Shown: positions 1-64,000 of the stretch, one piece after another
How positions within the stretch are numbered: position 1 is the stretch's first letter
Layout: every line of letters begins with the position of its first letter
Source: a virus
Virus record (IMG/VR): IMGVR_UViG_3300031993_000003
DNA length: 64,000 bases
Reading direction: 5' to 3' (one strand)
The notes under the pieces: generated by a model
Told to the model about the DNA's origin: nothing
The model's input: only the letters and a program-made list of their open reading frames with translations
The model's database searches: none
Translations under genes and position numbers: made by a program

Positions 1-3000
1 AAGGCAGCCACCATAAGGGATTTCGTGACCGGTGTCCCCCTGAAGCCGGAGGAGATGCTCCCGGACGAGCACGGTATCCACCCGGTGAGCCCCCTGGGTT
101 TCCTGAACAAGGACGGGGAGGCACTGGGAGTGCATGACAGTACCGAGTGCTTCATGCCGTACAAGGTCGACGGGCTTACGCCTGAACAGGCCTACCTGGA
201 ATCCTACGTGGTCGAGGGGAAGTACAGCGTGTTTACCGGGGATGCCGTGGCCTTCCCGGTGCTTTCCATGGCAAGGGACGGGAACTACCTGGTCGTTACC
301 GTGGAGGAGACCGTCCCTGACAACGAGAACCAGGAGTTCTACTTCCGCAACGTGACTTCGGACGACTATTCGTCTACAGGAATCCCGATGGACCGGGGAA
401 GCGCAATCGGCTCGTTTTCCATTGCTCATTCCGCATCCGGTTCAGTTATCCGCATAAGCTTCAGTGGGAGTTTCTCGGGCATAGTGGGTGCGGGCAAGCT
501 GCTGCTATGCGTGAAGATGACACAGAACTCCATGACCCAGAATACCAAGAAGTACCTGTGTGTAAGCGGTAACGAAGACCCGCAGAAGAACGGTATATTT
601 ATTCCGGGTACCGACGTGGAGGACGAGTTCAGGAAGCTGTTCAACTACGGGGAACTTATCCCGGTAGAAATGGAATGTTCCTTCGACCTGATGATAGCAT
701 ACGATTCCGGTGCATACAATTACCTGAACGTGATGCATACCGACGGTACAGTGGAACCGATATACAACTCGTGCGCAGGGTCGTATGAGTTCAGGTATGA
801 CGGTGCATATGACGGCCGCCAGGCGGGTGACGACTTCAACCACGTGAAGATGGTTTGCACCGGCCTTCACTTCGACCACGTTGCTGTTTCCGGGATGAAT
901 CCGCTTTTCTCCACTAGATGCAACCATCACGGGGAATGGGGTCCGTACCTTTCGTCACTGGAGAATTCCGGGGCCAACAAGAAGATGTGTGTGGTGCGGG
1001 GACCGGGAGAATTGATAGAACTGTACAGTCACGATATTCCGCCAAAACACTATCCCTTGGTCCAGTCGGCAGCATGTGATTCTACTCATTCTGTGCCAGC
1101 AAACCTCTTCCCCAGCGAAGTGGAGGAGAATGCGCTGTTCTATCAGATGTCCGACGCGTTCTCGTATGAGAACCCGAGCGATGGGAAGCTATATAACGAC
1201 TTCTACCTTTACATCTACAACATCAAGTATACCGAGAACAAGTGCTACGCGAGCAACGGCTACAGCGACCGGGAGGTTTCCGACTGGGTGCGCGAGAAGC
1301 TCGGCCCGGTAATCGGGCACGGCAAGCACCCGTATTCTGCCGAGGGAAGGCTGGACGGTGCCGGCGCCTTTACCAGGTGGTTCGCATCGTGCGCCGACGT
1401 GGATATCTCGGGAGGTGCGGGAAACCGCCAGGTGAACATTCCCGGTTTCGGACTGGGCGCCGGGTATACCGGCAAGTGCAACACTGCATCGTATGACGGG
1501 AGCATTCCCGAGGAAGGGCTGGAACCGGGCGGCAGGTGGCTCACTTTCGGCTACGGCACGAAGCATGACGCGGAGCAGGTAGAGGTCGGCAAGACAGCAC
1601 TCCCGCTCGACTGGCCGTTCACCGACGTGGTCACCGGGGTGGACGAGTCCACCGAGAACAACATCACCCTATCAAGGGACGGCGTCGAGGCTGACGGTAC
1701 TCTGTACGGTCGGCTGGCTAAGTACGACGAGTGTGCCACCTGTGGAGGCACCGGGGAAGTCTCCGGCGAGCCCTGCCCGGACTGCTGCGGTACAGGCTAT
1801 GCGAAGACCGGTACGCTCATGAACCGGGTGCACGTGTGCCTATATAACGACTTCACTCCTACCGACAACAAGAATGGGCATGTCGACGGCACCACCGTGC
1901 TCAAGAAGACATTCATCAACCTGGCTGCGCCGATTGACACCGACGACGGGGACGAGTTCGAGGTGACAGTTTCGCTTCCCAATGTCAACCTCCCGGATGC
2001 TTTCCCGGTACCTGCCGAGCCTACCAGGCCGGCTGATGGTGCCACTGCCGAAGAGATATCGGCATATGAGACGGCATACGCTGCATACGAGACCGCATGC
2101 AGGAAGAACCAGAGCGGATACTACTCCTTCGTCTCCCAGCCGAGAGTATACGTAATCAGCGGCGCATGGAAGTTCAGTGACAGCAAGGTGGAGGTGGACA
2201 ACCCGGTAACGGACAGTTCCGTAGAGGAGACCGCCACGGTGACATCCTTCGACATCAAGGATGCATTCGAGGGGATTCCTGACGGCACCAGGATACGTGC
2301 TACAATTGTAAGCTCGGGCTACCCGTCCGAGGAGACAACCTTTACCGGCGAACTTTCCGACTCTACGGTAACGCTCGACTGCGGCCAGGAGGTCACCTTC
2401 CGCCGTGGTATATCCTATACCATATGTGGCGCCGCCTACGTTGAAGAGAACAACGAGACCCTTCCGGATGGAAGCACTCCAATCGGGCTCAACAACGCCC
2501 GCCGTTCCGGGGAGGGCGGACTTGGTCCCGACTACGGTAACGGAGAAGGAATCCAGGTGTACAACCGTATGTACGGCGTGGACGACGAAGGAAGGGAACA
2601 GGTAATCACGCAGTCCGACAAGCGGCAGGTCGTCGCGACGGTATACCCGACCGTGACCAACACTTTCGCCTGGGAGCTTTCCGGACGCAAGACACTGAAC
2701 CACCTGGACAGCCTCATGACTATGGCCGCCGAGGACGGCGCATCCAGCATAATGTCTCGAATCGCGTGGATGAACCGGCAGATACTTGCCGGCCACCAGG
2801 CCTTTGTCGACGCGGCTGGTCCGGACTTTGCGCTTACCCCGGAGGAATACCCGATTGACATGTCCAGGGTGACCGCGCCCGATTCCTCGGAAGGTTACTC
2901 GTACATCGCCAGCGTGCTGCAGGTGGCACCTGCGGTTGCCGGGGATGACGGTACCGTGAACGCGGAATCCAACCCGGTGCGCCAGGCGCTCAGGGCGGTT

Positions 3001-4755
3001 GGAATGCTCGCGGAGGACTACAGGAACGCCAGGGCCCGTACCGGAGAGCTGCAGCTCGGACAGGACGACAGCTTCACCGCCGAGCCTTCCCCGGTTACAC
3101 GTGACTGGGCCGGGATGTTCTCCGGGTCCACCTACGCTATTTCCGGGAGCGACGAGGACGAGGCCGCAAGGTCAATCCGCCTCAGGAACCTCGCGCCGGT
3201 AGTCTCCGGCACTGCTGCCAAGGACGACCTTACCCCGGTATCCCCGCTGCTCGACATGCATCCCTACGTGTGGGACGACGGAACCACGAGGACAGTATCA
3301 GAGTTCCATGCCGGCAACCCGTACGGATACGGGGAGTACGCCAGTACGGACGCCGTGCAGGAGGCCCCGTGCGACTTCGTCAACGATACGTACGGCAAGG
3401 CATATGTCGGCAACAGCTTCGCCATGGCCTGCCTCGCCAGGCACCCGTCATGGCTCGATGACGCAGACTCGAGGGACGACCTGCTCAGGGCCGTGGAGAT
3501 TGCCGCGGTAGACCTCGGGCAGGAAGTGCTTTCCGCATACATGGAAGGTACCTCTCCTTCCTGGATGCAGCCGTTCAACGCCTTCGGCTCCCTGGTCTCT
3601 CCCGACAACATCCCGGTGCCTGCCGCGGGGGCTACCTCCTGCGACAGCGACGACGATGCAGCCACCTGGTACGGCGTGGACGCTTACAACTACTATTCGA
3701 TACTGAAGGGGGACACCGGGAGCAACTGGGGGCTCATCGCCACCGAGATGGGTGACACCGAGCCCGGTCTTTCCGAGATTTCAGCCTTCCTCGCCAACTA
3801 CGTCCCGAGCTACGGTGCAGACCTCCCGGTGCGCAACTGGGACAGCTTCAGGGTCAGGGTGAAGAGGACTGACCAGGTAACTACGGACCCCGTGTACCTC
3901 GCGAGGATGAAGTGGTACGGGAACAGCTGCGGCGACTCATTCAGGGGACGCTACGTGGCGGACGCATTCATAGGCAGCGACGGGTACGAGGACGTCAACC
4001 TCAATACCGTCAAGATGACCGAGGTGGCCCGCAACTCGGGAGCAACCCCGTATGCACTGGGAGGTTCCTTCGACCCGACCAGGGGTGACGCGGTGGAACC
4101 GTTCAGCACGGAGTCCGACAAGGGCTCGGTGGCCTACATCAGGATGTTCATGAAGTTCACCTTCTCGGCCGATGCCGGTAGGTGGTACTGCACGGACTAC
4201 CGGCAGGCCCCGGTGTCGTACCTGTCCCCCCTATACGGTGCTCAGTCGCTCGAGGAGGAGATAGACGGCAAGCGCATATGGACCGAACCGGCATGCCCCG
4301 TGTTCGGGTGGAAGGAGGCCACCAGGCACACGTACGGCGAGTACATGCCGATGGACATCAACCCCGTCCTCGTTGAAGAGGTGATGACGGAAAGCAACGG
4401 CATGACCCGTCTGATGCAGCCGGCAAATGCCGTCGACTACGGCGGGCTCGGCCTTTCCGCCCCGTACAACAAGTCGGGTAACACCTGGTTGAGCCCGGCG
4501 GACCGGCAGTGTGCCAACTTCTGGAGCGTCCGGGAGAACCTACGGCCTGCCACCGGGGTGCTCACCGGGACATATGTTCCCAGCTACAGTCAGTCGGGCA
4601 GCACGAAAACCTACGGTGAGAGCGGGGGCATAATGTCCGACGCCGTCCTGTGGGGTCAGTACGACTACCCGGCCAAGGGAGCGCCCGAGTACCACTTGCC
4701 GGATACGGAGGTACCGGAAGTTGACCATACGCAGGATGATTTACCGGCGACATAG
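1..4755 (+). CDS. Very large hypothetical protein (>1576 aa), 5'-partial; the frame is open from base 1. It contains a CxxC…CxxC cluster (…CATCGGTGEVSGEPCPDCCGTGY…); it may be a virion or structural protein.
   Basis: A single uninterrupted 4.7-kb ORF with no in-frame stop back to the window start; coding-like GC3; the antisense ORFs inside it are shorter and low-complexity. Confidence 0.7.
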   Translation, partial: KAATIRDFVTGVPLKPEEMLPDEHGIHPVSPLGFLNKDGEALGVHDSTECFMPYKVDGLTPEQAYLESYVVEGKYSVFTGDAVAFPVLSMARDGNYLVVTVEETVPDNENQEFYFRNVTSDDYSSTGIPMDRGSAIGSFSIAHSASGSVIRISFSGSFSGIVGAGKLLLCVKMTQNSMTQNTKKYLCVSGNEDPQKNGIFIPGTDVEDEFRKLFNYGELIPVEMECSFDLMIAYDSGAYNYLNVMHTDGTVEPIYNSCAGSYEFRYDGAYDGRQAGDDFNHVKMVCTGLHFDHVAVSGMNPLFSTRCNHHGEWGPYLSSLENSGANKKMCVVRGPGELIELYSHDIPPKHYPLVQSAACDSTHSVPANLFPSEVEENALFYQMSDAFSYENPSDGKLYNDFYLYIYNIKYTENKCYASNGYSDREVSDWVREKLGPVIGHGKHPYSAEGRLDGAGAFTRWFASCADVDISGGAGNRQVNIPGFGLGAGYTGKCNTASYDGSIPEEGLEPGGRWLTFGYGTKHDAEQVEVGKTALPLDWPFTDVVTGVDESTENNITLSRDGVEADGTLYGRLAKYDECATCGGTGEVSGEPCPDCCGTGYAKTGTLMNRVHVCLYNDFTPTDNKNGHVDGTTVLKKTFINLAAPIDTDDGDEFEVTVSLPNVNLPDAFPVPAEPTRPADGATAEEISAYETAYAAYETACRKNQSGYYSFVSQPRVYVISGAWKFSDSKVEVDNPVTDSSVEETATVTSFDIKDAFEGIPDGTRIRATIVSSGYPSEETTFTGELSDSTVTLDCGQEVTFRRGISYTICGAAYVEENNETLPDGSTPIGLNNARRSGEGGLGPDYGNGEGIQVYNRMYGVDDEGREQVITQSDKRQVVATVYPTVTNTFAWELSGRKTLNHLDSLMTMAAEDGASSIMSRIAWMNRQILAGHQAFVDAAGPDFALTPEEYPIDMSRVTAPDSSEGYSYIASVLQVAPAVAGDDGTVNAESNPVRQALRAVGMLAEDYRNARARTGELQLGQDDSFTAEPSPVTRDWAGMFSGSTYAISGSDEDEAARSIRLRNLAPVVSGTAAKDDLTPVSPLLDMHPYVWDDGTTRTVSEFHAGNPYGYGEYASTDAVQEAPCDFVNDTYGKAYVGNSFAMACLARHPSWLDDADSRDDLLRAVEIAAVDLGQEVLSAYMEGTSPSWMQPFNAFGSLVSPDNIPVPAAGATSCDSDDDAATWYGVDAYNYYSILKGDTGSNWGLIATEMGDTEPGLSEISAFLANYVPSYGADLPVRNWDSFRVRVKRTDQVTTDPVYLARMKWYGNSCGDSFRGRYVADAFIGSDGYEDVNLNTVKMTEVARNSGATPYALGGSFDPTRGDAVEPFSTESDKGSVAYIRMFMKFTFSADAGRWYCTDYRQAPVSYLSPLYGAQSLEEEIDGKRIWTEPACPVFGWKEATRHTYGEYMPMDINPVLVEEVMTESNGMTRLMQPANAVDYGGLGLSAPYNKSGNTWLSPADRQCANFWSVRENLRPATGVLTGTYVPSYSQSGSTKTYGESGGIMSDAVLWGQYDYPAKGAPEYHLPDTEVPEVDHTQDDLPAT

Positions 4756-5029
4756 TGGTCCGTACAGTCGGCGATACCACCAGGGACGATGCGCTTTCGA
4801 TATCCAACGGCTCCGGCCACAACTAGCCGAATTTTGAAAATCCATAAACTACGAAAACGGCTTATGGATTGATGAGATGGCGGACAGCGTACACAAGCAG
4901 AAGAGGATTTCGCAACTCGCCCAGGCGGTGGTCGAGCAGGGCCGAGACATAGTCACCGAGATAATCAGCTCCAGGACGGAGGCGGCCAAGTGGTCCGTCC
5001 CCATCGACTACGCGAAGCCGGCATAACAA

Positions 5030-5434
5030 CTAGGTAGTCCCGCCGAACTTCACCGTATTGTGCATGAAGAACCGGAGTCCGCACCCGTGGCACTCCCGGA
5101 AGCTCCCGCGTATGTCATCGTGCGCAGGCAGTGCGGGCCCGTCGGTTCCCTTCCCGCATGATGGACACTTGAACCCGACAATGAACTTGTGCAGGCTAGA
5201 CCTGGCGGGCAGGGTGATGTCGACCGTGCCGTCATCCCAGAAGCGCACCGGGACTTCCGGGTGCTCCTTCATGAAGTTTGCAACGTGCCCGATGTTCGGG
5301 TTTATTTCCAGCAGTTCGTCTACGGTCATAGCAGGTACTTCACCGATGCGGCCAGCCCGAAGCCAACTGCAACAATCAAGGGCATCGCAAGTACTATCCC
5401 GGCAGTGTACCAGAACAGCCTCCTCAGGTTCCAC
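5030..5434 (-). CDS. Hypothetical protein with C-terminal Cys pairs (CPSCG…CHGCG), zinc-ribbon-like.
   Basis: ORF on the minus strand in a block of minus-strand genes; the opposite-strand ORF 5058-5483 is low-complexity. Confidence 0.45.
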   Translation of the reverse strand: MEPEEAVLVHCRDSTCDALDCCSWLRAGRIGEVPAMTVDELLEINPNIGHVANFMKEHPEVPVRFWDDGTVDITLPARSSLHKFIVGFKCPSCGKGTDGPALPAHDDIRGSFRECHGCGLRFFMHNTVKFGGTT

Positions 5435-5556
5435 TCGTCGTTTTCTATGCTGTACAGCTTCAGGTAGTCCATGGAGTATATGAACTCGGCGGCCAGGACT
5501 AGCCAGGCGAGCTCGAACATGTTCAGGTACTGGTTCTGGGGAACTCTCGTTATCAT
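5326..5556 (-). CDS. Small hydrophobic (2-TM) protein.
   Basis: 76-aa ORF with two hydrophobic stretches; overlaps the neighbouring ORF, so the true start is uncertain. Confidence 0.35.
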   Translation of the reverse strand: MITRVPQNQYLNMFELAWLVLAAEFIYSMDYLKLYSIENDEWNLRRLFWYTAGIVLAMPLIVAVGFGLAASVKYLL

Positions 5557-5565
5557 GCTACGAAA

Positions 5566-6231
5566 CTACATCAAATCGATGGTTTCGTCCTGGTTAGCCA
5601 CCGGTGCGTCGTCAACCCAGAGCTGCACCGGGATATCGGACGTCTCGTCGTCCAGTTGGCCAATGAACTGGTATCCGCTCCTGGCGAGCCCCTCGATGCA
5701 CTCCTTGTCGGTGGAGTCAACCACGATGAACGTGGGGGTGTCCAGGGCGTTAATCTGGGCACGGAGCTCCTGTCCTACTCCGCAGTTCCGGTACTCGTCG
5801 GCAACCGCGAAGAACTCCTGTTGTACGCGGCCGTCCAGGTTGTAGCCGCTGAGGAGGCTGTAGTACTTGATGGGGCAGACCCCGCGGTAGTCCTCCTTGG
5901 TAGGGTCGATGAGGTTAGCGGCCGCCACCGGGAAGTCGTCGTCGGTGATGTAGACCACCGTGACGGAGTTCAGTAGCCTGTCCAGTGTGCTCGGCGTGGC
6001 CACCGGGACGTGGTTGTCACTAGGAGGTACGATGTCGTTCTTACCGTCGATGACCGCCGCGATGTCCCTCAGTGTGGACTCGTCAATGTCCGCGGGGGAC
6101 TTGGCGAACGCCTTGAAGCGTTCCGGGTCGAGTTTCGGCGCATCGGCGGTGATTTCTTCCTGCGAGCCGATAGCCTCGCACATGATGAGTGCGGTATCCA
6201 TGCCTTCCATGTCGGAGAATATGCTGTTCAT
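5566..6231 (-). CDS. Hypothetical protein.
   Basis: 221-aa ORF, minus strand, tightly packed with neighbours. Confidence 0.55.
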   Translation of the reverse strand: MNSIFSDMEGMDTALIMCEAIGSQEEITADAPKLDPERFKAFAKSPADIDESTLRDIAAVIDGKNDIVPPSDNHVPVATPSTLDRLLNSVTVVYITDDDFPVAAANLIDPTKEDYRGVCPIKYYSLLSGYNLDGRVQQEFFAVADEYRNCGVGQELRAQINALDTPTFIVVDSTDKECIEGLARSGYQFIGQLDDETSDIPVQLWVDDAPVANQDETIDLM

Positions 6232-6233
6232 TA

Positions 6234-6710
6234 TCAGTACTCCCAGGTATTGTCCTCGGCGTTGTACGTCCCGCCGCTAGTCAAGGTGTTGTTCTCTGCG
6301 TTGTTGTATGCCGTCTCGTCACAGCAAGGCGGCGCAGAAAGGTCCAGGTTCTCCCGGTTGATGATGCGTGAGAACGTGTTGGCAAGAGCCTTCGTGTTTC
6401 CCCTGTTCAGGTCGTCGTAAATCTTCTTGGCGGCCTTCCAGGACTCGGTGTCCTCCACCCGGGAGGAATCCTGTATTTCCGTATGGATTCCGTCGGCAAT
6501 CTTCAGGGCGAGCTCGGTTACGCTGTCGCGGTTCACCGGGGCGTTCTCCGGCATACCCAGGGAAAGCTGCTGCTTGCCCCCGGTGCTGCACCCGGAGAAT
6601 ATGGTTCCTGCAACCAGTGCGCCTATGGTGAGCGCCTTCCGGATGAAACCGGATTCGGCCAGGGCGGCCTCGTAACCCTCCATAAGGGCGATTTTCAGTT
6701 CGGAATCCAT
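6234..6710 (-). CDS. Putative lipoprotein (hydrophobic signal peptide followed by FSGC lipobox).
   Basis: N-terminal …ALTIGALVAGTIFSGCSTGG… looks like a signal peptide with a lipobox cysteine. Confidence 0.5.
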   Translation of the reverse strand: MDSELKIALMEGYEAALAESGFIRKALTIGALVAGTIFSGCSTGGKQQLSLGMPENAPVNRDSVTELALKIADGIHTEIQDSSRVEDTESWKAAKKIYDDLNRGNTKALANTFSRIINRENLDLSAPPCCDETAYNNAENNTLTSGGTYNAEDNTWEY

Positions 6711-6769
6711 GGAAACCTTCGGGTTTTCTAGCAGTTTATCATTATATTGAAGTAGTTTCAGTATAAAAC

Positions 6770-6782
6770 TTTGCTATATTTG
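6770..6782 (+). promoter_or_regulatory. TTTGCTATATTTG promoter 13-mer (Bacteroidota-type -7 box TAnnTTTG).
   Basis: Exact 13-mer; GAGGAGG lies 2 nt after the motif and the ATG at 6800 is 18 nt downstream. Confidence 0.6.
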
Positions 6783-6799
6783 AGAGGAGGAATTCAATC

Positions 6800-7066
6800 A
6801 TGAATGCCAGACTTGAGGACTTTTCAGCAGACTACGTGGTCGTACCGATGTTCAACGCGGGCAACTACGGCATCACCAACGTCGACCGTGGCGACATGAC
6901 CGACAAGGAGTGGGCCGTGTGGAACCGTGTCAGGACGGTGCCGGAAATCAAGGCTGCAATCAAGTCAGCGCCTAGACCCCAGGAAATACCGGGGAAGGTC
7001 CTCGCAGTACTAGAAGAGAGAGGAATCGCAAGATGTCTAACAAACCAGGAACGACCTATCATGTAA
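6800..7066 (+). CDS. Hypothetical protein.
   Basis: ORF preceded by the promoter 13-mer and a GAGGAGG ribosome-binding site. Confidence 0.55.
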   Translation: MNARLEDFSADYVVVPMFNAGNYGITNVDRGDMTDKEWAVWNRVRTVPEIKAAIKSAPRPQEIPGKVLAVLEERGIARCLTNQERPIM

Positions 7067-7875
7067 CCGAGGCCGACTGCCGGACGGCATTCGACCAGTG
7101 TAGGGGATGCAACTACGTCTCGTCCAACGAGCGGTACAGGGACTGTGCAGACCGGGTGTACCTCTATATAGCGGAGGATACTGACCTGGTTAACGCATAC
7201 GCCGCCAGAATCAACGACCAGGCCAGGTCGTATCTCCAGCAGGTATACTCCGAGGTCAACTGGAACAAGTATGACCACATCATGATTATTACCGCCGGTA
7301 TGCTCCGGTGGGTCACCGTGATGTCCGCCATCTGCGAGTACATGGACCGCACCAGGAAGATTGGCGAGGCCAAGAAGATGCTCATCTGGGCGGCCAACAG
7401 GCTCACCCGCAGCTGCGCGGCCACCGACTTCGTAGCCCGTTTCGCCGACCAGTTCGGACTCCAGTGCGACGGCCGCCGGGAGGAGGTCTGCCGCATCTAT
7501 GCCATAGCCATGCTTATAGGCATCTTCGGTCATGAACTGGGCCACATGTGTCTCGGCCACTGCGGGGAGACCGCGCAGCGCGAGCAGAGTTCCGTATCCA
7601 GGAACAACGAGCGCTCCGCCGACATGTTCGCCTCGTCCGTCGCCCAGTCACTGGCAAACGGTTTCGCAGGTGCAGTGGGTGCAGTGTTCGCCGACATATC
7701 GTTCATGTGGATGGACGGGAAGCACAACAAGATGTATGGCGGCAAGGAATCCGAGTTCGCCACCCACCCGATGTCACGTGAACGTGTCGAGATGTTCATC
7801 GACTCGTTCAACACAGTGCTTGCCACTTCCCCGATTTCGGCAAAGATGCTCCGCAAGCTCATGAAGGACGCATAA
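7033..7875 (+). CDS. Putative zinc metallopeptidase (HExxH: FGHELGHMCLGH).
   Basis: An HELGH motif with a downstream Glu/Asp-rich segment; 280 aa. Confidence 0.45.
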   Translation: MSNKPGTTYHVTEADCRTAFDQCRGCNYVSSNERYRDCADRVYLYIAEDTDLVNAYAARINDQARSYLQQVYSEVNWNKYDHIMIITAGMLRWVTVMSAICEYMDRTRKIGEAKKMLIWAANRLTRSCAATDFVARFADQFGLQCDGRREEVCRIYAIAMLIGIFGHELGHMCLGHCGETAQREQSSVSRNNERSADMFASSVAQSLANGFAGAVGAVFADISFMWMDGKHNKMYGGKESEFATHPMSRERVEMFIDSFNTVLATSPISAKMLRKLMKDA

Positions 7876-8360
7876 TGGCTACAGTAAACGTAGAAGTCAC
7901 CGAGTTCACCGTACAGTACGTGCTCAAGGAAATCGAGCGGGACCTCCCGAAGATGCTCCCGGTGAGCAAGTATTCAGTCGAACTGGAACTCGAGATACCG
8001 GACGACCTTCAGCAGTACCTCCCGGCCTACGTCGAGGGTATGAAGCTGAGGGACAACCCGGATATCAAGGGCGGAAAGGACGGGGCACTCATCCCGGAAT
8101 ACGATGCCCCGAGGGAGGTCGTCAAGAAGTGGAAGAAGTTCCTGATGACCAACTACGACGACGCATTCGACAAGACCACCGGTCCCGACATGGTAATCGA
8201 CTCGGCAATCAGCTGCACACTGGAGGACTCCATCAAGGACTCGCTCGAGTCCCTGTGGGACGAGACACTAGAGGAGTCGCTGGGGGCTGCTCCCGAGGTG
8301 CCCCCGGGATACCGCCGGGATACCCGGTTCATTCACCTGGTTGACTGGAAGGTAAAATAA
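7875..8360 (+). CDS. Hypothetical protein.
   Basis: 161-aa ORF; its start overlaps the upstream stop (ATAATGG). Confidence 0.5.
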   Translation: MATVNVEVTEFTVQYVLKEIERDLPKMLPVSKYSVELELEIPDDLQQYLPAYVEGMKLRDNPDIKGGKDGALIPEYDAPREVVKKWKKFLMTNYDDAFDKTTGPDMVIDSAISCTLEDSIKDSLESLWDETLEESLGAAPEVPPGYRRDTRFIHLVDWKVK

Positions 8361-8414
8361 CCAATGGGGCTACCGGGAGGTAGCCTCTTGCAATAGTTTA
8401 ATTAGCGAGGAAAT

Positions 8415-9233
8415 ATGATGCACGAGTTCTTCGAGAGACTGGAAGTGTTCTCCCTGATACAGGCGGACCCCAAGTACAAGTCATTCACCTACGACAAGAT
8501 ACCGATGGTGGGTGTTACCAAGGTGTGCCAGGCATGCACGCCTCCTTTCGACAAGGTGTCTGCTGCGACCAAGAAGGCAGCCAAGCTGACTGCGGAAGGT
8601 ACCCCTACCACGCCTGAACAGCTCATAGCCGAGTGGGACCTCTCTGGAAAGATTTCGACGGAACTGGGATGCGCCCTGCATTCCTACATCGAGGCTTCTC
8701 TCGCCAACAAGTTCGCCCGCTACCCTGCCGACGAAATCAAGAAGGCGTTCCAGGGAGAGGACCCGGTGTTCCAGAGGTACACCAAGGTATGCACCCAGTT
8801 CGACGCGATGCGCGATAAGTTCCGCGGCAAGATGATACCGGTGGCATCAGAGCTAGTGGTCGGCGACCCCTCGACGATGATATGCGGCATCATCGACCAG
8901 CTCTTCTGGAACAAGACGGCGAACGAGTTCCAGATTTGGGACTGGAAGACGAACAAGGAACTCAAGATGTCCTCCCAGTTCATGCTGAACGACCCCCTGG
9001 GACACGTATCTACATCGGACGTGGACAAGTTCTCGCTGCAGGTTTCATTCTACAAGAAGATTTTCACCAAGATGACGGGCATACCCATCGGCAACTGCTA
9101 CATCTGCTGGTTCTCCTCGGAACGCGAGGCGGGACAGATAATCCCGGTCAAGGACATGAGCAGGGAAGTGGAGATACTGGAGCAGCTCTCGACGAAGCAG
9201 CGCGGCATCGTTGACCAGAATTCGGTATTCTAA
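8415..9233 (+). CDS. PD-(D/E)xK-family nuclease (RecB/Cas4-like motifs GIIDQLF … QIWDWKTNK).
   Basis: Motif II 'hhhD' and motif III 'E/D-x-K' spaced as in RecB-family phage exonucleases. Confidence 0.45.
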   Translation: MMHEFFERLEVFSLIQADPKYKSFTYDKIPMVGVTKVCQACTPPFDKVSAATKKAAKLTAEGTPTTPEQLIAEWDLSGKISTELGCALHSYIEASLANKFARYPADEIKKAFQGEDPVFQRYTKVCTQFDAMRDKFRGKMIPVASELVVGDPSTMICGIIDQLFWNKTANEFQIWDWKTNKELKMSSQFMLNDPLGHVSTSDVDKFSLQVSFYKKIFTKMTGIPIGNCYICWFSSEREAGQIIPVKDMSREVEILEQLSTKQRGIVDQNSVF

Positions 9234-9541
9234 TGGATATAGAGAAGATAGAGAAGATTAAGGCGTCGTTCACCGACGAGCAGAGGGAACTCTACAACGT
9301 GCTGCTGGGCGATACGGAGAAGCTCCACCGCGAGTGGAAGCTCTGCCACGACATGTACAGGAAGGCGGCCGCCGTGCTCAACGCCAAGGAGACAGGGCCG
9401 GAGGTCCGCCTCCTTCTTCGTCCGGCATCTACGGACTACTGGAACCGCCGCAGGCTCGCTCTCGAGCGCACCATGGAACAGGTAGGCATGAACGACCTGC
9501 TGGTTACCTGGCGCAAGGAGGCCTCGGATGCCGAGAAGTAA
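9233..9541 (+). CDS. Hypothetical protein.
   Basis: 102-aa ORF with start overlapping the upstream stop. Confidence 0.45.
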   Translation: MDIEKIEKIKASFTDEQRELYNVLLGDTEKLHREWKLCHDMYRKAAAVLNAKETGPEVRLLLRPASTDYWNRRRLALERTMEQVGMNDLLVTWRKEASDAEK

Positions 9542-9953
9542 GAAGCCCCTGGCCACTTTCACGGTGGACCTCATCGAGGCATCCACTCCTACCAAGGAAG
9601 GACGCATATATCCCCCGGAACTTGTCGAGAAGCTCCTCCAGCAGATACTGGAGAAGCCCATTACAATAGAGGAGGTCTCCCCTATAGAGCGCAAGGCGAA
9701 GGGGATTCCCGTGTGCTACTCGTGGCCGGAACACGCGATGGCGAACTCCACCGGTGCCGAAATCGTCGATAACCACCTCATGGTAAATTTCGACATCATC
9801 AACAACAAGTTCGGCAAGCTCCTCAAGAAGACATACGACGAGCATAAAATGAAGTTCATCCCGGTAGGCACCGGGGATGTGAACGACAAGAACGAGGTGA
9901 CCGACTACACGATGCAGTACGTTACCTTCAAGGTGGAAGATGGGCAGGATTAA
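9528..9953 (+). CDS. Hypothetical protein.
   Basis: 141-aa ORF, operon-like overlap. Confidence 0.45.
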   Translation: MPRSKKPLATFTVDLIEASTPTKEGRIYPPELVEKLLQQILEKPITIEEVSPIERKAKGIPVCYSWPEHAMANSTGAEIVDNHLMVNFDIINNKFGKLLKKTYDEHKMKFIPVGTGDVNDKNEVTDYTMQYVTFKVEDGQD

Positions 9954-11010
9954 CGTAATGCTCCGCATTTCCGATGACGGGAAGCTCGCCCGGACGAACG
10001 TGTTCGGGATTTCCGGCATATGGAACAAGGACAAGATTACCGACAAGTTCTACGGTACCGTGGCCATTCTCAGCGAGTTCATGGCCAAGCACGGTGCACT
10101 CCCGGGAATAGTCGCCATGTGCCCCATATCCGTACCCGTGAACGGAAGCTGGCTGCTCAGGAAGGTCGTCGAGAAGATTGTCGACTCCCAGGACGACATA
10201 GAGGCAACCGTGTTCGCCGACGAGTCCACCTACAGGGGCATTCTCGATTGCGACCGCATCAACGACGTGTGGGTCATCGAGCATACCTCCACGGAACAGC
10301 CATTCAGCTACCGCGGGTGGGACCGGGAGGAACCGGAGACGACTGGGATATACAGCATCTCCCGGTTGAAGCGAAAGGCGACCCTCGACATATCCGAGGA
10401 CGACCTTACCGCCGAGATAGAGCGCATGGAGACCGAGATGTCCGACGAGCCCATGTCCGAGAAGGAGGAGGACATGCTCGACCGCATATACGGCATAATA
10501 TCCGGCGGGTGGAAGGTGTTCGACCGATATGGCCACGACATGAACGAGTTCCTCCGCAACACCTCCCCCGGCAGCGTCACCGGGGACATCGACGGGGACG
10601 ACTACGACGGCTGCCTGGAGGACGACCCGGATTCCGGGGAGTTCATGAAGTCCCTCAAGGACGGTGCGCTCGACTCGCCCGCTCCCCTCCGCACGGTGAA
10701 GCTCATGTCGGAAACCCTGGCGATGCTCGGGGAGAACCTGGCCAAGGAGACAGACGCCAGGAAGAAGTCATATGACGAACTAACCCGCAAGTTCTCCGCC
10801 CTCGACGAGCATGCGGTGGGAGTAATCCGGGACTACGAGGAGGCCTCCGCGGTGACACGCGAGGCTGTACGGGAGGAAATCGGGGGGCTCCGGAGGCAGC
10901 TCGGGCTCACCATAGCCGAACGCAAGACGGAAGGTCTCGCGTTCAAGATATGTGCCATAGTATCGTTCGTATCCATGATAGTGAACGCCGTGCTGTTTTT
11001 CCTCAGGTAA
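9940..11010 (+). CDS. Hypothetical protein with a C-terminal transmembrane helix and an acidic central region.
   Basis: 356-aa ORF; C-terminus …ICAIVSFVSMIVNAVLFFLR. Confidence 0.5.
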   Translation: MGRINVMLRISDDGKLARTNVFGISGIWNKDKITDKFYGTVAILSEFMAKHGALPGIVAMCPISVPVNGSWLLRKVVEKIVDSQDDIEATVFADESTYRGILDCDRINDVWVIEHTSTEQPFSYRGWDREEPETTGIYSISRLKRKATLDISEDDLTAEIERMETEMSDEPMSEKEEDMLDRIYGIISGGWKVFDRYGHDMNEFLRNTSPGSVTGDIDGDDYDGCLEDDPDSGEFMKSLKDGALDSPAPLRTVKLMSETLAMLGENLAKETDARKKSYDELTRKFSALDEHAVGVIRDYEEASAVTREAVREEIGGLRRQLGLTIAERKTEGLAFKICAIVSFVSMIVNAVLFFLR

Positions 11011-11043
11011 TAAACTACGGGTATCGAACCAGATAGGTACGCG

Positions 11044-11358
11044 ATGCCTACAAAGCAAGACATTGAATCACTATGCGAAGGTACTCCCGGTGCATTCACC
11101 GAGAGCGTCCTCGGCGCATACGAGGCCATCTTCGAACAGGAAGAACAGCAGAAGGACGAGACCGTCCCGGTAGACGCAGACAGCCTCGTCAACAGCGACA
11201 GCGCCGACGCAATCCCGGCACTACTCAAGACCGCGCAGCAGGCGCAGGAACAGGCCGACCAGCTCCAGGGACAGGCCGACAAGGCCAAGCAGGACCTCAG
11301 GGACGCACTGGCAGTCTCCGGGAACGAACAGGGGAACCAGCAGAATGGCCAGGCATAG
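11044..11358 (+). CDS. Hypothetical Q/E-rich protein.
   Basis: 104-aa ORF. Confidence 0.4.
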   Translation: MPTKQDIESLCEGTPGAFTESVLGAYEAIFEQEEQQKDETVPVDADSLVNSDSADAIPALLKTAQQAQEQADQLQGQADKAKQDLRDALAVSGNEQGNQQNGQA

Positions 11359-11920
11359 CGCCATACTGTCCTTCATGAGGGACATGTACCGGAAGACCGG
11401 TAGCCCCGCAGTCCTCGAGGCCGCCAGGGCATATCGCCGTATCTTCATGGAGCAGGCGCTCTCGGCGTCAGCCACCAGGCAGACCCCGGCAATCGACTAC
11501 AAGGGCTTCATGCACACTGTGGCGCACGCGCCTGCAGGGACCAACCAGCCCGACGTGTGCCCAGCACAGGTCAACACCATCATCAACGGGACGTGCACCA
11601 GGGATACCGGGGAGGAGACCGCGAAGGAACACTGGGAACCTCCCGAGTTCGCCCAGTTCACCCCGGGTGAACTCAACGCGGAGCTCCTGCACGGCAGGGT
11701 CGGCCCGACCCCTACCCCGGAGAACTTCAACGACTACAACCGGAAGACCCGGGAGCAGCTCCAGAAGAACGGGAAGAAGAACCAGCAGGACAAGGCTTAC
11801 CTGGGAGTGCCCGACAGCACCATGCCCGCATGCTGCGGCTTCACCATCACCAACCCCCGGTACCAGCAGGGTGTCTACGCCGGGGATGCCGGGGGAGTTA
11901 CCGGGGGAGCGAATGGATAG
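11345..11920 (+). CDS. Hypothetical protein.
   Basis: 191-aa ORF. Confidence 0.45.
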   Translation: MARHSAILSFMRDMYRKTGSPAVLEAARAYRRIFMEQALSASATRQTPAIDYKGFMHTVAHAPAGTNQPDVCPAQVNTIINGTCTRDTGEETAKEHWEPPEFAQFTPGELNAELLHGRVGPTPTPENFNDYNRKTREQLQKNGKKNQQDKAYLGVPDSTMPACCGFTITNPRYQQGVYAGDAGGVTGGANG

Positions 11921-13334
11921 CTTGAGTGAGATACTCGGGGGACTCCGGGAGGATACCGGGTGCTACCGGGCTATAGTGGAGGCATACGGCGTCCTGTTCG
12001 AGGACGTCGCCTCTACCGCCACCCACAGGACCAAGAGGGTCATCCGGGAGATGTTTCCGGAAATGGCGGACAGATGGGACTCTATAGCGGTAGACGATAC
12101 CGGCCGTCCCATCCTGACGATGACCGGGAAGAAACAGACATATATCGAGTATTTTGAGAGAACCATCAGGAACCGCTTCTTCCATGACGGGGAGAACCAG
12201 AAGTTCGAGCCGGGTGTTGCAAGGATTGCCTACGGCGAGCTGAACCTGGAGAACCGGGGGCAGGATTCCAGGAAGCTGTCCTCCCTGAAGAAGATAGTCA
12301 AGCTGATATCCGATGGTCATGCGGAGGAATACGATTCCGACCTGAACGGACTGTCTTACTCCGGCCTGGAGGCCAGGTTCGGTACGGTCGTCCAGAAGGC
12401 CGACGACGAGCTCAAGACGGAACTTACTTCTGCCAAGTACAAGAACAGCGACTACATTATTGAACCGATACCCGACTTCGATACTGCGAAGAAGTTCAGC
12501 AAGTATACCAACCCGGATTCCCGCTGGTGCATCACTTACCTTAAGAACATGTGGGACAGCTATACTTCCGACGGACTGAACAGGGTCTACTTTGCCTACA
12601 AACCGAACTTCAAGAAAGTTAGCTGGGTAAAGGGGAAGAAGGCTCCACTGGATGAATACGGTCTTTCCCTGATTTCTATCATTGTCGACCCGTGGGAGAA
12701 CTTGAGGGCAGTCACTACCAGGTGGAACCACGACAACGGAGGCTCCGACCAGGCCATGGATGCCCGTCAACTATCGAAACTGCTCGGCGGAAACGTGTTC
12801 GAACTATGCCCGCCTCCGCCGAAACCGGAGCAGCATATCGACCGGGTAGACGAGGATTCGGTGAGGATAGGTGACCAGATTTGGATGTGCCACAACCTCC
12901 AGATGCCCGCAGACCCCGAACACGGTATCTATGTGGAAAACGGAGAGACCTACTTCACATGGGAAGCCGCCATGCGGGTGGCAAAGGAATACGGAAACGG
13001 TTGGAGACTTCCTTCCCGTGAGGACTGGAATAAGCTGTCCAGGTTCTGCGGGGGCGATTTCAAGGCTGGAACCCACCTGAAGTCTACCTCCGGTTGGGAC
13101 GGTGAGAACGGGTTCGATATCTACGGGTTTGACGGGAAGCCCTGTGGGTATTACGCTCCCGGTGATTCCAGGGTGGATTACGGTGGCAACAGCGGTTTCT
13201 TCTGGTCAGCTACACCGTATGGTACGTCGTACGCGTACTACCGTTACCTCGGCTGCCACGGCAGCTACTTCTACGAGTACTACCTTAGCAGGTCCTTCGG
13301 GTTTTCTGTTCGGCTGCTAAAGGATTCCGCTTAA
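11914..13334 (+). CDS. Protein with a C-terminal Fibrobacter-succinogenes-major-paralogous-type domain (…FGFSVRLLKDSA).
   Basis: C-terminal ~110 aa (W/G/Y-rich, ending SVRLLKD) resemble the TIGR02145-type domain that is common in Bacteroidota/Fibrobacter. The start at 11914 (MDSLSEILG…) was chosen over the overlapping upstream frame. Confidence 0.45.
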
Positions 13335-13392
13335 CCGGGTTCCGAAGCGCCCGCGGCCGGCGCAGCCCCGCGGCGGTAGGAACCCGAAATTA

Positions 13393-13415
13393 AAAAGCCC
13401 GCCATCAGGCGGGCT
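13393..13415 (+). terminator. Hairpin GCCCGCC-atcag-GCGGGC followed by a T-run; it fuses directly to the promoter 13-mer.
   Basis: Perfect 7-bp GC stem plus TTTT. Confidence 0.5.
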
Positions 13416-13427
13416 TTTGCTATATTT
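13415..13427 (+). promoter_or_regulatory. TTTGCTATATTTG promoter 13-mer.
   Basis: Exact motif, located at the left junction of the AT-rich IS607-like island. Confidence 0.55.
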
Positions 13428-13799
13428 GTTGTAGAACAGAGGAACACATATGCGGATAGAAGAAATACAGATAATGGAAAATGATAATAACGGTGTAATC
13501 AATCTTGTTCGAGACCGGTTATTCTGGCGGGCTTGGGAGAGGTCAGCCTATCTATTCAATATGCACATCATTCCATACAAGGTCCAGCATAAGTCATATA
13601 AGCAGATTAATAAGGAAATGCTATTTATTGGATTTCCCGATACTTCATTGGATAAGGTTAAACGGATATCAACTGGACAACATTTCGATATACATATTGT
13701 ATCGGAATCACATATTATTAAATGAAAATTGTTATAAACTATTGATAACTGTATAAAAATAATGTATATTTAATATAGTTATTGGTAGGAAACTCAATT

Positions 13800-14426
13800 A
13801 TGAGAGCAAAAGAAGCATTAAACCTGTTGGATGTCACAAGGGAAACTCTATGCCGTTATGTCCGTGAAGGCAAGATTAAGGTAAAACATAAATATAGCCG
13901 AACACGGTATGAATACGATGACGATTCGGTATATGCGTTCATCGGTAAGGTAGTAGATAAGAAGAACCGTGATATAGTTACCTATTCCCGTGTATCTACA
14001 CAAAACCAGAAGAAGCAACTTGAAGAGCAGAAACAACGGATATACGATTCGTGCGTAGCTCGTGGATTGATAGTCTCCAAGCAATACAGCGACATTAAGT
14101 CTGGTATGAACAGTGACCGCAAAGACTTCCAAGAGATAATTAGACGAGTAATCCAGGGCGAACTGGAACTAGTGGTCGTGGAGAACAAGGACAGACTGAT
14201 TCGTTTCGGCTTCGACTTGCTGGAACAGATTTTCAAGTTCTATGATTGTAAAATTCTTGTATTGAATGATGTGCTAGATAACAAGACATACGAACAGGAA
14301 CTCACCGAAGACCTAATCTCGATAATCCACTACTTCACGATGAAGAACTATTCTCACCGTAGAAAGCTCAATACGTTGAGAAAAGAACTAGAAAAGCAAG
14401 AAAACCCATCCAAATTGAATAAATAG
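13800..14426 (+). CDS. tnpA: IS607-type TnpA: N-terminal MerR-like HTH fused to a serine-recombinase (resolvase) catalytic domain.
   Basis: …IVTYSRVSTQNQKKQLEEQ… (catalytic Ser motif Y-x-R-V-S-T), preceded by a HTH. Confidence 0.65.
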   Translation: MRAKEALNLLDVTRETLCRYVREGKIKVKHKYSRTRYEYDDDSVYAFIGKVVDKKNRDIVTYSRVSTQNQKKQLEEQKQRIYDSCVARGLIVSKQYSDIKSGMNSDRKDFQEIIRRVIQGELELVVVENKDRLIRFGFDLLEQIFKFYDCKILVLNDVLDNKTYEQELTEDLISIIHYFTMKNYSHRRKLNTLRKELEKQENPSKLNK

Positions 14427-14474
14427 TTATAGACAACTATATAAACTTATAGATGAAATGGAATAAATATCTAT

Positions 14475-15770
14475 ATGAAGACGGTTAGACTGACGATAAG
14501 CAACAAGATAGATGTGCTGGACGACATGAGGCTGTTCAGCAGTATCGTGCGTGTTGCGTTTAACCGTTACCAGGACGGGATGGAAGAGAAGGAAGTACGA
14601 GCGTACTGCAATTCGATGTTCGACCACAACAGCTGGTTCATCCAGTCCGCCGTCAAGGAAGCTGCTGCGCTGTACAAGCTGAATGGCGAGAAGCATATCC
14701 TGTTCGGTGGAAAGAACAACCTGCACCAGTACCTTGTCGGGATTATAGACAAGACTACTTTCAAGTACCGCAGGATGTTCCCGATAGGCATCCAGGGCGA
14801 GAAACTGCATAAGGGCAATAGGCTGTTTGCCTTTGACCTTGACCATCAACGACTTACATACAAGCCCAGCAAGGACAGACACGTAGACATTCGGTTCCTT
14901 CCGATGAAGAAGAAAATCACCAGTGAAATTGCAAAGGTACAGCAACTTGTCGAACAGAACAAGATAACGGTTTCCGTCAAGTTGTCGGAAAAATATGTAT
15001 GGCTTACCTATGACGAGAGCCTAATATACAATGCGAGGTTCAAGAAGCTAGACTGTAGGCGAGTTCTCGGCATCGACATGAATCCTAACTACATCGGGCT
15101 TTCGGTAATAGAGTTCGACAAGAACGACGAGTTCAAGGTTCTCCATAAGCAAGTGTTCGATTTAAGCAAGCTGACGGGTTCTTCCGGCAAGGCGAGCACT
15201 GACAGTAAGTCCAAGTACATCACGAGCAAGCTAAGGCACGAGACGATTGCAATTGCTCACGAGATTTCCAAACTAGTAGATGTATGGAAGTGCAAGACCG
15301 TGGCTATCGAAGACTTGAGCATCAAGCCGAAAGACCAGAAGAAAGGCAAGAAACTAAACAAGCTGTGCAACAACAAATGGGAACGCCGATTGTTCGTTAC
15401 GAAGCTGAAGATGCTTGCTAACCTGCATAGATTCGATTTGGTTGAGGTCAATCCAGCGTATTCATCCATCGTAGGAAACTTTGCCTACGGTAGCGAGAAT
15501 ACGCCAGACATGGTTGCTGCCAGCATCGAAATCGGCAGACGTGCATACAAGAAATTTGAAAAGAGATGGTTCTATCCAAGATTCAATATTCAGTTCCGAG
15601 ATGAGCAATGGAAGCAAACACTCGGTCCGGTGGATGACTGGAAAGGACTATTCTCAAGAATCAAAGAAACGGGACTGAAATACCGTTTCCTGCTACGGGA
15701 CTATGTCCAGAATGCAGTCTTCAGCAAGAACTATATACAAAAGTGCTATAATATTTACACTTTTGCATAG
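14475..15770 (+). CDS. tnpB: TnpB-like RuvC-fold nuclease (OrfB of IS607/IS605).
   Basis: RuvC-I GIDMN, RuvC-II AIEDL, RuvC-III-like ENTPDMVAAS; 431 aa immediately downstream of tnpA. Confidence 0.6.
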   Translation: MKTVRLTISNKIDVLDDMRLFSSIVRVAFNRYQDGMEEKEVRAYCNSMFDHNSWFIQSAVKEAAALYKLNGEKHILFGGKNNLHQYLVGIIDKTTFKYRRMFPIGIQGEKLHKGNRLFAFDLDHQRLTYKPSKDRHVDIRFLPMKKKITSEIAKVQQLVEQNKITVSVKLSEKYVWLTYDESLIYNARFKKLDCRRVLGIDMNPNYIGLSVIEFDKNDEFKVLHKQVFDLSKLTGSSGKASTDSKSKYITSKLRHETIAIAHEISKLVDVWKCKTVAIEDLSIKPKDQKKGKKLNKLCNNKWERRLFVTKLKMLANLHRFDLVEVNPAYSSIVGNFAYGSENTPDMVAASIEIGRRAYKKFEKRWFYPRFNIQFRDEQWKQTLGPVDDWKGLFSRIKETGLKYRFLLRDYVQNAVFSKNYIQKCYNIYTFA

Positions 15771-16035
15771 TTATATATAGTTTTTGTATTTTAAAGTCTT
15801 TCATACCGAGAATACGGGAATTCCTTGATGGCACACTTGGACTGCAGTTGCACCCGAATAAGATACAGCTCCAGTCCATATATCATGGCTTCGAGTTTCT
15901 TGGAACATACATATTGCCATGGAGGAAGTATCCAGGCCGGAGGCTTCGTAAGAAATTGGCATCCGGCATCAATATGGACGACTATCATGGGGTTCTTTGC
16001 TATCTGAATGGTACTGAATTCCACAAATAGCGACT

Positions 16036-16051
16036 ATTTTTGCTATATTTG
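16036..16051 (+). promoter_or_regulatory. TTTTTGCTATATTTG promoter motif; the ATG of ligA is only 6 nt downstream, so the mRNA may be leaderless.
   Basis: Exact motif; in Bacteroides transcription starts ~7 nt after TAnnTTTG, which falls at or next to the ligA ATG. Confidence 0.55.
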
Positions 16052-16056
16052 TAGGC

Positions 16057-18168
16057 ATGATAGATTTCAAGCAATACACCGAGATGTGCGACGTCCTCAC
16101 CCAGTGGGCGAAGGAATACGCAGCAGGCACGCCCTCCGTTCCGGACGACGTATACGACAAGAACTACATCATGCTCAAGGAGTTCGAGGCGGCGAACCCG
16201 GACTTCATCCTCGATACGTCGCCTACCAGGCACGTCGAGGACGGCGCCGAGGGCTTCCGGAAGGTAAGGCACGAAATCCCGATGATTTCCATCTCCAACT
16301 CCAACGGCATCGAGGAGGCCACCGAGTGGTGCACTGCCACGATGACCAAGGCTCCCACACTGGAACTTGAATACAAGATTGACGGTCTCGGCCTTGCCCT
16401 GAAGTACAAGGACGGCCAGCTCATTGACTCAATCACCAGAGGCAAGGACAACGTGGGCGACTCTGTCTACGAGAACGCTCTCAGAGTCCGCAGAATCCCC
16501 CACAAGATTGACCTCATGGGAGACGTGGAAATCCGCGGCGAGGTGGTATGGAAGTTCGCTGACTTCGAACCAATCAATGACCAGCTCGAGGCGGACGGAA
16601 AGAAAACCTTCGCCAACCCGAGGAATGGCGCCGCCGGTACGCTCAAGATGCACGACCCGGAGGAGGTAGGCCGCCGCGGGCTCTCCTTCATCGGCTACCT
16701 CATCGTCAAGGGCAGCCCGAACATGACCCAGACCCAGGACATCGACACCCTCGAATCACTAGGCTTCGAGGTCCCCGAGCACCACACAGTCAACTCCATA
16801 CAGGACTTCGTTAACATAGCCGAATCCATGCGCGAGCGCCGGTTCGCCCAGGCATATCCCATCGACGGCGTGGTAATCAAGGTGGACAGCAAGGAACTCC
16901 AGTCCACCTTCGGCTACACGGCAAAGTCCCCCAACTTCTACCGTGCCTACAAGTTCCCCCCGGAGGAGAAGGAGACGCTCCTGCTCAACATCGAGGAATC
17001 CATCGGCATGTCCGGCGCAATCACCCCGGTAGCCGTAATCGAGCCGGTGAACCTGGCCATGACCACGGTCACCCGCTGTTCCCTCCACAACTGGGACCTA
17101 GTAGACTACCTCGGCTTGCACAAGGGCTGCCACGTGGTAATCCGGAAGGCGGGCGAGATTATCCCCGAGCTGGTCAAGTGCGTGGAGACCGGCCGTACCA
17201 AGGACGAGTACGAGGTACTCCGCACCAAGGCCGACCGCGAGCACGTAGCCCACGTAATGCCGTGGAACCCTACTACGGATGCAGAACGCCATTACGCCCG
17301 CTACACCCGTCCTTCCCACTGTCCGTATTGCGGCTCGGTGCTGAAGTGCCAGGTGAACGAATCCGGCAAGGAACTGGTTGGATGGGTATGCGACAACCCT
17401 GACTGCCGTGCGCAGCTTACCGGCAAGCTGTCCAACTTCGTCTCCCGCGAGTGCATGAACATCATGGGCGTCGGAGAGTCCATCGTCGACCAGCTCGTGG
17501 AGTCCGGAATGGTCACATGCTTCGCCGACCTGTATACGCTGAATGCGGAATCCGTTGCATCATGGTGTGGAAAGACGGAGAAGGGCGCACAGAAGATTAT
17601 CGACGCAATCCAGAAATCCAAGGGCAACTACCTGCACCAGCTCATCGAGGGGCTCTCCATCCCCGGCATAGGCCACCAGGTGTCACCGGCGATAGCCAAG
17701 TGCGTATCCGACGCGGGCGGGTTCGCAAAGTTCGTCTCGTCCAACCCGGAGGAGTCCGCGGAGTTCATCAGGGATTTCGCAATCAACGCATCCTCGTCCG
17801 GCGTATCTGACCTCCTCGCCAACAAGTTCGTCGAGTACATCACGAACAACGTGGTCCAGATTGCACGGTTCGTCCAGATGGGTATCGCCCAGACAGTCAA
17901 GGAAGTCCAGTCCGCCAAGCTCGCAGGCAAGGTCTGCATCATGACCGGTACCTTCGAGAAGCTCGACCGCGACGTGTTCAAGGACATGGTGGTAGCAAAT
18001 GGCGGTACAGTCTGCTCGTCGATTACCAAGAAATGCAACGTGGTGCTCATGGGAGACAATGCCGGCCCCTCCAAGGTCCAGAAAATCAAGGACCTTACCG
18101 CTGCAGGACAGCACATCGATGTCTACACCCCGGAAACCCTCGACCAGTTCCTGGACCTACTCAAGTGA
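16057..18168 (+). CDS. ligA: NAD+-dependent DNA ligase LigA.
   Basis: Adenylation motif EYKIDGLGLALKY (KxDG); the C-terminal tetra-Cys zinc finger CPYCGSVLKC…C…C; a C-terminal BRCT-like segment; 703 aa. Confidence 0.8.
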   Translation: MIDFKQYTEMCDVLTQWAKEYAAGTPSVPDDVYDKNYIMLKEFEAANPDFILDTSPTRHVEDGAEGFRKVRHEIPMISISNSNGIEEATEWCTATMTKAPTLELEYKIDGLGLALKYKDGQLIDSITRGKDNVGDSVYENALRVRRIPHKIDLMGDVEIRGEVVWKFADFEPINDQLEADGKKTFANPRNGAAGTLKMHDPEEVGRRGLSFIGYLIVKGSPNMTQTQDIDTLESLGFEVPEHHTVNSIQDFVNIAESMRERRFAQAYPIDGVVIKVDSKELQSTFGYTAKSPNFYRAYKFPPEEKETLLLNIEESIGMSGAITPVAVIEPVNLAMTTVTRCSLHNWDLVDYLGLHKGCHVVIRKAGEIIPELVKCVETGRTKDEYEVLRTKADREHVAHVMPWNPTTDAERHYARYTRPSHCPYCGSVLKCQVNESGKELVGWVCDNPDCRAQLTGKLSNFVSRECMNIMGVGESIVDQLVESGMVTCFADLYTLNAESVASWCGKTEKGAQKIIDAIQKSKGNYLHQLIEGLSIPGIGHQVSPAIAKCVSDAGGFAKFVSSNPEESAEFIRDFAINASSSGVSDLLANKFVEYITNNVVQIARFVQMGIAQTVKEVQSAKLAGKVCIMTGTFEKLDRDVFKDMVVANGGTVCSSITKKCNVVLMGDNAGPSKVQKIKDLTAAGQHIDVYTPETLDQFLDLLK

Positions 18169-18173
18169 GGATG

Positions 18174-18406
18174 AAATGGCAAAGGAAGACAACGAATACT
18201 CCAACATGTCTACCGAAAGTGAAGGCACGATATACATAGACTGTGCATCGGGTTTCGGTAACGGGTTCACCTGCCAGATATGCGGGAATGGCCAGGACCT
18301 GCCACCGGGAGTAACCCATGTAGGACTCGCCATGTGCGACAACTGCAAGAAGGTGCTGCTCGAACTCGTACAGAACCACAAGAGCAACTGGGGCAACCAT
18401 GAATAA
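18174..18406 (+). CDS. Small Cys-rich (zinc-ribbon-like) protein.
   Basis: MAKEDNEYS… CQICGNG… CDNC. Confidence 0.4.
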
Positions 18407-18556
18407 GTTGTTTGTAATTTCCATATTCGTCTCGATGCTCGCCCTCTTCGCCCTCCAGTCATGCGGCGACGAGGTCACCGGCCAGCCCGACGAGGAATGC
18501 ATCACAATAGACGACAGCACCAGGCTGTGCGGGGATAAAGAATGGACCGTATACTG
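18398..18556 (+). CDS. Small lipoprotein (MNKLFVISIFVSMLALFALQSCGDE…).
   Basis: Signal peptide plus LQSC lipobox; its 3' end is part of the tandemly duplicated segment. Confidence 0.4.
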
Positions 18557-18769
18557 AAATCGTATTCGCGCGAGGAAATCGCCGAGATGGAACCGGGAAA
18601 GGACCGGTTCTACCTCGCCGAGGACGTCGAGAAGGTAATCGGGGAACTGAACAGGAAGCTCCGGGAGAAACCTCCCGCTGCTACCGGGAGTGACCGGTGG
18701 ATTACCAACGGGCAGGTTCCGGACGACATCCATGAGAACAAAAGGGGCAAGTTGGGAATCTTCGGCTGA
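18542..18769 (+). CDS. Small hypothetical protein, paralog A (MDRILKSYSREEIAEMEPGKDRFYLAEDVE…).
   Basis: 75 aa; the first 30 aa are identical to the ORF at 18826. Confidence 0.5.
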   Translation: MDRILKSYSREEIAEMEPGKDRFYLAEDVEKVIGELNRKLREKPPAATGSDRWITNGQVPDDIHENKRGKLGIFG

Positions 18770-18825
18770 CACCGGGAGGAATGTATAACCATCGACGACA
18801 GCACCAGGCTGTGCGGGGATAAAGA

Positions 18826-19083
18826 ATGGACCGTATACTGAAATCGTATTCGCGCGAGGAAATCGCCGAGATGGAACCGGGAAAGGACCGGTTCTACCTC
18901 GCCGAGGACGTCGAGAGGGAAATCGGCAGGCTCCGGAGGGAACTCCGGGAGGTTAAGGAAGCTCCCGGGGAGAACCGGGAGAAGGTTGTCATATACAAGG
19001 ATGACCGCTGGATATGTAACGGGAATGTCCCGGACCCGGACCCTGCAGAAATCGAGCGTCAAAAGTGGGGACTTTTCGGTTGA
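18826..19083 (+). CDS. Small hypothetical protein, paralog B.
   Basis: 85 aa; its N-terminus is identical to 18542-18769 and its C-terminus has diverged. Confidence 0.5.
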   Translation: MDRILKSYSREEIAEMEPGKDRFYLAEDVEREIGRLRRELREVKEAPGENREKVVIYKDDRWICNGNVPDPDPAEIERQKWGLFG

Positions 19084-19097
19084 CGCCGGGAGGAACC

Positions 19098-19110
19098 TTT
19101 GCTATATTGG
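19098..19110 (+). promoter_or_regulatory. Variant promoter motif TTTGCTATATTGG upstream of the tRNA-Gly fragment.
   Basis: 12/13 match to the 13-mer. Confidence 0.4.
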
Positions 19111-19116
19111 GGGGCA

Positions 19117-19174
19117 TGCGGCGGTAATTCAGTAGGTAGAATATCTGCCTTCCAAGCAGACTGTCGCCGGTTCG
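19117..19174 (+). pseudogene. tRNA-Gly(UCC) 5' portion (acceptor 5' strand through T-loop TTCGA), interrupted by an insertion element.
   Basis: GCGGCGG-TA-ATTC/GAAT D-arm; anticodon stem TCTGC/GCAGA with loop CTTCCAA; T-stem GCCGG; the sequence then leaves the tRNA fold after TTCGA. Confidence 0.55.
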
Positions 19175-21166
19175 ACCGTTGGCTGAAATCTACTCAAACT
19201 TACCAGCAGTAAGAATTGTGTGATTTCCCATGGCCTGCTTGAACAGGCCACTGCAACGGCATTTTTCCAGGCACCTCCTTACCTTCCACATGGGCAGGCT
19301 CTTTGGCTGGAAGTACCTGTATCCGCCATCCCCTGCCAGTTCAAGCAGGTTCCCCCTTAACACGGTCGAGGTAACGCGGAATTTTATGTTTACCGAACTG
19401 TTGCGGTCTGCATTGTCCTGATGGTGGCATTCCACACAGTCGAAAGTTTCCTGGTCAGGGCGGTTACGGTCGTCTATCGCGCCGCATACCGGGCACATCT
19501 TGGAAGTATATTCCGGGTGTATCAGCGAAAGCGATTCGCCGTACTTCGGGGCGATGTGCTCGACCTCGTCCTTCAGAGATGAAAGTCCTATCCGGAGATG
19601 CAGACGGCCCAGGTTCATACCGTTCCTATCCGTCGAATCCAGCCGCCTTCCCTGGAACCCGGTCAGGTTCTCCATCACTATGTGACGGTAACCCCGCGAG
19701 TACAGGTCCTTGCACATGGCCGCTATGCGTCTTTTGTTTGACTCGTTCAGCTTCAAGGTAATGGCTTCAATGCGTTTCTTGTCCTTGTGAGAAATCTTGA
19801 ACGCATCATGTTCTTCGTCCTTAGCAAACCGGGCATTGTAGTTCTTCTGCTTCTGGTCTATTTTTAGCAGTTCGGTCTCCAGTTCCGCAACGAGTTCCTC
19901 GTCGTGTGGGATGAACTCCCCGGTGCTCAAAGCGAACATGTTGTGCTTGGAATTGACGTCTATGCCGACGGTATTTTCTTCTGTAATTTCATCGGTATTC
20001 TTGTAACGGTAACCGTCCCTTGCGAGGACTATATGGATGTCCTTTCCTCGGACAACCATCGTATAGGATGTATCTTCCCCGTTGCAGTAGCGGTTCAACG
20101 AGCGATGGTAGGCCTTGTTGTATTTGAATGGCATACACAAGGTATTCTTGCTATCACCACGGTATCCTTGGTCGAACCAATCCCATGAAAATTCGATGAA
20201 ATAGTCGAACTTTCCGGTTTCGTTACGCCTAGCATCTACGATAGGACGCTTGATACGGCTACGACCGGAAAATGTGAGCGATTCGAAGGTAATCTTGCCA
20301 CGCTTCTCGTATTCGGAGAATACAGATGTCCTTCTTGACAGCGCCAACCGCATGAGGCGGGCGAAGCCGAACTTGCGTATCTTGGCCAGTATCGTTCTAT
20401 AGAACTTCTGCTTGGATTCTACTGCGGTAGGAATAGCAGATTCAAGCCAATAAACGGTTTCTTCCTTGCCGTACCGAGCAAGCCAAGTAAGTACCTTCGT
20501 TAGTTCAGTCTTCTTGGTATGGCACTCTATGGACTTCAAGTCACCTTTCTTGTGTCCCTTGACATTTATCTTGTAGAACGAGGGAACAAGTTCCTCTACC
20601 TTGACGAACTCAATCTTCTTGCGGATTGCATCAAAGCGAAGCTGGTACGCTCGCCACACATCTTCAATAGCCTTCTTCAAGTAGTGGCTAGATAGGCGTG
20701 TATTGAATGTCGGGTTGAATAAATTGAACGCCTCGAACTTAGACATATCCTGGAAGCCGAGCATATCCGAGAAGAACACTTCCGATATGTCGTTCCTTAC
20801 TGCACGGATTTCCTCTGCTCGATGAATAATTTCGGCTCGCTTGGTGTCGGACAACAGGATAGGATAGAACGCGGCGGAGAACTGCGACTTGTACCTATCC
20901 TTCAATGTCCAACAATGATTGCTCATACAATACAGAAATGGCTCGTTAGGAACTTATTGTGAGATTCAATTCCAAACGAGCCATCATAAAGGTCTCTTAC
21001 GGAGCTTAATGAAGAATCTCACTAATTCATTAAACCTATATACATTAAGTTTATAACAATATACAAAATTTTATGCCGAATTTCAACTTAAAAATACACT
21101 AAATGCATGCAAATTTAGTTAGATTTAAGTAAGATTAGGCAGATTTTAAGTTAGCTGTGGGTAACC
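19175..21166 (-). mobile_element. TnpB-only (IS200/IS605-family, IS1341-like) insertion element of ~2 kb inserted in the T-loop of tRNA-Gly(UCC).
   Basis: tRNA 5' portion at 19117-19174 and the matching 3' portion (CCGGT-CCGCCGC) at 21167-21178; TnpB ORF between them; a TTAC tetranucleotide at the element end next to the 3' tRNA piece (minus strand). Confidence 0.5.
19190..20926 (-). CDS. tnpB: TnpB-like RuvC nuclease (578 aa) with a C-terminal zinc finger.
   Basis: RuvC-I …VGIDVNSKHN…, RuvC-II …HIVMENLTGF…, CPVCG…CVECHH zinc finger plus RuvC-III DNADRNSSVNI. Confidence 0.65.
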   Translation of the reverse strand: MSNHCWTLKDRYKSQFSAAFYPILLSDTKRAEIIHRAEEIRAVRNDISEVFFSDMLGFQDMSKFEAFNLFNPTFNTRLSSHYLKKAIEDVWRAYQLRFDAIRKKIEFVKVEELVPSFYKINVKGHKKGDLKSIECHTKKTELTKVLTWLARYGKEETVYWLESAIPTAVESKQKFYRTILAKIRKFGFARLMRLALSRRTSVFSEYEKRGKITFESLTFSGRSRIKRPIVDARRNETGKFDYFIEFSWDWFDQGYRGDSKNTLCMPFKYNKAYHRSLNRYCNGEDTSYTMVVRGKDIHIVLARDGYRYKNTDEITEENTVGIDVNSKHNMFALSTGEFIPHDEELVAELETELLKIDQKQKNYNARFAKDEEHDAFKISHKDKKRIEAITLKLNESNKRRIAAMCKDLYSRGYRHIVMENLTGFQGRRLDSTDRNGMNLGRLHLRIGLSSLKDEVEHIAPKYGESLSLIHPEYTSKMCPVCGAIDDRNRPDQETFDCVECHHQDNADRNSSVNIKFRVTSTVLRGNLLELAGDGGYRYFQPKSLPMWKVRRCLEKCRCSGLFKQAMGNHTILTAGKFE

Positions 21167-21179
21167 CCGGTCCGCCGCT
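21167..21179 (+). pseudogene. tRNA-Gly(UCC) 3' portion (T-stem 3' strand CCGGT + acceptor 3' strand CCGCCGC + discriminator).
   Basis: CCGCCGC is the exact complement of the 5' acceptor strand GCGGCGG at 19117. Confidence 0.5.
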
Positions 21180-21452
21180 CTAATGTAAAGGAAATTTTAC
21201 AAGGAATTTCCGGCAAAACCCTTGAAATCGTCAAGCCACTTTGCTAAACTTAACCACAAAGGATAATGAAAATGCAAACTCTGCAATTAAATATCATCGC
21301 ATGTGAAGAACAGTTGGCCAACGCCGACCGATTTTTCGCGTATGCGTATGATAGCAAATTGCTAGAGTTGCACCGTTGATTTCCTTGTTTGATGTTTGAA
21401 GAGGACCCGGTTGCAACCATGCAGCCGGGTTCTTTTCTTATATCCGACATAT

Positions 21453-21528
21453 GGGCCTGTGGCAGAATGGAATTGCCCCTCCCCTGCAAGGAGTGTGTTT
21501 TTGTGGGTTCGAATCCCACCAGTGTCCA
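21453..21528 (+). tRNA. tRNA-Ala(UGC)-like, with G3:U wobble, an 8-nt 3' acceptor strand (bulged U), C33 and an unusually long T-rich variable loop.
   Basis: GGGCCTG-TG-GCAG…TTGC; anticodon stem CCTCC/GGAGT with loop CCTGCAA; T-arm GTGGG-TTCGAAT-CCCAC; 3' CAGTGTCC-A. Confidence 0.45.
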
Positions 21529-21587
21529 CTAACGGTAGCTCCCGGAGAGCTGCCGGCAGATTGACAGTCCGGAATGAATTTCTTTTT

Positions 21588-21660
21588 GGGCCATTAGCTC
21601 AATGGTAGAGCGCCTGTCCGGCAGACAGGAGGTTATCGGTTCGAGCCCGATATGTGTCCA
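21588..21660 (+). tRNA. tRNA-Ala(GGC), with G3:U, a bulged U in the 3' acceptor strand and C33.
   Basis: GGGCCAT-TA-GCTC-AATGGTA-GAGC-G-CCTGT-CCGGCAG-ACAGG-AGGTT-ATCGG-TTCGAGC-CCGAT-ATGTGTCC-A. Confidence 0.55.
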
Positions 21661-21670
21661 GTATATCTTT

Positions 21671-21742
21671 GGGTCATTAGTTCAATGGTAGAACTCCCGG
21701 TCCGCATCCGGGGGATACCGGTTCGACTCCGGTATGTATCCA
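21671..21742 (+). tRNA. tRNA-Ala(CGC), with G3:U, a bulged U in the 3' acceptor strand and C33.
   Basis: GGGTCAT-TA-GTTC-AATGGTA-GAAC-T-CCCGG-TCCGCAT-CCGGG-GGAT-ACCGG-TTCGACT-CCGGT-ATGTATCC-A. Confidence 0.55.
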
Positions 21743-21746
21743 CTAA

Positions 21747-21823
21747 GGTCACTTAGCTCAGCAGGATTTCAGAGCGCCGTGCTACGAACGCGGAGGCCGG
21801 GAGTTCGAACCTCTCAGTGACTA
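21747..21823 (+). tRNA. tRNA-Arg(ACG).
   Basis: GGTCACT…; anticodon stem CCGTG/CGCGG with loop CTACGAA; T-arm GGGAG-TTCGAAC-CTCTC; 3' AGTGACT-A. Confidence 0.65.
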
Positions 21824-21838
21824 CTAACAAACTAATTC

Positions 21839-21911
21839 GGTCCCTTCGGCCAGTGGTTGAAGCCATCGCACTTTCTATGCGAAGACCCCGGTTCGAATCC
21901 GGGAGGGACTA
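21839..21911 (+). tRNA. tRNA-Glu(UUC).
   Basis: GGTCCCT…; stem TCGCA/TGCGA with loop CTTTCTA; T-arm CCCGG-TTCGAAT-CCGGG; 3' AGGGACT-A. Confidence 0.6.
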
Positions 21912-21915
21912 CTAC

Positions 21916-21989
21916 GTTCGTCTAGCTCAATTGGTTAGAGCTTCTGTCTGATATGCAGAGGGTTGCACGTTCAAGTCGTGCGGCGAACA
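21916..21989 (+). tRNA. tRNA-Ile(GAU).
   Basis: GTTCGTC-TA-GCTC…GAGC; stem TCTGT/GCAGA with loop CTGATAT; T-arm GCACG-TTCAAGT-CGTGC; 3' GGCGAAC-A. Confidence 0.65.
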
Positions 21990-21994
21990 CTAAT

Positions 21995-22067
21995 GCCGCT
22001 GTAGCTCAGTTGGTAGAGCGGAAGCCTGAAGAGCTTCGCGTCGGACGTTCGAGCCGTCCCGGCGGCA
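21995..22067 (+). tRNA. tRNA-Phe(GAA).
   Basis: GCCGCTG-TA-GCTC-AGTTGGTA-GAGC; stem GAAGC/GCTTC with loop CTGAAGA; T-arm GGACG-TTCGAGC-CGTCC; 3' CGGCGGC-A. Confidence 0.7.
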
Positions 22068-22074
22068 CTAAATT

Positions 22075-22146
22075 GGGGCCATAGTATAGTGGTCAGTACT
22101 CCGGCTTGTCACGCCGGCAACGCGGGTCCGATTCCCGCTGGTCCCG
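22075..22146 (+). tRNA. tRNA-Asp(GUC) (discriminator G).
   Basis: GGGGCCA-TA-GTAT…GTAC; stem CCGGC/GCCGG with loop TTGTCAC; T-arm GCGGG-TCCGATT-CCCGC; 3' TGGTCCC-G. Confidence 0.65.
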
Positions 22147-22156
22147 CTAGATTTTT

Positions 22157-22240
22157 GGGTGTGCGCCGACGATGGCGAGTCGGGACGGTCTGTAAAACCG
22201 TTGCCTTCGGGCTTAGCTGGTTCGAATCCAGCTACACCCA
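22157..22240 (+). tRNA. tRNA-Tyr(GUA), type II (long variable arm).
   Basis: GGGTGTG…; D-stem CCGA/TCGG; anticodon stem ACGGT/ACCGT with loop CTGTAAA; variable arm GCC-TTCG-GGC; T-arm GCTGG-TTCGAAT-CCAGC; 3' TACACCC-A. Confidence 0.6.
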
Positions 22241-22244
22241 CTAT

Positions 22245-22317
22245 TCCACCCTAGTTCAACTGGTAGAACGCCCGGCCGTTAACCGGGAGGTTCCAGGGTC
22301 GTAGCCTGGGGGTGGAG
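22245..22317 (+). tRNA. tRNA-Asn(GUU), with C33 and an atypical T-loop GTCGTAG.
   Basis: TCCACCC-TA-GTTC…GAAC; stem CCCGG/CCGGG with loop CCGTTAA; 3' GGGTGGA-G. Confidence 0.5.
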
Positions 22318-22323
22318 CTAAAT

Positions 22324-22409
22324 GGGTGTTCTCTGGTGATGGTGAATCGGGGCTGGCTGTAACCCAGCTGCCTTAAACGGCTTAGGGCGTTCGAATCGCT
22401 CAACACCCA
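22324..22409 (+). tRNA. Second type-II tRNA with anticodon GUA (Tyr), sequence-divergent from the one at 22157.
   Basis: GGGTGTT…; anticodon stem GCTGG/CCAGC with loop CTGTAAC; variable arm GCC-TTAAAC-GGC; T-arm GGGCG-TTCGAAT-CGCTC; 3' AACACCC-A (perfect acceptor pairing). Confidence 0.55.
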
Positions 22410-22549
22410 CTAAAGGATATAATTTCTGTAGTGCAATATAAATTACCAGAGGACAGGTAACTGGCATTACTTGACTTGTCGTTCTAGTCTAACTCTGGTA
22501 ATTATCAATCTATATAAACTGCATATAGAACATTGCCAGATGTTTTATC

Positions 22550-23245
22550 ATGAATTACACTAAGATTTACGCAAGTATTGTCTTGCGAGCTCAGACTGAA
22601 CGAACTGAGCGGTTAGCCTTGAAGAAACAGGGCCAGTATTTCGAGAACCATCATATAATACCTCGTTGCTTAGGCGGTATCGACAATGCATCTAATATGG
22701 CGTTATTAACTGGGCGCGAACATTTTATATGTCATTGGTTGCTAGTTAAAATTTATAGGCCGAATACTGTTGAATATTCTAAAATGATTCTAGCGCTGTG
22801 GCGAATGCGCTCTGCCGGTCAAGACCATCATGGTCGATATATCAACGCTCGTACATACGAATATCTTCGTGAAGACTATGCCCATGCTATTGGTAAAATT
22901 ACGTCTGTGACTCAGCACGGTTCAAAAAATTCTCACTATGGCGCTAAATGGTACACGAATTCGTATGATGGGACTGTTATAATATCTAAAACTGCATTAG
23001 AGTTTCCTTGGGTGCTTGGTCGAAATTTATTTAAAGGGGAATCGGTTTGTCTACAAACTTCTAGACAGCATATGCGGTTGTATGCACAAAGGTTATGGAA
23101 TCAATTCCATTCCGGTGATTATACTTCATTAAGAGACTTTAAGCGAAGAGAACATATTTCTGGTGCTTTGGTGAGCCGATTATTTTTACATCATATTCCG
23201 TTATACAGTACATTAAATGCTAATGGTCGTAAAAAAGTATTGTAA
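22550..23245 (+). CDS. HNH homing endonuclease.
   Basis: HHIIPRCLGGIDNASNMALLTGREHFICH motif; located in an AT-rich island between tRNA genes. Confidence 0.7.
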   Translation: MNYTKIYASIVLRAQTERTERLALKKQGQYFENHHIIPRCLGGIDNASNMALLTGREHFICHWLLVKIYRPNTVEYSKMILALWRMRSAGQDHHGRYINARTYEYLREDYAHAIGKITSVTQHGSKNSHYGAKWYTNSYDGTVIISKTALEFPWVLGRNLFKGESVCLQTSRQHMRLYAQRLWNQFHSGDYTSLRDFKRREHISGALVSRLFLHHIPLYSTLNANGRKKVL

Positions 23246-23757
23246 ATTTTTAAAAATATTCGAGAAAAAGGTTGCAAAAATAAGAAAAAATATATAAACT
23301 GTATGAGATGAGTGAACGAACAAGTTATGCCCTTGCACGCAGAACCATCAAAGCATAACCGACCATATAACTAACATTCAGAGCCTTCGGCTACGACCTT
23401 AATTGGGGAAGTTGAAGGACAAGGTATGGAAGGGCCGAGATGCGGAGCCGCAAGTCTTCAGAAGCATGACCGCTGTAACTGCCGTCAAGACATAGAGATG
23501 CAAATGCAGTCCCCAAAACTCACGTGGAGGGGATAGAGGCCGTTGTAGTTCGGCCATCACGTACTTCGTTGCGTGACTAATCGCTTTCATGATTTTTCAT
23601 TGAAAGCGGAAACTATTACCAAATAAAGCACTAATTGATAAATTTGAGTAATATAACTTTCCTAGGGGCTATAATCTGGTGACAACACCTCCCCAGAAGG
23701 GGAGGGCTTATAAGTAGAACATTTTTCTTATGCATGTTTGACACGAAGCAAGATTTT

Positions 23758-23770
23758 TTGCTATATTTGT
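23758..23770 (+). promoter_or_regulatory. TTTGCTATATTTG promoter 13-mer upstream of the second tRNA cluster.
   Basis: Exact motif. Confidence 0.55.
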
Positions 23771-23833
23771 CTTCGAAAAGGGAAATCCCCCGAGATTTCC
23801 GAGCAGATTTACATTTCGGATGCAATTATTCAA

Positions 23834-23907
23834 CGTGACCTACGCCAAATGGAGAGCGGCAGGTAGAGAGTGCCTGTGGTATGCCGGTTCAACTCCGGCT
23901 GTCACGT
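23834..23907 (+). tRNA. tRNA-like gene with a good acceptor stem (6 bp) and T-arm (GCCGG-TTCAACT-CCGGC) but a non-canonical anticodon arm (9-nt loop TAGAGAGTG, or a 7-nt loop lacking U33); identity unassigned.
   Basis: CGTGACC-TA…; 3' TGTCACG; standard 74-nt length; the anticodon region does not fold canonically. Confidence 0.3.
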
Positions 23908-24017
23908 TTATTAAACCCTTGATACCGGTGTCGGCCGGCGGCTTATTTCCATGGCCGCGCCTCCTAAACGGTTGTTGTGTTCTCTAGGCTGGCACCGGTA
24001 TAGGGGTGGAGTTTTAT

Positions 24018-24091
24018 CGCGGGTTGGAGCAGTTGGTAGCTCGCCAGGCCCATAACCTGGAGGCCGCGGCGTTCGAGTCCCGCACCCGCTA
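24018..24091 (+). tRNA. tRNA-Met(CAU), with a C1·U72 mismatch (initiator-like?), C33 and an imperfect T-stem.
   Basis: CGCGGGT-TG-GAGC-AGTTGGTA-GCTC-G-CCAGG-CCCATAA-CCTGG…TTCGAGT…ACCCGC. Confidence 0.45.
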
Positions 24092-24293
24092 GAAATTCCC
24101 TAAACATCTCCCGGTGACAAGCCGGGGGCACCCGGCGCCCGGACCGGGGACAACCGGGCAAACCTTTGACGTAGCCAGCGCATATCTATGGATATGCCTG
24201 GTTGCGGACGTGCTTGCGTGGTATGTACCGGCCTTGTGCTGGCGGCAACACCGTGGTATCTCCCTAGTGTGTCCGGGAGGTACCTAAAATTTA

Positions 24294-24368
24294 GCCCCGG
24301 TAGCTCAATTGGATGAGAGTACTACCCTCCGAAGGTAGTGGTTACCGGTTCAAGCCCGGTCTGGGGTA
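24294..24368 (+). tRNA. tRNA-Arg(CCG).
   Basis: GCCCCGG-TA-GCTC…; stem CTACC/GGTAG with loop CTCCGAA; T-arm ACCGG-TTCAAGC-CCGGT; 3' CTGGGGT-A. Confidence 0.6.
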
Positions 24369-24501
24369 CGAGAAATTTCCCTGGTGTAGCCACCGGGGTT
24401 TCCGGAGTAAGGACCGCGATATCTCCGGTAGAAAGCGCAAAGTTATTCGGGGGCGCTCTAAAGGCCGTGACTGGGTTAACACGGCTGACCCGTGCGGTTT
24501 C

Positions 24502-24576
24502 CGGAGTGTAGCTCAGCCTGGTAGAGCATCGGTTTTGGGAACCGAGGGTTCGCGTGTTCGAATCACGCTACTCCGA
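24502..24576 (+). tRNA. tRNA-Pro(UGG).
   Basis: CGGAGTG-TA-GCTC-AGCCTGGTA-GAGC-A-TCGGT-TTTGGGA-ACCGA…GCGTG-TTCGAAT-CACGC-TACTCCG-A. Confidence 0.65.
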
Positions 24577-24890
24577 CTAAATCCCCGACACACAAGGGGT
24601 CATTCCCCGTCGTGTGCGCCCCTACCTGGCATGCCGACATTCCGGTAGGTTCAAATTGCGAGGATAAGGGTGGACCTCGCCGGGGAGACCATTGAAATAC
24701 CCATGCACCGGGAAATCTACGGCCGTGGAATCCTCCCTTGGAGGGAGGACGGTGAAGCGGCAAGGGGCCCGTTCCTACAGTTAACATCATTGATGTCTAC
24801 GATAGGTTGCCACCGGTAGTCCCGGTAGGTGGTGGCGTAAAACGGTCGAAGGAGGCAGTTCAAGGCGTCCCCGGGCACCGAGTTTAAGTT

Positions 24891-25257
24891 GGACCGATAA
24901 CTCAATGGTTAGAGTTGCGGACTCATATATGTGCATATATGCATAAAAGCTATATGCGACTTGTGACCTCCCGGGGAAACCCTGGAGTGAAAACGGGAAG
25001 AATTCGGCGAAACCTAACCTGCCCTAGCCATAGGACCGAAAGGTTACTAGACCGGCAGTATGGTGACGCCGAGCCGAGCCCCGGGTACACCCGGGGAAGG
25101 TGTAGAGACTAGTGGAGGAGTCCAGTCTCCTTAATGACCACAACAGCATCCCGCATCTAAACCGGAAACGGCACGATGAAGACATAGTCCCGGGTAGTAT
25201 GAAAATATTACTTTATAAGGAACCCGTCGGTTGCAGGTTCGAATCCTGCTCGGTCCA
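24891..25257 (+). tRNA. tRNA-Met/Ile2(CAU) interrupted by a ~294-nt intron in the anticodon loop (exon 1 24891-24926, exon 2 25221-25257).
   Basis: 5' GGACCGA and 3' TCGGTCC are perfectly complementary 367 nt apart; D-arm ACTC/GAGT; the loop would be CTCAT|AA after splicing; T-arm GCAGG-TTCGAAT-CCTGC. Confidence 0.55.
24927..25220 (+). other. Putative group I intron (no ORF) in the tRNA anticodon loop.
   Basis: Inserted after U36 (exon 1 ends with U); the intron ends in G; GC-rich paired elements (CCCGGGG…CCCCGGG). The size and position are typical of bacterial or phage tRNA group I introns. Confidence 0.4.
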
Positions 25258-25277
25258 CTATTTAGTTTGAAAGTTTT

Positions 25278-25354
25278 GTCCTCGTCGCCTAATTGGAATG
25301 GCACCTCTCTCCTAAAGAGGTTTTTAAATGCAGGTTCGAGTCCTGCCGGGGATA
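25278..25354 (+). tRNA. tRNA-Arg(CCU), with a 9-nt T/A-rich variable loop.
   Basis: GTCCTCG…; stem CCTCT/AGAGG with loop CTCCTAA; T-arm GCAGG-TTCGAGT-CCTGC; 3' CGGGGAT-A. Confidence 0.55.
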
Positions 25355-26227
25355 CTATCCGGTGGGTGAAATTTTACTACGAAGCAAGGTAAGTAATTCT
25401 TCAATTTTGTTGGGGCGATAGCAATCCTTAAAATGTAGCTCAATAACTTCCCAGCCTTGCGATACTAAATAATCATGTCGTTCTTGATAATATGGCTTCA
25501 GTTGACCACCATAGTAATGTTGATTTCCGTTGACTTCAATGTCTAACTTTATATCAATAAAGGCTATGTCTAATGAATATGCATGTGACCACGATGCATC
25601 AGTATATTCACTTTCAAACTTGAATTTGTTGTCGGCCAATATCGTTTTCAGTGTTTCACATGGTGGAGATACAAACTTATCCGTGGATTTCCAGTTACAC
25701 TTCTCTGGATGTTCTTTAGCAAACTGGCGTTTAACTTCGGCTAGATGCGCCCTTTCCTCATTAGTCCATTTATGAGGGCCATGCGGTTTCTTTGTACATA
25801 ACTTATAATGGTCACGTTTCTTTCCGGTGTATTTCTCATTACAATATGGACATACACTATCTCGGTTCTTGGACTTGATAGTGTCTGGATGTTCCGCATG
25901 CCTATGTGCATATAGTTTGTTTTTTGACATGAAGATGCTATCGCAGAATGGACATTTCCACCCTTCTGGTCTGGCGAGTCGTTCACTGTGGAAATTGCAG
26001 TAATTATGTTTTATCTGCACTCTATTCGGATTAGAATGGCATGACTGTTCATGAAGCTTTAGTGTTCCTGGACGTTTGCATATCTTTCCACAATATTGAC
26101 AGTGGTATTCACCGGAGTCTGGCATTGTGTTGATTCGGTTTTGATTACATGGGCAGTGTTTTTCATGCACCATGCATGCTGATTTTACTGGTATTTCTTT
26201 TGAACAATATTTGCATTTCATACACAA
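25355..26227 (-). CDS. Homing-endonuclease-like protein: three C2H2-type zinc fingers plus a C-terminal DUF559/Vsr-like (PD-(D/E)xK) endonuclease domain.
   Basis: C..C…H..H repeats (CQYCGKICKRPGTLKLHEQSCH; CPFCDS…HRHAEH; CPYCNEKY…); C-terminus …LDIAFIDIKLDIEVNGNQHY…QERHDYLVSQGWEVIELHF; AT-rich island abutting the tRNA-Arg 3' end. Confidence 0.55.
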   Translation of the reverse strand: MCMKCKYCSKEIPVKSACMVHEKHCPCNQNRINTMPDSGEYHCQYCGKICKRPGTLKLHEQSCHSNPNRVQIKHNYCNFHSERLARPEGWKCPFCDSIFMSKNKLYAHRHAEHPDTIKSKNRDSVCPYCNEKYTGKKRDHYKLCTKKPHGPHKWTNEERAHLAEVKRQFAKEHPEKCNWKSTDKFVSPPCETLKTILADNKFKFESEYTDASWSHAYSLDIAFIDIKLDIEVNGNQHYYGGQLKPYYQERHDYLVSQGWEVIELHFKDCYRPNKIEELLTLLRSKISPTG

Positions 26228-26432
26228 TAGTTTATATCCGCTTTAGCTAACGGATGATGCTAACTCTGTGTTCTGTACCACTTTATTTATGCTATTAAAA
26301 GCTAGCCTCTCCGCAATAGACTCCCGGAAGTACAACGGGATGTTCGATAAGGTGGTCCTTTGCGATACATGTGGAGCAACTTACGGAATCACGGCAGGGA
26401 GTCTGAGACTCACCGTATCCGTAAGCCATCGG

Positions 26433-26457
26433 GCCGGTCCGATTCCGGCGGGAGGCA
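26433..26457 (+). other. Orphan tRNA-like 3' end (T-arm GCCGG-TCCGATT-CCGGC + acceptor 3' strand GGGAGGC-A); a complementary 5' strand GCCTCTC lies 150 nt upstream (26305), but no canonical tRNA body was found.
   Basis: A strong T-arm consensus; the intervening 26312-26432 does not fold as a D-arm or anticodon arm. Confidence 0.25.
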
Positions 26458-26601
26458 CTAAGACCGCGAACCTGCGCCGAAGCTCTTTGAGGCTGGTTTT
26501 CTCGTGGGAGGCGATATCGCCCTAGGACAGGTACAGGACTGCATGTAATGGCCGGGGTAGCTCCACGGAAAGATGCAAGCCGTAGGGGGAACAATGCTAT
26601 C

Positions 26602-26688
26602 TGGAGGGCTACGCTAATTGGTAAGCGACCACGGTGCTAACGTGGCGTCCCGGAAACGGGGCTTACAGGTTCGAACCCTGTGCCCTCC
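26602..26688 (+). tRNA. tRNA-Ser(GCU), type II.
   Basis: GGAGGGC-TA-CGCT…AGCG; stem CCACG/CGTGG with loop GTGCTAA; variable arm CCCG-GAAA-CGGG; T-arm ACAGG-TTCGAAC-CCTGT; 3' GCCCTCC (perfect). Confidence 0.65.
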
Positions 26689-26719
26689 TCTATATAAACC
26701 ACATATTCGGAGAAACATT

Positions 26720-27013
26720 ATGGACTTGTCGTCGTTCGCAATATGGAAGTTTAGGTACGTCGAGGGATACCTCGAGGGAATGCAGTCATATGACGTGGAG
26801 ACGACCAAGTACGTGAACCCGAAGACGTTCATGACTACCTGGATAAGGTACGACATGAAGAACGAGACGGCCAGCATCGAGGAGTTCGATAGGCCTCCCG
26901 TAGTCTGCAAGTTTGCCGAACTGGAGGCCACCCTGAAGAAGCTGGGTATGTACCGGGAGCGCCCGGTGACTGCCAGGCACATGCTGGCGGGGCCCCAGGA
27001 GAAGGAAGATTAA
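26720..27013 (+). CDS. Small hypothetical protein.
   Basis: The ORF track's start at 26618 lies inside tRNA-Ser; the first plausible ATG is at 26720 (MDLSSFAIWKF…). Confidence 0.45.
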   Translation: MDLSSFAIWKFRYVEGYLEGMQSYDVETTKYVNPKTFMTTWIRYDMKNETASIEEFDRPPVVCKFAELEATLKKLGMYRERPVTARHMLAGPQEKED

Positions 27014-27031
27014 AGCATAAGCACTGACCCG

Positions 27032-27157
27032 ATAGGTGTCTGCGCGGGTTGCGAACTGCGCAGGTGCCGACAAGGAGGTTCCTTCGGGCCCGGCGTTAAG
27101 CCGGTGCAAAAGTGCTTCCGGTGTCGCAACGCCGGAGGTCCCGGTTCGATTCCGGCG
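27032..27157 (+). other. 126-nt GC-rich tRNA-like element with a canonical 3' T-arm (CCGG-TTCGATT-CCGG) and 6-7-bp pairing between its 5' end (GCGCGGG) and 3' end (CCGCGC-A); the internal hairpins are too long for a standard tRNA.
   Basis: U8-like TT after the 5' acceptor strand; multiple CCGG-stem hairpins inside; it could be an unusual or intron-bearing tRNA, or a tRNA-like ncRNA. Confidence 0.25.
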
Positions 27158-27680
27158 GTGCCGCGCATTTTTTATTTGAGTTTGCCGCGAGGGTGGACGT
27201 CATCCCGGAGCGCGGCAGGGTGCTTCCCGATTAAGCACAGCCGAGTAGGCCTACTGGCGAAAGGAAATCGGAAAAACGCTACCCCGGGTTGGGCGAAAGA
27301 CATAAGTCCGACGCAAGGTAGTTAGTTTGGCAATGCGATGCTATGTGGGAAAACTGCCCGTCATTGCCCCCTGATAGGCTTGCTACGCCGGCAAGCGAGC
27401 GCTAAATCAACGCACGGGGCGAAGTTTCTAACAGGTTGACCCACGTCCATTTCGAGGCGTTCCAACATTCGGGTTTCCGGATGGGAGAAACCACCCGTCA
27501 ATTCGGGCAAACTTCTAAAGCTGGCGTTTCTAGAGCGCATCGTAGCTCCCCGCGTTGGTAGCGGCGACACCGGGTTAAAATCCGTGAGCCGGCGTGCAGA
27601 CTGTGCGCCCCATGAACGAGCGGCATAATCGTAGGTGTATGACAGGTTTCCGGTCCTGGGGAGATTTAAAACCGGTTTAT

Positions 27681-27753
27681 GGCCACGTCGAATAACGGTT
27701 CAGTTCGCCGCCCTCTCAAGGCGGAAATTCGGGTTCGAGTCCCGGCGCGGCTA
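27681..27753 (+). tRNA. tRNA-Glu(CUC).
   Basis: GGCCACG-TC-GAAT…GTTC; stem CCGCC/GGCGG with loop CTCTCAA; T-arm TCGGG-TTCGAGT-CCCGG; 3' CGCGGCT-A (one A·C mismatch). Confidence 0.5.
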
Positions 27754-27757
27754 CTAA

Positions 27758-28261
27758 ATGTCAAAGCTGATTCTCATGATAGGAATCCCCGGTTGCGGCA
27801 AGTCGACCTGGGCGACCCGGTATGCACAGGAGCATCCCGGGTGTTTCGTCGTGTCCAGCGACGGAATCAGGCGGGAACTGTACGGTACGGAGGAATTCGA
27901 CCCTGACCCGGCGGTGAACATGAGAGTGTTCGCCATGGTTCGCGCCAGGGTTTCTTCCGGTATCATCAAGGGAGATGTCATAGTGGACGCGACGAACGTC
28001 CATGTGCGCGACTGGAGGCAGTACATAGAACTGTGCCCGGGAGGTACGGACTGCAGAGCCGTGCTGCTCGACGTGGGACCGGACGAGGCGATGCGCCGCC
28101 AGGAGGGACGCGAGAGAAAGGTGCCGAGGGAGGTGCTGGAGAGGATGTGGGAGACCATCGGGAGCAACCGGGGGAGAATCCCGGAGTTCTTCGGGAGATG
28201 GCTCGTAATCGGCGAAGATGGAATAGTTTCGGAGATGACACGAGAAGAGGGACGACAATGA
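27758..28261 (+). CDS. pnk: Polynucleotide 5'-kinase (T4 Pnk kinase-domain-like, P-loop).
   Basis: MSKLILMIGIPGCGKSTWA…HPGCFVVSSDGIRRE versus T4 Pnk MKKIILTIGCPGSGKSTWA…NPGFYNINRDDYRQ; 167 aa, kinase domain only. Confidence 0.7.
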   Translation: MSKLILMIGIPGCGKSTWATRYAQEHPGCFVVSSDGIRRELYGTEEFDPDPAVNMRVFAMVRARVSSGIIKGDVIVDATNVHVRDWRQYIELCPGGTDCRAVLLDVGPDEAMRRQEGRERKVPREVLERMWETIGSNRGRIPEFFGRWLVIGEDGIVSEMTREEGRQ

Positions 28262-28425
28262 AAGTTAGAGAATGGTTAGCCAGCTTGACTAAAGAACAGC
28301 TTGACAGCTATGCGCTGCTCGGGTTCGGGTTCTGGCCGCGGCTTCTCATGAAGATGACTGAAGAGGATAGCTTCAGGATAGGCTGTAAGAGCCGATACGA
28401 CTTTGCGAAGAATATGACGAGATGA
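28259..28425 (+). CDS. Small hypothetical protein.
   Basis: ATGA overlap with pnk. Confidence 0.35.
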
Positions 28426-28444
28426 AAAGAGAAGAGGTACAACA

Positions 28445-28639
28445 ATGAGCGCATGGAAGAAAACTGCCGAGGAGCTTCCCGAGAATGACGAGCCGGTGGC
28501 AATCCGCCCAAGTTTCCATGGGCGACAGTTCGCCGTATGGAACCGGAAGTGCGACTGTTGGGACGACGAGACTGGCGACGACTACATGTGCGACCGTGAC
28601 GCGGTCGAGGAATGGTACCCTATTCCATGGAACGAATAA
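28445..28639 (+). CDS. Small hypothetical protein.
   Basis: 64-aa ORF. Confidence 0.4.
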   Translation: MSAWKKTAEELPENDEPVAIRPSFHGRQFAVWNRKCDCWDDETGDDYMCDRDAVEEWYPIPWNE

Positions 28640-28649
28640 CAGGAGCGAA

Positions 28650-28833
28650 CATGAAGAAGCACGAGGATATCCCGGAAGAGACCGAGGAACAGAAGAGGGA
28701 GCGCTGGGAGAAGTCCCAGAAGAAGGCGAGGTCGTTCGCGAGGCAGTGCGGCGTGGACCTGAAGAAGATTACCAGGGAGCGCCGGAAGATTGCCATGGAG
28801 CATGCCAGGGGTTCCGAGAAGTACGACTACTGA
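28650..28833 (+). CDS. Small basic hypothetical protein.
   Basis: ORF starting MKKHEDIPEE…. Confidence 0.4.
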
Positions 28834-28842
28834 TTTTAAGGA

Positions 28843-28932
28843 GGTGTGGCCGAGAGGTTGATGGCTGCCGATTTGAAATCGGCCGAGGGCTGATGAGGTC
28901 CTCCGTGGGTTCGAATCCTACCACCTCTTCTA
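28843..28932 (+). tRNA. tRNA-Ser(UGA), type II.
   Basis: GGAGGTG-TG-GCC…GGC; stem GCCGA/TCGGC with loop TTTGAAA; variable arm GAGG…CCTC; T-arm GTGGG-TTCGAAT-CCTAC; 3' CACCTCT. Confidence 0.6.
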
Positions 28933-28983
28933 AAGATTGTATCCGAACAAAATCACGTCAAGCGGGTCGCCACGGCGGCCCGC

Positions 28984-28997
28984 TTTTGCTATATTTG
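28984..28997 (+). promoter_or_regulatory. Terminator hairpin (GCGGGTCGCCACGGCGGCCCGC) fused to the TTTTGCTATATTTG promoter.
   Basis: Exact motif; the ATG at 29003 is 6 nt downstream. Confidence 0.55.
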
Positions 28998-29002
28998 GTG
29001 GC

Positions 29003-29227
29003 ATGAAAAAGGTATTAGACTATTTTGCTGAGGCGTTCGTCCTCATGGGATTCTCCACGGCAGGTACCGGGCTGCTCGCCAGTATCGCCCTGCTGCTCGG
29101 CATGGAAGACTACGGCAAGGCACTCTTGTCGGTCACGCTGATGCTTATGGCGTCAACGCTGGTGGCGTTCGTGGCCGGGTGGGCAGCATACTTCATCGGA
29201 AGGAAGATGGGAAAATGGAAAAGGTGA
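29003..29227 (+). CDS. Small membrane protein (2 TM).
   Basis: Hydrophobic MKKVLDYFAEAFVLMGFSTAG…. Confidence 0.45.
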   Translation: MKKVLDYFAEAFVLMGFSTAGTGLLASIALLLGMEDYGKALLSVTLMLMASTLVAFVAGWAAYFIGRKMGKWKR

Positions 29228-29424
29228 TTAACGTTGCATTCACGGCGTTCGCCGTTGCACTCGGGAGTTCGCTCGGGTGCAGCCTGACTGCTATATTCGG
29301 CAAGTTCGTAGGATACGAGGAACTGACGAATACGTCTACCGTCATGAGCATGGTGATGGCTGGCATATCCGGGCTGTCCTACATAGTATACGCCATAGCG
29401 TCAAGAAAAAAGACCGGGGAGTAG
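29179..29424 (+). CDS. Small membrane protein (holin-like size, 2-3 TM).
   Basis: 81-aa hydrophobic ORF. Confidence 0.4.
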   Translation: MGSILHRKEDGKMEKVINVAFTAFAVALGSSLGCSLTAIFGKFVGYEELTNTSTVMSMVMAGISGLSYIVYAIASRKKTGE

Positions 29425-29427
29425 GAT

Positions 29428-30060
29428 ATGGGAATACTGACGGATACGGACTACTCGAACATCACGGTGGAGGAATACCGGGCGATGCAGACGTTGCTCA
29501 GGTCGGACAGGTGCGGGATACTTGTCAGTAGTCTGTGCGATTCCATGGTGGACATGGACCAGGAAGCTGCCGGATACCTCGTATCGATGATACCCGGTAT
29601 CGTGCAGGCCTATACCAAGAAGACTACTGAGCGCATCGGGAACATGCGGAACTTCATGTACATGCTGGGGAGGAACCTGTCGAGCGACAAGGTATCTACC
29701 GGTAGCCGCCGGGGTAAGCCCGCGTTCCTTACGGCAAAGTTCGAGGAACGGATGGAGCACTGGACGTGGTATGTCCTGGCGTTCGTGTTCGACTTCGCTA
29801 ACTTCCAGGAGTCCGCCAGGAAGGTGGATGCGAGCGGAGACAGGGCTACCCAGCTTACGGCATCTTCCGTATGCGAGCAGGACGAGCTTTCAAGGTGTTA
29901 CGTGGAGCGGTTCCGGAAGTTCCTGGACGACATGGAGACGACCGACGTGAAGGACCTGGTGTCCCCCACGGTATTCGACGAGTACCCGGGCATGAGGGAG
30001 TTCGTGGACTGGTGCCGGGAGAACCGGAAGGTATGGGATGACATGGGGGAGAAGAAATGA
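29428..30060 (+). CDS. Hypothetical protein.
   Basis: 210 aa. Confidence 0.5.
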   Translation: MGILTDTDYSNITVEEYRAMQTLLRSDRCGILVSSLCDSMVDMDQEAAGYLVSMIPGIVQAYTKKTTERIGNMRNFMYMLGRNLSSDKVSTGSRRGKPAFLTAKFEERMEHWTWYVLAFVFDFANFQESARKVDASGDRATQLTASSVCEQDELSRCYVERFRKFLDDMETTDVKDLVSPTVFDEYPGMREFVDWCRENRKVWDDMGEKK

Positions 30061-30452
30061 AAGATATAGGACTGAAGCCGAAGTTCGAGTTCTGCGGTGA
30101 ATACGGTTACTCCAAGGACGAGGTGGACGAGCTCTTCGAGAAGATGGAAGAGGAGCACCGCATGGAGCTGGACCAGTTCGTCATGGAGCTTGCAGGCAAG
30201 GACCTGAGGATTAGGTTATTGAACCGGCAGAAGTGGTACTCCCGGTATCTCCACGCGAGGAGCGAGAGGAAGTACTGGGAGCTGATGGAGCGGGAGAAGG
30301 TCGGTCTTGGCTGCCACTACCGGGTGACCCACCGTGCATCCGAGAAGGACGGGACCAAGCGGATGCGTACGGACGAGTGGGTGAAGATTTGGAAGAAGGT
30401 TGAGAAGAAACTGAAGAAGAAGGCCGATGAATGCCTGCAGGAGGTGAAATGA
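30057..30452 (+). CDS. Hypothetical protein.
   Basis: 131 aa; ATGA overlap. Confidence 0.5.
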   Translation: MKDIGLKPKFEFCGEYGYSKDEVDELFEKMEEEHRMELDQFVMELAGKDLRIRLLNRQKWYSRYLHARSERKYWELMEREKVGLGCHYRVTHRASEKDGTKRMRTDEWVKIWKKVEKKLKKKADECLQEVK

Positions 30453-31015
30453 TTTCGATGTATGCCGAGTACAGGACTCCCGGTGGCACCTGGCTGCTTG
30501 CCGGGAAGGGCCCGGTGATTGCCGACGTGGAGGACCTGCTGATATTCCACGGGGCATGGTGGGAGATGCTGGACGACTTCTACGAGATTGAGCCGAAGGA
30601 GCTCTCCCGGGGCCTCCGGAAGGCTGCCGGGAGCCTGAAGGAATGCGAGGTAAAGTACATTCCCTACGTGGAGTTCTGTGACCGGTGCTCAGCGTCGTAT
30701 GACGAGTTCGCTAGGTCAACCGAGACGATGTACCGTGCGCTCGGCATAGACGCCAGGGTGGTGCGAGAAGGGTGCCGCCTGCTGAACTGCATGGCCGAGG
30801 GTGACAAGAAGTACACCCCGAAGGGGGACATCAGGAAGAACTACAACCAGATGACATTCCCTGTGGACAAGGAACTGGCGATTGACCTCAACAGGAAGAG
30901 CGAGGACGCATACAAGGCCGTGGTATGGAGGGGCATACTTCATACTGTCAGGGACAGTGTAAGCGTGCGGGACATAAAGGAAGACATCAGGCTGGTGTTC
31001 GTCCGGCCGTACTAG
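30431..31015 (+). CDS. Hypothetical protein.
   Basis: 194 aa. Confidence 0.5.
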   Translation: MPAGGEMISMYAEYRTPGGTWLLAGKGPVIADVEDLLIFHGAWWEMLDDFYEIEPKELSRGLRKAAGSLKECEVKYIPYVEFCDRCSASYDEFARSTETMYRALGIDARVVREGCRLLNCMAEGDKKYTPKGDIRKNYNQMTFPVDKELAIDLNRKSEDAYKAVVWRGILHTVRDSVSVRDIKEDIRLVFVRPY

Positions 31016-31026
31016 GGGAGACTGAA

Positions 31027-31464
31027 ATGGCGATTATGTACATCTGTGCCGGACTGCTGCTGACTGCGTTCCTGGTATGGAGTTTCATTAGGGGAGACCG
31101 GCACCTGGAACAGGTGCGCCTGATGGAGATTAGGGCGAAGCTTGATTCGTTCATGAAGCTGGAGAAGGGCTGGTACGCCTATGACAATCCACCGATAGAC
31201 CCTCTTGTGATGGCCAACGCGGGATACCTTGTCGACTGCATGGAGCTTTCGGGCCAGTGCGGCCACTGGGAGGTGTTCCCTTGTGTAGACGGGACGATAC
31301 AGTTCGAGCTGGACAAGAAGCCGAACAGGTACTGGTTCATTGTAAGCGTGGAGAAGGACCACTACGTGCTGTGGACCAATTCGGACAGTTTCGCCGAGGG
31401 CAGGGTCGACAACCCGGAGGTGGTGTTCGACTGGATGCTGCGTGCGATGCCGTTCGTGAAGTAG
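31027..31464 (+). CDS. Hypothetical protein with an N-terminal TM helix.
   Basis: MAIMYICAGLLLTAFLVWSF…. Confidence 0.45.
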   Translation: MAIMYICAGLLLTAFLVWSFIRGDRHLEQVRLMEIRAKLDSFMKLEKGWYAYDNPPIDPLVMANAGYLVDCMELSGQCGHWEVFPCVDGTIQFELDKKPNRYWFIVSVEKDHYVLWTNSDSFAEGRVDNPEVVFDWMLRAMPFVK

Positions 31465-31599
31465 AAGGCTATGTCAACCCAAAGTGTTGCTATTGCATAA
31501 TCAAAAAATAAATTGCTATATTTGCAATAGGCTAACTCCCGTTCATTTCGTAGCGAAAAATGCCTGAGCAACAACTTGGGTGGACAAAGCCAAGTAGTA

Positions 31600-31612
31600 T
31601 TTGCTATATTTG
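31600..31612 (+). promoter_or_regulatory. TTTGCTATATTTG promoter 13-mer (a second, weaker copy lies at 31512-31524).
   Basis: Exact motif 31 nt upstream of the ATG at 31643. Confidence 0.55.
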
Positions 31613-31642
31613 TGTTGCAAACTTTCAGACAAAGGAAACAAG

Positions 31643-32407
31643 ATGAAGAAACTCATTGGGCTTATCGTGGTGGCACTGCTCGCGGGCTGTGCGCAGATTG
31701 ACGAGACGGAGCGCGGTGTCGTGCTCGAGTTCGGAAAGTACTCCGAGTCGTTCGACCCGGGACTCCACTTCTACAACGTGTTCACCAAGGACATCGTGCG
31801 CATCCCGGTGGCAACCCAGCTGGAGACGGTACGCATCGAGTCCGGCTCCAAGGACCTCCAGACGGTACGCGTGGAGACGAACGTGAACTACCATGTCGAC
31901 CCCCTGCAGGTGGGCAAGGTCTACTCGCAGTTCGGCAAGGCGTATGTATCTACCATATTGCAACCGAAAATCAAGGAGACGATTACCGGTATCACCCCGC
32001 AGTACGTTCCGGAGGAGATGCTCCAGAAGCGCGAGGAAATCCGTGCGAGGATGGAGACCGCGCTGAAGGAGAAGCTTGACTCCGCAAAGGCTAACATCGT
32101 AATCGACGGCTTCACCATCACTTCCTTCAGTTTCTCCCAGGCGTTCGACCGTGCTATCGAGGAGAAGCAGGTAGCCGAGCAGGAGGCTCTGCGCGAGAAG
32201 AACATCAAGATTAAGGTGGACTACCAGAACGAGCAGCGCATCGCGAAGGCGAAGGCTGACTCTGCGGTAATCGCCCTCCAGATGGAGGCCCTCAAGAAGC
32301 AGAACGGCAAGGAGTACCTGATGCTCAAGTGGATTGAGAAGTGGGACGGAAAACTACCGCAGGTCAACGCCAACGAGAAGACCATCCCGGTAATCAACAT
32401 GAATTGA
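31643..32407 (+). CDS. SPFH/band-7 (prohibitin/HflC-like) lipoprotein.
   Basis: MKKLIGLIVVALLAGCAQ signal peptide plus lipobox; the central region follows the SPFH pattern with a C-terminal coiled-coil (EEKQVAEQEALREKN…). Confidence 0.55.
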   Translation: MKKLIGLIVVALLAGCAQIDETERGVVLEFGKYSESFDPGLHFYNVFTKDIVRIPVATQLETVRIESGSKDLQTVRVETNVNYHVDPLQVGKVYSQFGKAYVSTILQPKIKETITGITPQYVPEEMLQKREEIRARMETALKEKLDSAKANIVIDGFTITSFSFSQAFDRAIEEKQVAEQEALREKNIKIKVDYQNEQRIAKAKADSAVIALQMEALKKQNGKEYLMLKWIEKWDGKLPQVNANEKTIPVINMN

Positions 32408-32420
32408 ACAGAGGCTGGCT

Positions 32421-32942
32421 ATGGAAAGAGTTACGTGGATAGACCATATACGCCTGTGCACCCGGAACCTACTGAACGAACTGATGGATACGGTGGAGAA
32501 GGAAGCGGATGGCATGAAGTCTCTCGATATGAGTTCTCGGCTGAAGCAGGCTACGGAGCGTATCCGTACAAAGCTGGAAGTCATTGACGATTTCGACAAG
32601 TACATCACCACATGCGACGAGAACAACCGGTTCGTGGATAAGACGCTGAAGCCACACCGGAGAGACTCCCTTCCTCCCCACGGTATGCCTGCTCCTGTTC
32701 CCCCTCTCCCGGAAAGGAAGGACGACTATGCGCCACCCAAGGACGGACTGGTAGGACACTGGCCTCCCCCGTACTGGGACGGGTTCAACCCCGGACAGTT
32801 CCCGTGCGAGTGCAATCCCGGGCAGTTCCCGTGCGAGACCGATTCCACCTACGTGAAGCCGTGCGAGTGGAAGCCGGCAGTTCCTGGCACGGAGACTTAC
32901 AACGTGATGTACTCGGACAAGACTTCCGGAGGCATGCAATGA
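32421..32942 (+). CDS. Hypothetical Pro-rich protein.
   Basis: 173 aa. Confidence 0.4.
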   Translation: MERVTWIDHIRLCTRNLLNELMDTVEKEADGMKSLDMSSRLKQATERIRTKLEVIDDFDKYITTCDENNRFVDKTLKPHRRDSLPPHGMPAPVPPLPERKDDYAPPKDGLVGHWPPPYWDGFNPGQFPCECNPGQFPCETDSTYVKPCEWKPAVPGTETYNVMYSDKTSGGMQ

Positions 32943-33238
32943 TTTCAGTAGTGGAAGCCGCCGAGAGTCTAGTGCACAAGTACCTCCCGGATACTGCCGG
33001 TTACGTCGACAGGCTCCGGAACGACATCTACGCGGCACTTGTCGCGGTAGGGGTGAACTCCGACATCGACCTGGACTGGGAAGGCAGTAACCGGCACGTC
33101 GTGTATTCCCCAAGGAACGCCGCGGAGGAGCTCCTGGAGAAGTACTGGCCAGAGGCCGGAATGGGCGAGGTGATTTCCGTGGAGAAGGCTATAGTTGACT
33201 CGTTGAGCCGACTGGGAGCCACCGGGATTTCCTTGTAA
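32939..33238 (+). CDS. Hypothetical protein.
   Basis: Start MISVVEAAESL…. Confidence 0.4.
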   Translation: MISVVEAAESLVHKYLPDTAGYVDRLRNDIYAALVAVGVNSDIDLDWEGSNRHVVYSPRNAAEELLEKYWPEAGMGEVISVEKAIVDSLSRLGATGISL

Positions 33239-33250
33239 ACTTCTTGCAAA

Positions 33251-33263
33251 ATTGCTATATTTG
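33251..33263 (+). promoter_or_regulatory. ATTGCTATATTTG promoter motif.
   Basis: 12/13 match. Confidence 0.45.
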
Positions 33264-33313
33264 GGACATAGGCGAAAGCCGTGTCCCATTTATAGTTTTT
33301 GGAGTTTTAACAT

Positions 33314-33661
33314 ATGAAGACAGACAGTAAGAAAAAGAAAACATTGATGCAGAAGATTGCGAAGCTCCTCGTGAAGAACCCGGTATCCTCCCGGTTCCGC
33401 CAGGTGTTCTGCCGGTGGCGCAAGGTGAAGCGCCACGGGGTGACGATTTGGTACCAGCCGGTGAAGCGTCTCCCTGGATACAGCGAGTACGACCACGAGA
33501 TGATGTTCGAGAAGGCCGTGCGCGTATCGAGGAAGTTCAAGCGGGAGTACAGCGACCGCCGCGTGGCTATACCGGTGGAGGTGTACTACTCGGGCGGCAG
33601 GCCCGGTATCGGTACCCGCATGGTGAGCTACAAGATTATGCCCTACCGCAAGGTGTTCTAG
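33314..33661 (+). CDS. Small basic hypothetical protein.
   Basis: 115 aa. Confidence 0.45.
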   Translation: MKTDSKKKKTLMQKIAKLLVKNPVSSRFRQVFCRWRKVKRHGVTIWYQPVKRLPGYSEYDHEMMFEKAVRVSRKFKREYSDRRVAIPVEVYYSGGRPGIGTRMVSYKIMPYRKVF

Positions 33662-35269
33662 TTGATTGACCCGAAGAAAAGAGCCGCTGCCGAGATGGCG
33701 ATTAAGGATGCCGTGCTGGCCATGTCAAGGACCGCCCACGGCATGCTCCCGGTGTACATGGGCATGCGCCAGAGGGCGACCGATGACCCCGCCGTTACCG
33801 TGAGGACAAACGTGGGCAACGGCGGTGTCGAGCTCGAGTACAACGTGGACTTCGTAACCAAGCTGGAGACGTCCATGCTTGGCGCAGTCGTGTACATGCA
33901 GTGCCTGAAGGTGGCGCTGCATCACTGCGACCACAGGAAGAAGGAACCGCTGGCCATGCTGAAGCTCGCGAGCGACATAGTGGTCGCCGAGTACGCGAGG
34001 AAGGTGGTGGACACGTCCAGGGCCGACAACTACGAGATTCTCAACAGGCTGTTCCCTAGCATCTGGGAGCACTGGGACGTGCTGGGCAAGCACGGGTTCA
34101 TGCCGGAGAACGACCTGGTGCTCGAGAAGCTGTTCGCCATATTCTCCGAGGAGCAGGAGTCGATAGAGAAGCAGAAGGGCATGAAGCCACGCGAGGAAAG
34201 GGAACAGTCCTCCTCCGAGGGAGAACCCGGGGAGGAAGGCGAGGAATCCGGGGAAGAGTCAGATGAAGGCGAACCGCAGGATTCCAAGTCCGGGGGTGAC
34301 GAGGGTAAAGGCGATGGAGAAGACTCTGACGATTCAGGGGAAAGTTCTCCAGGTGACTCCGGGGAGCAGCGGGAAGGCGACGGGGACAACCCGGGTGAAG
34401 GCGAGGGCGAAGGGGACAAGTCCGATGAAGGCGACGGGGAACCCGGTGACGGGGAACCCGGCGAGGGCGAAGGCGATGGAGAATCTGACGGTGACGGGGA
34501 CGCCGAAGGCGATACCGGGGATGCACCGGCAGCTCCCGGGGCAGGCACCGGTAACTACGAGGCGATGGAGAAGTACTTCTCGCTGGAGAGCGCCGAGGCC
34601 GAGACCGAGAACTGGGCGCAGGACGAGGCGGCAACCGACCGCATAACGGCGACAGTGATGGACGCGCTGGACAAGGGAATGTTCGATAGGATGCGTGGAA
34701 AGCTCCCGCTGGCCCTGCGCGATGCCAACCGGCTGAAGGTGGACACCGCCGCGATGTTCAGGAAGTTCCTTACGAGCGTGATGGATGACGAGACCAAGTC
34801 TAGCTGGGGCAGGCGGAACCGGAAGTACATGAGGTACGGGGTGATTGCCCCGGGATACCTGTATGACGAGACGCCGAGGATACTCGTTTGCGTGGACGTG
34901 TCCGGGTCGATGTACGTGGACAACCTGATAGGCGAGTGCCTGAAGGTCATGGACGCAGTGTGCAACGGGATATCGGTGGACCTGGTTTACTGGGATGCCG
35001 TGTGCAGCCCGGTGTTCGACACCCCCAAGACTATCAAGGAAGTGGAGATTTACGGTGGCGGCTATACGAACCCCGACTGCGTCCTGCAGAAGCTGGGTCC
35101 CGACAGGTTCAAGTACGACGGGCTGGTGTTCATAACCGACTGCGAGTTCTCATGGAACGAGCCTCCCCGGGCGAAACAGATTATGATACTCCGTGCCGGT
35201 GACAGGAAGTACGACTTTCCTTCCTGGTGCGTGTACAAGGATGAACTGAAGAATTTCATAAACAAATAG
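33662..35269 (+). CDS. von Willebrand factor A (vWA) domain protein with a long acidic D/E/G low-complexity linker (CobT-like).
   Basis: MIDAS motif VCVDVSGSM; ~120-aa acidic repeat EGEPGEEGEESGEESDEGE…GDGEPGEGEGDGESDGDGD. Confidence 0.6.
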   Translation: MIDPKKRAAAEMAIKDAVLAMSRTAHGMLPVYMGMRQRATDDPAVTVRTNVGNGGVELEYNVDFVTKLETSMLGAVVYMQCLKVALHHCDHRKKEPLAMLKLASDIVVAEYARKVVDTSRADNYEILNRLFPSIWEHWDVLGKHGFMPENDLVLEKLFAIFSEEQESIEKQKGMKPREEREQSSSEGEPGEEGEESGEESDEGEPQDSKSGGDEGKGDGEDSDDSGESSPGDSGEQREGDGDNPGEGEGEGDKSDEGDGEPGDGEPGEGEGDGESDGDGDAEGDTGDAPAAPGAGTGNYEAMEKYFSLESAEAETENWAQDEAATDRITATVMDALDKGMFDRMRGKLPLALRDANRLKVDTAAMFRKFLTSVMDDETKSSWGRRNRKYMRYGVIAPGYLYDETPRILVCVDVSGSMYVDNLIGECLKVMDAVCNGISVDLVYWDAVCSPVFDTPKTIKEVEIYGGGYTNPDCVLQKLGPDRFKYDGLVFITDCEFSWNEPPRAKQIMILRAGDRKYDFPSWCVYKDELKNFINK

Positions 35270-35273
35270 TCCA

Positions 35274-36554
35274 ATGAGAATCGAAGAAGCGAAAGATATC
35301 GAGAGTGTTGAAAGAGGTCTCCGGCTTGTGCGGGAGATTGAGTCGTGCGGATATACCGCATGCATCGCGGGCGGCTGCGTACGCGACCTTGTAAGGTGGA
35401 AGATTAGCCTTTCGCACGACCCGGACATACATGACGTGGATATAGCGACCAACATGCCCATGGAAAGGCTGAAGGAGCACTTCAGGTGCGCCAGCAACAA
35501 CGGGGAGGCCCACGGTACCATCCTGGTGCTGTTCGAGGATGTTCCGTACGAGGTGACCCAGTACAGGGCCGACGGGAAGTACACCGACGGGCGGCATCCC
35601 GATTCGGTGAAGTGGGCCGATACGTTCGAGGAAGATACCCGGAGAAGGGACTTCACCATGAACTCGATGGGACTCGATTCCGATTACAATGTGCTGGACT
35701 ACCACGGCGGGGAAGATTCCATACGTTTTGGCGAGATTGCAACCGTAGGCGACCCCATAGAGAGGTTCAACGAGGATGCCCTGAGGATTGTGCGTGCCTA
35801 CCGGTTCGCCTCCCGGTTCGGAATGTCGATTTCCCCGGTGACTTCCGCGGCCTGCATGGCGCTTGCCGGGAGGGTCTCCCACCTTACCCCGGAGAGACTG
35901 CATGACGAGTTCTACAAGACTGCGTCGTACGGGGTGAAGGCGTTCGCCGAGTTCATCAGCTACCTCGCCGAGGGCGTCGGTCCGTACATATGCGGCGGCA
36001 TAGACTGGAAGGAACTGTCCACCCAGATGCACCGCATAAGGTCCTCCCAGTTGCTCCAGTGGGACCCCGACTATGCCCTCGCGCTGGTCTTCGACACCGA
36101 GGAGCAGATGAGGGCCTTCCGGTGCAGCCTGGACGAGATAAGGGCGATGAAGTTCATCCACTCGTACTACCCACGGTACCTTGCCGGGGAGCTCGACCTG
36201 GTGGACTTCGTGGACGGCACCAACGACCCACGGTGGGACGCGCTGAGGGCCTATGCGATATCCAGGCAGGGGTTCTTCGTGCTGCGCCCCGACGAGGAGG
36301 CGAGGTTCCGCTCGTTCAGGTACAGGTATCCTACGGCCGGGGACATAAGCAAGGAACTTGAGGAGTCCGGGGTAGCATCCGGGAAGCAGTTTGGGGAGTA
36401 CCTCAAGGAGGTCCGGAAGATGGCCTACCGGGAGATGCTGGCTAGGAAGGATATTGGTAAAGATGACCTGCATAAACTGGTTGCCGAAGCAAGGAGACAA
36501 GTCGACAGCCGATGCACGCAGTCCTCAGTATCATCTTCTGGCTCCTCGGAATAG
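35274..36554 (+). CDS. cca: tRNA nucleotidyltransferase (CCA-adding enzyme), class II.
   Basis: Head-domain motifs GGCVRD…DVD, RRDFTMN and DPIERFNEDALRIVRAYRF. Confidence 0.75.
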   Translation: MRIEEAKDIESVERGLRLVREIESCGYTACIAGGCVRDLVRWKISLSHDPDIHDVDIATNMPMERLKEHFRCASNNGEAHGTILVLFEDVPYEVTQYRADGKYTDGRHPDSVKWADTFEEDTRRRDFTMNSMGLDSDYNVLDYHGGEDSIRFGEIATVGDPIERFNEDALRIVRAYRFASRFGMSISPVTSAACMALAGRVSHLTPERLHDEFYKTASYGVKAFAEFISYLAEGVGPYICGGIDWKELSTQMHRIRSSQLLQWDPDYALALVFDTEEQMRAFRCSLDEIRAMKFIHSYYPRYLAGELDLVDFVDGTNDPRWDALRAYAISRQGFFVLRPDEEARFRSFRYRYPTAGDISKELEESGVASGKQFGEYLKEVRKMAYREMLARKDIGKDDLHKLVAEARRQVDSRCTQSSVSSSGSSE

Positions 36555-36799
36555 CGGGAGCAGTGGCATTCGCATTCAACCTGGCCCCGCAGCTGGTTTC
36601 CGCCTTGAGGAAGAAGGCTACCGGGCTGACCTACGGGTTCTTCGCGCTGGCACTGGTGGGGAACATAGGTTCGTGCTCGTATGTATTCTGGACTAACCTG
36701 CAGACCGGGGTGTGGCAGTGGCCACTGTACGGGAACTACGGGGTTGCCACCGGGCTTACGGTGTCGCTGCTGGTGCTCCGGAAAAAGTACGGAAAGTGA
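36512..36799 (+). CDS. Small integral membrane protein (3 TM).
   Basis: 95-aa hydrophobic ORF. Confidence 0.4.
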   Translation: MHAVLSIIFWLLGIAGAVAFAFNLAPQLVSALRKKATGLTYGFFALALVGNIGSCSYVFWTNLQTGVWQWPLYGNYGVATGLTVSLLVLRKKYGK

Positions 36800-36841
36800 C
36801 ATAAACTGTGTATAACAGTATGGAATCGAGGAAGATTTACC

Positions 36842-37396
36842 ATGAACAAGCAGCAGAAGACCTACACAGCATTCATAGAGAGTGTATGCAAGAAGTTTAA
36901 CCGGCCGGAGATGGCTCCGGCACTCCAGGAAGGGTTCCAGGCCTTCTGTGAGGCGGACGACAATGTTATTGAACATGGACAGGAAGCCGAGCATCTTGGC
37001 GATATCAATGTTATCCTTGACCCGAGCGATAACGATGGAAAGGGAGAGGACGTTGCTGCACTCAAGTTCTTATACAATGGTAAAATTGTCGGTCGTGAGT
37101 ATATTACAGTGGGCAAGACCAAGTCCGGTGATTACGATTTTGGAAAGTATTTCCATTGGGAAGGGATAGAATCGCTTGATAACAACAACATGGTTCATGG
37201 GTTAGGTGGACTGGATGATAGCATTATAAAGAATAGTGAATGGTTCAAAAACAATGTTAGTAAGCATGCCGCTGAGGAAGCTGCCGAAACGGAGCGTATG
37301 AAAGAACATCAGCATCGATATGAAACTGACCCACAATATCGACGGCAATGCCGTAAAGAAACGGTGGACTGGTTCAAACAATTGTTTGACCGATAA
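36842..37396 (+). CDS. Hypothetical protein.
   Basis: 184 aa. Confidence 0.5.
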   Translation: MNKQQKTYTAFIESVCKKFNRPEMAPALQEGFQAFCEADDNVIEHGQEAEHLGDINVILDPSDNDGKGEDVAALKFLYNGKIVGREYITVGKTKSGDYDFGKYFHWEGIESLDNNNMVHGLGGLDDSIIKNSEWFKNNVSKHAAEEAAETERMKEHQHRYETDPQYRRQCRKETVDWFKQLFDR

Positions 37397-37450
37397 ATAG
37401 GTGAATTTCTTCAAAAAAAGTCCGCGGAAATGCTCCGTGGACTTTTCTCT

Positions 37451-37463
37451 TTTGCTATATTTG
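37451..37463 (+). promoter_or_regulatory. Terminator hairpin (GTCCGCGG…CCGTGGAC) followed by the TTTGCTATATTTG promoter.
   Basis: Exact motif 25 nt upstream of the ATG at 37488. Confidence 0.55.
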
Positions 37464-37487
37464 CTTTAGGAAAATTAAGAGGCTGCG

Positions 37488-38678
37488 ATGAGAGAAGGCT
37501 ACAGCATAGCCCAGTTCTACGACCTTATGAGGATTAGCCCCACCAGGCAGGCGATACTGCTGGAGGGCGAGACCGGCATCGGAAAGACGACCATAGTGAA
37601 GGACTTCGCAGAGAACGTGGCGAAGCTCCCGCTGTGCACCATACAGGTTTCCGAGGGAACCGACATGGTGGACGTGTTCGGCCTACCGGACATCTCCGGC
37701 GACCACACGATATACAAGCCGCCATCATGGTACATTCCCGGCCAGCGCTGCGTCCTGTTCATGGACGAGGTGAACCGCAACAAAACAATCATGAAGGGCC
37801 TGATGCGCCTGGCTACCGACCAGCGGATAGGCGACCTCGTATTGCCAGACGGCTCCTACGTGTTCGGCGCGATAAATCCCGAGTTCGGACAGAAGTACCA
37901 GGTGGTCGAGCTCGACCCGGCGCACCGTGCCAGGTTCATGCTGGTTGAACTCAACCCGACGACTGACGAGTGGCTGACTTTTGCAAGGAAGGAAAATGTC
38001 CACCATGCTATCCTGGAGTATATCGAGGAGCACGGGGAGGACCTTGACTCCTTCACCAACGAGAGCAACATGGTAGCGGCCAACGGCCGGTTCTACCACA
38101 ACGTGCTGCCGTGCCGCCGCCAGTGGCATGCCCTGTCCCCGTACCTGTACAACGGGGAGGATTTCCCGGGAGGCAAGTCGAGGTTCGACGTGAACGCCTA
38201 CGAGGACGCCGAGGACTTCCTGAGGGGAGTGGTGAGCGGCCTGGTTGGAGTAGGAGTTGCCGACCGGTTCGTACCTTTCTACTATGCATCGGGCGGAGGC
38301 ATAAGCGCAATAAGGATTCTGGAAGGCGACGACGATACCTGGAGCCCGAAGGGTGAGCTGGTGAAGGAGATACGGAAGATGGCCGATACTGACCTGCCGT
38401 CGCTCACCAGGCTATCCGAGCGCGTATTCGGCAGGGTAGCCAGGTCGGAATCCGAACTGTGGAACGCACCGAAGAGCGGATACAGCGAGCTCGCGATGAA
38501 GTATTCGAGGAATGTATACAAGTTCCTCCACCTGTGCCCCCCGGAAGTTCAGAGCAACGTGTACTTCAGCATCGTGCGCCCTGCGACCAAGTCCGGCAAC
38601 AAGTGGCCCAACCTTTTATGCAACGCTACGCCTGCACTGGTCGACATGTTTACCAAGGCGTGCACAAAGTCCAAATGA
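37488..38678 (+). CDS. AAA+ ATPase of the MoxR/CobS-like (AAA_5) type; the likely partner of the vWA protein.
   Basis: Walker A GETGIGKTT; Walker B VLFMDEVNR; sensor residues; 396 aa. Confidence 0.6.
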   Translation: MREGYSIAQFYDLMRISPTRQAILLEGETGIGKTTIVKDFAENVAKLPLCTIQVSEGTDMVDVFGLPDISGDHTIYKPPSWYIPGQRCVLFMDEVNRNKTIMKGLMRLATDQRIGDLVLPDGSYVFGAINPEFGQKYQVVELDPAHRARFMLVELNPTTDEWLTFARKENVHHAILEYIEEHGEDLDSFTNESNMVAANGRFYHNVLPCRRQWHALSPYLYNGEDFPGGKSRFDVNAYEDAEDFLRGVVSGLVGVGVADRFVPFYYASGGGISAIRILEGDDDTWSPKGELVKEIRKMADTDLPSLTRLSERVFGRVARSESELWNAPKSGYSELAMKYSRNVYKFLHLCPPEVQSNVYFSIVRPATKSGNKWPNLLCNATPALVDMFTKACTKSK

Positions 38679-38689
38679 GGAGACAATAA

Positions 38690-39127
38690 ATGGCTGCTAT
38701 GGAAACAAATGAAAACACTACCGTACCTCCCGACGAGGACAGCGAGTACATCAAGGGATTGCCTAGTCTTGTCCGGGAGAGGATAGACGAGGCCCGGGCA
38801 ATGGACTACGAGGACGGCGACAGCATCGTGCTGCTGCATGGCATGGAACGCGCCATGATTGGTACGGTCGAGAATGCCGCCGGGAAGATAGTAGCCGTGT
38901 ACGAGGAGAGTCTCTGCATAAAGTGCATCATGGATGACATGTCGAAGCCGGAAGATGCCGGTGACGACTGGGGAGAGGACGACGCCTACACGGACGCGCT
39001 GGAGTTCTACGAGTACAATACCGTGCGTGCCCTGCCCTACATAGGCGAGAGCGCTCCCATCATTATACGAGGTTTCGTCGTAGACTCAGAACGATGGGAG
39101 GCCTTCAAGGATGCCGCAGGAAATTGA
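38690..39127 (+). CDS. Acidic hypothetical protein.
   Basis: 145 aa. Confidence 0.45.
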   Translation: MAAMETNENTTVPPDEDSEYIKGLPSLVRERIDEARAMDYEDGDSIVLLHGMERAMIGTVENAAGKIVAVYEESLCIKCIMDDMSKPEDAGDDWGEDDAYTDALEFYEYNTVRALPYIGESAPIIIRGFVVDSERWEAFKDAAGN

Positions 39128-39650
39128 CTATAACGCAGTTGTCCGCATGGCCGCCGGTGTCGGGCTCAGGCTCGGCAACCACGAGGGCCGCCCGGTGTTC
39201 GTCTACGGGAAGCCAGGGGGATTCGGTATGGAGTTCGCCTGCCAGTGGCTGACCGAGGACGGCAAGTACGACCCGCAGCAGGTACGGACACAACTCCAGG
39301 CGATGCTGGGCTCGGCCAAGCTGGACGAGAAGGTGTACGACTTCCTTCACGTGCAGTCGAACGTGGACAGGATTACCAAGGCGTGCAAGGACTTCGGTAT
39401 GGTCTACGACAGCTCCACCGGCAGCTTCTACTACGTGAAGAAGGGCAAGGCCGTATTCGGAGTGGACCATGACTATATAGCCAGCCTGGTATGCACCGGC
39501 AAGGCATCGATGGATAAGCTGAAGGAACTGCTGGAGACGTTCCTGGAGACTGCCGAGTTCGAGGCGGAGTGCTCCCGGGTGGCATCCGGGGAGGACCTGC
39601 TTGAAGTCCGGGCGAAGCCAAAGAGGAAATCAAATGGAAAGAAGAAGTAA
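39111..39650 (+). CDS. Hypothetical protein.
   Basis: 179 aa. Confidence 0.45.
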   Translation: MPQEIDYNAVVRMAAGVGLRLGNHEGRPVFVYGKPGGFGMEFACQWLTEDGKYDPQQVRTQLQAMLGSAKLDEKVYDFLHVQSNVDRITKACKDFGMVYDSSTGSFYYVKKGKAVFGVDHDYIASLVCTGKASMDKLKELLETFLETAEFEAECSRVASGEDLLEVRAKPKRKSNGKKK

Positions 39651-40098
39651 CCAAGGTGTCACCGGGAGGAAGCAGCTCACGATAGCCGTTGACTTCGACG
39701 GTACTATCGCGCTGGGCTCGTGGCCGGACGTACACCAGGGGAAACTGAACCTCCCGGTATATCACTGGCTCATCAAGAGGCAGAAGAAGGGCGACCGGAT
39801 AATACTGTGGACCTGCCGGGAGAACTACGGCGGCCGGCAGTTTCCTGACGGGGAGTACCTGAACGATGCGATACAGTTCTGCAACAGGAACAGGCTGTTC
39901 CTCTCGAACGTCAACCGGAACATCGGGGAGGCTCCCGGTGAGTACCAGGAAGGCTCCAGGAACTACGGGAGGAAGATATGCGCGGACGTATATATCGACG
40001 ACCATTCGGTTCCGTTCAATCCGGAATCCCGGCTGGCCGTCTGGTGGTGGAAGATTTATTTCTGGCTCATGGACAGGAAACTAGCGAGGATGACATGA
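39634..40098 (+). CDS. HAD-superfamily phosphatase, Pnk 3'-phosphatase-domain-like.
   Basis: Motif I IAVDFDGTI (DxDGT); C-terminal DVYIDD motif comparable to the T4 Pnk phosphatase IFDVDGTL…AIDD. Confidence 0.5.
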   Translation: MERRSNQGVTGRKQLTIAVDFDGTIALGSWPDVHQGKLNLPVYHWLIKRQKKGDRIILWTCRENYGGRQFPDGEYLNDAIQFCNRNRLFLSNVNRNIGEAPGEYQEGSRNYGRKICADVYIDDHSVPFNPESRLAVWWWKIYFWLMDRKLARMT

Positions 40099-40853
40099 TT
40101 AAATGGACGGACGAGAAGGTAACCAAGCTGGCCAGGAAATACCGGTACCAGCGTGACTTCCGAGAGAATCAATATAGCGCGTTCCACTATGCCTATCGGA
40201 ACGGGCTTCTAGACTCCTTCACCTGGCTGAAGCTGAAGCGCCCTAAGGTACAGTCCGAGGAAGAATGCCGCCGTCTGGCCAGTCAGTGCAGCACGTTCAA
40301 GGAATTCAGGGAAAGCCACTTTTCCGAGTACATGTCGGCCTACCGCAAGGGATGGCTGAAGGATTACACCTGGCTTGCCCACGGCAGGTCGCCAAACGGG
40401 ACATGGACGGAGACGTCCTGTCGCCGTGAAGCAAAGAAATACCGCTCGCTGAAGGATTTCAGCATGAAATCCACCAGCGCATACAGCAAGGCTGGAAGGG
40501 AAGGATGGCTGGCATCGTACGACTGGCTGGAGCGGAAGAAGTTCAGGCCGTCCGCAACTGGCCCAACCTATGATGAATGCATGGATGCTGCAAGGAAGTA
40601 CAGCATGCAGAAGGACTTCCGGCTCGGCGACAAGAGGTTGTATATGTTCGCAGCCAAGAAGGACTGGCTTAAGGACTTCTCCTGGCTCCGTAAGTTGAAG
40701 GAACATGCTGCGCATTCCTACGGGGAATGCCGGGAGGTAGCCAGGCAGTACGGTACTCTACAGGAGTTCAGGGAAAACTGCAAGAGCATGTACCACTATG
40801 CGTACAAGCACGGATGGCTGAAGAAGTTCAAGTGGCTCAGAAGGTTACGATAG
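40097..40853 (+). CDS. Tandem-repeat protein (≈6 × ~35-aa repeats: …EC..A.KY..L.DF….Y..AYR.GWL.D..WL…).
   Basis: Clear internal periodicity in the translation (KYRYQRDFRENQYSAFHYAYRNGLLDSFTWL / KYRSLKDFSMKSTSAYSKAGREGWLASYDWL / …). Confidence 0.5.
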
Positions 40854-40878
40854 AAAGAGTCCCGCCGGCGGCGGGATT

Positions 40879-40891
40879 TTTGCTATATTTG
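40879..40891 (+). promoter_or_regulatory. Terminator hairpin (CCCGCCGGCGGCGGG) followed by TTTGCTATATTTG.
   Basis: Exact motif. Confidence 0.55.
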
Positions 40892-40913
40892 TGTCAGTCA
40901 AGGAGTTACGTAT

Positions 40914-41210
40914 ATGTTTGTGCTGCTACATTCTTCAACCAGGCCGGGTAACCGGGCTCTGCAGGCGCCGGAAGTTGTCACCCGTAGCGACTACAAGAGT
41001 ATGCTGGTAAGCAGGCTGTGCGACGAGGTCGAGGGCTGCATAGGGTTCGGGTCACGCGTGTATGCCAGGGTGCCTAACGAGGGAGAGACCAGGATAGAAC
41101 CCCCTAACAACATGTATGCGCTGGCCTCCGCAGTGGACCGGGGTTGCACAGGGGTCACCGTAGAGGTTCCCGGGAGCTACCGGGAGCACTTTGTGATAGC
41201 AGAAATATAG
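40914..41210 (+). CDS. Hypothetical protein.
   Basis: 98 aa. Confidence 0.4.
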   Translation: MFVLLHSSTRPGNRALQAPEVVTRSDYKSMLVSRLCDEVEGCIGFGSRVYARVPNEGETRIEPPNNMYALASAVDRGCTGVTVEVPGSYREHFVIAEI

Positions 41211-41233
41211 TGGTTTCATCACCTGATGATTTT

Positions 41234-41246
41234 TTTGCTATATTTG
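41234..41246 (+). promoter_or_regulatory. TTTGCTATATTTG promoter 13-mer.
   Basis: Exact motif. Confidence 0.5.
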
Positions 41247-41296
41247 GATATGTAACAAAAACATAATAACTCAATAGCAAGGAAACAGGTTGCCTA

Positions 41297-41644
41297 ATGA
41301 CGAAGACGGTACAGAAGGGCCGGAGCCACGAGCTGGAACACCTCCGCAAGGAGGTGGAACGCCTGTCTTCCGCCCTTACTGCAATAAAGAACCAGAAGGA
41401 CGCTTACTTCCTCGAAATCCGGGAGGATGACGGGGAGAGCTTCCGCATAACGAGGACGTATTATCGCGCCAAGAAGGATGCGGTGAACGACCTCAACGTC
41501 GCCAAGCACGCTTTCTGCGAGGGGGACGAGGCATTGCTTGCCAAGTCGCCGGAGCAGGTAGCCAGAGGCAACGTAGACCTTACAATATCGCGGGACGACG
41601 GTCACGTGTTTCGCGGAATCATAACCAGAATAAAAATCATATAG
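41297..41644 (+). CDS. Hypothetical coiled-coil protein.
   Basis: 115 aa. Confidence 0.45.
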   Translation: MTKTVQKGRSHELEHLRKEVERLSSALTAIKNQKDAYFLEIREDDGESFRITRTYYRAKKDAVNDLNVAKHAFCEGDEALLAKSPEQVARGNVDLTISRDDGHVFRGIITRIKII

Positions 41645-41674
41645 GAGAGTTAGTCAAAGTATAGTAAAATATAC

Positions 41675-42985
41675 CTAATGACCTTTTATCGAATCCGGGA
41701 CTCTTAGCTCCGAACCATCTATCCTGAATATTCCGGTAGGCAACCAGAAGAAGCCTTCCTTCCTAGCCAGTCTGGACAACTCATCGGTACGAGGTATGGC
41801 GGGCAGCTCTAATTCGTGGTTCCTGGCGGCATTTATGTCCGCGTCAATCACGAGTCCACATAACGGGCAGATGTAGAGCTTTCCCTTCCTCGCCTTCTTG
41901 AGTACGTGGCCGCACCCGGAGCAGCGTTGAGAACGGTAGGCGTTCGACTGCGGATTTATTCGGACACCGAACTCCTCCGCGACTTGCGCCAGCCTGATGA
42001 CTATCTCCGGGTTGGACCAATGTTTAAGTTTTCGTGAAGTATTCCTTCCGTATTTGATGTTGTCAATCTTCTCCAGGCCTATTTCCTTAATGCCTGAGAA
42101 GTTCAGCCGCTTGATTGCGTAGTTGATATAGTTCCTTCTCTCGCACTGGCAGCGTTCGAATGCCTTGGAACCCTTCGTCTTGCGGCACATCTTGTCCGTT
42201 ATCGTGTCCAGGTTGACTTTCAGTTTCCTGGTAGGCTCTCCCTTCCTGGGAGCATCTAGAACCATGTCGGCCGTAGTCTGGCCGTCAGATAGGGAAATGC
42301 AGGTAAGTAAGCCCTGGTCTGCACCGACCTTCTCTCCTTCTTCCTTCTGTGCGAATTCCTTCTGCCAACGGAGCTGGATTCCGTACTCGTCGATGAGGTA
42401 CCCGTTACAGGCTTCCCACGTCCCGTCGAGATACTTCGCCATGTGTTTATGACGGCATACAGGAACGTTGAATATATCAAGACCGGTGGACCTTATCTTC
42501 AGGAATCCATAAAATTCCCCTTCGGGTGTTGGGTAGAACTCGGCACACTTGCTTGAAATCTCTATACCCGCATCCGATAGGTCGGGTTTGGAAGGGTTCC
42601 TCTCCTCTATGACTTCCCACAACCGTTCGAGATAATTGCCTTGTGCTGCTTCCTTGTCGAATACGTATAGCCTCTTGGCGTTCTTCGAGCAGATGGCGCG
42701 AAGCTTCCCGCTTAGCTGGGTAACCAGAGAACTCATCATCCTGGCAGAAAGCCAGGTATCTATCTCGAACCTGTTGTAGTCCAGGTACTTCGGAAGCTCG
42801 TACTTGAACTTGTCGGGATTGAACTCGTGCCAGCCGTCCTCTTCCTGCCATCGGTATCCGTTCGACCATATGTCGTCGCAAATCAGCTGCATCACGCGCC
42901 GCCATTCGGCAAGGAGGCGGTCTATCGACTCCCTCTTGCCGGTATTGGCGAACTTGAGCGTATGTCTGGTGGCGCGAACTATCAT
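41675..42985 (-). CDS. tnpB: TnpB-like RuvC nuclease with zinc finger.
   Basis: RuvC-I GADQG; RuvC-II LEKIDN; CSGCG…CPLCG zinc finger plus DADINAARN (RuvC-III). Confidence 0.65.
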   Translation of the reverse strand: MIVRATRHTLKFANTGKRESIDRLLAEWRRVMQLICDDIWSNGYRWQEEDGWHEFNPDKFKYELPKYLDYNRFEIDTWLSARMMSSLVTQLSGKLRAICSKNAKRLYVFDKEAAQGNYLERLWEVIEERNPSKPDLSDAGIEISSKCAEFYPTPEGEFYGFLKIRSTGLDIFNVPVCRHKHMAKYLDGTWEACNGYLIDEYGIQLRWQKEFAQKEEGEKVGADQGLLTCISLSDGQTTADMVLDAPRKGEPTRKLKVNLDTITDKMCRKTKGSKAFERCQCERRNYINYAIKRLNFSGIKEIGLEKIDNIKYGRNTSRKLKHWSNPEIVIRLAQVAEEFGVRINPQSNAYRSQRCSGCGHVLKKARKGKLYICPLCGLVIDADINAARNHELELPAIPRTDELSRLARKEGFFWLPTGIFRIDGSELRVPDSIKGH

Positions 42986-42990
42986 GGCTA

Positions 42991-43575
42991 CTAGTCTTCC
43001 GAGTTGAGTGCTTCCTTCATCTTGTTCGCCTTGTTGTGCCCCCTACGGGCTCCGTACAACCGGCAACAGAAACTGGTCACGATTGCTATCATGTCCTTGA
43101 TGATGTCCTGCTCGTTGTTGTCGTTCGGATACATCACGTCTATCGAGCAGCCGTTTCGCGAAAGCAGCCTCTCTATGTAGTTGAAGCCGAACCTGGTAAG
43201 CCGGTCCTTGTTCTCGCAGATGATTGTTGTCGGCTCCGAGTAGAGCATTTCCCAGAATTTCGGCCTGTTGTCGTTCATGCCGGAAGCAATTTCCTTGTAG
43301 ATGGCATCCACCTTGTAGCCGTTATGCGCGGCATAGTCCTTGCACCGTTCTACCTGACGGTTGAGGTCGTCCTTCTTGTCGTGACTGCTTACACGGGCAT
43401 ATATTACAATCCTGGGTCGGTCAAGTTCGGAATGGTTCGGGGTTATCGTGACGAATATGCTCTTGGTATCCGGGTCCTGGTAGGCATTGAGTATCTTCCC
43501 CATGTGGAACCAGCGGTGGGCCGTCCTGTACTTTATCCCATGCTCCTTGGCATATGTCGATAGCTTGATGTCCAT
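42991..43575 (-). CDS. tnpA: IS607-type TnpA (MerR-HTH + serine recombinase).
   Basis: …IVIYARVSSHDKKDDLNRQ… catalytic Ser motif; N-terminal HTH (YRTAHRWF). Confidence 0.65.
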   Translation of the reverse strand: MDIKLSTYAKEHGIKYRTAHRWFHMGKILNAYQDPDTKSIFVTITPNHSELDRPRIVIYARVSSHDKKDDLNRQVERCKDYAAHNGYKVDAIYKEIASGMNDNRPKFWEMLYSEPTTIICENKDRLTRFGFNYIERLLSRNGCSIDVMYPNDNNEQDIIKDMIAIVTSFCCRLYGARRGHNKANKMKEALNSED

Positions 43576-43650
43576 ATACTATCCTGTTTATATATGTTCA
43601 TGACATAAACTATGACATTTCATGAAAATAGTTGGTATGAATGAGTATTT

Positions 43651-43663
43651 TTTGCTATATTTG
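43651..43663 (+). promoter_or_regulatory. TTTGCTATATTTG promoter 13-mer.
   Basis: Exact motif. Confidence 0.5.
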
Positions 43664-43683
43664 TGGTGTTATGATGGAGACCA

Positions 43684-43903
43684 TATGGACACTAGAAAGA
43701 CTAGACCGGCAGCGGTTAAAGATTTCGCCGAATATTTCAACCGACTGGTTGAACTTGGCATGGGCGACCTTGTAGTATTGATTAATGACAATCTCGGCCG
43801 AAACTATCCTATCGAATTGGACCTGTCTCTTGGAAAGAATGAACAAGGGCTGCGCTCTGAGTTCGGCTCCATCTATACTGACGGTGTGAACCTAGGAGGT
43901 TAA
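43684..43903 (+). CDS. Small hypothetical protein.
   Basis: Start MDTRKTRPAAV… downstream of the promoter. Confidence 0.4.
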
Positions 43904-43904
43904 T

Positions 43905-44459
43905 ATGCCGGTACCTGTATCAAGAATCATGAAGCTCGGGACGCCGCGTCTTGACCTCCCGACCGGTGACTATCCGGCCATCATCGTCGCCATGATATAC
44001 CCGAAGGAAGTCAACGGTGCATGCAACAGGACCCGCGGGGAATATATCCTCCAGGTCCATACCAAGGACGACATGGTGTGCTACGTGGCCACCAAGCCGT
44101 TCGACATCTCTATAAACGAGAGCAGCCCGCTGTATACATTGCTGTGCGGACTCAGCAACACCCATTCGCCCGACCAGCTCTTCGCCTGGCTCGAGAGGAA
44201 CGAGTACTTCATCGACGACATGTTCGACGAGACCGACTTCCTGGGTGCCGCAGTGATGGCCCACGTGGAGCGCCGGGAGAAGCGCAAGGTCAACGTTCCC
44301 GGGCAGTCCAAGTTCTACAACCTTGTTACCGAGTTCGCTCCCATCGACGAGTCCAAGGAACCAACCCTGAATACCGGGAGGCTCATCCCGGCAGGATTCA
44401 CGAACTCCTCCAAGTACGTAATCGAGAAGCTCGAAGAGCTTGACGTGGACGAGGGCTAG
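43905..44459 (+). CDS. Hypothetical protein.
   Basis: 184 aa. Confidence 0.5.
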   Translation: MPVPVSRIMKLGTPRLDLPTGDYPAIIVAMIYPKEVNGACNRTRGEYILQVHTKDDMVCYVATKPFDISINESSPLYTLLCGLSNTHSPDQLFAWLERNEYFIDDMFDETDFLGAAVMAHVERREKRKVNVPGQSKFYNLVTEFAPIDESKEPTLNTGRLIPAGFTNSSKYVIEKLEELDVDEG

Positions 44460-44742
44460 CATGACACTGGGTCAGGCGCTATTCAACATGAACGACGGTA
44501 TCCACATGGTTACCGACTTCATGTGGGTTCGTAACGGCAAAATTACCTACACCAGCCCGATGCAGGAGATGCTCCCGGTGAATACCAGCATGCACCTCAT
44601 ATCGCGCAACGACTTCCTGGAGTACCTGGAATCCGTGGGCGCCACGTATAGCGACCTGGAGAAACCCTACGGGACCTACAACACGTTTGCCAAGGCGGAC
44701 GACACAGAGGACTACTTTGCCTACTACGACAACGATAGATAA
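44440..44742 (+). CDS. Hypothetical protein.
   Basis: 100 aa. Confidence 0.45.
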   Translation: MTWTRASMTLGQALFNMNDGIHMVTDFMWVRNGKITYTSPMQEMLPVNTSMHLISRNDFLEYLESVGATYSDLEKPYGTYNTFAKADDTEDYFAYYDNDR

Positions 44743-45319
44743 TACCCCGTGGTTGCCTACCGGTTCACCTACCGATAAGGACAGGAAGGAACTCGGCGAA
44801 GTACTCGACATGTGGACCTCGATATCACCGGTATGTACAGTATCGACCGAGACGCATGACCAGTGGAACCATGACCTTCTATGGCGCGGCCACATCTTCG
44901 GCCTCGTTACACAGGGGTTGGGAATGATAGGGTTTACTTCCAAGGTATGCCTCGGGAGGGACCCGTATGCTTGCAAGCCGGTCTCCATAGCGGACATGCC
45001 TGAAGTCTATGGGGGATTTTGTGGGTATGTCTCCCGGATGGAGGCCATGGTGCGCCAGTGGCCAGACGTCCTATTGGATGCCGCCGGCAACATCCGGCTG
45101 CTATACGGGAAAGGAGAATACGGGCTAATCGAGTTCGCCATAAACGAGGTGAAGTTCAGAAAGGTCAAGAGCGTAAACAAGCACAACCCGAGGCTGAGTA
45201 CATGGGAATACGCAGATTTAGAAGTAATGGAAAGGTACACGGAGAGCATCGTGGACCAGATAGACGCGAAGGACGACCAGAAGCTGGCCGACGAGATAAG
45301 GGGACTGCTGACGCTGTAG
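44687..45319 (+). CDS. Hypothetical protein (the true start may be internal).
   Basis: 210-aa ORF; a -1-frame ORF (45019-45561) continues past its stop. Confidence 0.4.
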   Translation: MPRRTTQRTTLPTTTTIDNTPWLPTGSPTDKDRKELGEVLDMWTSISPVCTVSTETHDQWNHDLLWRGHIFGLVTQGLGMIGFTSKVCLGRDPYACKPVSIADMPEVYGGFCGYVSRMEAMVRQWPDVLLDAAGNIRLLYGKGEYGLIEFAINEVKFRKVKSVNKHNPRLSTWEYADLEVMERYTESIVDQIDAKDDQKLADEIRGLLTL

Positions 45320-45553
45320 ACAAGGAGATTGATGCCGCCGAGAAGGAACTGGAGGAAAGGAAGCTCCCGGTGAGGATGCGTGACTCCCGGATGGCTCCCG
45401 ACGACGGGGTGGAGAACTACCTGACGCAGGCCGAGGAGATAGCCAGGTCGGTCCGGGTGGCCGCCACGATGGACAAGCTGAAGCTCCTCAGGGACTTCAA
45501 GCGGTACAAGGAATACGGCGAGGAACTCAAACATCAAGCAAAGGATAGGAAAG

Positions 45554-45838
45554 ATGACTAAGGATATGCAAGGATGGCTGCAGGATGCTCCGGGAAGAGC
45601 GTTCCTGACTGCGAAGATTGAACTTGAACGGGCCGGATACGTGCAGGTTAAGTCCGTGCGCAACCGTGCCACCAAGAATACGGTTGTGTCGTTCCGCAAG
45701 GCTGAACGCGGGGAGGACCCCGCATACACCATCGAGATGGAACACGACTGGATATATGACAGCTACGGCATAGGCAAGCCGGGCAAGGTTGTCAGGACCA
45801 GCGAGATGTCCGGGGGGTTGCGAAATGACTATACCTGA
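45554..45838 (+). CDS. Hypothetical protein.
   Basis: 94 aa. Confidence 0.4.
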   Translation: MTKDMQGWLQDAPGRAFLTAKIELERAGYVQVKSVRNRATKNTVVSFRKAERGEDPAYTIEMEHDWIYDSYGIGKPGKVVRTSEMSGGLRNDYT

Positions 45839-46184
45839 TGCCTTCCTCAAGGTTGCCGATGCGGCCGTACAGACAGGCTGTGGGATACTGCTGGCCAGGA
45901 TATTGAGGACCATGGATTATCCGGTTTCTGACCCGTCAGGCGAGGACGGACTGCTGGACGAGGATGAACTACTGACTGTAAGTCCTGACCACATGTGTAT
46001 AGTTGGGTGTATGCTACTGGGAAGGTTCTACGAGCCGATGTCAGGCATCATGCCGCGGGTTCCTGTGGAATGCGCTGATAAGATACGTAGAGGTATGGAG
46101 CGCATAGCGAAGGGGCTTACATCGGAAGGTGTGTCCGACTCCGCACTGGAAGCGGACATGGACAACAACATGGACCTGCTCTAG
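45789..46184 (+). CDS. Hypothetical protein.
   Basis: 131 aa. Confidence 0.4.
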   Translation: MSGPARCPGGCEMTIPDAFLKVADAAVQTGCGILLARILRTMDYPVSDPSGEDGLLDEDELLTVSPDHMCIVGCMLLGRFYEPMSGIMPRVPVECADKIRRGMERIAKGLTSEGVSDSALEADMDNNMDLL

Positions 46185-46618
46185 CGGCGCTTCCTGTCCT
46201 TCTCGCGGTAGCGCTTGCGCCAGCTGTCCCTGTCGCCACGCATGTAGTCCAGCTTGTCGCTGTAGGAGTCTCGGGTGCTGTATGCCCTGTCGCGGGCCTT
46301 GTTCGCCCTCTCTACGTCGCGGACGGCCTTGTCATACTGGCGGCCGGCCCGTCGGATTTCAGACAGGATTGACGTTCGGAGCGAGTCAACGTCGCGCATG
46401 ATGTCATACGGGGCCTGCCGGTAGCTCCCGGTGGCAGCCCGGTCCTCCCTCCTGGCATTCTTCTCGTAGAAGCGGTCGAAGATGTCGTTGACCTTTTCCT
46501 CGAGACGCTGCGAGGGGGACTTCCCGGAGCCGAACAGCCAGCCGAACAGTCCTTCGACCATTGGCCGGCCCGCGATGCCCTCATAGGCTTCCGACAGTGC
46601 CTTCTCGATTGATTCCAT
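46181..46618 (-). CDS. Hypothetical R/D-rich protein.
   Basis: 145 aa on the minus strand, convergent with the gene at 45789. Confidence 0.45.
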   Translation of the reverse strand: MESIEKALSEAYEGIAGRPMVEGLFGWLFGSGKSPSQRLEEKVNDIFDRFYEKNARREDRAATGSYRQAPYDIMRDVDSLRTSILSEIRRAGRQYDKAVRDVERANKARDRAYSTRDSYSDKLDYMRGDRDSWRKRYREKDRKRR

Positions 46619-46663
46619 GGATTCCCCGGGAGTTTTCCGGTAGTTTATGGATGGCTGGAGAAA

Positions 46664-46676
46664 ATTGCTATATTTG
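46664..46676 (+). promoter_or_regulatory. ATTGCTATATTTG promoter motif.
   Basis: 12/13 match 34 nt upstream of the ATG at 46710. Confidence 0.45.
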
Positions 46677-46709
46677 AAGAAAACTTAAACCAACCTAAAG
46701 AGGTACCAA

Positions 46710-47006
46710 ATGAACACCAAGACAAAAGTAATCATCGCAACCACGTGTGCCGCCGTCCTGGTAGGCTCCGCGCTGTCCTTCAAGAAGATTAAGGCCGGCG
46801 TCACCAAGATTATCAAGGCGGAGGAACCGGAGGACGAGGAAGACCGCAAGGCCAAGTTCGACAGCACCAACGAGTATGTCGGCGATAGCTGCGAGGCAGA
46901 AGCCTGCGACTGTGCCGCACGCCGTCAACGCCGAGCTGAATCCATGTCGGCTATTGAACCCTGCTGTGATTCCGCAGTCATGGGCAAGACCCGCCTGGTC
47001 GACTAG
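46710..47006 (+). CDS. Small secreted protein (signal peptide).
   Basis: MNTKTKVIIATTCAAVLVGSALSF…. Confidence 0.45.
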   Translation: MNTKTKVIIATTCAAVLVGSALSFKKIKAGVTKIIKAEEPEDEEDRKAKFDSTNEYVGDSCEAEACDCAARRQRRAESMSAIEPCCDSAVMGKTRLVD

Positions 47007-47031
47007 CATAAACTCCGGACGAGGAATTACA

Positions 47032-47709
47032 ATGGCTATTACTGTTATCTTTTCGGACCTTGGGGATGTGGACTGCGCGAGCATCCCGAACCTCTGGGCA
47101 GGCATTCCTGACGTCAACGTACTCAGGTTGACCATGGATTCTCCCTTTACCCGGGAGGACGTCCATGAAGCCATCCGCAACGAGTCGGATACGCTCATCA
47201 TGGCCGGCCATGGAACCCCGGCAGGCCTTCTTGGCTACGTCGCCCCTCCGAAGGAGGAAGAGGACGAGGAAGCGGACGAACTTGAAGCCGGCGATACCTT
47301 CGGGTACAATACCGCTCTCGGCCCTGCAGCGTCGAGGAAACGCCGGCCGTACCCGGGATACCGCCACCTCGATACCGTCGTCGACAGCATGATGGCCAAG
47401 GACATCCACGCCGACAAGGTAATCGCAGTATGGTGCCATGCGTCCAGCTTCGCCAAGGCGAACAACCTGTACGGGTTCTGGTCCTCCATGTTCATCTCCA
47501 ACAGCTCCGAGGCACGCTACTGCGGATATCCCGGAGTTCCCAACGAGATTATCGTGAAGGAGACCGTGAAGTTCTGGCGCGATGCCAACGTGCTACTCAA
47601 GGCAGGAGTTCCCCTGGAGGAATGGGTCGACCGTCTCAAGTCCGTAGCCAACATGAACTACCCGACCACCAAGTACAACTACGACGGGCTGATGTACTTC
47701 CCGAAATAG
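47032..47709 (+). CDS. Hypothetical protein with a caspase-like His/Cys dyad context (…LIMAGHGTP… / …VIAVWCHASS…).
   Basis: β-strand-like N-terminus ITVIFSD; the spacing between HG and C is compatible with the C14/CHAT fold; weak. Confidence 0.3.
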   Translation: MAITVIFSDLGDVDCASIPNLWAGIPDVNVLRLTMDSPFTREDVHEAIRNESDTLIMAGHGTPAGLLGYVAPPKEEEDEEADELEAGDTFGYNTALGPAASRKRRPYPGYRHLDTVVDSMMAKDIHADKVIAVWCHASSFAKANNLYGFWSSMFISNSSEARYCGYPGVPNEIIVKETVKFWRDANVLLKAGVPLEEWVDRLKSVANMNYPTTKYNYDGLMYFPK

Positions 47710-47755
47710 CTGAGTTCATGAAGTGATTTATGAAATCCCCCGGTATACCGGGGGA

Positions 47756-47770
47756 TTTTTGCTATATTTG
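47756..47770 (+). promoter_or_regulatory. Terminator hairpin (CCCCCGGTATACCGGGGG) followed by TTTTTGCTATATTTG.
   Basis: Exact motif. Confidence 0.55.
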
Positions 47771-47921
47771 TTTAAAAAAGATTGGCAAAATGAACGACTT
47801 CATCATTCTGGACCACGAGGAAGGTCCAACAAATGTAAATTAAAATTTTACATTTAAACCCTTGACAACAGGGTATTTTTAATATAATTTTCAGAGAGAA
47901 CAAACAACAAAGGAGCACACC

Positions 47922-48578
47922 ATGGCATACCGCAACATCGCATCTCTCTTCGGAGGCCGCTGGATTAGACCGGAAGATATCCGCGTCATTACCTGGAAGT
48001 TCCCGGCGAAGCTGTACGACGTGGAAGTCTACTTCACCGACGGCTCCAGTAAGCCCCTCGCAGAATGCACTGGCAAGGAAAGGAACGTCGAGAAGATTGT
48101 AATCTCGTATATCGACGGTACCGGCAAGCAGGATATCGAGCCGTACGTCGAGCATGTCTACGGGCCGGTAAACGGGCACCAGTTCCTCGCCGGCACATTC
48201 GACCGAAACCCTGTGCTCTACTTCTACGAGCGCGGCAAGGACGAGTTCCACCCGCAGACACGCAACGAGGACCCGAGGAGCATCGCCATGTTCCGTGAGG
48301 CCGCCCGCAGGCGCTTTGTCGACTTCGTCGGCATGGACGGCGTCGACACCGGGAAGAAGGACGGCACGCTCCACATCCCGCTCAACATCTTCAACAAGGC
48401 GGGACGCAAGAACCTGCTCCGTATCCTCGAGAACCTGGACAACGACGGTATCAACGTGTTCGTGGACGTGGAATTCGACCATAGCACCATAGACCAGCTC
48501 CAGCGCCTCGATACCGAGATGGAACTCATCCGTGTCGAGGAATCCATCGAAAATGAACCCGTGCAGGAGGAACTCTGA
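47922..48578 (+). CDS. Hypothetical protein.
   Basis: 218 aa; preceded by GGAG. Confidence 0.5.
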   Translation: MAYRNIASLFGGRWIRPEDIRVITWKFPAKLYDVEVYFTDGSSKPLAECTGKERNVEKIVISYIDGTGKQDIEPYVEHVYGPVNGHQFLAGTFDRNPVLYFYERGKDEFHPQTRNEDPRSIAMFREAARRRFVDFVGMDGVDTGKKDGTLHIPLNIFNKAGRKNLLRILENLDNDGINVFVDVEFDHSTIDQLQRLDTEMELIRVEESIENEPVQEEL

Positions 48579-49039
48579 TGGCAGTCTACGTGAAGCAGAA
48601 GAAGGACCGCTGGCTCCCGGAGGAGGTTGCACTACTCCGCATAGGCCAGGTACCCGAGGGACGAACCCTCGCTGCCGCCCGGGCCAAGGCCAAGACGCTC
48701 GGCATCACCCTGTTCGACCGGGAAGGCCCGGGTACCAGGTGGACCCCCGATGAAATCGACTCCCTGGAGAAGGGGGTGCAGCCTCCCGGACGCTCCCAGG
48801 TGGCATGCACGTACAAGGGGATATCCCTTGGCCTGGACGTAAGGTTCGACGACGACGGCAACATGTATGTCACCCAGAAGGTACCGGGAGGCGACCGCAG
48901 GAAGTCCCTGCTGGAACGCGCCAGGAAGTACGCCATGATGAAGGACTGCGGTCAGTCCCTGGCGGAAATAGGAAGGCGCGACGGTGTGTCGCGCCAGCGT
49001 GTGAACGAGATTATCGGCGAGCTAACTATTCGTCGCTGA
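48578..49039 (+). CDS. Hypothetical protein with a C-terminal HTH (sigma region-4-like: KDCGQSLAEIGRRDGVSRQRVNEIIGE).
   Basis: HTH pattern at the C-terminus. Confidence 0.4.
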   Translation: MAVYVKQKKDRWLPEEVALLRIGQVPEGRTLAAARAKAKTLGITLFDREGPGTRWTPDEIDSLEKGVQPPGRSQVACTYKGISLGLDVRFDDDGNMYVTQKVPGGDRRKSLLERARKYAMMKDCGQSLAEIGRRDGVSRQRVNEIIGELTIRR

Positions 49040-50171
49040 ACGCCTCTACGCGTCCGTCCGGGGAGACTTCGGCCTCGGGAAGGATTTCCCCGCCGTCAAC
49101 CATCCGCTGCACGTCCGACTCGGACGATGCGGTGAACAATTCCTTCCAGTCGGTTTCCAAGGACGCCCCTTCGTTGAACGGGGCGTTTCCGTTGTACCTG
49201 TCGGTCACCCCGTAAATCCCCACGGGCTTCCCGGTAGCAGCCGCGACTGCGCCAGCTATGCTCCCGGAAGTTTCCGGGGTGCACCGGGAGACCATCACCT
49301 GGCCGTCCACGGTGACGCACAGGAGCTTCTCCTGGACTTCCTTCCCGGTATTTTCCAGGTATTCCCCGGTCTCGTCCTTGACCACCCCGGAATCCTCCAG
49401 CTCGGACAGGTATGATTCGGGTACCGTGCTGGTCTTGACCATGTCGTCTGAATCGGGGAAGTACTTCATGATTACGTGCGACTCGGCGGTGGACAGTATG
49501 CGGAACTGCATGCCGCCCTCCCTCAGCTTCATCACGGCCTTCCTGAGCTTCGGGGCGGCCATGCCGACTACGTTCACTGCACCTGCCTGGTCCGCGGGGG
49601 CCACCAGGAGGAATTCCTTTTCGCCTGCCGGGATGCTCCGGGAGGCAACCCCGTCCTGGATTATGGGCTGGTCGTTTGTCACGGTCACCTGGAGCCCGAG
49701 GTCGCGGTTGATTTCGTCCGCGAGCTTTCTGAACTCCTCGCCATGACCCATTTCGTCCTCGGCCAGCTGCCGGTAGTGGAATTTGCCTTCCGCTGCGCCC
49801 TCGGTTGCCATCCTGGTCACTGCCATTGTAAGGAGCAGATGAATCATCTCGTGGGCCATGACGTTCATGAGCTGGAAGGGGGTGAGGCGGAACTGGTTGC
49901 TGAACTCGATTTCGTAGTCAGTGGAGGTCATCTCATGGATTGCCCCGTCAGGTGCAGTCATGTACTGGATGTTGGCCTTGAATTCTCCCAGGTAGTCGTC
50001 GGTATTGCCGAAGGTGAACTCTACGTCAACGGGGAATTCCACGCCCATTGTGTCGCCCCGTTCGGCGAACCACTGCTGTCTGAGGGCGGTATACATCCTC
50101 TGCAGGGTAGGGATTCCGAATTCTCCCGGTGTCTTCAATGTTTCTGCTTTCTTCTCGTATGTCAGTGGCAT
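49026..50171 (-). CDS. SprT-like zinc metallopeptidase domain protein (HEMIH).
   Basis: …QLMNVMAHEMIHLLL… within the N-terminal ~130 aa; 381 aa. Confidence 0.45.
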   Translation of the reverse strand: MPLTYEKKAETLKTPGEFGIPTLQRMYTALRQQWFAERGDTMGVEFPVDVEFTFGNTDDYLGEFKANIQYMTAPDGAIHEMTSTDYEIEFSNQFRLTPFQLMNVMAHEMIHLLLTMAVTRMATEGAAEGKFHYRQLAEDEMGHGEEFRKLADEINRDLGLQVTVTNDQPIIQDGVASRSIPAGEKEFLLVAPADQAGAVNVVGMAAPKLRKAVMKLREGGMQFRILSTAESHVIMKYFPDSDDMVKTSTVPESYLSELEDSGVVKDETGEYLENTGKEVQEKLLCVTVDGQVMVSRCTPETSGSIAGAVAAATGKPVGIYGVTDRYNGNAPFNEGASLETDWKELFTASSESDVQRMVDGGEILPEAEVSPDGRVEAFSDE

Positions 50172-50266
50172 GTCAAGTTCCGCGGTTTTCTACCAGTTTA
50201 TCCGGTTAGCAAGATTCAAAACGTATAAACTGCGGGTAATCGCGATTAAACCATGGAGATTTCCAT

Positions 50267-51229
50267 ATGAAGCAGACATTCGACCAGTTCCTCGCTATGC
50301 TCGAGAGCAAGGCCTCAACTCCGGAAAGGAAGGCCGACCTCCACGCTGCGCGCGAACTCTACCACAAGGGCGCCCTGACCGAGGGCTGGACCACCATTTC
50401 CGACATCGGCAAGTGGGGCCGCAGCAAGCTCGGCAACGTGTTCGGCGGCGCCGGCAAGGACAGCACCAAGTACGGCAACGCCACGAAGGCTCCCGAAATC
50501 AAGGAGCGTGACGACGCCAAGGCAGCCCGCCTCCGCGAGGTGGACGAGAACCTCAACAAGGCAGGCAAGCTCGTCATCGACGCTACCGAGTGGAACCCTG
50601 GCCAGGTCGACGCATGGGTAGACTGCCGCCTGAAGCCGGCAATCATCAAGTCCCTCAACACCGAGGGCGGCTTCCTCACTTCCGAGGAGAAGAAGGCCGC
50701 CTTCAAGGAAGAGAAGAAGAAGTTCGAGAAAATCTACAGGAACGCCGACAAGTCCGACAAGAAGGTCTGGGAAGACAACATGGCCGACGCAATGAAGAAG
50801 GCCGAAGAGGACGAGGCATACAGGAAGGAAGAGGAACAGGTGAAGGCAGCCGATGAAGCCGACCGCAAGGAACGCGAACTCGCCGCAGCCGCCCAGGAGA
50901 AGCGTGACGCGCTCGACAAGAAGGACGAGGGCCATACAGCGCTCGACCCGGTGAACGGCTCCGAGCTCGACTCCAACATGCGTGCCGCCACGGCCCGCTC
51001 CGAGGACTTCAACAAGGCCGAGGAGGACCGCAAGAAGAACACCATTACCGGTGACGACGGCAACACAATCAACATCGACGACATCATGATGAAGTTCCCG
51101 GATGTCGCCTCGGTGAACGACAAGGGCCTCCGTGCCGCCTTCGAGAGCGTCTACGGCGACTCCGCCGGATACAGTGACGGTGAAATCCGCGCAATCTGCG
51201 GTTCCTGCTACCGCCGCCTCAAGAAGTAG
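50267..51229 (+). CDS. Hypothetical K/E/A-rich protein.
   Basis: 320 aa. Confidence 0.5.
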   Translation: MKQTFDQFLAMLESKASTPERKADLHAARELYHKGALTEGWTTISDIGKWGRSKLGNVFGGAGKDSTKYGNATKAPEIKERDDAKAARLREVDENLNKAGKLVIDATEWNPGQVDAWVDCRLKPAIIKSLNTEGGFLTSEEKKAAFKEEKKKFEKIYRNADKSDKKVWEDNMADAMKKAEEDEAYRKEEEQVKAADEADRKERELAAAAQEKRDALDKKDEGHTALDPVNGSELDSNMRAATARSEDFNKAEEDRKKNTITGDDGNTINIDDIMMKFPDVASVNDKGLRAAFESVYGDSAGYSDGEIRAICGSCYRRLKK

Positions 51230-51242
51230 TATTCGGAAAATC

Positions 51243-51290
51243 AAAAAAATTAAAAATCCCGGGAATTCTCCCGGGATTTTCCTTTTCCAC
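51243..51290. terminator. Bidirectional terminator hairpin (AAAATCCCGGGAATTCTCCCGGGATTTT) between convergent genes.
   Basis: Perfect 10-bp palindromic GC stem flanked by A- and T-runs. Confidence 0.55.
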
Positions 51291-51302
51291 ACAAATAATG
51301 TA

Positions 51303-51971
51303 CTATTGCCGGACCATTTCCCGGATGAAATCCTCGATGTCTATCTCGGTATTCCCTAGTTTTTCCAGAAGGATTCTATTGTCCCTAATGAACTGTTTAA
51401 CTGCATCTATGTCGGATGCAGACAGTTCCATATCGGGGGATTGTACCAGGATGCGCGGATTATCCTCGATGGACATCGGAATCATGTCACGCGTGATTGG
51501 ACGGTCACCCTTGTCTCGCTGAAACTTGATTCTGTTTGCATGGCCAGACTCCTTCCATGCACCGCTGTCGTCAACATAAATGTTCACCGGCAATCCAGTC
51601 TTGTTCTTTCGGAGGCATGCCATCTCAAACAATGAATCACCAGAATCATTGAACGTGGCATTAAACCCTTGCCTTACAGCGTCGGCAAATACTGACTGTC
51701 GATTGCAGTCGTCTAGCATAGAATCAAAATATTTTTGAGATACGGGCATATTTTTGCAATACCACTTTTTCTCACAGTTTATTACGAGAAGTCCTGGTTG
51801 AAGCACCAGTCGCTCTCCTCGCAGTACTTCTTGCGGAGCTTCTGCAGGGCCTGCTTGTGTTTGCTCCTGATATAGTCCTTGCTGCTCCCGGTGACTCCGG
51901 CGATGGACGCGAAGGACCACGTATGGCCGCTCATGCGCCCGTCGGTGTCGGCCTCGTCCTTCATGTAGCAC
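51303..51971 (-). CDS. Hypothetical protein.
   Basis: 222 aa. Confidence 0.45.
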   Translation of the reverse strand: MLHEGRGRHRRAHERPYVVLRVHRRSHREQQGLYQEQTQAGPAEAPQEVLRGERLVLQPGLLVINCEKKWYCKNMPVSQKYFDSMLDDCNRQSVFADAVRQGFNATFNDSGDSLFEMACLRKNKTGLPVNIYVDDSGAWKESGHANRIKFQRDKGDRPITRDMIPMSIEDNPRILVQSPDMELSASDIDAVKQFIRDNRILLEKLGNTEIDIEDFIREMVRQ

Positions 51972-52552
51972 TTGTCGACGATGTCCTTCTCCTCTTTGTC
52001 GAGGACGCAGGAGATGCTGTCGGTGATTGTCCGGTATTCCCTGGTGGCCGAGTAGTTGACCACGGAGTCGGCGGCTTCCCCTTCGAGGGTGTCGAACAGG
52101 GTGAGGCTACCGCCTTCCTTGACGGACTTGTAGCCGGACTCGAGCTTGACGTACTTGTCGCACTTGTTGGCCTTCACGATGTTCTCCGGGAGGTGGATGA
52201 GTCGGTCCTCGTAGCATTCCTTGTTCATTGCGGAGAACACGTGGTTGCGGAGGAACGTCCAGAAGCGGTTTCCCTGGGTCGGGTCGAACAGTTCGATTGC
52301 ACGGTCGATGGCCAGCATAGCGGCGGAAATGAGCTCCTCCACGTTGCCCTTGAAGTGCTTGTACTTGTCCTTGCTGGCCATCTCCATGATGGCCGGTAAC
52401 TGCTTCTCGAACAGTAGGTTACGGGCTATTATGTCGCCCTTCTTGGCCCGCATGATGATGGAGTTCTCGGCATCAGCCGTGTATGCCGCCTTGCTGGCCC
52501 TGGTGTATACCTTCCTTACCCTGTCCTTGAACTGCTCCGTTGCCTTTTCCAT
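51782..52552 (-). CDS. Sigma-70-family RNA polymerase sigma factor.
   Basis: Region-2-like (…FDPTQGNRFWTFLRNHV…) and region-4.2 HTH (SFASIAGVTGSSKDYIRSKHKQALQKLRK). Confidence 0.55.
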   Translation of the reverse strand: MEKATEQFKDRVRKVYTRASKAAYTADAENSIIMRAKKGDIIARNLLFEKQLPAIMEMASKDKYKHFKGNVEELISAAMLAIDRAIELFDPTQGNRFWTFLRNHVFSAMNKECYEDRLIHLPENIVKANKCDKYVKLESGYKSVKEGGSLTLFDTLEGEAADSVVNYSATREYRTITDSISCVLDKEEKDIVDKCYMKDEADTDGRMSGHTWSFASIAGVTGSSKDYIRSKHKQALQKLRKKYCEESDWCFNQDFS

Positions 52553-52673
52553 TCTTTCGTCTCCGGTTAGTTTGTTGTTAAGTTGTGTTCTTTTGAAAAT
52601 AATTTCGTGATAGAAATATAATAAATAAATCCATCACGAAACATATTTTTCAAAAATAATTTGTAAAAAATTA

Positions 52674-53270
52674 TTACTCCTGCTCGATGAAGAGTTCGGG
52701 GTGGACCCTGCGCATCGAGGAAAAGCCCTGGCGGCTCACCACCATGCTGTCGAGCAGGCGGATTCCGAGTAGCTTTCCGGCCTCGATTAGACCCTTCGTG
52801 AAGGAGGCATCCTTGCCGGAGAACTCGAGGCTCCCGCTCGGGTGGTTGTGCGCCACGATGATGCCGGTCGCTTGGTCCTCGATTGCGTAACGGTATACCT
52901 CTCCGTAGTTTACGCACACGCCGCCGGCGCTCCCGGTAGCGACAAGGTGACGCCCGATGAGCGTGTTCTCGGAGGTGACGGTGAGGACGACGAGGTTCTC
53001 GACCATCTTGTCCTTGAGGTCGCTGAGGCGCCACGCGACGATGTCCGGGTTGGACAGCGGCAGCATCATGGTGCCGAATACGAACTTGGTGGACATCCCG
53101 GCGGCAGCCGCAATCTTTCGAGCGGTGACCATCGGTACCTTGAGCGCGGAGGCTATCTGCTCCGGCTCGGGAATCGCGCGGCATGTCGCGAGGTAGCTAA
53201 CCGCGCTTTCGGCCACCCGGCGGTTGCCGAGCAGTGTGGCCATGAGTGTGATTGTTTCGCTGTTTGCCAT
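52674..53270 (-). CDS. radC: RadC-like JAB/MPN-domain protein.
   Basis: JAMM-like motif …GIIVAHNHPSGSLEFSGKD…. Confidence 0.6.
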   Translation of the reverse strand: MANSETITLMATLLGNRRVAESAVSYLATCRAIPEPEQIASALKVPMVTARKIAAAAGMSTKFVFGTMMLPLSNPDIVAWRLSDLKDKMVENLVVLTVTSENTLIGRHLVATGSAGGVCVNYGEVYRYAIEDQATGIIVAHNHPSGSLEFSGKDASFTKGLIEAGKLLGIRLLDSMVVSRQGFSSMRRVHPELFIEQE

Positions 53271-53311
53271 GATTGACTCCTGTTGTTGAAAAATCGAAAT
53301 ATTTTCCCTGC

Positions 53312-54586
53312 CTATGCGTACATGACCGTCTCGGGTCCCTGCACCCAGCCCAGGTCAGCGAGACGCTTTCCTGCCGCTGCGCATGCCTTAATCTCATCGT
53401 CCGTAAGCATGCACCCGTGCAGTCTCGTCGGCACGTCGCCGTCCGGGCCCACGTAGAGCATGTCCCCGCGTCCGCACAGGGTCTCCGCTCCCCCGCGGTC
53501 GATGATGACCTGGGAGTCGGTCCTGGAGGCCACCTTCAACGCCACGCGGGTGGAGAGGTTGGCCTTCAGGGCGCCCTTCACCACGTCGGCGCTAGGACGC
53601 TGCGTGGCCAGCACCAGGTGGATACCCGCGCTCCTTGCCTTCGCAGCGAGGACGGAGAGGGGTTCCTCGAATGCCGCCCCGAAGGACACCATAAGGTCAT
53701 AGAACTCGTCGATTACCACCACGACCCTCGGGAAGATGTTCCCTACGCTGTAGTGGCGGCCCTCATAGTCGAAAACGATTATTTTTTCCGCGTCGCGGAT
53801 TACCGAGTTGCACGCATCGAGACTGTTCACCCCGACGTGGCGGAAGAAGGCCATGCGGAACCTCATAGTCTCCACCATGTGCTCCACCACCTCCACCGCG
53901 TCATCGGTGCCGTACGCGACGTTCACCGCCAGGCCGCCCTCGCGAGTCATCCCCCCGATGGAGGGATGGCCGGAAAAAGAATTAAATTCCGTGCCCTTCG
54001 GGTCCACGATGATGACCCTGGCCTCGCCCGGGAAGTAGTTCGTCACTATCCCGCAAATCAAAGAATTCAGGAACACGGACTTGCCGGAGCCGCTCTGCCC
54101 GGCCACCAGCATGTGCGGGGCCTTCGCCACGTCCACCGTGTACGGCCTGCCGGCAGTGTCCACGCCGAAGCACACCTTCAGGCCCGCCCCGCCGCCGCAC
54201 GGCACGACTACGCCGCTCGGGACAGCCACGCGCTCCATGTTCGGTACCTCCACCGCGAGGCACACCCTGCCGTTCCACATCGTCTCTCCGATGTAGACCT
54301 TCGCGGAGCCGACCCCGAGACGCAGCCCGAGGTCCCTGCGGAGGTTCTCTATCCTGGAAATGTGCTCCGTGTCCTTGCTCAGCTCGAGGATGTACGTCGA
54401 CACCACCGGGCCCCTCTCGGTGCCCACTACCTTCGCCCCCACGCCGTTCGACCTGAAGAACGCGTCGATGCGGCTCCCCATGTCGTCAGCCGGGAACTCC
54501 GGCATGATTCCGCCGAAGATGCCGGAAGTGGACTTCCTCCACACTCCAAGGTATCTCGGGTCGTGCCATTCGCTGTAGTAGGACAT
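53312..54586 (-). CDS. FtsK/SpoIIIE-family DNA translocase ATPase.
   Basis: Walker A LVAGQSGSGKSVFLNSLI; motif IIVDPKGTEF; Walker B VVVIDEFYDL. Confidence 0.6.
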   Translation of the reverse strand: MSYYSEWHDPRYLGVWRKSTSGIFGGIMPEFPADDMGSRIDAFFRSNGVGAKVVGTERGPVVSTYILELSKDTEHISRIENLRRDLGLRLGVGSAKVYIGETMWNGRVCLAVEVPNMERVAVPSGVVVPCGGGAGLKVCFGVDTAGRPYTVDVAKAPHMLVAGQSGSGKSVFLNSLICGIVTNYFPGEARVIIVDPKGTEFNSFSGHPSIGGMTREGGLAVNVAYGTDDAVEVVEHMVETMRFRMAFFRHVGVNSLDACNSVIRDAEKIIVFDYEGRHYSVGNIFPRVVVVIDEFYDLMVSFGAAFEEPLSVLAAKARSAGIHLVLATQRPSADVVKGALKANLSTRVALKVASRTDSQVIIDRGGAETLCGRGDMLYVGPDGDVPTRLHGCMLTDDEIKACAAAGKRLADLGWVQGPETVMYA

Positions 54587-54655
54587 ATCGCTATTCTCCG
54601 TTAAATTTGACGTTTTTCCTTTACATTCCCTCTATGCCACAGGGAATCCTCCCAG

Positions 54656-54680
54656 GCATCCCCCGGGCGTACCCGGTAGT
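54656..54680 (-). promoter_or_regulatory. GC-rich upstream motif (top strand …GCATCCCCCGG…CCCGGTAG), variant copy, upstream of the FtsK-like gene.
   Basis: Shares the GCATCCCCCGG core with 11 other copies. Confidence 0.35.
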
Positions 54681-54689
54681 TCCCGGGAG

Positions 54690-55355
54690 CTACCTCCCGT
54701 CCCACCCGACATCCACCTCCCGGTAGACATCGCGGGTGTTCCTCCGGTGCATGTCGGGCCCCTCGTAGTATTCGACCTGGCGCCTGTACACCGAATCAGC
54801 GCACTTCCCGAACAGCCTAGGCTTCGTCCGGTGGGATATGTCGAAGAAGATGTCCCCCGGCACTCCACGGGAAGTGTACCGGCCCGGGTTGTCTCCCTTC
54901 CGGTAATACTTCGCGCCAAGGACGCGCATGCGCCCGTCCCCCGACGAGGTAACAACTATGTCCGGGCAGTGGGAAACCACCCCCGTCACCATCACAGCCT
55001 GAGGGCCCGGATAGGCGGCATCGTACTCGCAGGTGAATCCCCTGCACTCGCCGCCCTCCCTCACCATTATCACCTGGCGCAGGTGCCTCACGGTCACGTC
55101 CGGGCAGCGCCAGGCGTATTCCCCGGTGTAAGGGTCGGTATACCTCCCGGCAGGTACATCGAGGTCCCCCAGGAACACGCAGTAGCGCCTCCCGTCCTCC
55201 ACCCGCAGCTCCCCGGTACGCCCCGGGAGGTCCCAGGCCGTACTGGTTGCACCCGGGATGTAGGGCATAGAGAAATTGAAGTCCGACGGAACCGGGTCCG
55301 CCGGGCATATGCCGGCGAAGGCCAGCCCGAAGGCAATCGTGGCAATCCTATTCAT
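54690..55355 (-). CDS. Secreted hypothetical protein (signal peptide).
   Basis: MNRIATIAFGLAFAGICPA…. Confidence 0.45.
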   Translation of the reverse strand: MNRIATIAFGLAFAGICPADPVPSDFNFSMPYIPGATSTAWDLPGRTGELRVEDGRRYCVFLGDLDVPAGRYTDPYTGEYAWRCPDVTVRHLRQVIMVREGGECRGFTCEYDAAYPGPQAVMVTGVVSHCPDIVVTSSGDGRMRVLGAKYYRKGDNPGRYTSRGVPGDIFFDISHRTKPRLFGKCADSVYRRQVEYYEGPDMHRRNTRDVYREVDVGWDGR

Positions 55356-55692
55356 GGGTGACCCCCTTCATGGAAACGGCACGCTGGACGGCCCGCAGCA
55401 CCGCCCCGGAAACCTTGCCGTAGGGCTCCACCTTGCCGTGGGCCCCGCGGCAGTCCAGCGACAGCGAAAGCGCCTGTATGCCCCCGTCCGTGCGGAGACG
55501 GAATACAATCCTCGGGACCACCGGGGAACCTCCCGGGAGACCCGCGCGGGAAAGGAGCGCCTCCCTCTCCCCGTCAGTCGAGAAGGCCATCTCGGCTATA
55601 ACCGTGGCCTGGCCGTTCCTCCTGCGCGTGGTCGTGACGCTGAAAATCTTCACGTATCTCATATCTCTCTCCTTTCCTGCCTTGCAATCCAC
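55348..55692 (-). CDS. Hypothetical protein.
   Basis: 114 aa. Confidence 0.4.
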   Translation of the reverse strand: MDCKAGKERDMRYVKIFSVTTTRRRNGQATVIAEMAFSTDGEREALLSRAGLPGGSPVVPRIVFRLRTDGGIQALSLSLDCRGAHGKVEPYGKVSGAVLRAVQRAVSMKGVTHE

Positions 55693-55710
55693 GTATCCCG
55701 CCAGTAACCT

Positions 55711-55742
55711 CCCGGAAGCATCCCCCGGGAAAACCCGGTGGT
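55711..55742 (-). promoter_or_regulatory. GC-rich upstream motif copy (CCTCCCGGAAGCATCCCCCGGG…CCCGGTGG).
   Basis: Core plus CCGGTGG half-site. Confidence 0.4.
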
Positions 55743-55821
55743 TCCCCGGGAAATCCCCCTGGAGGACACGGGAAGGTCCCCGGCACGTGCCGGGGGCCCT
55801 CCGGGAGACGTAAAATTTTCC

Positions 55822-56073
55822 TTACAGCGGGGGCATGTCCTCGAAGTCCACTATGCGCTTGTCAATGAACCATTCCTTGCCCTTGTGGTTCTCCACCTCG
55901 GCCCCGGTGTACTGCATGGCCCAGTCCCTCCCGAAACGGGCCATGAAGATGTTCCTGGCCTCCTCGTAGGCATCCGGGCATTCCCTCTCGTAGGGGACGG
56001 TAACGCGCACGTAGATGTCCTTGTTGGGGCTGTCACAGCCGAAGGTGAAGTAGTAGCTAGTCTTTCCTGCCAT
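55822..56073 (-). CDS. Hypothetical protein.
   Basis: 83 aa. Confidence 0.4.
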   Translation of the reverse strand: MAGKTSYYFTFGCDSPNKDIYVRVTVPYERECPDAYEEARNIFMARFGRDWAMQYTGAEVENHKGKEWFIDKRIVDFEDMPPL

Positions 56074-56136
56074 ATTTGACTCCTTGATGTATGTTCCTAT
56101 TGTATATATCGTCTCGCCCGCCGAAAATGTAAAGCG

Positions 56137-56517
56137 CTATGCCGACGCCATGCGGGAAACGACCTCGCCCAGGGCAGTGCGGCTGAACTTGCAGCGTTCG
56201 CGCATGCTAGGCTTCCCGGGACCGTCATGGCGGCTCACCAGCACGGAAGATTCCTCCTTCACCCGGCCGTCCCCGGCATAATCCAGCTCGAACTCGAAGG
56301 TCCACCTGGACTTGCCCCCTGACGTGGACACGCAGGCCACCAGCCCGCGCTTACCCCCCGCAAAAAGGTTGCTGCTGTAAGATATCCCGTTGCTTTCCTC
56401 CGGAGAAAGCGCCCCAGCCATGCACACCGATACCATCAGGCGGAGGTCCGCCAGCAGTACGTTCACGTGCTTGACTGCATTTCCGAGGTCCTTGCCGTAG
56501 TCTATCCTTGCACTCAT
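56137..56517 (-). CDS. Hypothetical protein.
   Basis: 126 aa. Confidence 0.4.
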   Translation of the reverse strand: MSARIDYGKDLGNAVKHVNVLLADLRLMVSVCMAGALSPEESNGISYSSNLFAGGKRGLVACVSTSGGKSRWTFEFELDYAGDGRVKEESSVLVSRHDGPGKPSMRERCKFSRTALGEVVSRMASA

Positions 56518-56551
56518 GTCATATCTCCTTGTCTATCTGTTTGCAACTCCC

Positions 56552-57556
56552 CTATCCATCCCGGGCAACCCCCGGAGCATCCCCCGGGACATCCCGGTGG
56601 TCCACGCGGAGACGGCACAGGAGCCTCTTGTACTGCTCCCTGCCCCCGACGTAAGCCTTCATCCGTATCCCGGTATCCCACCCGGAGGGTCTGCCGTGAG
56701 GGTAGGAACACCCCAATATCTCGAACTGCTCCGGGCACAGCCGGTTCAAGGCCGTCACCGGGACCCCGAACACCCCGTAGTAGTCCGACGGGATGCACTC
56801 CGCCCACGGAACGTCTATGGCGTCGTACCGGTCGTACCTACGGTAGCCCCTGCACTTTTCCGGCTTGTGCTCCAGGTTCCACCCCATGCTCTCCAGGTGC
56901 ATCTCCCGGTGCCTCCCCGGATAGTCCACCGTGGTAAGCCAGCATACCCCGGACACCCGCATCACCGCCTCTCCGCCGACCTCCCGCTCCTCGTGGTAGC
57001 TCTCCGCGTACCCGTAACCCTCCGGCACACGGAAGAACATCCCGCGGTTGAAACCCGTCGCCCCCGCCCAGCACTCGCCGTCCCTTATCGCCGGGAACAC
57101 CTCCGGGTACGTCACGCAGTTCACCGGGGCTATCACCGAAAAACCCTTCCCGGTACCAAGGAGCCACCGGGAGAAACCGTGCATCAGGCTGAAAGGGGGA
57201 TTGGTCGCTATGAAGTCGCACTCCCCCGCAAGGTCCGTGCTCTCCGCAGAACAGTAGCTCCCGTCCCCCGCCATGTCCCAGGTCACCCATTCCCTACCGT
57301 CATAGGACCCGGCCTTCCCGTGCCCTCCCGGTACGTACCCGGAACACACCACGCGGGACAGCCCGAAAGAGGAAAAATTATCCGCGAAAAATTTCGGGAA
57401 CGCGCTCTCTCCCGGGAGGTCGCACGGGCAGTACACCGCCTTCCCCTCGAGCGTCCCCTCCGGATATGCCGAGAACTCGGCCCCTATGTCCGACTCCCGA
57501 GTGTAGAACTCGTCGCTCCTGCTCTCCCGCGCCTTGACCAGCTGTCCACGTCCCAT
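56552..57556 (-). CDS. Putative DNA N6-adenine methyltransferase.
   Basis: Motif IV IATNPPF; N-terminal DEFYTRESD (the EFYTP pattern common in phage adenine MTases). Confidence 0.5.
   Translation of the reverse strand: MGRGQLVKARESRSDEFYTRESDIGAEFSAYPEGTLEGKAVYCPCDLPGESAFPKFFADNFSSFGLSRVVCSGYVPGGHGKAGSYDGREWVTWDMAGDGSYCSAESTDLAGECDFIATNPPFSLMHGFSRWLLGTGKGFSVIAPVNCVTYPEVFPAIRDGECWAGATGFNRGMFFRVPEGYGYAESYHEEREVGGEAVMRVSGVCWLTTVDYPGRHREMHLESMGWNLEHKPEKCRGYRRYDRYDAIDVPWAECIPSDYYGVFGVPVTALNRLCPEQFEILGCSYPHGRPSGWDTGIRMKAYVGGREQYKRLLCRLRVDHRDVPGDAPGVARDG
56574..56600 (-). promoter_or_regulatory. GC-rich upstream motif copy.
   Basis: GGAGCATCCCCCGGGACATCCCGGTGG. Confidence 0.4.
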
Positions 57557-57601
57557 CCTATAGTCTCCAAAAATATTTTCCCGTAAGGAAAATATAGCAT
57601 C

Positions 57602-57951
57602 TTACCCGTCGCTTACCTCGGTCTCCCCGGAAAGCAGCCCGGTGAGTATCCGGGAGTACCGGGAATGCTCCGAACTTCCCGGGTCGCACACACCGCAGGC
57701 CTCCGTGTAGTGAGCTATGGCCGCCTCCCGGGTGCCCCAGTGCACCGTCTCCCCGTAGCACGTCACGTCAACCCCGTGGACGGCCTCCATCAGCACCGAG
57801 GGAGTTCCGGTATGCACCGGGAGGGGAAGGCCGAGCCTGTCCATGAGGGCAACCCCGGAAATTCCCTCGATGGAACGGGTGAACTCGTCCGGGTTCACCC
57901 CGTCATCCAGGACTACCGGAATCTTCAATGTAAAATTAAATTTTCTCATGT
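57602..57951 (-). CDS. Hypothetical protein (start trimmed to MRKFNFTLK…).
   Basis: The upstream part of the listed ORF runs through the GC-rich promoter motif. Confidence 0.4.
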
Positions 57952-58102
57952 CATACCCCGAAACATGCCGTGGCGGCCTCGTCCGCGGAGCGTCCCCCAA
58001 AGGGTCGCCAGCGATACGCAGACCGTCTCGCCTTCCGTAAACTTTGCCGTGCTCACGATTCTGTCTCCTTTTGTTTGAATCTTGTATTCCGGCGGGAATG
58101 CC

Positions 58103-58131
58103 CGGGAGCATCCCCCGGAAATCCCCGGTGG
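58103..58131 (-). promoter_or_regulatory. GC-rich upstream motif copy.
   Basis: GGGAGCATCCCCCGGAAATCCCCGGTGG. Confidence 0.4.
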
Positions 58132-58132
58132 G

Positions 58133-58560
58133 CTACCCGAACTCCTTCTTCAGTTCCTCGTATTGCTTCCGGCGCCTGTCCTTCTCGATGGCTTCCCATT
58201 TCTTGCGGTCAGCCTCCGCCTTGGCCCTGCGTTCCTCCTCGACCTTGCGTTTCTCCTCGCCGTGGATGCGCTTCAGTTCCTTGTATGCCTCGGCACGTGT
58301 CTCCTCGCACATGCACTTTTCCAGGAGAGCCCCGTCCACGCTGAACGTCTCGTCGTATTCGGTATCGCCGCCCTGGATTTCCCAGTCGACCGTAATCACG
58401 TAGCGGTCACCCTTGCGTTCGATGCCCTTGAATGTATACCAGCCATGATTAGATATATACATGGCTCCGAGCTTCTCGGCTACCCAGTGCATGTCCTTCC
58501 ATAGGCTGTCAATCGTCCTTTTCGCCTTTATGTAGGCGTCTATCTTTTCCTTTCCCGTCA
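58133..58560 (-). CDS. Hypothetical K/E-rich protein (start trimmed to MTGKEKIDAY…).
   Basis: As above; GGAG lies before the ATG. Confidence 0.45.
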
Positions 58561-58610
58561 TAGCGAGGTCTCCTTTTCTGTTTCTATCCACCGTATCCTC
58601 CCGGTAGCCC

Positions 58611-58641
58611 CCGGGAGCATCCCCCGGGAAAATCCGGTGGG
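58611..58641 (-). promoter_or_regulatory. GC-rich upstream motif copy (~45 nt upstream of the ATG at 58560).
   Basis: GGGAGCATCCCCCGGGAAAATCCGGTGGG. Confidence 0.45.
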
Positions 58642-58643
58642 CC

Positions 58644-58889
58644 CTACCGGGGTATCCGGTACACATGCACCGAGCTGTACCAGTCGCCACCGGTAGGCTC
58701 CCCGAAACTCCTCTCGGACACCTTCCCGTAGCCGTTCTCCTCCATCACCCAGTCCAGGTGGAGGTGGTCGTGCTTCCAGTCCCCGTCCGCCACCGTGACC
58801 TCCACGTTCCCCTCGCGGGTCACGCTCCAGTCGTAGGGCAAGTCGTTGTCCTTGAAGAACTTGCTAACCTTGTCAATCAGTGTCTGCAT
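58644..58889 (-). CDS. Small hypothetical protein (start MQTLIDKVSKFF…).
   Basis: The start was trimmed from the listed ORF. Confidence 0.4.
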   Translation of the reverse strand: MQTLIDKVSKFFKDNDLPYDWSVTREGNVEVTVADGDWKHDHLHLDWVMEENGYGKVSERSFGEPTGGDWYSSVHVYRIPR

Positions 58890-58900
58890 GTCTATTCCTC

Positions 58901-59275
58901 TTACTGCATCTCCCCGTCGACCGGGACGATGGAATAGATGGTCTCGATGCAGTTCTTGGGCTTGATGACGATTACGTCGACCTTGCCGTCCACGAGCTGC
59001 ATCTTCAGGTCGAGAAGGTCCTCCTCGTGCTCGTCCTTGTCGGTGATGCGGAAATGCACCGGGTTGCACAGGTCGGCACGGTAGGCCACCACGTCGACGT
59101 ATTCCTCGTCGCAGTTCACCAGCGCGTCGTACAGCGTGAGGAACAGCTCGTCAGCGGTAGCCCTCCGGCCCGCCGGGGAGGCCAGTACCTTCGTGAAGTC
59201 CGGGAAGTGCCTCCTCCCAATCGAGAAGGCGCTGCCGCCCACGATTAGGCCGATGTAGTGTTTCAGTTCGCTCAT
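58901..59275 (-). CDS. Hypothetical protein.
   Basis: 124 aa. Confidence 0.45.
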   Translation of the reverse strand: MSELKHYIGLIVGGSAFSIGRRHFPDFTKVLASPAGRRATADELFLTLYDALVNCDEEYVDVVAYRADLCNPVHFRITDKDEHEEDLLDLKMQLVDGKVDVIVIKPKNCIETIYSIVPVDGEMQ

Positions 59276-59337
59276 GATAACGTCTCCTTTTCAGTTAAAA
59301 GTTTTTCCCTGCCTCCCGTATCCTCCCGGAAGCCCCC

Positions 59338-59365
59338 GGGAGCATCCCCCGGCACAACCCGGTGG
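59338..59365 (-). promoter_or_regulatory. GC-rich upstream motif copy.
   Basis: GGGAGCATCCCCCGGCACAACCCGGTGG. Confidence 0.45.
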
Positions 59366-59642
59366 CTACCAGTCCACCTTCTTCCCGGTGACCTTCTCGA
59401 TAGTGAGGTTCTTCTTTCCGGCGGTGTGTACATAGAGATAGCAGAAGGGACCTCCGTCACCTACGATGAAGCGGTGGCCCTTTCCGTTCCACCCGCTGTA
59501 CTCCGCGAGGCGCACGATGGTTCCACCGGTAAGGACCTTACGGGTCTCGTCCTGGATGGCGAGCATCATTTCTTCCATAGAGGAAAATGTTTTCCCCTTG
59601 CTCCATTCGGCAAGATGTTCAGTATATTTGGTGATGGCCATG
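59366..59642 (-). CDS. Hypothetical protein (start MAITKYTEHL…).
   Basis: Trimmed start; the GC motif lies upstream. Confidence 0.4.
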
Positions 59643-59702
59643 ATTCTTTCTCCTTGTTGAAATTCTCTGCCCACAATATCGCATATCCTCCCGGTACTCC
59701 CC

Positions 59703-59730
59703 GGGTGCATCCCCCGTCCATACCCGGTGA
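59703..59730 (-). promoter_or_regulatory. GC-rich upstream motif copy (variant).
   Basis: GGGTGCATCCCCCGTCCATACCCGGTGA. Confidence 0.35.
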
Positions 59731-59733
59731 TTC

Positions 59734-59940
59734 TCACCCGTAGTACTCCGACAACGCCTCCTCCACGCTGCCCCCAACGAAGTCCCGGTCCGCCATAGGG
59801 TCCTCTACAGAAAAAAATTCCCCGTAGTCAACCAGCGACAGACGACCCCACCGAACACGGTCACCATCCAGCCTCACCCCGGTAGCTCCCGGGAGACCCC
59901 TCGATTCCAAATAATCCCTAACCTTCTCCACGTTCCCCAT
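59734..59940 (-). CDS. Small hypothetical protein.
   Basis: 68 aa. Confidence 0.35.
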   Translation of the reverse strand: MGNVEKVRDYLESRGLPGATGVRLDGDRVRWGRLSLVDYGEFFSVEDPMADRDFVGGSVEEALSEYYG

Positions 59941-59944
59941 ATAC

Positions 59945-60277
59945 CTATCCCCCTGTCACGAATATCCTTACCCCGCCAACGTCAACCTCGTTCACAGAGC
60001 CGGTGGCAACCGCGCCCTCGAGAGCCTCCAGCAACTCCCCGCACCCCTTCCCGCTCTCAATAGAAGGAAGGACGAAACGGCACCTCCCAGTACCCCCCAG
60101 GCTGTTGTGGAAGCCCACGACCGTAGTCCCCTGACCGTAAGCCTGCTGGCGCTCCACTATAGAACGTACCTCACGCGCCGCCTCCCGGAGTCCCCGGAAG
60201 GTACCGTCGCTCCACGTAGACCTCGCCACGCCGTTCACCTTCACCTCGCTCTGCCCGTATACTACTACGTGTACCAT
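59945..60277 (-). CDS. Hypothetical protein.
   Basis: 110 aa; GC motif upstream. Confidence 0.45.
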   Translation of the reverse strand: MVHVVVYGQSEVKVNGVARSTWSDGTFRGLREAAREVRSIVERQQAYGQGTTVVGFHNSLGGTGRCRFVLPSIESGKGCGELLEALEGAVATGSVNEVDVGGVRIFVTGG

Positions 60278-60342
60278 GTCTATGTCTCCTATGTTGAGTG
60301 TTAAATTCCTTTCTCACCCCATATACATCCCGGCATGCCCCG

Positions 60343-60369
60343 CAGGCATCCCCCGGTTCTCCCCGGTGG
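60343..60369 (-). promoter_or_regulatory. GC-rich upstream motif copy (variant).
   Basis: CAGGCATCCCCCGGTTCTCCCCGGTGG. Confidence 0.4.
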
Positions 60370-60699
60370 CCACCGGGAGGTACCTACGGATATTACCCGC
60401 ATGCACGCCGGGTGATTCCTTCGGGTGATGCCCGACAGTACACCACCGACAGTACACCAGCATGATACCGGGAGGTAATATGGCAACTCATGGACCGGTT
60501 ACACGGGGCACGTACCCCCACTATCCCCCACCGCGTACCACATATACCCACTACCGCCATGACACCCTGCTCACCCGTGCAGGGTATCCAGTGCCCTGGC
60601 TATGGGACGCACGCCAACCTCCCGGGAGACCCCCGTCGCTGAATACATGGGGCGCTCCGGGGGTTACCGGGAGGAAACCGGGTCAAACCCGTGAAAAAC

Positions 60700-61550
60700 G
60701 ACAAATTTGTTAGCGTTTTTGAGCTAAAAACGCCACTTGGTTAACCAAAATTTACAGAAAACACCTCCCGGAACCTTCCGTTCCGCTTTTTGGTCAAAAA
60801 ACGGGTACCTGCCAGTACCCCCACCGCGTACCTGGGGAATCTCCCGGAATCTCCCGGAACCTCCCGGAATCTCCCGGAATCTCCCGGAACCTCCCGGAAC
60901 CTCCCGGAAGCACCCAGTAACCTCCCGGAATCTCCCGGAAGCAACCCAGTAACCTCCCGGAATCTCCCGGAATCTCCCGGAACCTCCCGGAAGCACCCAC
61001 GTATGCCACCCGTCCCCGGAGGGGAACCTGGGGCAGACCGGGAGGCGACCGGGAGGCGACCGGGATGTAACCATGGTATATACCGGGAGGCGACCGGGAG
61101 GCATCCCCCGGTGGGACCCGGTGGGTCACGGTGGGGAGAACCGGGAGGTACCTCCCGGAGCAGACCTGGGAATCGTACTGGGGGAATACCGGGAGGTGAC
61201 CGGGAGGTGTCCACCCTTGAACCCGACGAGCGCGTAGGACCTGGTAATAACCGGGAGACATCCCCCGGTGGGACCCGGTGGGATACATGGTGGGGAACCG
61301 TGGGGAATTCCGGGAGGTACCTCCCGGTAGCACCCTTGAACCCGACGAGCGCGTAGGAGGTGTCCACCCTTGAAGCCGACCAAAGCGTATGACTGGGGAG
61401 CCACCCTTGAATCCGACCAAAGCATATGAGGAGTCCACCCTTGAAGCCGACCAAAGCGTATGACCGGGGAGCCACCGGGAGGTTGAGAAATAAAAAAATA
61501 AAAAAGTCCCCCCGGGGAGACCCGGGAGGACAGTAGGGGACGACACAAGA
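60700..61550. repeat. Non-coding iteron-rich region. Repeat family (a): ~15 tandem copies of CTCCCGGAA(T/C) at 60833-60990. Family (b): GACCGGGAGGC ×4-5 at 61025-61100. Family (c): 5 copies of a ~31-bp unit CCACCCTTGAANCCGAC…GCGTATGA at 61207-61470. The region ends in an A-rich run.
   Basis: Direct reading of the repeats; the only ORF here (60741-61889, minus) is a low-complexity artefact of the repeats. Confidence 0.65.
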
Positions 61551-61557
61551 AAAAATT

Positions 61558-62109
61558 TTAGGAATAGAACACCGGGGTGGTGGTGATGCGGGGGTTTTGT
61601 ACGGGGTTACCTTCGGTGTCGCGCGCCAGGAGGGAACCACGGGCGGAAGCGATGGCTTCCTCGATGGTGTCCTCGGGCGGGAGGTCGTATACCTTGACGA
61701 GCTTACCGTTTTCGTCGACGGTATTGATTGTGGGGACGAAGGCATCCGGGGTGGGGGGTTCGTCGACCTTCTCCTGGAGGGAGTCGAGTCGTTCGCGGAT
61801 GCCCTCTGCGGTTTCCTGGAACTCGTCCTTGAATGAGTCGGTCTCGTCCGAGAGGGTGTCGAGCTTGTCGGAGAGTTCATCCAGGGCATCCTGCTCGGCC
61901 TTCTTCTTACCCCATTTCGGGAGATGGAAGGCGGGTGAGCCGACTGCCTTGACGAAGGCGGCGCCTGCGAGGATGAGGATGATGGCGTAGACCGCGACGG
62001 TCTCGACGATGGTGGTCGGGGAGGCCTGTCCGGTGACGATGAGGAAGGTGTTGAAGCCGGCGACCGCGAGGATAGCTACGGCTACGGTGTAGATGAGTGT
62101 CTTGAGCAT
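61558..62109 (-). CDS. Membrane protein (2-3 N-terminal TM helices) with a coiled-coil/acidic tail.
   Basis: MLKTLIYTVAVAILAVAGFNTFLIVTG…. Confidence 0.5.
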   Translation of the reverse strand: MLKTLIYTVAVAILAVAGFNTFLIVTGQASPTTIVETVAVYAIILILAGAAFVKAVGSPAFHLPKWGKKKAEQDALDELSDKLDTLSDETDSFKDEFQETAEGIRERLDSLQEKVDEPPTPDAFVPTINTVDENGKLVKVYDLPPEDTIEEAIASARGSLLARDTEGNPVQNPRITTTPVFYS

Positions 62110-62167
62110 TGGTTGACTCCTTGGTTTATGGTTTAAGTTCTTGATTGTTATGGTATCGGGAGTTACC

Positions 62168-62197
62168 GGGAGGCATCCCCCGGTGGCATCCGGTGGT
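62168..62197 (-). promoter_or_regulatory. GC-rich upstream motif copy.
   Basis: GGGAGGCATCCCCCGGTGGCATCCGGTGG. Confidence 0.4.
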
Positions 62198-62199
62198 AA

Positions 62200-62763
62200 T
62201 TACTGGTTGAGCATCCTGTCGATGATGTTGGCGAGTTCCTGTAGTTTTTCCTTGTCGCCGTTGACCGCGTGAACCCGGATGGACATGGAGAGCCTCTTGA
62301 GGAAGCGTGGGTCCTTCCGGGAGGGGAATGGTAGCTGGTCGAGGGGGATACGGGAGAGTTCGGCCTCCTTCTTGAGTCGGAGTTCCTCGGCCTGTGCCTG
62401 GGCGGCGAGCGCCTTGAGCTGTAGGTAGTGCTGGTGTGCGTCGTCTGCGGAGGTGTAGTTTGCCTTGGAGAGTGTACCGGTGGCGCAGTTCCCGCATGAG
62501 ACGGGGAAGCCCTTGTTGATTCTGGAGTAGTGGAGGTCCTTGCCGCAGGAACAGCGGTAGGGGTACGGGAGCCCGAGGAGCATGGCGAAGCACTCGTCGA
62601 CGCGTGCGCCGTGGTCGTGGTAGACGTGGTCCTCGAAGTTTCTTTTCGGGAAGGGCTGCCTGCACAGGGGGCAGTGGATGGTGGTACGGGAGTACTTCAT
62701 GCCCTCGGTCTTCTGGTGGGTGACGTACTGTGGTTTCGGCTCGGTAATGAACTTGAGTTGCAT
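62200..62763 (-). CDS. Hypothetical Cys/His-rich (zinc-finger-like) protein.
   Basis: HCPLC…H…H; CSCG…CGNC. Confidence 0.45.
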   Translation of the reverse strand: MQLKFITEPKPQYVTHQKTEGMKYSRTTIHCPLCRQPFPKRNFEDHVYHDHGARVDECFAMLLGLPYPYRCSCGKDLHYSRINKGFPVSCGNCATGTLSKANYTSADDAHQHYLQLKALAAQAQAEELRLKKEAELSRIPLDQLPFPSRKDPRFLKRLSMSIRVHAVNGDKEKLQELANIIDRMLNQ

Positions 62764-62794
62764 CGTTGTCGGCTCCTTTAAAAAATTTTTCTGA

Positions 62795-62870
62795 AACGGG
62801 TATTCCTCCCGGAGATTGCCGGGAGCATCCCCCGGGGATACCCGGTGGGAATTACGGGAGGCTACCGGGA
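62795..62870 (-). promoter_or_regulatory. GC-rich upstream motif copy embedded in a ~70-bp repeat (copy 1 of 2).
   Basis: GTATTCCTCCCGGAGATTGCCGGGAGCATCCCCCGGGGATACCCGGTGGGAATTACGGGAGGCTACCGGG; the identical repeat recurs at 63465-63540. Confidence 0.5.
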
Positions 62871-62880
62871 GGAATCCGGG

Positions 62881-63443
62881 TTAATCGTCGGTGAAAACGG
62901 GTTCGATTTCCTCGAGGTCTTTGATTTTATCCTTGTCGTTGGTAATTTCGATGGAATTGAATGCCCATGAGCCTACCAGTGGGTCTTCCTTGTGGTAGTC
63001 GCCGCCACCGCGCCCGTTGCCGAGGGCGGTAAGGATAGAAACCGGGAATATGCACCATCCGTCCTTGTCCGAGGAGGCCTCCTTGTACTTCTTGAGGTCT
63101 ACGAACTGTTTCTTGTCGTGGTTGACGAGGTAGGCGTAGTCGTCGAGGGAGAAGCCATCGGGCGCGGGGTCGATGGGTTCGTCGATGTCCTCGTCCCATA
63201 CCCTGCCGTAGGAGAAGCCGAGTGCCTGGCATTCGTCTTCCTTTGCGTAGTCGCCGCACCAGCATACCTGGGTGGGTTTGTCGACGATGGAAGCGGCGAG
63301 CGCCTTGCAGACGCGGTTGTCCCACCAGGAGTGTTCGAGGAGCTTCGCCATGACGTAGCTGCCGTCGCCCTTGATGTTGCGGTCGTTGACGGTGAGCTTG
63401 CCGTCGGAAGTCTTGGTAACGATTTTGTAGTATTGGCCCATGA
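62881..63443 (-). CDS. Hypothetical protein (start MGQYYKIV…).
   Basis: AAAAGGAGAC ribosome-binding site before the ATG. Confidence 0.45.
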
Positions 63444-63464
63444 TTATGTCTCCTTTTGTTGTAT

Positions 63465-63540
63465 TGCAGGTATTCCTCCCGGAGATTGCCGGGAGCATCC
63501 CCCGGGGATACCCGGTGGGAATTACGGGAGGCTACCGGGT
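63465..63540 (-). promoter_or_regulatory. GC-rich upstream motif copy embedded in a ~70-bp repeat (copy 2 of 2).
   Basis: Near-identical to 62795-62870. Confidence 0.5.
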
Positions 63541-63575
63541 CCTGCCGGTGCCCCCGTCCTCACCCGGTGGGTCAG

Positions 63576-64000
63576 CTAGTAGTTCTCCGCTTCCTTCTTG
63601 GTACGGAAGAAGTGGATTCCGGTGGAACACTCGACGTTGTACGCGAGGTCGAAGTCCTTGACCTTTAAAATTTTTCCCGGAGTATAAGTGAACTCAGGGT
63701 CATGCCGGGAATGGAGTACCTTGCACTTACCCATGTCTAAATGGAGTACCTTGCACTTACCTATGTCTATTACCTTGGCGGTGTTCGTGCGGCACTTGGA
63801 ACCGTTGATGCAGAACACTACGGCACCCTTGGGGATTTCCAGGGTAATAACCACTCCTTCGGCAGTTGTCTTGTAGCCCTTAATGGGTTTGTCGAGGATG
63901 ATTCCCTTGCGGAATTCATCTTTAGGAGAAAGTGTCGTCCCGGAGAGGTTCGCCCCGGAGAGTGTCGCCCCGGCGAGGTCCGCCTGTCGGAGGTCCGCCC
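63576..64000 (-). CDS. Pentapeptide-repeat protein, 5'-partial (continues beyond the window end).
   Basis: Translating the minus strand from the window end gives ADLRQ-ADLAG-ATLSG-ANLSG-TTLS…, in frame with the listed ORF 63576-63854. Confidence 0.55.
   Translation of the reverse strand, partial: ADLRQADLAGATLSGANLSGTTLSPKDEFRKGIILDKPIKGYKTTAEGVVITLEIPKGAVVFCINGSKCRTNTAKVIDIGKCKVLHLDMGKCKVLHSRHDPEFTYTPGKILKVKDFDLAYNVECSTGIHFFRTKKEAENY

What the first reader, a model, noticed from the sequence alone, without database searches (positions are those of the whole stretch)
24891..25257. tRNA-Met/Ile(CAU) interrupted by a ~294-nt ORF-less group-I-like intron in the anticodon loop
Perfectly complementary acceptor strands (GGACCGA / TCGGTCC) lie 367 nt apart. 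Exon 1 ends …CUCAU|, the intron ends in G, and exon 2 resumes with AACCCGU…, regenerating a CUCAUAA loop. The position and the GC-rich paired segments fit a bacterial tRNA group I intron. Both this intron and the two homing-endonuclease genes occur in the same array.
Basis: partly seen in the sequence, partly recalled or inferred. Interest (0 to 1): 0.6.

Follow-up and report, generated by a model that had tools for sequence, protein, structure and literature searches.

The report
Self-splicing intron inside a phage tRNA
A tRNA gene (anticodon CAU) in the tRNA cluster of a large uncultured phage is split by a 294-base group I ribozyme intron of the well-known Azoarcus tRNA-Ile type; the intron type is ordinary, but I found no paper describing one in a phage tRNA gene.

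Summary
ARAGORN in intron mode calls a tRNA(CAU) at 24891-25258 with a 294-nt intron at 24927-25220. Removing the intron leaves a 73-nt cloverleaf with the loop CUCAUAA.

The intron matches Rfam Intron_gpI over the whole model at 44.6 bits, below the curated cut-off of 50. E is 4e-8 for the whole window.

It is homologous to the classical tRNA-Ile2(CAU) introns inserted between positions 36 and 37, such as the Azoarcus intron. About 59% of roughly 200 alignable positions are identical. It is closer to copies in phage-like metagenome contigs (97%, 80% and 68-73% identity).

A hand-built P1-P9 structure with the P3/P7 pseudoknot is 89% paired across 23 homologues, against 36-41% for slid controls. 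Fifty-five pairs change on both sides.

U24926·G24963, the terminal G25220 and the P7 guanosine-site pair are all present. Extra elements are a hairpin in the P1 loop, an extended P5 and a P7.1-like hairpin. There is no ORF in the intron.

The context is a distantly T4-like phage with homing endonucleases and its own CCA-adding enzyme.

Verdict: a real intron and a new member of a known kind. Splicing activity is inferred, not shown. I found unannotated split tRNA-Leu genes in two deposited phage genomes and no paper describing the phenomenon.

The parts
24891..24926 (+). tRNA(CAU) exon 1: acceptor 5' strand, D arm, anticodon stem 5' strand, and loop nucleotides C32 U33 and the anticodon C34 A35 U36
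   Evidence: ARAGORN with introns allowed. In alignment A1 the acceptor, D and T stems are 100% paired across 23 homologues.
24927..25220 (+). Group I intron, 294 nt, no ORF
   Evidence: Rfam RF00028 hit at 24942-25211, 44.6 bits, E = 4e-8 for the window. Homology to Azoarcus-type tRNA-Ile introns. Covariation. MFE z = -4.9.
24923..24966 (+). P1: exon UCAU (24923-24926) pairs with the internal guide GUGA (24963-24966). U24926·G24963 is the wobble pair at the 5' splice site. The P1 loop is unusually long at 36 nt.
   Evidence: The three pairs next to the splice site, including the U·G, are invariant in 23/23 homologues. GUGA is kept in L143, L113, L066, L162 and L134. The nearer GUG at 24931 is GCG in L143 and GCA in L113.
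24933..24957 (+). P1a: a 9-bp hairpin inserted in the P1 loop (GCAUAUA-U-GC / GCUAUAUGC). It is specific to this lineage (window, L143, L113).
   Evidence: Recovered by the MFE fold. L113 shows one G-C to A-U double change, while L143 carries two disruptions. Support is weak.
24967..24989 (+). P2 hairpin with a GAAA tetraloop (24976-24979)
   Evidence: Relatives have hairpins of quite different sequence, mostly with GAAA loops. Three double changes against L113 keep or create pairing.
24994..25000 (+). P3 5' strand; pairs with 25147-25153
   Evidence: Four of 6 pairs change on both sides across homologues.
25004..25101 (+). P4-P6 domain. P4 is 25004-09/25067-72. J4/5 is AAA. P5 carries an 11-nt-receptor-like CCUAA...UAUGG motif (25013-17/25059-63). 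P5a is 25019-23/25054-58. P5b is a lineage-specific extension (25031-37/25042-49, GAAA loop). P6 is 25073-74/25100-01. P6a is 25079-85/25090-96, with a UACA loop.
   Evidence: P4 is 98.6% paired and P6a 94% paired with 5 covarying pairs. All 5 P5a pairs covary.
25105..25111 (+). P7 5' strand (G-[A25106 bulge]-GACUA); pairs with 25185-25190. G25107-C25189 is the predicted guanosine-binding pair.
   Evidence: All 6 pairs are invariant in 23/23 homologues, including the Azoarcus-type loci. Assigning the G site to this pair is by analogy with Azoarcus G130-C177, which I recalled from memory.
25112..25141 (+). P7.1-like hairpin between P7 and P3' (GUGG-AGGAG...CUCCU-UAAUGA-CCAC). Absent from Azoarcus-type introns.
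   Evidence: 100% and 97.6% paired in the 17 homologues that have it, with 4 pairs changing on both sides. Shared with Opitutales genomes L021 and L034 and with a crAss-like phage intron.
25147..25153 (+). P3 3' strand. With P7 it forms the core pseudoknot.
25154..25178 (+). P8 and P8a, with an internal loop UAAA/CAC (a receptor-like position) and a GAAA loop
   Evidence: four changed pairs against L113, all still paired.
25179..25190 (+). J8/7 (AAGACA) and the P7 3' strand (UAGUCC)
   Evidence: 11 of the 12 positions (all but A25182) are identical in all 23 homologues, as are the two preceding bases G25175 and G25178 in the P8 3' strand.
25194..25211 (+). P9 hairpin with a GAAA tetraloop (25201-25204), the predicted partner of the P5 receptor
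   Evidence: All 7 pairs change on both sides across homologues, and the GAAA is invariant.
25220..25220 (+). Terminal guanosine (omega-G) at the 3' splice site
   Evidence: G in 21/23 homologues; the exception is the L063 group.
25221..25257 (+). tRNA(CAU) exon 2: A37 A38, anticodon stem 3' strand, variable loop, T arm, acceptor 3' strand and discriminator A. No CCA is encoded.
35274..36554 (+). Phage-encoded tRNA nucleotidyltransferase (CCA-adding enzyme). It is presumably needed because the array tRNAs, this one included, lack an encoded CCA.
   Evidence: phrog_2244, E = 6e-40. tblastn hits to phage tRNA nucleotidyltransferases. The functional link is inferred.
22550..23245 (+). Free-standing HNH homing endonuclease in the same tRNA array. 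A homologue lies directly upstream of the intron-bearing tRNA in related locus L066.
   Evidence: phrog_655, E = 2e-37. tblastn gives 44% identity to L066:404-1186. A role in intron mobility was not tested.
25355..26227 (-). Multi-zinc-finger protein with a C-terminal DUF559/Vsr-like nuclease-like domain, 98 nt downstream of the split tRNA. A candidate free-standing endonuclease.
   Evidence: Weak matches only: DUF559 E = 0.003, phrog_27406 E = 7e-6, phrog_12324 'intron-like DNA endonuclease' E = 3e-4. No homologue was found next to the intron in any other fetched locus.

Best explanation
This is a phage-encoded elongator-type tRNA(CAU) gene, most likely tRNA-Ile2 that reads AUA after lysidine modification. 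It is interrupted between anticodon-loop positions 36 and 37 by a 294-nt self-splicing group I intron with no ORF. The intron belongs to the classical 'Ile2, after CAU' class, the same class and core as the Azoarcus pre-tRNA-Ile intron.

Inferred mechanism. The array is transcribed and the intron folds into the P3-P9 core, braced by GAAA tetraloop contacts (L9 to the P5 receptor, L2 to P8). The last four exon bases, UCAU, pair with the guide GUGA (24963-66) to form P1, with U24926·G24963 at the cleavage site. A free guanosine bound at the P7 pair G25107-C25189 attacks after U24926. G25220 then occupies the same pocket, and the exon-1 3'-OH attacks after G25220. The anticodon stem (24917-21/25223-27) and a 2-bp P10 (AA/UU) help hold the exons together. 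The result is the CUCAUAA loop. RNase P, 3' trimming and the phage's own CCA-adding enzyme finish the tRNA.

Shown: gene structure, homology, core structure and covariation. Inferred: catalysis, tRNA identity and CCA addition.
For: The split-tRNA call has exact boundaries. Rfam Intron_gpI matches the full model, E = 4e-8.

A pattern scan of 185,579 species genomes returned 48 loci. In 45 of them ARAGORN in intron mode called a tRNA split in the anticodon loop. These include Azoarcus-type tRNA(CAU) genes with exon/intron/exon lengths of 39/204-205/40 nt, the same architecture as published for Azoarcus (PMC13168695). The insertion site is identical to ours.

A hand-built structure mapped on 23 homologues has 89.4% of cells paired, against 35.5-40.7% when partners are slid. 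Fifty-five pairs change on both sides. The covariation score is 0.345 against 0.05-0.09 for slid controls, and 0 of 500 shuffles reach the observed value.

The window differs from L113 at 63 positions. These affect 23 pairs, and 21 of the 23 still pair. This argues for ongoing selection on the fold within the phage lineage.

The U·G pair, P7 and almost all of J8/7 are invariant, and omega-G is present in 21/23. The MFE fold independently recovers P1a, P2, P4-P6, P7.1 and P9, and the centroid also recovers P8 (z = -4.9).

Phage context. On the same 195-kb contig there is a family-B DNA polymerase with 26-27% identity to gp43 of T4-like cyanophages; the matches come from 2,371 phage records. There is also a CCA-adding enzyme and homing endonucleases. 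Relative L162 is an IMG/VR contig with a DNA polymerase, a clamp loader and a UvsX-like recombinase.

Ile2 reading. The other tRNA(CAU), at 24017-24092, looks like an initiator. AUA makes up 33% of Ile codons in 12 window ORFs, and the 19 tRNAs called in this window include no other AUA decoder. The gene has C4:G69, C5:G68 and G27·U43, as in E. coli tRNA-Ile2; those identity elements are recalled from memory.
Against: No experiment: self-splicing is inferred. The Rfam score is below the curated gathering threshold (44.6 against 50). P10 is only 2 bp. P9.0 is reduced to a single C-G pair here, because position 25218 is A where L143 has a pairing C. The mature anticodon stem carries an A31:C39 mismatch. 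That mismatch is conserved in all 8 closest relatives (three near-identical copies, three further phage-like contigs and two bacterial-looking loci) and also in an intron-free tRNA fragment in L063, so it looks like a lineage trait rather than damage. The Ile2-versus-Met identity cannot be settled from sequence. No phage structural gene lies in the window itself, so the phage assignment rests on replication and tRNA-processing genes and on relatives.
Confidence: 0.85

Rival explanations
1. Decayed relic. The intron was inherited with a captured bacterial tRNA gene but no longer splices, so the locus is a tRNA pseudogene in the array.
For: The Rfam score is below gathering. P9.0 and P10 are weak in this copy. 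There is an A31:C39 mismatch. The P1 loop is unusually long at 36 nt, with a hairpin that carries two disruptions in L143.
Against: All core nucleotides that are invariant across 23 homologues are intact here. Of the 23 pairs that differ from the 80%-identical L113 copy, 21 keep pairing, and the exons differ at only 5 of 73 positions. That is the signature of purifying selection on both ribozyme and tRNA. The A:C mismatch is shared by all 8 closest relatives and by an intron-free fragment.
Confidence: 0.07
2. Not phage-borne. The window is part of a bacterial chromosome, plasmid or other element, which would make this just one more of the thousands of bacterial tRNA group I introns.
For: No capsid, tail or terminase gene was identified among the window ORFs scanned. 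The window holds TnpB and IS607-like transposases. The closest non-metagenomic homologues of the intron are bacterial (Opitutales, Betaproteobacteria).
Against: The array has at least 19 tRNAs interspersed with homing endonucleases. It is accompanied by a phage-type CCA-adding enzyme, an NAD ligase and, on the same contig, a DNA polymerase distantly related to gp43 of T4-like phages, ThyX and a T4 Y07B-family protein. Most ORFs are orphans. The 195-kb and 116-kb contigs come from two assemblies. Relatives of the intron sit in IMG/VR contigs with a phage replication module.
Confidence: 0.1
3. Collaborative homing, an add-on to the main explanation. The intron has no ORF, but a free-standing endonuclease of the array (HNH 22550-23245, or the zinc-finger/DUF559 protein 25355-26227) spreads it. 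The enzyme would cut intron-free tRNA(CAU) alleles of co-infecting relatives, and the intron would protect its own allele.
For: Endonuclease genes flank the split tRNA. A homologue of the HNH protein (44% identity) lies directly upstream of the intron-bearing tRNA in L066. Precedents recalled from memory: the ORF-less psbA intron with the adjacent F-CphI endonuclease in cyanophage S-PM2, and SegB in the T4 tRNA cluster.
Against: No endonuclease family is consistently adjacent to the intron. The 290-aa protein has no homologue in any fetched relative, and L113 (80% identical intron) has neither next to it. No intron-free allele of this phage tRNA was found: two viral-contig scans for the exon and the junction returned nothing. 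Cleavage specificity is unknown.
Confidence: 0.15
4. Chance juxtaposition, or an ARAGORN artefact: two unrelated half-tRNA-like sequences around a GC-rich spacer.
For: In intron mode ARAGORN also produces two dubious calls in this window: 21453-21660, which merges two tRNA-Ala genes, and 26949-27164.
Against: There is independent Rfam evidence, homology across the full length of both exons and the intron to 40+ loci, covariation, and identical boundaries in relatives.
Confidence: 0.01

Closest known systems
[quoted passage not shown]
   Same: Same host gene type, tRNA(CAU). Same insertion site, after U36. The CAU/GUG core of P1 has U·G at the splice site. J3/4-P4-J4/5 (AAUUCGGCGAAACCUAA) and J6/7-P7 (GAAGGUGUAGAGACUAG) are identical, and P4'-P6 is nearly identical. 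The P7 3' strand is identical and J8/7 differs at one base (GAAGACAUAGUCC against GAAGGCAUAGUCC). Both have GAAA loops on P2 and P9, a CCUAA...UAUGG receptor in P5, and no ORF. Identity is about 58-61% over about 200 aligned intron positions to Azoarcus-type loci.
   Different: The intron is 294 nt against 205 nt. It has three extra elements: a 36-nt P1 loop with a hairpin (P1a), a P5b extension capped by GAAA, and a P7.1-like hairpin between P7 and P3'. P1 is 4 bp (UCAU/GUGA). The P6a loop is UACA. Exon position 39 is C, giving A31:C39, where Azoarcus has U (A-U). The host is a phage, not a betaproteobacterium. The Azoarcus intron is proven to self-splice (PMC13168695); this one is not.
tRNA(CAU) introns of Opitutales/Verrucomicrobiota genomes (L021 Horticoccus sp., L034 Opitutales MAG) and related metagenome loci
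   Same: Same site and core. They also share the P7.1-like hairpin with the conserved CUUAAUNACC strand, GCCGAGCCGAGC in P4'-P6, and GAAGACAUAGUCC in J8/7 to the P7 3' strand.
   Different: They are 233-235 nt, lack P1a and P5b, and have the A31-U39 pair. They are chromosomal and have an encoded CCA. Intron identity is about 57-63%.
Unannotated split tRNA genes in deposited phage genomes: tRNA-Leu(UAA) in Agrobacterium jumbo phage Atu_ph07 (MF403008, 112890-113251, minus strand) and in the 735-kb uncultured phage LR756501
   Same: Both are phage-encoded tRNA genes interrupted in the anticodon loop by an ORF-less group I intron with the same core. In Atu_ph07 the Rfam score is likewise just under the gathering threshold (48.9 bits); the LR756501 tRNA-Leu locus was not scanned with Rfam. 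Neither is annotated in its record.
   Different: A different tRNA (Leu UAA) and a different site (34/35, the classical cyanobacterial/proteobacterial Leu class). Introns of 278 and 205 nt. No P7.1-like hairpin.
Group I introns of phage protein-coding genes (T4 td/nrdB/nrdD, cyanophage psbA, crAss-like phages)
   Same: Self-splicing group I introns in large phages that also carry free-standing homing endonucleases. A crAss-like phage intron (MT774392, about 8.2-8.5 kb) even has the same P7.1-like hairpin and the same P6 loop.
   Different: Those interrupt ORFs and often encode their own endonuclease. This one interrupts a tRNA. According to the 2014 review PMC3984707, that had not been seen in phages.

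Membership tests
Group I intron (Rfam RF00028) | Covariance-model match at or above the curated gathering score | tested here: inconclusive
   44.6 bits against a gathering score of 50. The match is full length (model 1-253), with E = 5.7e-10 locally and 4e-8 for the window. Williams 2020 used cut-offs of 18-20 bits together with a split-tRNA call.
Group I intron (Rfam RF00028) | Conserved core: P3-P4-P5-P6-P7-P8-P9 with the P3/P7 pseudoknot | tested here: met
   All helices can be drawn. 89.4% paired across 23 homologues against 36-41% for slid controls, with 55 covarying pairs.
Group I intron (Rfam RF00028) | U at -1 forming a U·G wobble with the internal guide sequence in P1 | tested here: met
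   U24926·G24963; U·G in 23/23 homologues.
Group I intron (Rfam RF00028) | Terminal guanosine (omega-G) at the 3' splice site | tested here: met
   G25220; G in 21/23 homologues.
Group I intron (Rfam RF00028) | Guanosine-binding site in P7 (a G-C pair next to a bulged nucleotide) | tested here: met
   G25105-[A25106]-G25107ACUA pairs with UAGUCC (25185-90), identical in all 23 homologues including the Azoarcus-type loci. This was tested at the sequence level only.
Group I intron (Rfam RF00028) | Guanosine-dependent self-splicing | not testable with these tools
   Needs an in-vitro splicing assay or RNA-seq.
Bacterial tRNA intron class Ile2.5Ug (Azoarcus type, IC3) | Insertion between nucleotides 36 and 37 of an elongator tRNA with anticodon CAU | tested here: met
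   ARAGORN reports i(37,294) with the anticodon at 34-36. The position is the same in 44 distinct homologous pre-tRNAs.
Bacterial tRNA intron class Ile2.5Ug (Azoarcus type, IC3) | Compact IC3 architecture: P2 and P9 GAAA tetraloops with receptors in P8 and P5, and no P7.1/P7.2 | tested here: not met
   The tetraloops and the P5 receptor are present. However, a P7.1-like hairpin (25112-41), P5b and P1a are added. The core is IC3-like; the periphery is not canonical. A formal subgroup assignment was not run.
Bacterial tRNA intron class Ile2.5Ug (Azoarcus type, IC3) | The host tRNA is tRNA-Ile2, with C34 converted to lysidine by TilS | not testable with these tools
   Only suggestive evidence: the gene is not initiator-like; it has C4:G69, C5:G68 and G27·U43; AUA is 33% of Ile codons; and the tRNAs called in this window include no other AUA decoder.
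Mobile (homing) group I intron | Intron-encoded homing endonuclease ORF | tested here: not met
   The intron is 294 nt. Only overlapping frames of 65 aa or less with TTG or GTG starts exist. All bacterial tRNA introns that carry endonuclease genes exceed 500 bp (PMC13011429).
Protein-spliced (bulge-helix-bulge) tRNA intron | Short intron at 37/38 within a BHB motif, cut by a splicing endonuclease | tested here: not met
   The intron lies at 36/37, is 294 nt long and has a group I core.

The most novel reading that the evidence does not exclude
Group I introns in phage-encoded tRNA genes, and probably tmRNA genes, may be a real, recurrent and so far undescribed phenomenon. This window, its relatives L143, L113, L066, L134 and L162, Agrobacterium phage Atu_ph07 and the 735-kb phage LR756501 all carry them. 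They are missed because tRNA finders are run without intron mode and, in the two cases measured, Rfam scores fall just under the gathering threshold. If so, the review statement that phage introns occur only in protein-coding genes is wrong. The intron might also do something for the phage. It could make maturation of a rare-codon tRNA (AUA) depend on GTP/Mg2+ status, or it could shield the tRNA gene from the array's own homing endonucleases.
Probability: 0.4. Interest if true: 0.55.

Novelty: new member of a known kind. Interest (0 to 1): 0.4.

Why it matters
Three points matter.

(1) Annotation. Default ARAGORN and Rfam runs at gathering threshold miss this tRNA completely. The phage's tRNA repertoire, probably its only AUA decoder, is therefore under-counted. 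The same is true of at least two deposited phage genomes.

(2) Biology of mobile introns. A 2014 review (PMC3984707) states that all phage introns sit in protein-coding genes despite the many phage tRNA genes. This locus and its relatives are counter-examples. They suggest that tRNA genes were captured from bacteria together with their introns, and that the ribozyme has been kept under selection inside phage genomes.

(3) Ribozyme resource. This is a natural Azoarcus-like core carrying three added peripheral modules (P1a, P5b, P7.1-like). It comes with a graded series of relatives at 97%, 80% and about 70% identity, which is useful for structure-function comparison.

None of this changes what is known about how group I introns work.

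Tried and rejected
- Nearer GUG (24931-33) as the guide sequence, with a 4-nt P1 loop: rejected. It reads GCG in L143 and GCA in L113, whereas GUGA at 24963-66 is kept in all close relatives and aligns with the Azoarcus guide.
- Exact 17-mer AATTCGGCGAAACCTAA in viral contigs: 4 hits, none with an Rfam or tRNA call at the thresholds used, so probably chance matches.
- Search for an intron-free allele, using the spliced junction and exon 1 as patterns in viral contigs: no hits. The only uninterrupted GGACUCAUAACCCG found is a 3' tRNA fragment in the bacterial-looking loci L063, L069, L109 and L130.
- First metagenome pattern, built on the P7.1 hairpin: no hits. A second, looser pattern found 103 loci.
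- INPHARED phage search with the whole pre-tRNA: no match. Only the core, at a relaxed E-value, led to other phage introns.
- Contigs carrying the window's ligase (L056, L057): identical in the intron, so they give no variation.
- Conserved 200-nt spacer upstream (24693-24886): tested as a possible structured RNA. z = -0.65 and no Rfam match, so dropped.
- Possible second intron or ribozyme in 26650-27700, where ARAGORN calls a 'tRNA-Leu with a 124-nt intron': only a 16-bit tRNA-like hit. Treated as an artefact or a minor tRNA-like element.
- A covariance model of the whole intron was not built, because about 300 positions exceeds the calibration limit. Alignment plus pair counting was used instead.
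- Literature: seven full-text searches found no paper reporting a group I intron in a phage tRNA gene. The library is incomplete, so absence is not proven.
Full report
**Observation**

The sequence at 24891-25257 reads GGACCGAUAACUCAAUGGUUAGAGUUGCGGACUCAU, then 294 nt, then AACCCGUCGGUUGCAGGUUCGAAUCCUGCUCGGUCCA. ARAGORN in default mode finds 19 tRNAs in the window (21453-28930) but nothing here. With introns allowed it calls tRNA(cat) at 24891-25258 with a 294-nt intron starting at tRNA position 37, which is 24927-25220. The in-silico spliced 73-mer is a standard cloverleaf. It has a 7-bp acceptor stem, a 4-bp D stem, a 5-bp T stem and the loop CUCAUAA. Its one defect is an A31:C39 mismatch.

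**Is it a group I intron?**

The default Rfam scan at gathering thresholds reports only tRNAs. With E-value thresholds, Intron_gpI (RF00028) matches 24942-25211 over the entire model (1-253) at 44.6 bits. E is 5.7e-10 for a 901-nt search and 4e-8 for the whole window, and it is the only such hit in 64 kb. The score is under the curated gathering score of 50, which explains why routine annotation would miss it. The intron alone folds to -104.7 kcal/mol, z = -4.9 against 200 shuffles. That fold recovers most of the helices assigned below on its own.

**Relatives**

A pattern built from three conserved core segments hit 48 loci in the collection of 185,579 species genomes. In 45 of them ARAGORN in intron mode calls a tRNA gene split in the anticodon loop; the other three sit at locus ends. 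They fall into these groups:
- tRNA(CAU) genes in Rhodocyclales, Burkholderiales and relatives, with 39-nt exon, 204-205-nt intron and 40-nt exon. This is the published architecture of the Azoarcus pre-tRNA-Ile (PMC13168695).
- tRNA-Leu(UAA) genes in Burkholderia and Paraburkholderia.
- tRNA(CAU) genes with 233-nt introns in two Opitutales genomes.
- One tRNA-Asn(GUU) gene.

The insertion site of the CAU class, after U36, is the same as here. Williams (doi 10.1101/2020.01.27.920355) lists this 'Ile2.5Ug' class as one of the four classical bacterial tRNA group I intron classes, all assigned to subgroup IC3.

A second pattern required the longer P7-to-P7' spacing seen here. It found 103 metagenome loci and 7 IMG/VR loci. 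The closest are:
- L143: 97.8% identical over the whole 367 nt.
- L113: 82.8% identical, with the same neighbour, tRNA-Arg(CCU).
- L066, L134 and L162 (which is identical to L089, L098 and L167): 68-73% intron identity.

Two ENA contigs of 195 kb and 116 kb carry the window's ligase and an identical copy of the split tRNA.

**Structure**

I aligned 23 distinct pre-tRNA(CAU) sequences (alignment A1). They comprise the window, 5 phage-like loci, 2 bacterial-looking 'L063-type' loci, 9 Verrucomicrobia-like loci and 6 Azoarcus-type loci. I then mapped a hand-built structure onto the alignment.

- P1 is UCAU (24923-26) with GUGA (24963-66). The pair at the splice site is U24926·G24963.
- The P1 loop is 36 nt and holds a 9-bp hairpin, P1a (24933-57).
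- P2 is 24967-89, with a GAAA loop.
- P3 is 24994-25000 with 25147-53.
- P4 is 25004-09 with 25067-72.
- P5 is 25013-14 with 25062-63, inside a CCUAA...UAUGG receptor motif.
- P5a is 25019-23 with 25054-58.
- P5b is 25031-37 with 25042-49, with a GAAA loop.
- P6 and P6a lie within 25073-25101.
- P7 is 25105-11 with 25185-90, with A25106 bulged. G25107-C25189 sits in the position of the guanosine-binding pair.
- A P7.1-like hairpin occupies 25112-41.
- P8 and P8a are 25154-78.
- P9 is 25194-25211, with a GAAA loop.
- Omega-G is G25220.

Counting pairs on A1 gave 89.4% of cells paired, against 35.5-40.7% when the 3' partners are slid by 1-3 columns. Fifty-five of the 108 pairs change on both sides. 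The covariation score is 0.345 against 0.05-0.09 for the slid controls, and no shuffle in 500 reached any observed measure.

Not every helix can covary. P7, the three P1 pairs next to the splice site, and most of P4 are invariant, so they neither support nor contradict the structure. P2, P3, P5a, P6a, P7.1b, P8, P8a, P9 and the tRNA stems carry the covariation. P2 scores only 57% paired because MAFFT shifts its register between groups, but the individual sequences each form a hairpin.

Within the phage lineage, the window and L113 differ at 63 positions. These affect 23 pairs, and 21 of the 23 still pair; 11 of those 21 changed on both sides. The exons differ at only 5 of 73 positions.

The guide sequence needed a decision. 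A GUG lies only 4 nt into the intron (24931-33), but it reads GCG in L143 and GCA in L113. GUGA at 24963-66 is kept in L143, L113, L066, L162 and L134, and it aligns with the Azoarcus-type GUG. I therefore take GUGA as the guide.

**Differences from the Azoarcus type**

Identity to Azoarcus-type introns is 58-61% over about 200 alignable positions. The core strands are identical or nearly so: AAUUCGGCGAAACCUAA, CGCCGAGCC, GAAGGUGUAGAGACUAG and AUAGUCC. Three modules account for the extra 89 nt.

- P1a and P5b occur only in the window, L143 and L113.
- The P7.1-like hairpin has a conserved CUUAAUNACC strand. It is shared with the Verrucomicrobia-like, L063-type and phage-like members. It also appears in a high-scoring group I intron of a crAss-like phage that is not in a tRNA.

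The core is thus IC3-like and the periphery is not canonical. I did not run a formal subgroup classifier.

Weak points of this particular copy:
- P10 is 2 bp (A25221 and A25222 with U24962 and U24961).
- P9.0 is a single pair, because position 25218 is A where L143 has a pairing C.
- The A31:C39 mismatch remains. It is present in all 8 closest relatives and also in an intron-free 3' tRNA fragment in L063, so I read it as a trait of this tRNA lineage rather than damage.

**Which tRNA?**

The other tRNA(CAU) in the array (24017-24092) looks like an initiator. The split gene is of elongator type.

In 12 ORFs of the window, AUA is 33% of Ile codons (15.6 per 1000) and AGG is 21 per 1000. The neighbouring gene is tRNA-Arg(CCU), and the tRNAs called in this window include no other AUA decoder. 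Together with membership in the 'Ile2' intron class, this favours tRNA-Ile2. Sequence alone cannot settle the question.

The gene encodes no CCA. A tRNA nucleotidyltransferase is encoded at 35274-36554.

**Context**

The window has at least 19 tRNA genes in 21.4-29 kb. Its other identifiable genes are:
- an HNH homing endonuclease (22550-23245; phrog_655, E = 2e-37);
- a multi-zinc-finger protein with a DUF559-like C-terminus (25355-26227, minus strand; weak matches);
- an AAA_33 kinase-like protein;
- an NAD-dependent DNA ligase;
- TnpB and IS607-like elements;
- many orphan ORFs.

Upstream on the 195-kb contig lie a family-B DNA polymerase, ThyX and a T4 Y07B-family protein. The polymerase has 26-27% identity to gp43 of T4-like cyanophages, and it matches 2,371 phage records. 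L162, an IMG/VR contig, has a DNA polymerase, a clamp loader, methyltransferases and a UvsX-like recombinase around its split tRNA. I conclude, with about 0.85-0.9 confidence, that the host genome is a large, distantly T4-like phage. No structural gene was seen in the window itself.

**Mobility**

The intron has no ORF. The HNH protein has a 44%-identical homologue directly upstream of the split tRNA in L066. However, no endonuclease is consistently adjacent to the intron in relatives, and no intron-free allele of the phage tRNA was found. Mobilisation in trans ('collaborative homing') therefore remains a hypothesis.

The simplest history is that a bacterial tRNA(CAU) gene was captured together with its intron. 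Intron and exon similarities to bacterial copies decline together.

**Known or new?**

The intron kind, its site and its mechanism are textbook. [quoted passage not shown] Seven full-text searches found no later report of a group I intron in a phage tRNA. The huge-phage paper PMC7162821 does not contain the word 'intron'.

The sequences do exist in public phage records without annotation:
- Agrobacterium jumbo phage Atu_ph07 has a tRNA-Leu(UAA) gene with a 278-nt intron (Rfam 48.9 bits).
- The 735-kb phage LR756501 has a tRNA-Leu(UAA) gene with a 205-nt intron.
- LR756501 also has a 96-bit group I intron directly after a weak tmRNA match.

So this locus is a new member of a known kind, in a host context that appears to have been overlooked rather than absent.

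**Verdict**

- Confidence that this is a group I intron in a tRNA(CAU) gene: about 0.95.
- Confidence that it still self-splices: about 0.8.
- Confidence that the genome is a phage: about 0.85-0.9.
- Interest: moderate (0.4).

Noticed in passing
L171 (MF403008.1 112890-113251, minus strand); L172 (LR756501.1, about 190.3 kb): Two deposited phage genomes carry unannotated tRNA-Leu(UAA) genes split at position 34/35 by ORF-less group I introns of 278 nt and 205 nt. They are the cultured Agrobacterium jumbo phage Atu_ph07 and the 735-kb uncultured phage LR756501. The Atu_ph07 intron scores 48.9 bits, just under the Rfam gathering score.
   Followed up: partly
L170 (LR756501.1, about 718.2 kb), locus 1035-1607: A strong group I intron (96 bits) begins exactly where a weak tmRNA match (21 bits) ends. 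It is followed by AATCCCTGCGGGTCCA, which looks like the 3' part of a T arm plus an acceptor strand. This is probably a phage-encoded tmRNA with an intron in its T loop. ARAGORN's tmRNA mode finds nothing there.
   Followed up: partly
L169 (MT774392.1, crAss-like phage cr128_1, about 8.2-8.5 kb): A group I intron (86 bits) lies in an unannotated stretch and is not in a tRNA. It has the same P7.1-like hairpin (CUGGAGGAGUACAGUCUCCUUAAUUACCAG) and the same GGUACACC P6 loop as the window's intron. These modules are therefore shared across introns in different host genes.
   Followed up: no
L063, L069, L103, L109, L116, L130, L139, L159, L168: This is a tRNA(CAU) gene with a 237-nt intron, flanked by a promoter-like TAnnTTTG motif and terminators. 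If the exon junction is homologous, the base before the 3' exon is A, not G (…ACGUA|AACCCG). ARAGORN's alternative solution gives anticodon CUA ('tRNA-Pyl'). Either this is a non-G terminal nucleotide or a possible amber suppressor.
   Followed up: no
L063 about 3330-3400 (also L069, L109, L130): An intron-free 3' fragment of a tRNA(CAU) gene (AGAGCAGCGGACUCAUAACCCGCGGGUUCCCGGUUCAAGUCCGGGAGGCCCCA) lies about 2.4 kb from the intron-containing gene. It looks like an att-site duplicate left by an element integrated into the tRNA gene.
   Followed up: no
L059/L088, L119/L125, L147, L112, L163/L165/L135/L149: Azoarcus-like group I cores (AAUUCGGCG…GCCGAGCC…GUAGAGACUAG…GAAGACAUAGUCC) occur where ARAGORN found no tRNA exons around them. 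Some sit at the ends of ORFs. L163 and L165 are IMG/VR contigs of 77 kb and 109 kb.
   Followed up: no
L134 (ODAJ012192752.1, 139-kb contig): A phage-like array of 8 tRNAs includes both the split tRNA(CAU) and an intact tRNA with anticodon CUA, a possible amber suppressor.
   Followed up: no
window 18492-18642 and 18776-18926; 19118-19168; 19190-20926(-): A 151-nt direct repeat (96% identical) and a 51-nt Rfam tRNA-like match (35 bits) lie just beside the 3' end of a TnpB (Cas12f1-like TNB) gene. These may be element ends or a guide-RNA region.
   Followed up: no
window 13782-15770: A serine recombinase (resolvase) lies next to a TnpB-like ORF (431 aa) in a low-GC patch (44-49% against about 57% elsewhere). 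This looks like an IS607-type insertion. A further transposase-like ORF is at 41675-42985(-).
   Followed up: no
window 27087-27162: A weak tRNA-like element with a T arm, an acceptor-like end and a long extra arm (16 bits to tRNA-Sec) is followed by a T-run. ARAGORN in intron mode turns it into a doubtful 'tRNA-Leu(CAA) with a 124-nt intron' at 26949-27164.
   Followed up: partly
window 24693-24886: A spacer of about 200 nt directly upstream of the split tRNA is conserved (over 90%) between the window and L143, although the sequence further upstream differs. There is no significant fold (z = -0.65) and no Rfam match.
   Followed up: yes
window 27758-28261 and 35274-36554: An AAA_33 kinase-like protein sits inside the tRNA array, and a CCA-adding enzyme lies 7 kb downstream. 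This suggests a phage tRNA maturation or repair toolkit.
   Followed up: partly
L029 (JBIKXM010000003.1): An Azoarcus-type split tRNA(CAU) gene is preceded, about 220 nt upstream, by a second copy of the 5' exon. ARAGORN consequently reports a 427-nt 'intron'.
   Followed up: no

What the first reader, a model, noticed from the sequence alone, without database searches (positions are those of the whole stretch)
54600..63560. A second, GC-rich upstream motif defines a distinct promoter class for the minus-strand gene block, next to a phage sigma factor gene
About 12 copies of CCACCGG-N5-7-CCGGGGGATGC(T/C)CCCGG (in gene orientation) lie 30-60 nt upstream of the start codons of consecutive minus-strand genes from 54.6 to 63.5 kb. 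Two copies are embedded in a 70-bp perfect repeat. This block lacks the TTTGCTATATTTG motif entirely. A sigma-70-family sigma factor gene (51782-52552) sits at the edge of the block, so it could be the cognate regulator in a two-stage transcription programme. Several ORF-track starts in this block are artefacts of reading through the motif.
Basis: partly seen in the sequence, partly recalled or inferred. Interest (0 to 1): 0.65.

Follow-up and report, generated by a model that had tools for sequence, protein, structure and literature searches.

The report
Phage-specific GC-rich promoter-like motif class
A block of small genes in an uncultivated giant phage has the same GC-rich, rigidly spaced upstream signal before almost every gene; it is most likely a phage-specific promoter class, an expected kind of feature, and its link to the neighbouring sigma factor gene is plausible but unproven.

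Summary
The window holds 13 co-oriented minus-strand copies (about 1 expected by chance). A further 11 lie just beyond the window end, giving 24 copies in about 18 kb.

Across 73 distinct copies from at least six related genomes, the invariant parts are ACCGG-N7-CGGGGGATG. An ATA box follows 21-22 nt downstream, then a 20-38 nt leader with a strong ribosome-binding site. If the first A of ATA is -11, the boxes fall at about -54/-49, -40/-32 and -12/-8, which is the geometry of a sigma-70-type promoter.

Relatives with sigma homologues 45-86% identical carry drifted versions of the motif at the same syntenic positions. The other motif, TTGCTATATTTG, stays letter-perfect in all of them. This argues for a fast-evolving phage-encoded recognition factor.

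The adjacent divergent sigma-70-family gene has its own AT-rich upstream region and is the leading candidate. A residue-level covariation test was inconclusive, and no transcription data exist.

Verdict: an undescribed member of a known kind, phage-specific promoters. Interest is moderate.

The parts
63470..63518 (-). Motif copy 1 (CCACCGG ... GGGGGATGC ... ATAC), before gene 63441-62881. Lies inside the 71-nt perfect repeat.
62800..62848 (-). Motif copy 2, before gene 62763-62200. Lies inside the 71-nt perfect repeat.
62148..62196 (-). Motif copy 3, before gene 62109-61558. Its ATA box is displaced (ATAC at +17).
61233..61281 (-). Orphan copy 4 (GGGGGATGT, CTAC in place of ATA). No ORF follows. 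It runs into a TTCAAGGGTGG repeat unit.
61076..61124 (-). Orphan copy 5, with an ATA box but no ORF. It points into the CCTCCCGG/CCGGGAGR repeat arrays.
60321..60369 (-). Motif copy 6, before gene 60277-59945.
59682..59730 (-). Motif copy 7, before gene 59641-59366.
59317..59365 (-). Motif copy 8, before gene 59275-58901. It starts directly after the upstream stop codon.
58592..58640 (-). Motif copy 9, before gene 58561-58133.
58083..58131 (-). Motif copy 10, before the short GTG ORF 58056-57946 and gene 57949-57602.
56552..56600 (-). Motif copy 11, before gene 56517-56137. It overlaps the 3' end of the methyltransferase gene.
55693..55741 (-). Motif copy 12, before gene 55662-55348.
54631..54679 (-). 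Motif copy 13 (CTACCGG variant), before the FtsK/SpoIIIE-like gene 54586-53312.
51782..52552 (-). Divergent sigma-70-family gene (regions 2, 3.2 and 4; about 37 aa of region 3 missing). Candidate cognate factor.
52555..52675 (-). AT-rich upstream region of the sigma gene, with no GC motif. The unique 15-mer TTTATTTATTATATT (52615-52629) is flanked by the inverted repeat TTTCGTGAT/ATCACGAAA and is conserved in close relatives.
61506..61531 (-). Strong intrinsic terminator that splits the motif block into two transcription sub-blocks.
51252..51281 (-). Strong intrinsic terminator that closes the minus-strand block downstream of the sigma gene.
60300..61557 (-). Conserved non-coding hub. It holds the two orphan copies, 34-nt TTCAAGGGTGG units, 11-bp CCTCCCGG repeats, a 15-unit 10-bp TTCCGGGAGR array (60836-60992) and an AT-rich conserved block.

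Best explanation
The element is a phage-specific promoter. A transcription complex whose specificity comes from a phage-encoded factor initiates about 11 nt downstream of the first A of the ATA box. This gives each small gene, or gene pair, in an 18-kb early-like block its own transcript with a 20-38 nt leader carrying a strong ribosome-binding site.

If the first A of ATA is -11, the boxes fall as follows: cATAc at -12/-8 (like a -10 element), CGGGGGATG(c) at about -41/-32 (like a -35 element), and CACCGG at -54/-49 (an upstream element or activator site).

The neighbouring divergent sigma-70-family protein (51782-52552) is the most likely specificity factor; I put this at about 0.4-0.5. It would be made from its own AT-rich promoter and would then switch host core RNA polymerase onto the GC-rich promoters.

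What is shown: the motif, its rigid architecture, its tie to gene starts, and its lineage-specific drift in relatives. What is inferred: that transcription starts there, where it starts, and which protein reads it.
For: 1. **Number and strand.** There are 13 of 13 copies on the coding strand in the window and 24 of 24 in the 20.5-kb locus L014, against about 1 or fewer expected.

2. **Placement.** Copies fill the intergenic spaces. They often begin 0-3 nt after the upstream stop codon, and ATA lies 28-46 nt before the start codon.

3. **Architecture in 73 distinct copies from the window genome plus L115, L160, L162, L163, L107, L087 and L063.** ACCGG and CCGGGGGATG are invariant or nearly so. 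ATA follows GGGGATG after 21 nt in 45 copies, 22 nt in 13 and 20 nt in 4.

4. **The ATA box tracks genes.** All 10 copies that lack ATA at that distance also lack a downstream gene.

5. **Drift in relatives.** Genomes whose sigma homologues are 45-86% identical keep the synteny (small ORFs, then FtsK, RadC, sigma) and carry drifted versions of the motif before the syntenic genes:
   - L025: CCACCTGGT..GACGGGGGGAGCT..ATA
   - L165: CCACCGTA.CCCCGGGGAG..GATA
   - L023: CTATCGGG..GGATGGGATGCCCGGGA..GGGGAATTCCCA
   - L021: CCACCGTG..GGGGGGACA..GGTAGCA
   - L020: CCACCGTG..GCAGGGGGGT..TAT

6. **Contrast with the other motif.** TTGCTATATTTG is letter-perfect in all of those lineages.

7. **Separate control of the sigma gene.** The sigma gene and RadC lack the GC motif. 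The sigma gene has a unique conserved AT-rich upstream element, as expected for a regulator made before its targets.

8. **Sigma conservation pattern.** Region 2.3/2.4 is nearly invariant across the family and the region 4.2 recognition helix is variable. This parallels the semi-conserved ATA box and the drifting upstream box.

9. **Leader hairpin in L063.** A conserved hairpin, GGGCGGGTGTCCGCCC, starts 10-14 nt after ATA, where a 5'-terminal mRNA stem-loop would sit.

10. **No known RNA family.** Rfam finds nothing in 54-64 kb.
Against: - There are no transcription start or expression data of any kind.
- The only sharp covariation test was inconclusive. L025 has a changed motif with a sigma 86% identical to the window's, but L162 (also 86%) keeps the window-type motif. 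Only about two substitutions unique to L025 fall in the helix-turn-helix, roughly what chance would give.
- The invariant region 2.4 would fit equally well if this sigma read the invariant TTGCTATATTTG motif instead.
- Only about 20 kb per related genome, and 64 kb of a genome larger than 195 kb, could be seen. Other sigma factors, activators or phage RNA polymerases may exist.
- CCGG tetramers are phased roughly every 10-13 bp through the element, and ORF-less copies of the upstream half occur in arrays (L063). Both hint at a separate DNA-binding protein.
- Hairpin potential around the core is high: 83% of cells pair.
Confidence: 0.58

Rival explanations
1. This is an activator-dependent promoter of the T4 MotA type. 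The upstream half (ACCGG-N7-CGGGGGATG plus phased CCGG boxes) would be the binding site of a separate phage DNA-binding protein. That protein recruits or blocks RNA polymerase, and the sigma factor (host or phage) contacts only the ATA box.
For: - CCGG tetramers recur at about -62, -52, -42, -29 and -19, in 26-72 of 73 copies.
- The same CCGGGAG word forms a 15-unit array with a 10-bp period beside the orphan copies.
- Copies of the upstream half without ATA and without genes occur singly and in ~100-nt tandem in L063. The upstream half is therefore a separable module.
- The block encodes a SpoVG-domain protein and many ORFans that could bind DNA.
Against: - No candidate protein was identified.
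- The rigid 21-22 nt spacing between GGGGGATG and ATA fits direct -35/-10 reading by one sigma just as well.
- CCGG is self-complementary and the region is GC-rich, so part of the phasing may follow from the boxes themselves.
Confidence: 0.2
2. This is a promoter for a phage-encoded RNA polymerase, for example a virion-delivered enzyme that reads an extruded hairpin as phage N4 does, or a single-subunit enzyme. The sigma gene would be unrelated.
For: - The consensus CCGGGGG-ATG-CTCCCGG can form a 7-bp stem with a 3-nt loop. In register, 83% of cells pair, and 41 of 73 copies form stems of at least 7 bp, against 14% of shuffled 3' arms.
- The genes behind the motif are small ORFans, typical of the earliest class.
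- Most of the genome was not visible.
Against: - The 5' arm is invariant and the 3' arm varies freely with no compensatory change. Covariation equals the shuffled control.
- 20 of 73 copies form stems of 5 bp or less, for example GATGCGTTTAATGG and GATGCCTTGCTG.
- Variants in other lineages do not keep a hairpin at that position.
- Conserved boxes spread over about 50 bp, unlike the contiguous ~23-bp single-subunit polymerase promoters.
- No polymerase-like ORF or DxDGD motif in a long ORF was found in the window.
Confidence: 0.08
3. This is an RNA-level element between genes of one long transcript: a processing site, a stabilising hairpin or a translational operator.
For: - It is intergenic, co-oriented and capable of forming a hairpin.
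- There are no terminators between most genes of the block.
Against: - No covariation supports the hairpin, and there is no Rfam match.
- Orphan copies exist without genes.
- Sequence rather than pairing is conserved.
- One copy directly follows a strong terminator region, where little read-through RNA would exist.
Confidence: 0.07
4. This is a selfish or recombinogenic intergenic repeat that spreads by duplication or gene conversion and has no regulatory role.
For: - There is a 71-nt perfect repeat.
- Promoter-plus-leader cassettes are near-identical in L115.
- One window-type copy sits among L025-type copies.
Against: - Strand and position relative to start codons are strictly constrained.
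- Box-wise conservation with variable spacers is not what a copied repeat looks like.
- Position is retained across lineages while the sequence drifts.
Confidence: 0.03

Closest known systems
Middle and late promoters read by phage-encoded sigma-70-family factors: Bacillus phage SPO1 gp28 and gp33/34, and phiEco32/7-11 gp36
   Same: A lytic phage encodes its own sigma. A conserved phage-specific motif, unlike host promoters, precedes a defined set of genes. The sigma gene itself is under a different promoter. The regulon has been inferred bioinformatically for phage 7-11 (PMC4331800) and the SPO1 cascade is described in PMC13401047 (abstract).
   Different: The phiEco32/7-11 promoters are a single 9-12 nt -10-like element (tAATGTAtA or TGATGT..TATA). 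Here three GC-rich boxes spread over about 50 bp, with phased CCGG. The target genes look early-like rather than structural. The sigma is only distantly related (best NCBIfam match SigK-type at 1e-15, far below the cut-off). Recognition has not been tested.
T4 middle promoters (MotA box with AsiA sigma appropriation)
   Same: A phage-specific upstream box replaces the host -35 element at fixed spacing from a -10 element, and many small early or middle genes each have their own copy (my own knowledge).
   Different: No MotA or AsiA homologue was detected. The -10-like box here (cATAc) is not a host-consensus -10. The motif is GC-rich.
Phage N4 early promoters (hairpin promoters read by the virion RNA polymerase)
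   Same: The consensus form can make a 5-7 bp stem with a 3-nt loop upstream of early-like genes (my own knowledge of N4; for this element).
   Different: The stem is not conserved on its 3' side, shows no covariation, and is absent from about a quarter of copies and from other lineages. No virion polymerase gene was seen.
B. subtilis sigma-E/sigma-K-type promoters
   Same: The best full-length family match of the phage sigma is SigK/SigE. Those sigmas read CATA-type -10 elements (my own knowledge), which resembles the cATAc box.
   Different: The score is far below the family cut-offs (57 against 252 bits). The region 2.4 sequence is not alike. The -35-like box is unrelated. This is a lead, not a membership.

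Membership tests
Sigma-70-family-dependent promoter | Lies upstream of genes and is co-oriented with them | tested here: met
   13 of 13 copies in the window and 24 of 24 in L014 are on the coding strand. Eleven of the 13 lie 51-69 nt before start codons.
Sigma-70-family-dependent promoter | Two conserved boxes at a rigid spacing compatible with -35/-10 | tested here: met
   ATA follows GGGGATG after 21 nt (45 copies), 22 nt (13) or 20 nt (4) among 73 copies. This puts GGATGC at about -37/-32 if the first A of ATA is -11.
Sigma-70-family-dependent promoter | A primary transcript 5' end lies 5-9 nt downstream of the -10 element | not testable with these tools
   No transcriptome data were available.
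Sigma-70-family-dependent promoter | A cognate sigma is encoded and shown to be specific for the motif | tested here: inconclusive
   A sigma gene is present and syntenic in every lineage. Residue-level covariation with motif type is not significant.
Sigma-70 protein family (ORF 51782-52552) | Contains regions 2 and 4 | tested here: met
   - Pfam Sigma70_r2 scores 23.0 bits (cut-off 24) and Sigma70_r4 scores 23.1 bits (cut-off 24.1), both just below the cut-off.
- phrog_351 gives 6e-16.
- NCBIfam SigK gives 1e-15 over residues 25-246.
- PDB RpoS matches region 2 at 3.7e-6.
- About 37 aa of region 3 are missing.
N4-type hairpin promoter | A stem of 5-7 bp with a 3-nt loop, kept in both arms | tested here: not met
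   The 5' arm is invariant and the 3' arm is variable. The covariation score of 0.177 equals the shuffled value of 0.174. 20 of 73 copies have stems of 5 bp or less.
N4-type hairpin promoter | The phage encodes a virion RNA polymerase | not testable with these tools
   None was found in the 64-kb window, but most of the genome (over 195 kb) was not visible.
T7-type single-subunit polymerase promoter | One contiguous conserved block of about 23 bp spanning the start site | tested here: not met
   Conservation is in three separated boxes over about 50 bp, with variable spacers.
Intrinsic terminator | A GC-rich hairpin followed by a T-run | tested here: not met
   No T-run follows any copy. The real terminators are elsewhere, at 61531-61506 and 51281-51252.
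Known structured RNA family (Rfam) | A match to a covariance model | tested here: not met
   There are no hits at E <= 1 in 54000-64000 on either strand.

The most novel reading that the evidence does not exclude
The element may be more than a sigma promoter. It could be the target of a phage factor that reads phased CCGG boxes and ties transcription of the early-like block to a conserved 1.25-kb non-coding hub at 60300-61557.

That hub carries two ORF-less promoter copies, iteron-like 34-nt units, a 15-unit 10-bp CCGGGAGR array and an AT-rich conserved block, and it sits at a GC-skew sign switch. It could be a transcription-primed replication origin, or a decoy array or non-coding RNA that titrates the factor.
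Probability: 0.15. Interest if true: 0.6.

Novelty: new member of a known kind. Interest (0 to 1): 0.4.

Why it matters
Transcription programmes of uncultivated giant phages from gut or rumen-type metagenomes are essentially unknown.

This motif gives a ready-made operational map of one temporal gene class: at least 24 promoter-like sites driving mostly ORFan genes. It also supplies a set of natural motif variants across lineages that could be paired with sigma or other factor variants to work out recognition rules.

The contrast between a lineage-specific GC motif and an invariant AT motif offers a sequence-only way to tell phage-factor-dependent promoters from those read by conserved machinery. 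If the sigma link holds, it would be an orthogonal sigma/promoter pair with a long and unusually GC-rich target.

None of this overturns current understanding. It extends a familiar strategy to a new phage clade.

Tried and rejected
- **Mis-registered pattern.** It used N7 instead of N6, so its result is meaningless. It was corrected.
- **No cultured or catalogued relative.**
  - INPHARED megablast found nothing.
  - tblastn of the sigma gave only 24-30% identity hits.
  - IMG/VR gave only single chance motif hits and no sigma relative.
- **Host identification failed.** The Fib_succ_major-domain protein found only a 28% match in an Aureispira MAG. TTTGCTATATTTG fits both a Bacteroidota-type TAnnTTTG element and an extended -10 (TGnTATAtT), so it does not settle the host.
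- **Hairpin as the functional unit.** Pairing potential is real, but there is no covariation and the two arms are conserved unequally.
- **Residue-level sigma covariation.** The S-to-N change at the position I aligned by eye to E. coli sigma-70 Q589 also occurs in L162, which keeps the window-type motif. That residue therefore does not explain the L025 switch.
- **Uninformative look-ups.** P0006 and P0012 gave short contigs with only AT-rich regions upstream of FtsK.
- **The 1576-aa ORF (25-4755) as a possible polymerase.** It has no Pfam, PHROG or PDB hit and no polymerase motif.
- **Literature.** Two searches found no paper on this phage clade or this motif.

Full report
**1. The observation**

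Reading 54000-64000 on the minus strand shows the motif directly.
- The stricter CACCGG-N6-CCGGGGGATGC occurs 10 times against 0 expected.
- Anchoring on GGGGATG[CT] gives 13 copies. All are on the minus strand and all lie between 54663 and 63502.
- CCACCGG sits in a single fixed register relative to the core. The spacing is not variable N5-7.
- Eleven copies precede start codons: 51-69 nt from the end of GATGC, and 28-46 nt from a third conserved box, ATA(c).
- Two copies (cores 61265 and 61108) have no ORF behind them.

- The perfect repeat is 71 nt, at 62799-62869 and 63469-63539.
- TTTGCTATATTTG with up to 2 mismatches occurs 15 times, all on the plus strand between 6.7 and 47.8 kb, and never in the block. 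A 3-mismatch relative, GCTATATTTT at 57598-57589, precedes the methyltransferase gene.
- The ATG inside GGGGGATGC creates false ORF starts. ORF 62881..63498 is an example; the true start is 63441.

**2. Context**

The window is part of a contig longer than 195 kb, and related contigs reach 431-466 kb. It carries 19 tRNA genes, TnpB-type transposases, an NAD-dependent ligase and a tRNA nucleotidyltransferase. It has no near relative among deposited phages or in IMG/VR. This is an uncultivated giant phage.

Locus L014 extends the sequence 10 kb past window position 64000. It carries 11 more copies, giving 24 copies over about 18 kb, all co-oriented and each before a gene.

The boundaries of the block are clear.
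- At the upstream end, a gene is preceded by a 344-nt AT-rich region without the motif.
- At the downstream end, the block runs through the FtsK-like gene.
- RadC and the sigma gene follow, both with AT-rich upstream regions and no GC motif.
- A strong terminator at 51281-51252 closes the block. Another at 61531-61506 splits it in two.

Products of the block are mostly ORFans. The exceptions are a SpoVG-domain protein, a pentapeptide-repeat protein, an EcoRI-like adenine methyltransferase and an FtsK-like ATPase. This gene content is typical of early or host-takeover regions; that is my inference.

**3. Anatomy**

I collected 73 distinct copies from the window genome and from related contigs L115, L160, L162, L163, L107, L087 and L063.
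- ACCGG and CCGGGGGATG are invariant or nearly so.
- ATA follows GGGGATG after 21 nt in 45 copies, 22 nt in 13 and 20 nt in 4.
- The sequence between the boxes is variable.
- All 10 copies without ATA at that distance are also the ones without a downstream gene. The ATA box is therefore tied to gene expression, and the upstream half can exist on its own.
- If the first A of ATA is -11, then GGGGGATG(c) lies at about -40/-32 and CACCGG at -54/-49. This is the geometry of a sigma-70-type promoter with an upstream element. It is inference.
- Predicted leaders are 20-38 nt and carry AAGGAGAca 6-8 nt before the start codon.
- In the L063 lineage a conserved hairpin, GGGCGGGTGTCCGCCC, begins 10-14 nt after ATA, where a 5'-terminal mRNA stem would sit.
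- CCGG tetramers recur at about -62, -52, -42, -29 and -19.

**4. Hairpin or sequence?**

In register, 83% of cells in the 7-pair stem can pair, and 41 of 73 copies form stems of at least 7 bp, against 14% of shuffled 3' arms. The inverted repeat is therefore a real tendency.

Several results argue against the hairpin being the functional unit.
- The 5' arm never varies, and the 3' arm varies without compensation.
- The covariation score of 0.177 equals the shuffled value of 0.174.
- 20 of 73 copies manage stems of 5 bp or less.
- Some copies have unrelated sequence in place of the 3' arm, for example GATGCGTTTAATGG.

Two adjacent self-complementary CCGG boxes produce such an inverted repeat automatically. 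Rfam finds nothing in the region. I conclude that DNA sequence, not an RNA or DNA hairpin, is what is conserved. The hairpin is not excluded as an accessory feature.

**5. Relatives**

Sigma homologues fall into 12 clusters, all on large contigs, plus one distant bacterial primary sigma. The order small ORFs, FtsK, RadC, sigma is kept in every lineage.

The genes upstream carry lineage-specific versions of the same layout:

| Lineage | Sigma identity to window | Motif version |
|---|---|---|
| L160, L162, L163 | 92%, 86%, 85% | window type |
| L115, L063 | sigma not seen | window type |
| L025 | 86% | CCACCTGGT-N3-GACGGGGGGAGCT..ATA, plus one window-type copy |
| L165 | 53% | CCACCGTA-CCCCGGGGAG..GGGAGGnGATA |
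| L023 | 49% | CTATCGGG-N4-GGATGGGATGCCCGGGA-N3-CCCGGGGAATTCCCA |
| L021, L022 | 46% | CCACCGTG..GGGGGGACAyCCCGGGAGTTCCGGGTAGCA |
| L020 | 45% | CCACCGTG-N6-GCAGGGRGGT..TTTGGGACACCT..TAT |

By contrast, the 12-mer TTGCTATATTTG is exact in all of these lineages. One motif co-diverges with the phage and the other does not. This is what is expected if the GC motif is read by a fast-evolving phage-encoded factor and the AT motif by conserved machinery, whether host or conserved phage.

**6.

The ORF is a genuine but divergent sigma-70-family protein with regions 2, 3.2 and 4 and about 37 residues of region 3 missing.

In favour:
- Synteny is constant across lineages.
- The gene has its own unique, conserved AT-rich upstream element, TTTATTTATTATATT at 52615-52629. 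It lies 77 nt before the ATG in close relatives as well.
- Region 2.3/2.4 is nearly invariant while the region 4.2 recognition helix varies (DYIRSKHKQ, ECINRIRKA, EVVARRRKK, DLMRKRHAD). This mirrors a semi-conserved ATA box and a drifting upstream box.
- The best full-length family match is SigK/SigE. Those sigmas read CATA-type -10 elements; this is from memory and is a lead only.

Against:
- L025 has a changed motif and L162 does not, yet both sigmas are 86% identical to the window's.
- The S-to-N change at the position I aligned by eye to E. coli sigma-70 Q589 is shared by L162, so it cannot explain the switch.
- Only G-N-SKD and an L-to-M change are unique to L025 within the helix-turn-helix, about what chance predicts.
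- An invariant region 2.4 would also suit the invariant AT motif.
- Most of each genome is unseen.

I put the sigma link at about 0.4-0.5.

**7. Comparison with known systems**

The closest known kind is a phage-encoded sigma with its cognate phage-specific promoters. Examples are the SPO1 cascade (PMC13401047 abstract) and phiEco32/7-11, where a 9-12 nt motif was inferred and matched to experiment (PMC4331800).

This case differs in four ways: three GC-rich boxes spread over about 50 bp, phased CCGG, early-like target genes, and a sigma that belongs to no described subfamily.

N4-type hairpin promoters, T7-type promoters, terminators and Rfam families were tested and their defining features were not met (see the membership table). 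A MotA-like activator model remains open.

**8. Verdict**

The promoter-class interpretation is the best explanation (about 0.6 as stated, and about 0.8 for a promoter of some phage-specific kind). The sigma assignment is plausible but unproven. This is an undescribed member of a known kind, of moderate interest.

Noticed in passing
window 60300-61557: This is a 1.25-kb non-coding hub. Read on the minus strand it contains, in order:
- a terminator;
- five ~34-nt units ending TTCAAGGGTGG;
- two ORF-less copies of the GC motif;
- 11-bp CGCCTCCCGGT repeats;
- a 15.4-unit 10-bp TTCCGGGAGR array (60836-60992);
- a terminator-like hairpin;
- an AT-rich block with GCGTTTTTAGCTCAAAAACGC and CGTTTTTCACGGGTTTGACC.

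The layout is conserved in L160, L162 and L023. RNA from 61085-60790 folds with z = -4.5. It could be a replication origin or a non-coding RNA locus.
   Followed up: partly
window 54000-64000: Plus-strand GC skew flips from about -0.19 (54-60 kb) to +0.17 (62-64 kb) across the non-coding hub, although genes on both sides are on the minus strand. The coding strand is G-rich downstream of the hub and C-rich upstream of it.
   Followed up: no
window 6770-47770 (+ strand); loci L020-L025, L160-L165: TTGCTATATTTG is letter-perfect in every related lineage, even where the GC motif has drifted beyond recognition. It often follows a terminator hairpin directly, and in one case it ends 5 nt before the ATG (16039-16051, ATG at 16057), which implies a leaderless mRNA. 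It fits both TAnnTTTG and an extended -10 (TGnTATAtT).
   Followed up: partly
window 52604-52642: The sigma gene has a unique AT-rich upstream element, TTTATTTATTATATT, flanked by the inverted repeat TTTCGTGAT/ATCACGAAA. The 15-mer is conserved at the same distance from the ATG in L025, L160, L162 and L163. It may be an operator-controlled promoter.
   Followed up: partly
L063 (5795 bp, minus strand as fetched): A divergent relative has about 16 window-type cores in 5.8 kb. Three upstream-half copies lie ~100 nt apart without ATA or genes. Gene-proximal copies are followed by a conserved leader hairpin, GGGCGGGTGTCCGCCC, and by an AGGCAGG-type rather than AAGGAGA-type ribosome-binding region.
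   Followed up: partly
L025 5250-5370: A single window-type motif copy sits among five L025-type copies. It precedes the homologue of window gene 59641-59366, and the flanking sequence is identical to the window's. This suggests exchange of promoter-plus-gene cassettes between lineages.
   Followed up: no
window 57589-57602: The EcoRI-like adenine methyltransferase gene (57556-56552) inside the GC-motif block is preceded by GATGCTATATTTT, a relative of the AT-rich motif, and not by the GC motif.
   Followed up: no
window 63710-63769: A 30-nt tandem duplication (97% identical) lies inside the coding sequence of the pentapeptide-repeat/DUF5758 gene at the window edge.
   Followed up: no
window 19118-28930: ARAGORN finds 19 tRNA genes between 21453 and 28930, and Rfam adds a partial tRNA-like hit at 19118-19168. 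Three TnpB/IS605-type ORFs lie at 14475-15770, 19190-20926 and 41675-42985.
   Followed up: no
L014 35-378 (about 9.6-10 kb beyond window end): A 344-nt AT-rich non-coding region contains the inverted repeat TTTGGCTGAATATAGCCAAA. It precedes the first gene upstream of the motif block, a Cys-rich 117-aa ORFan, and marks the upstream boundary of the block.
   Followed up: no
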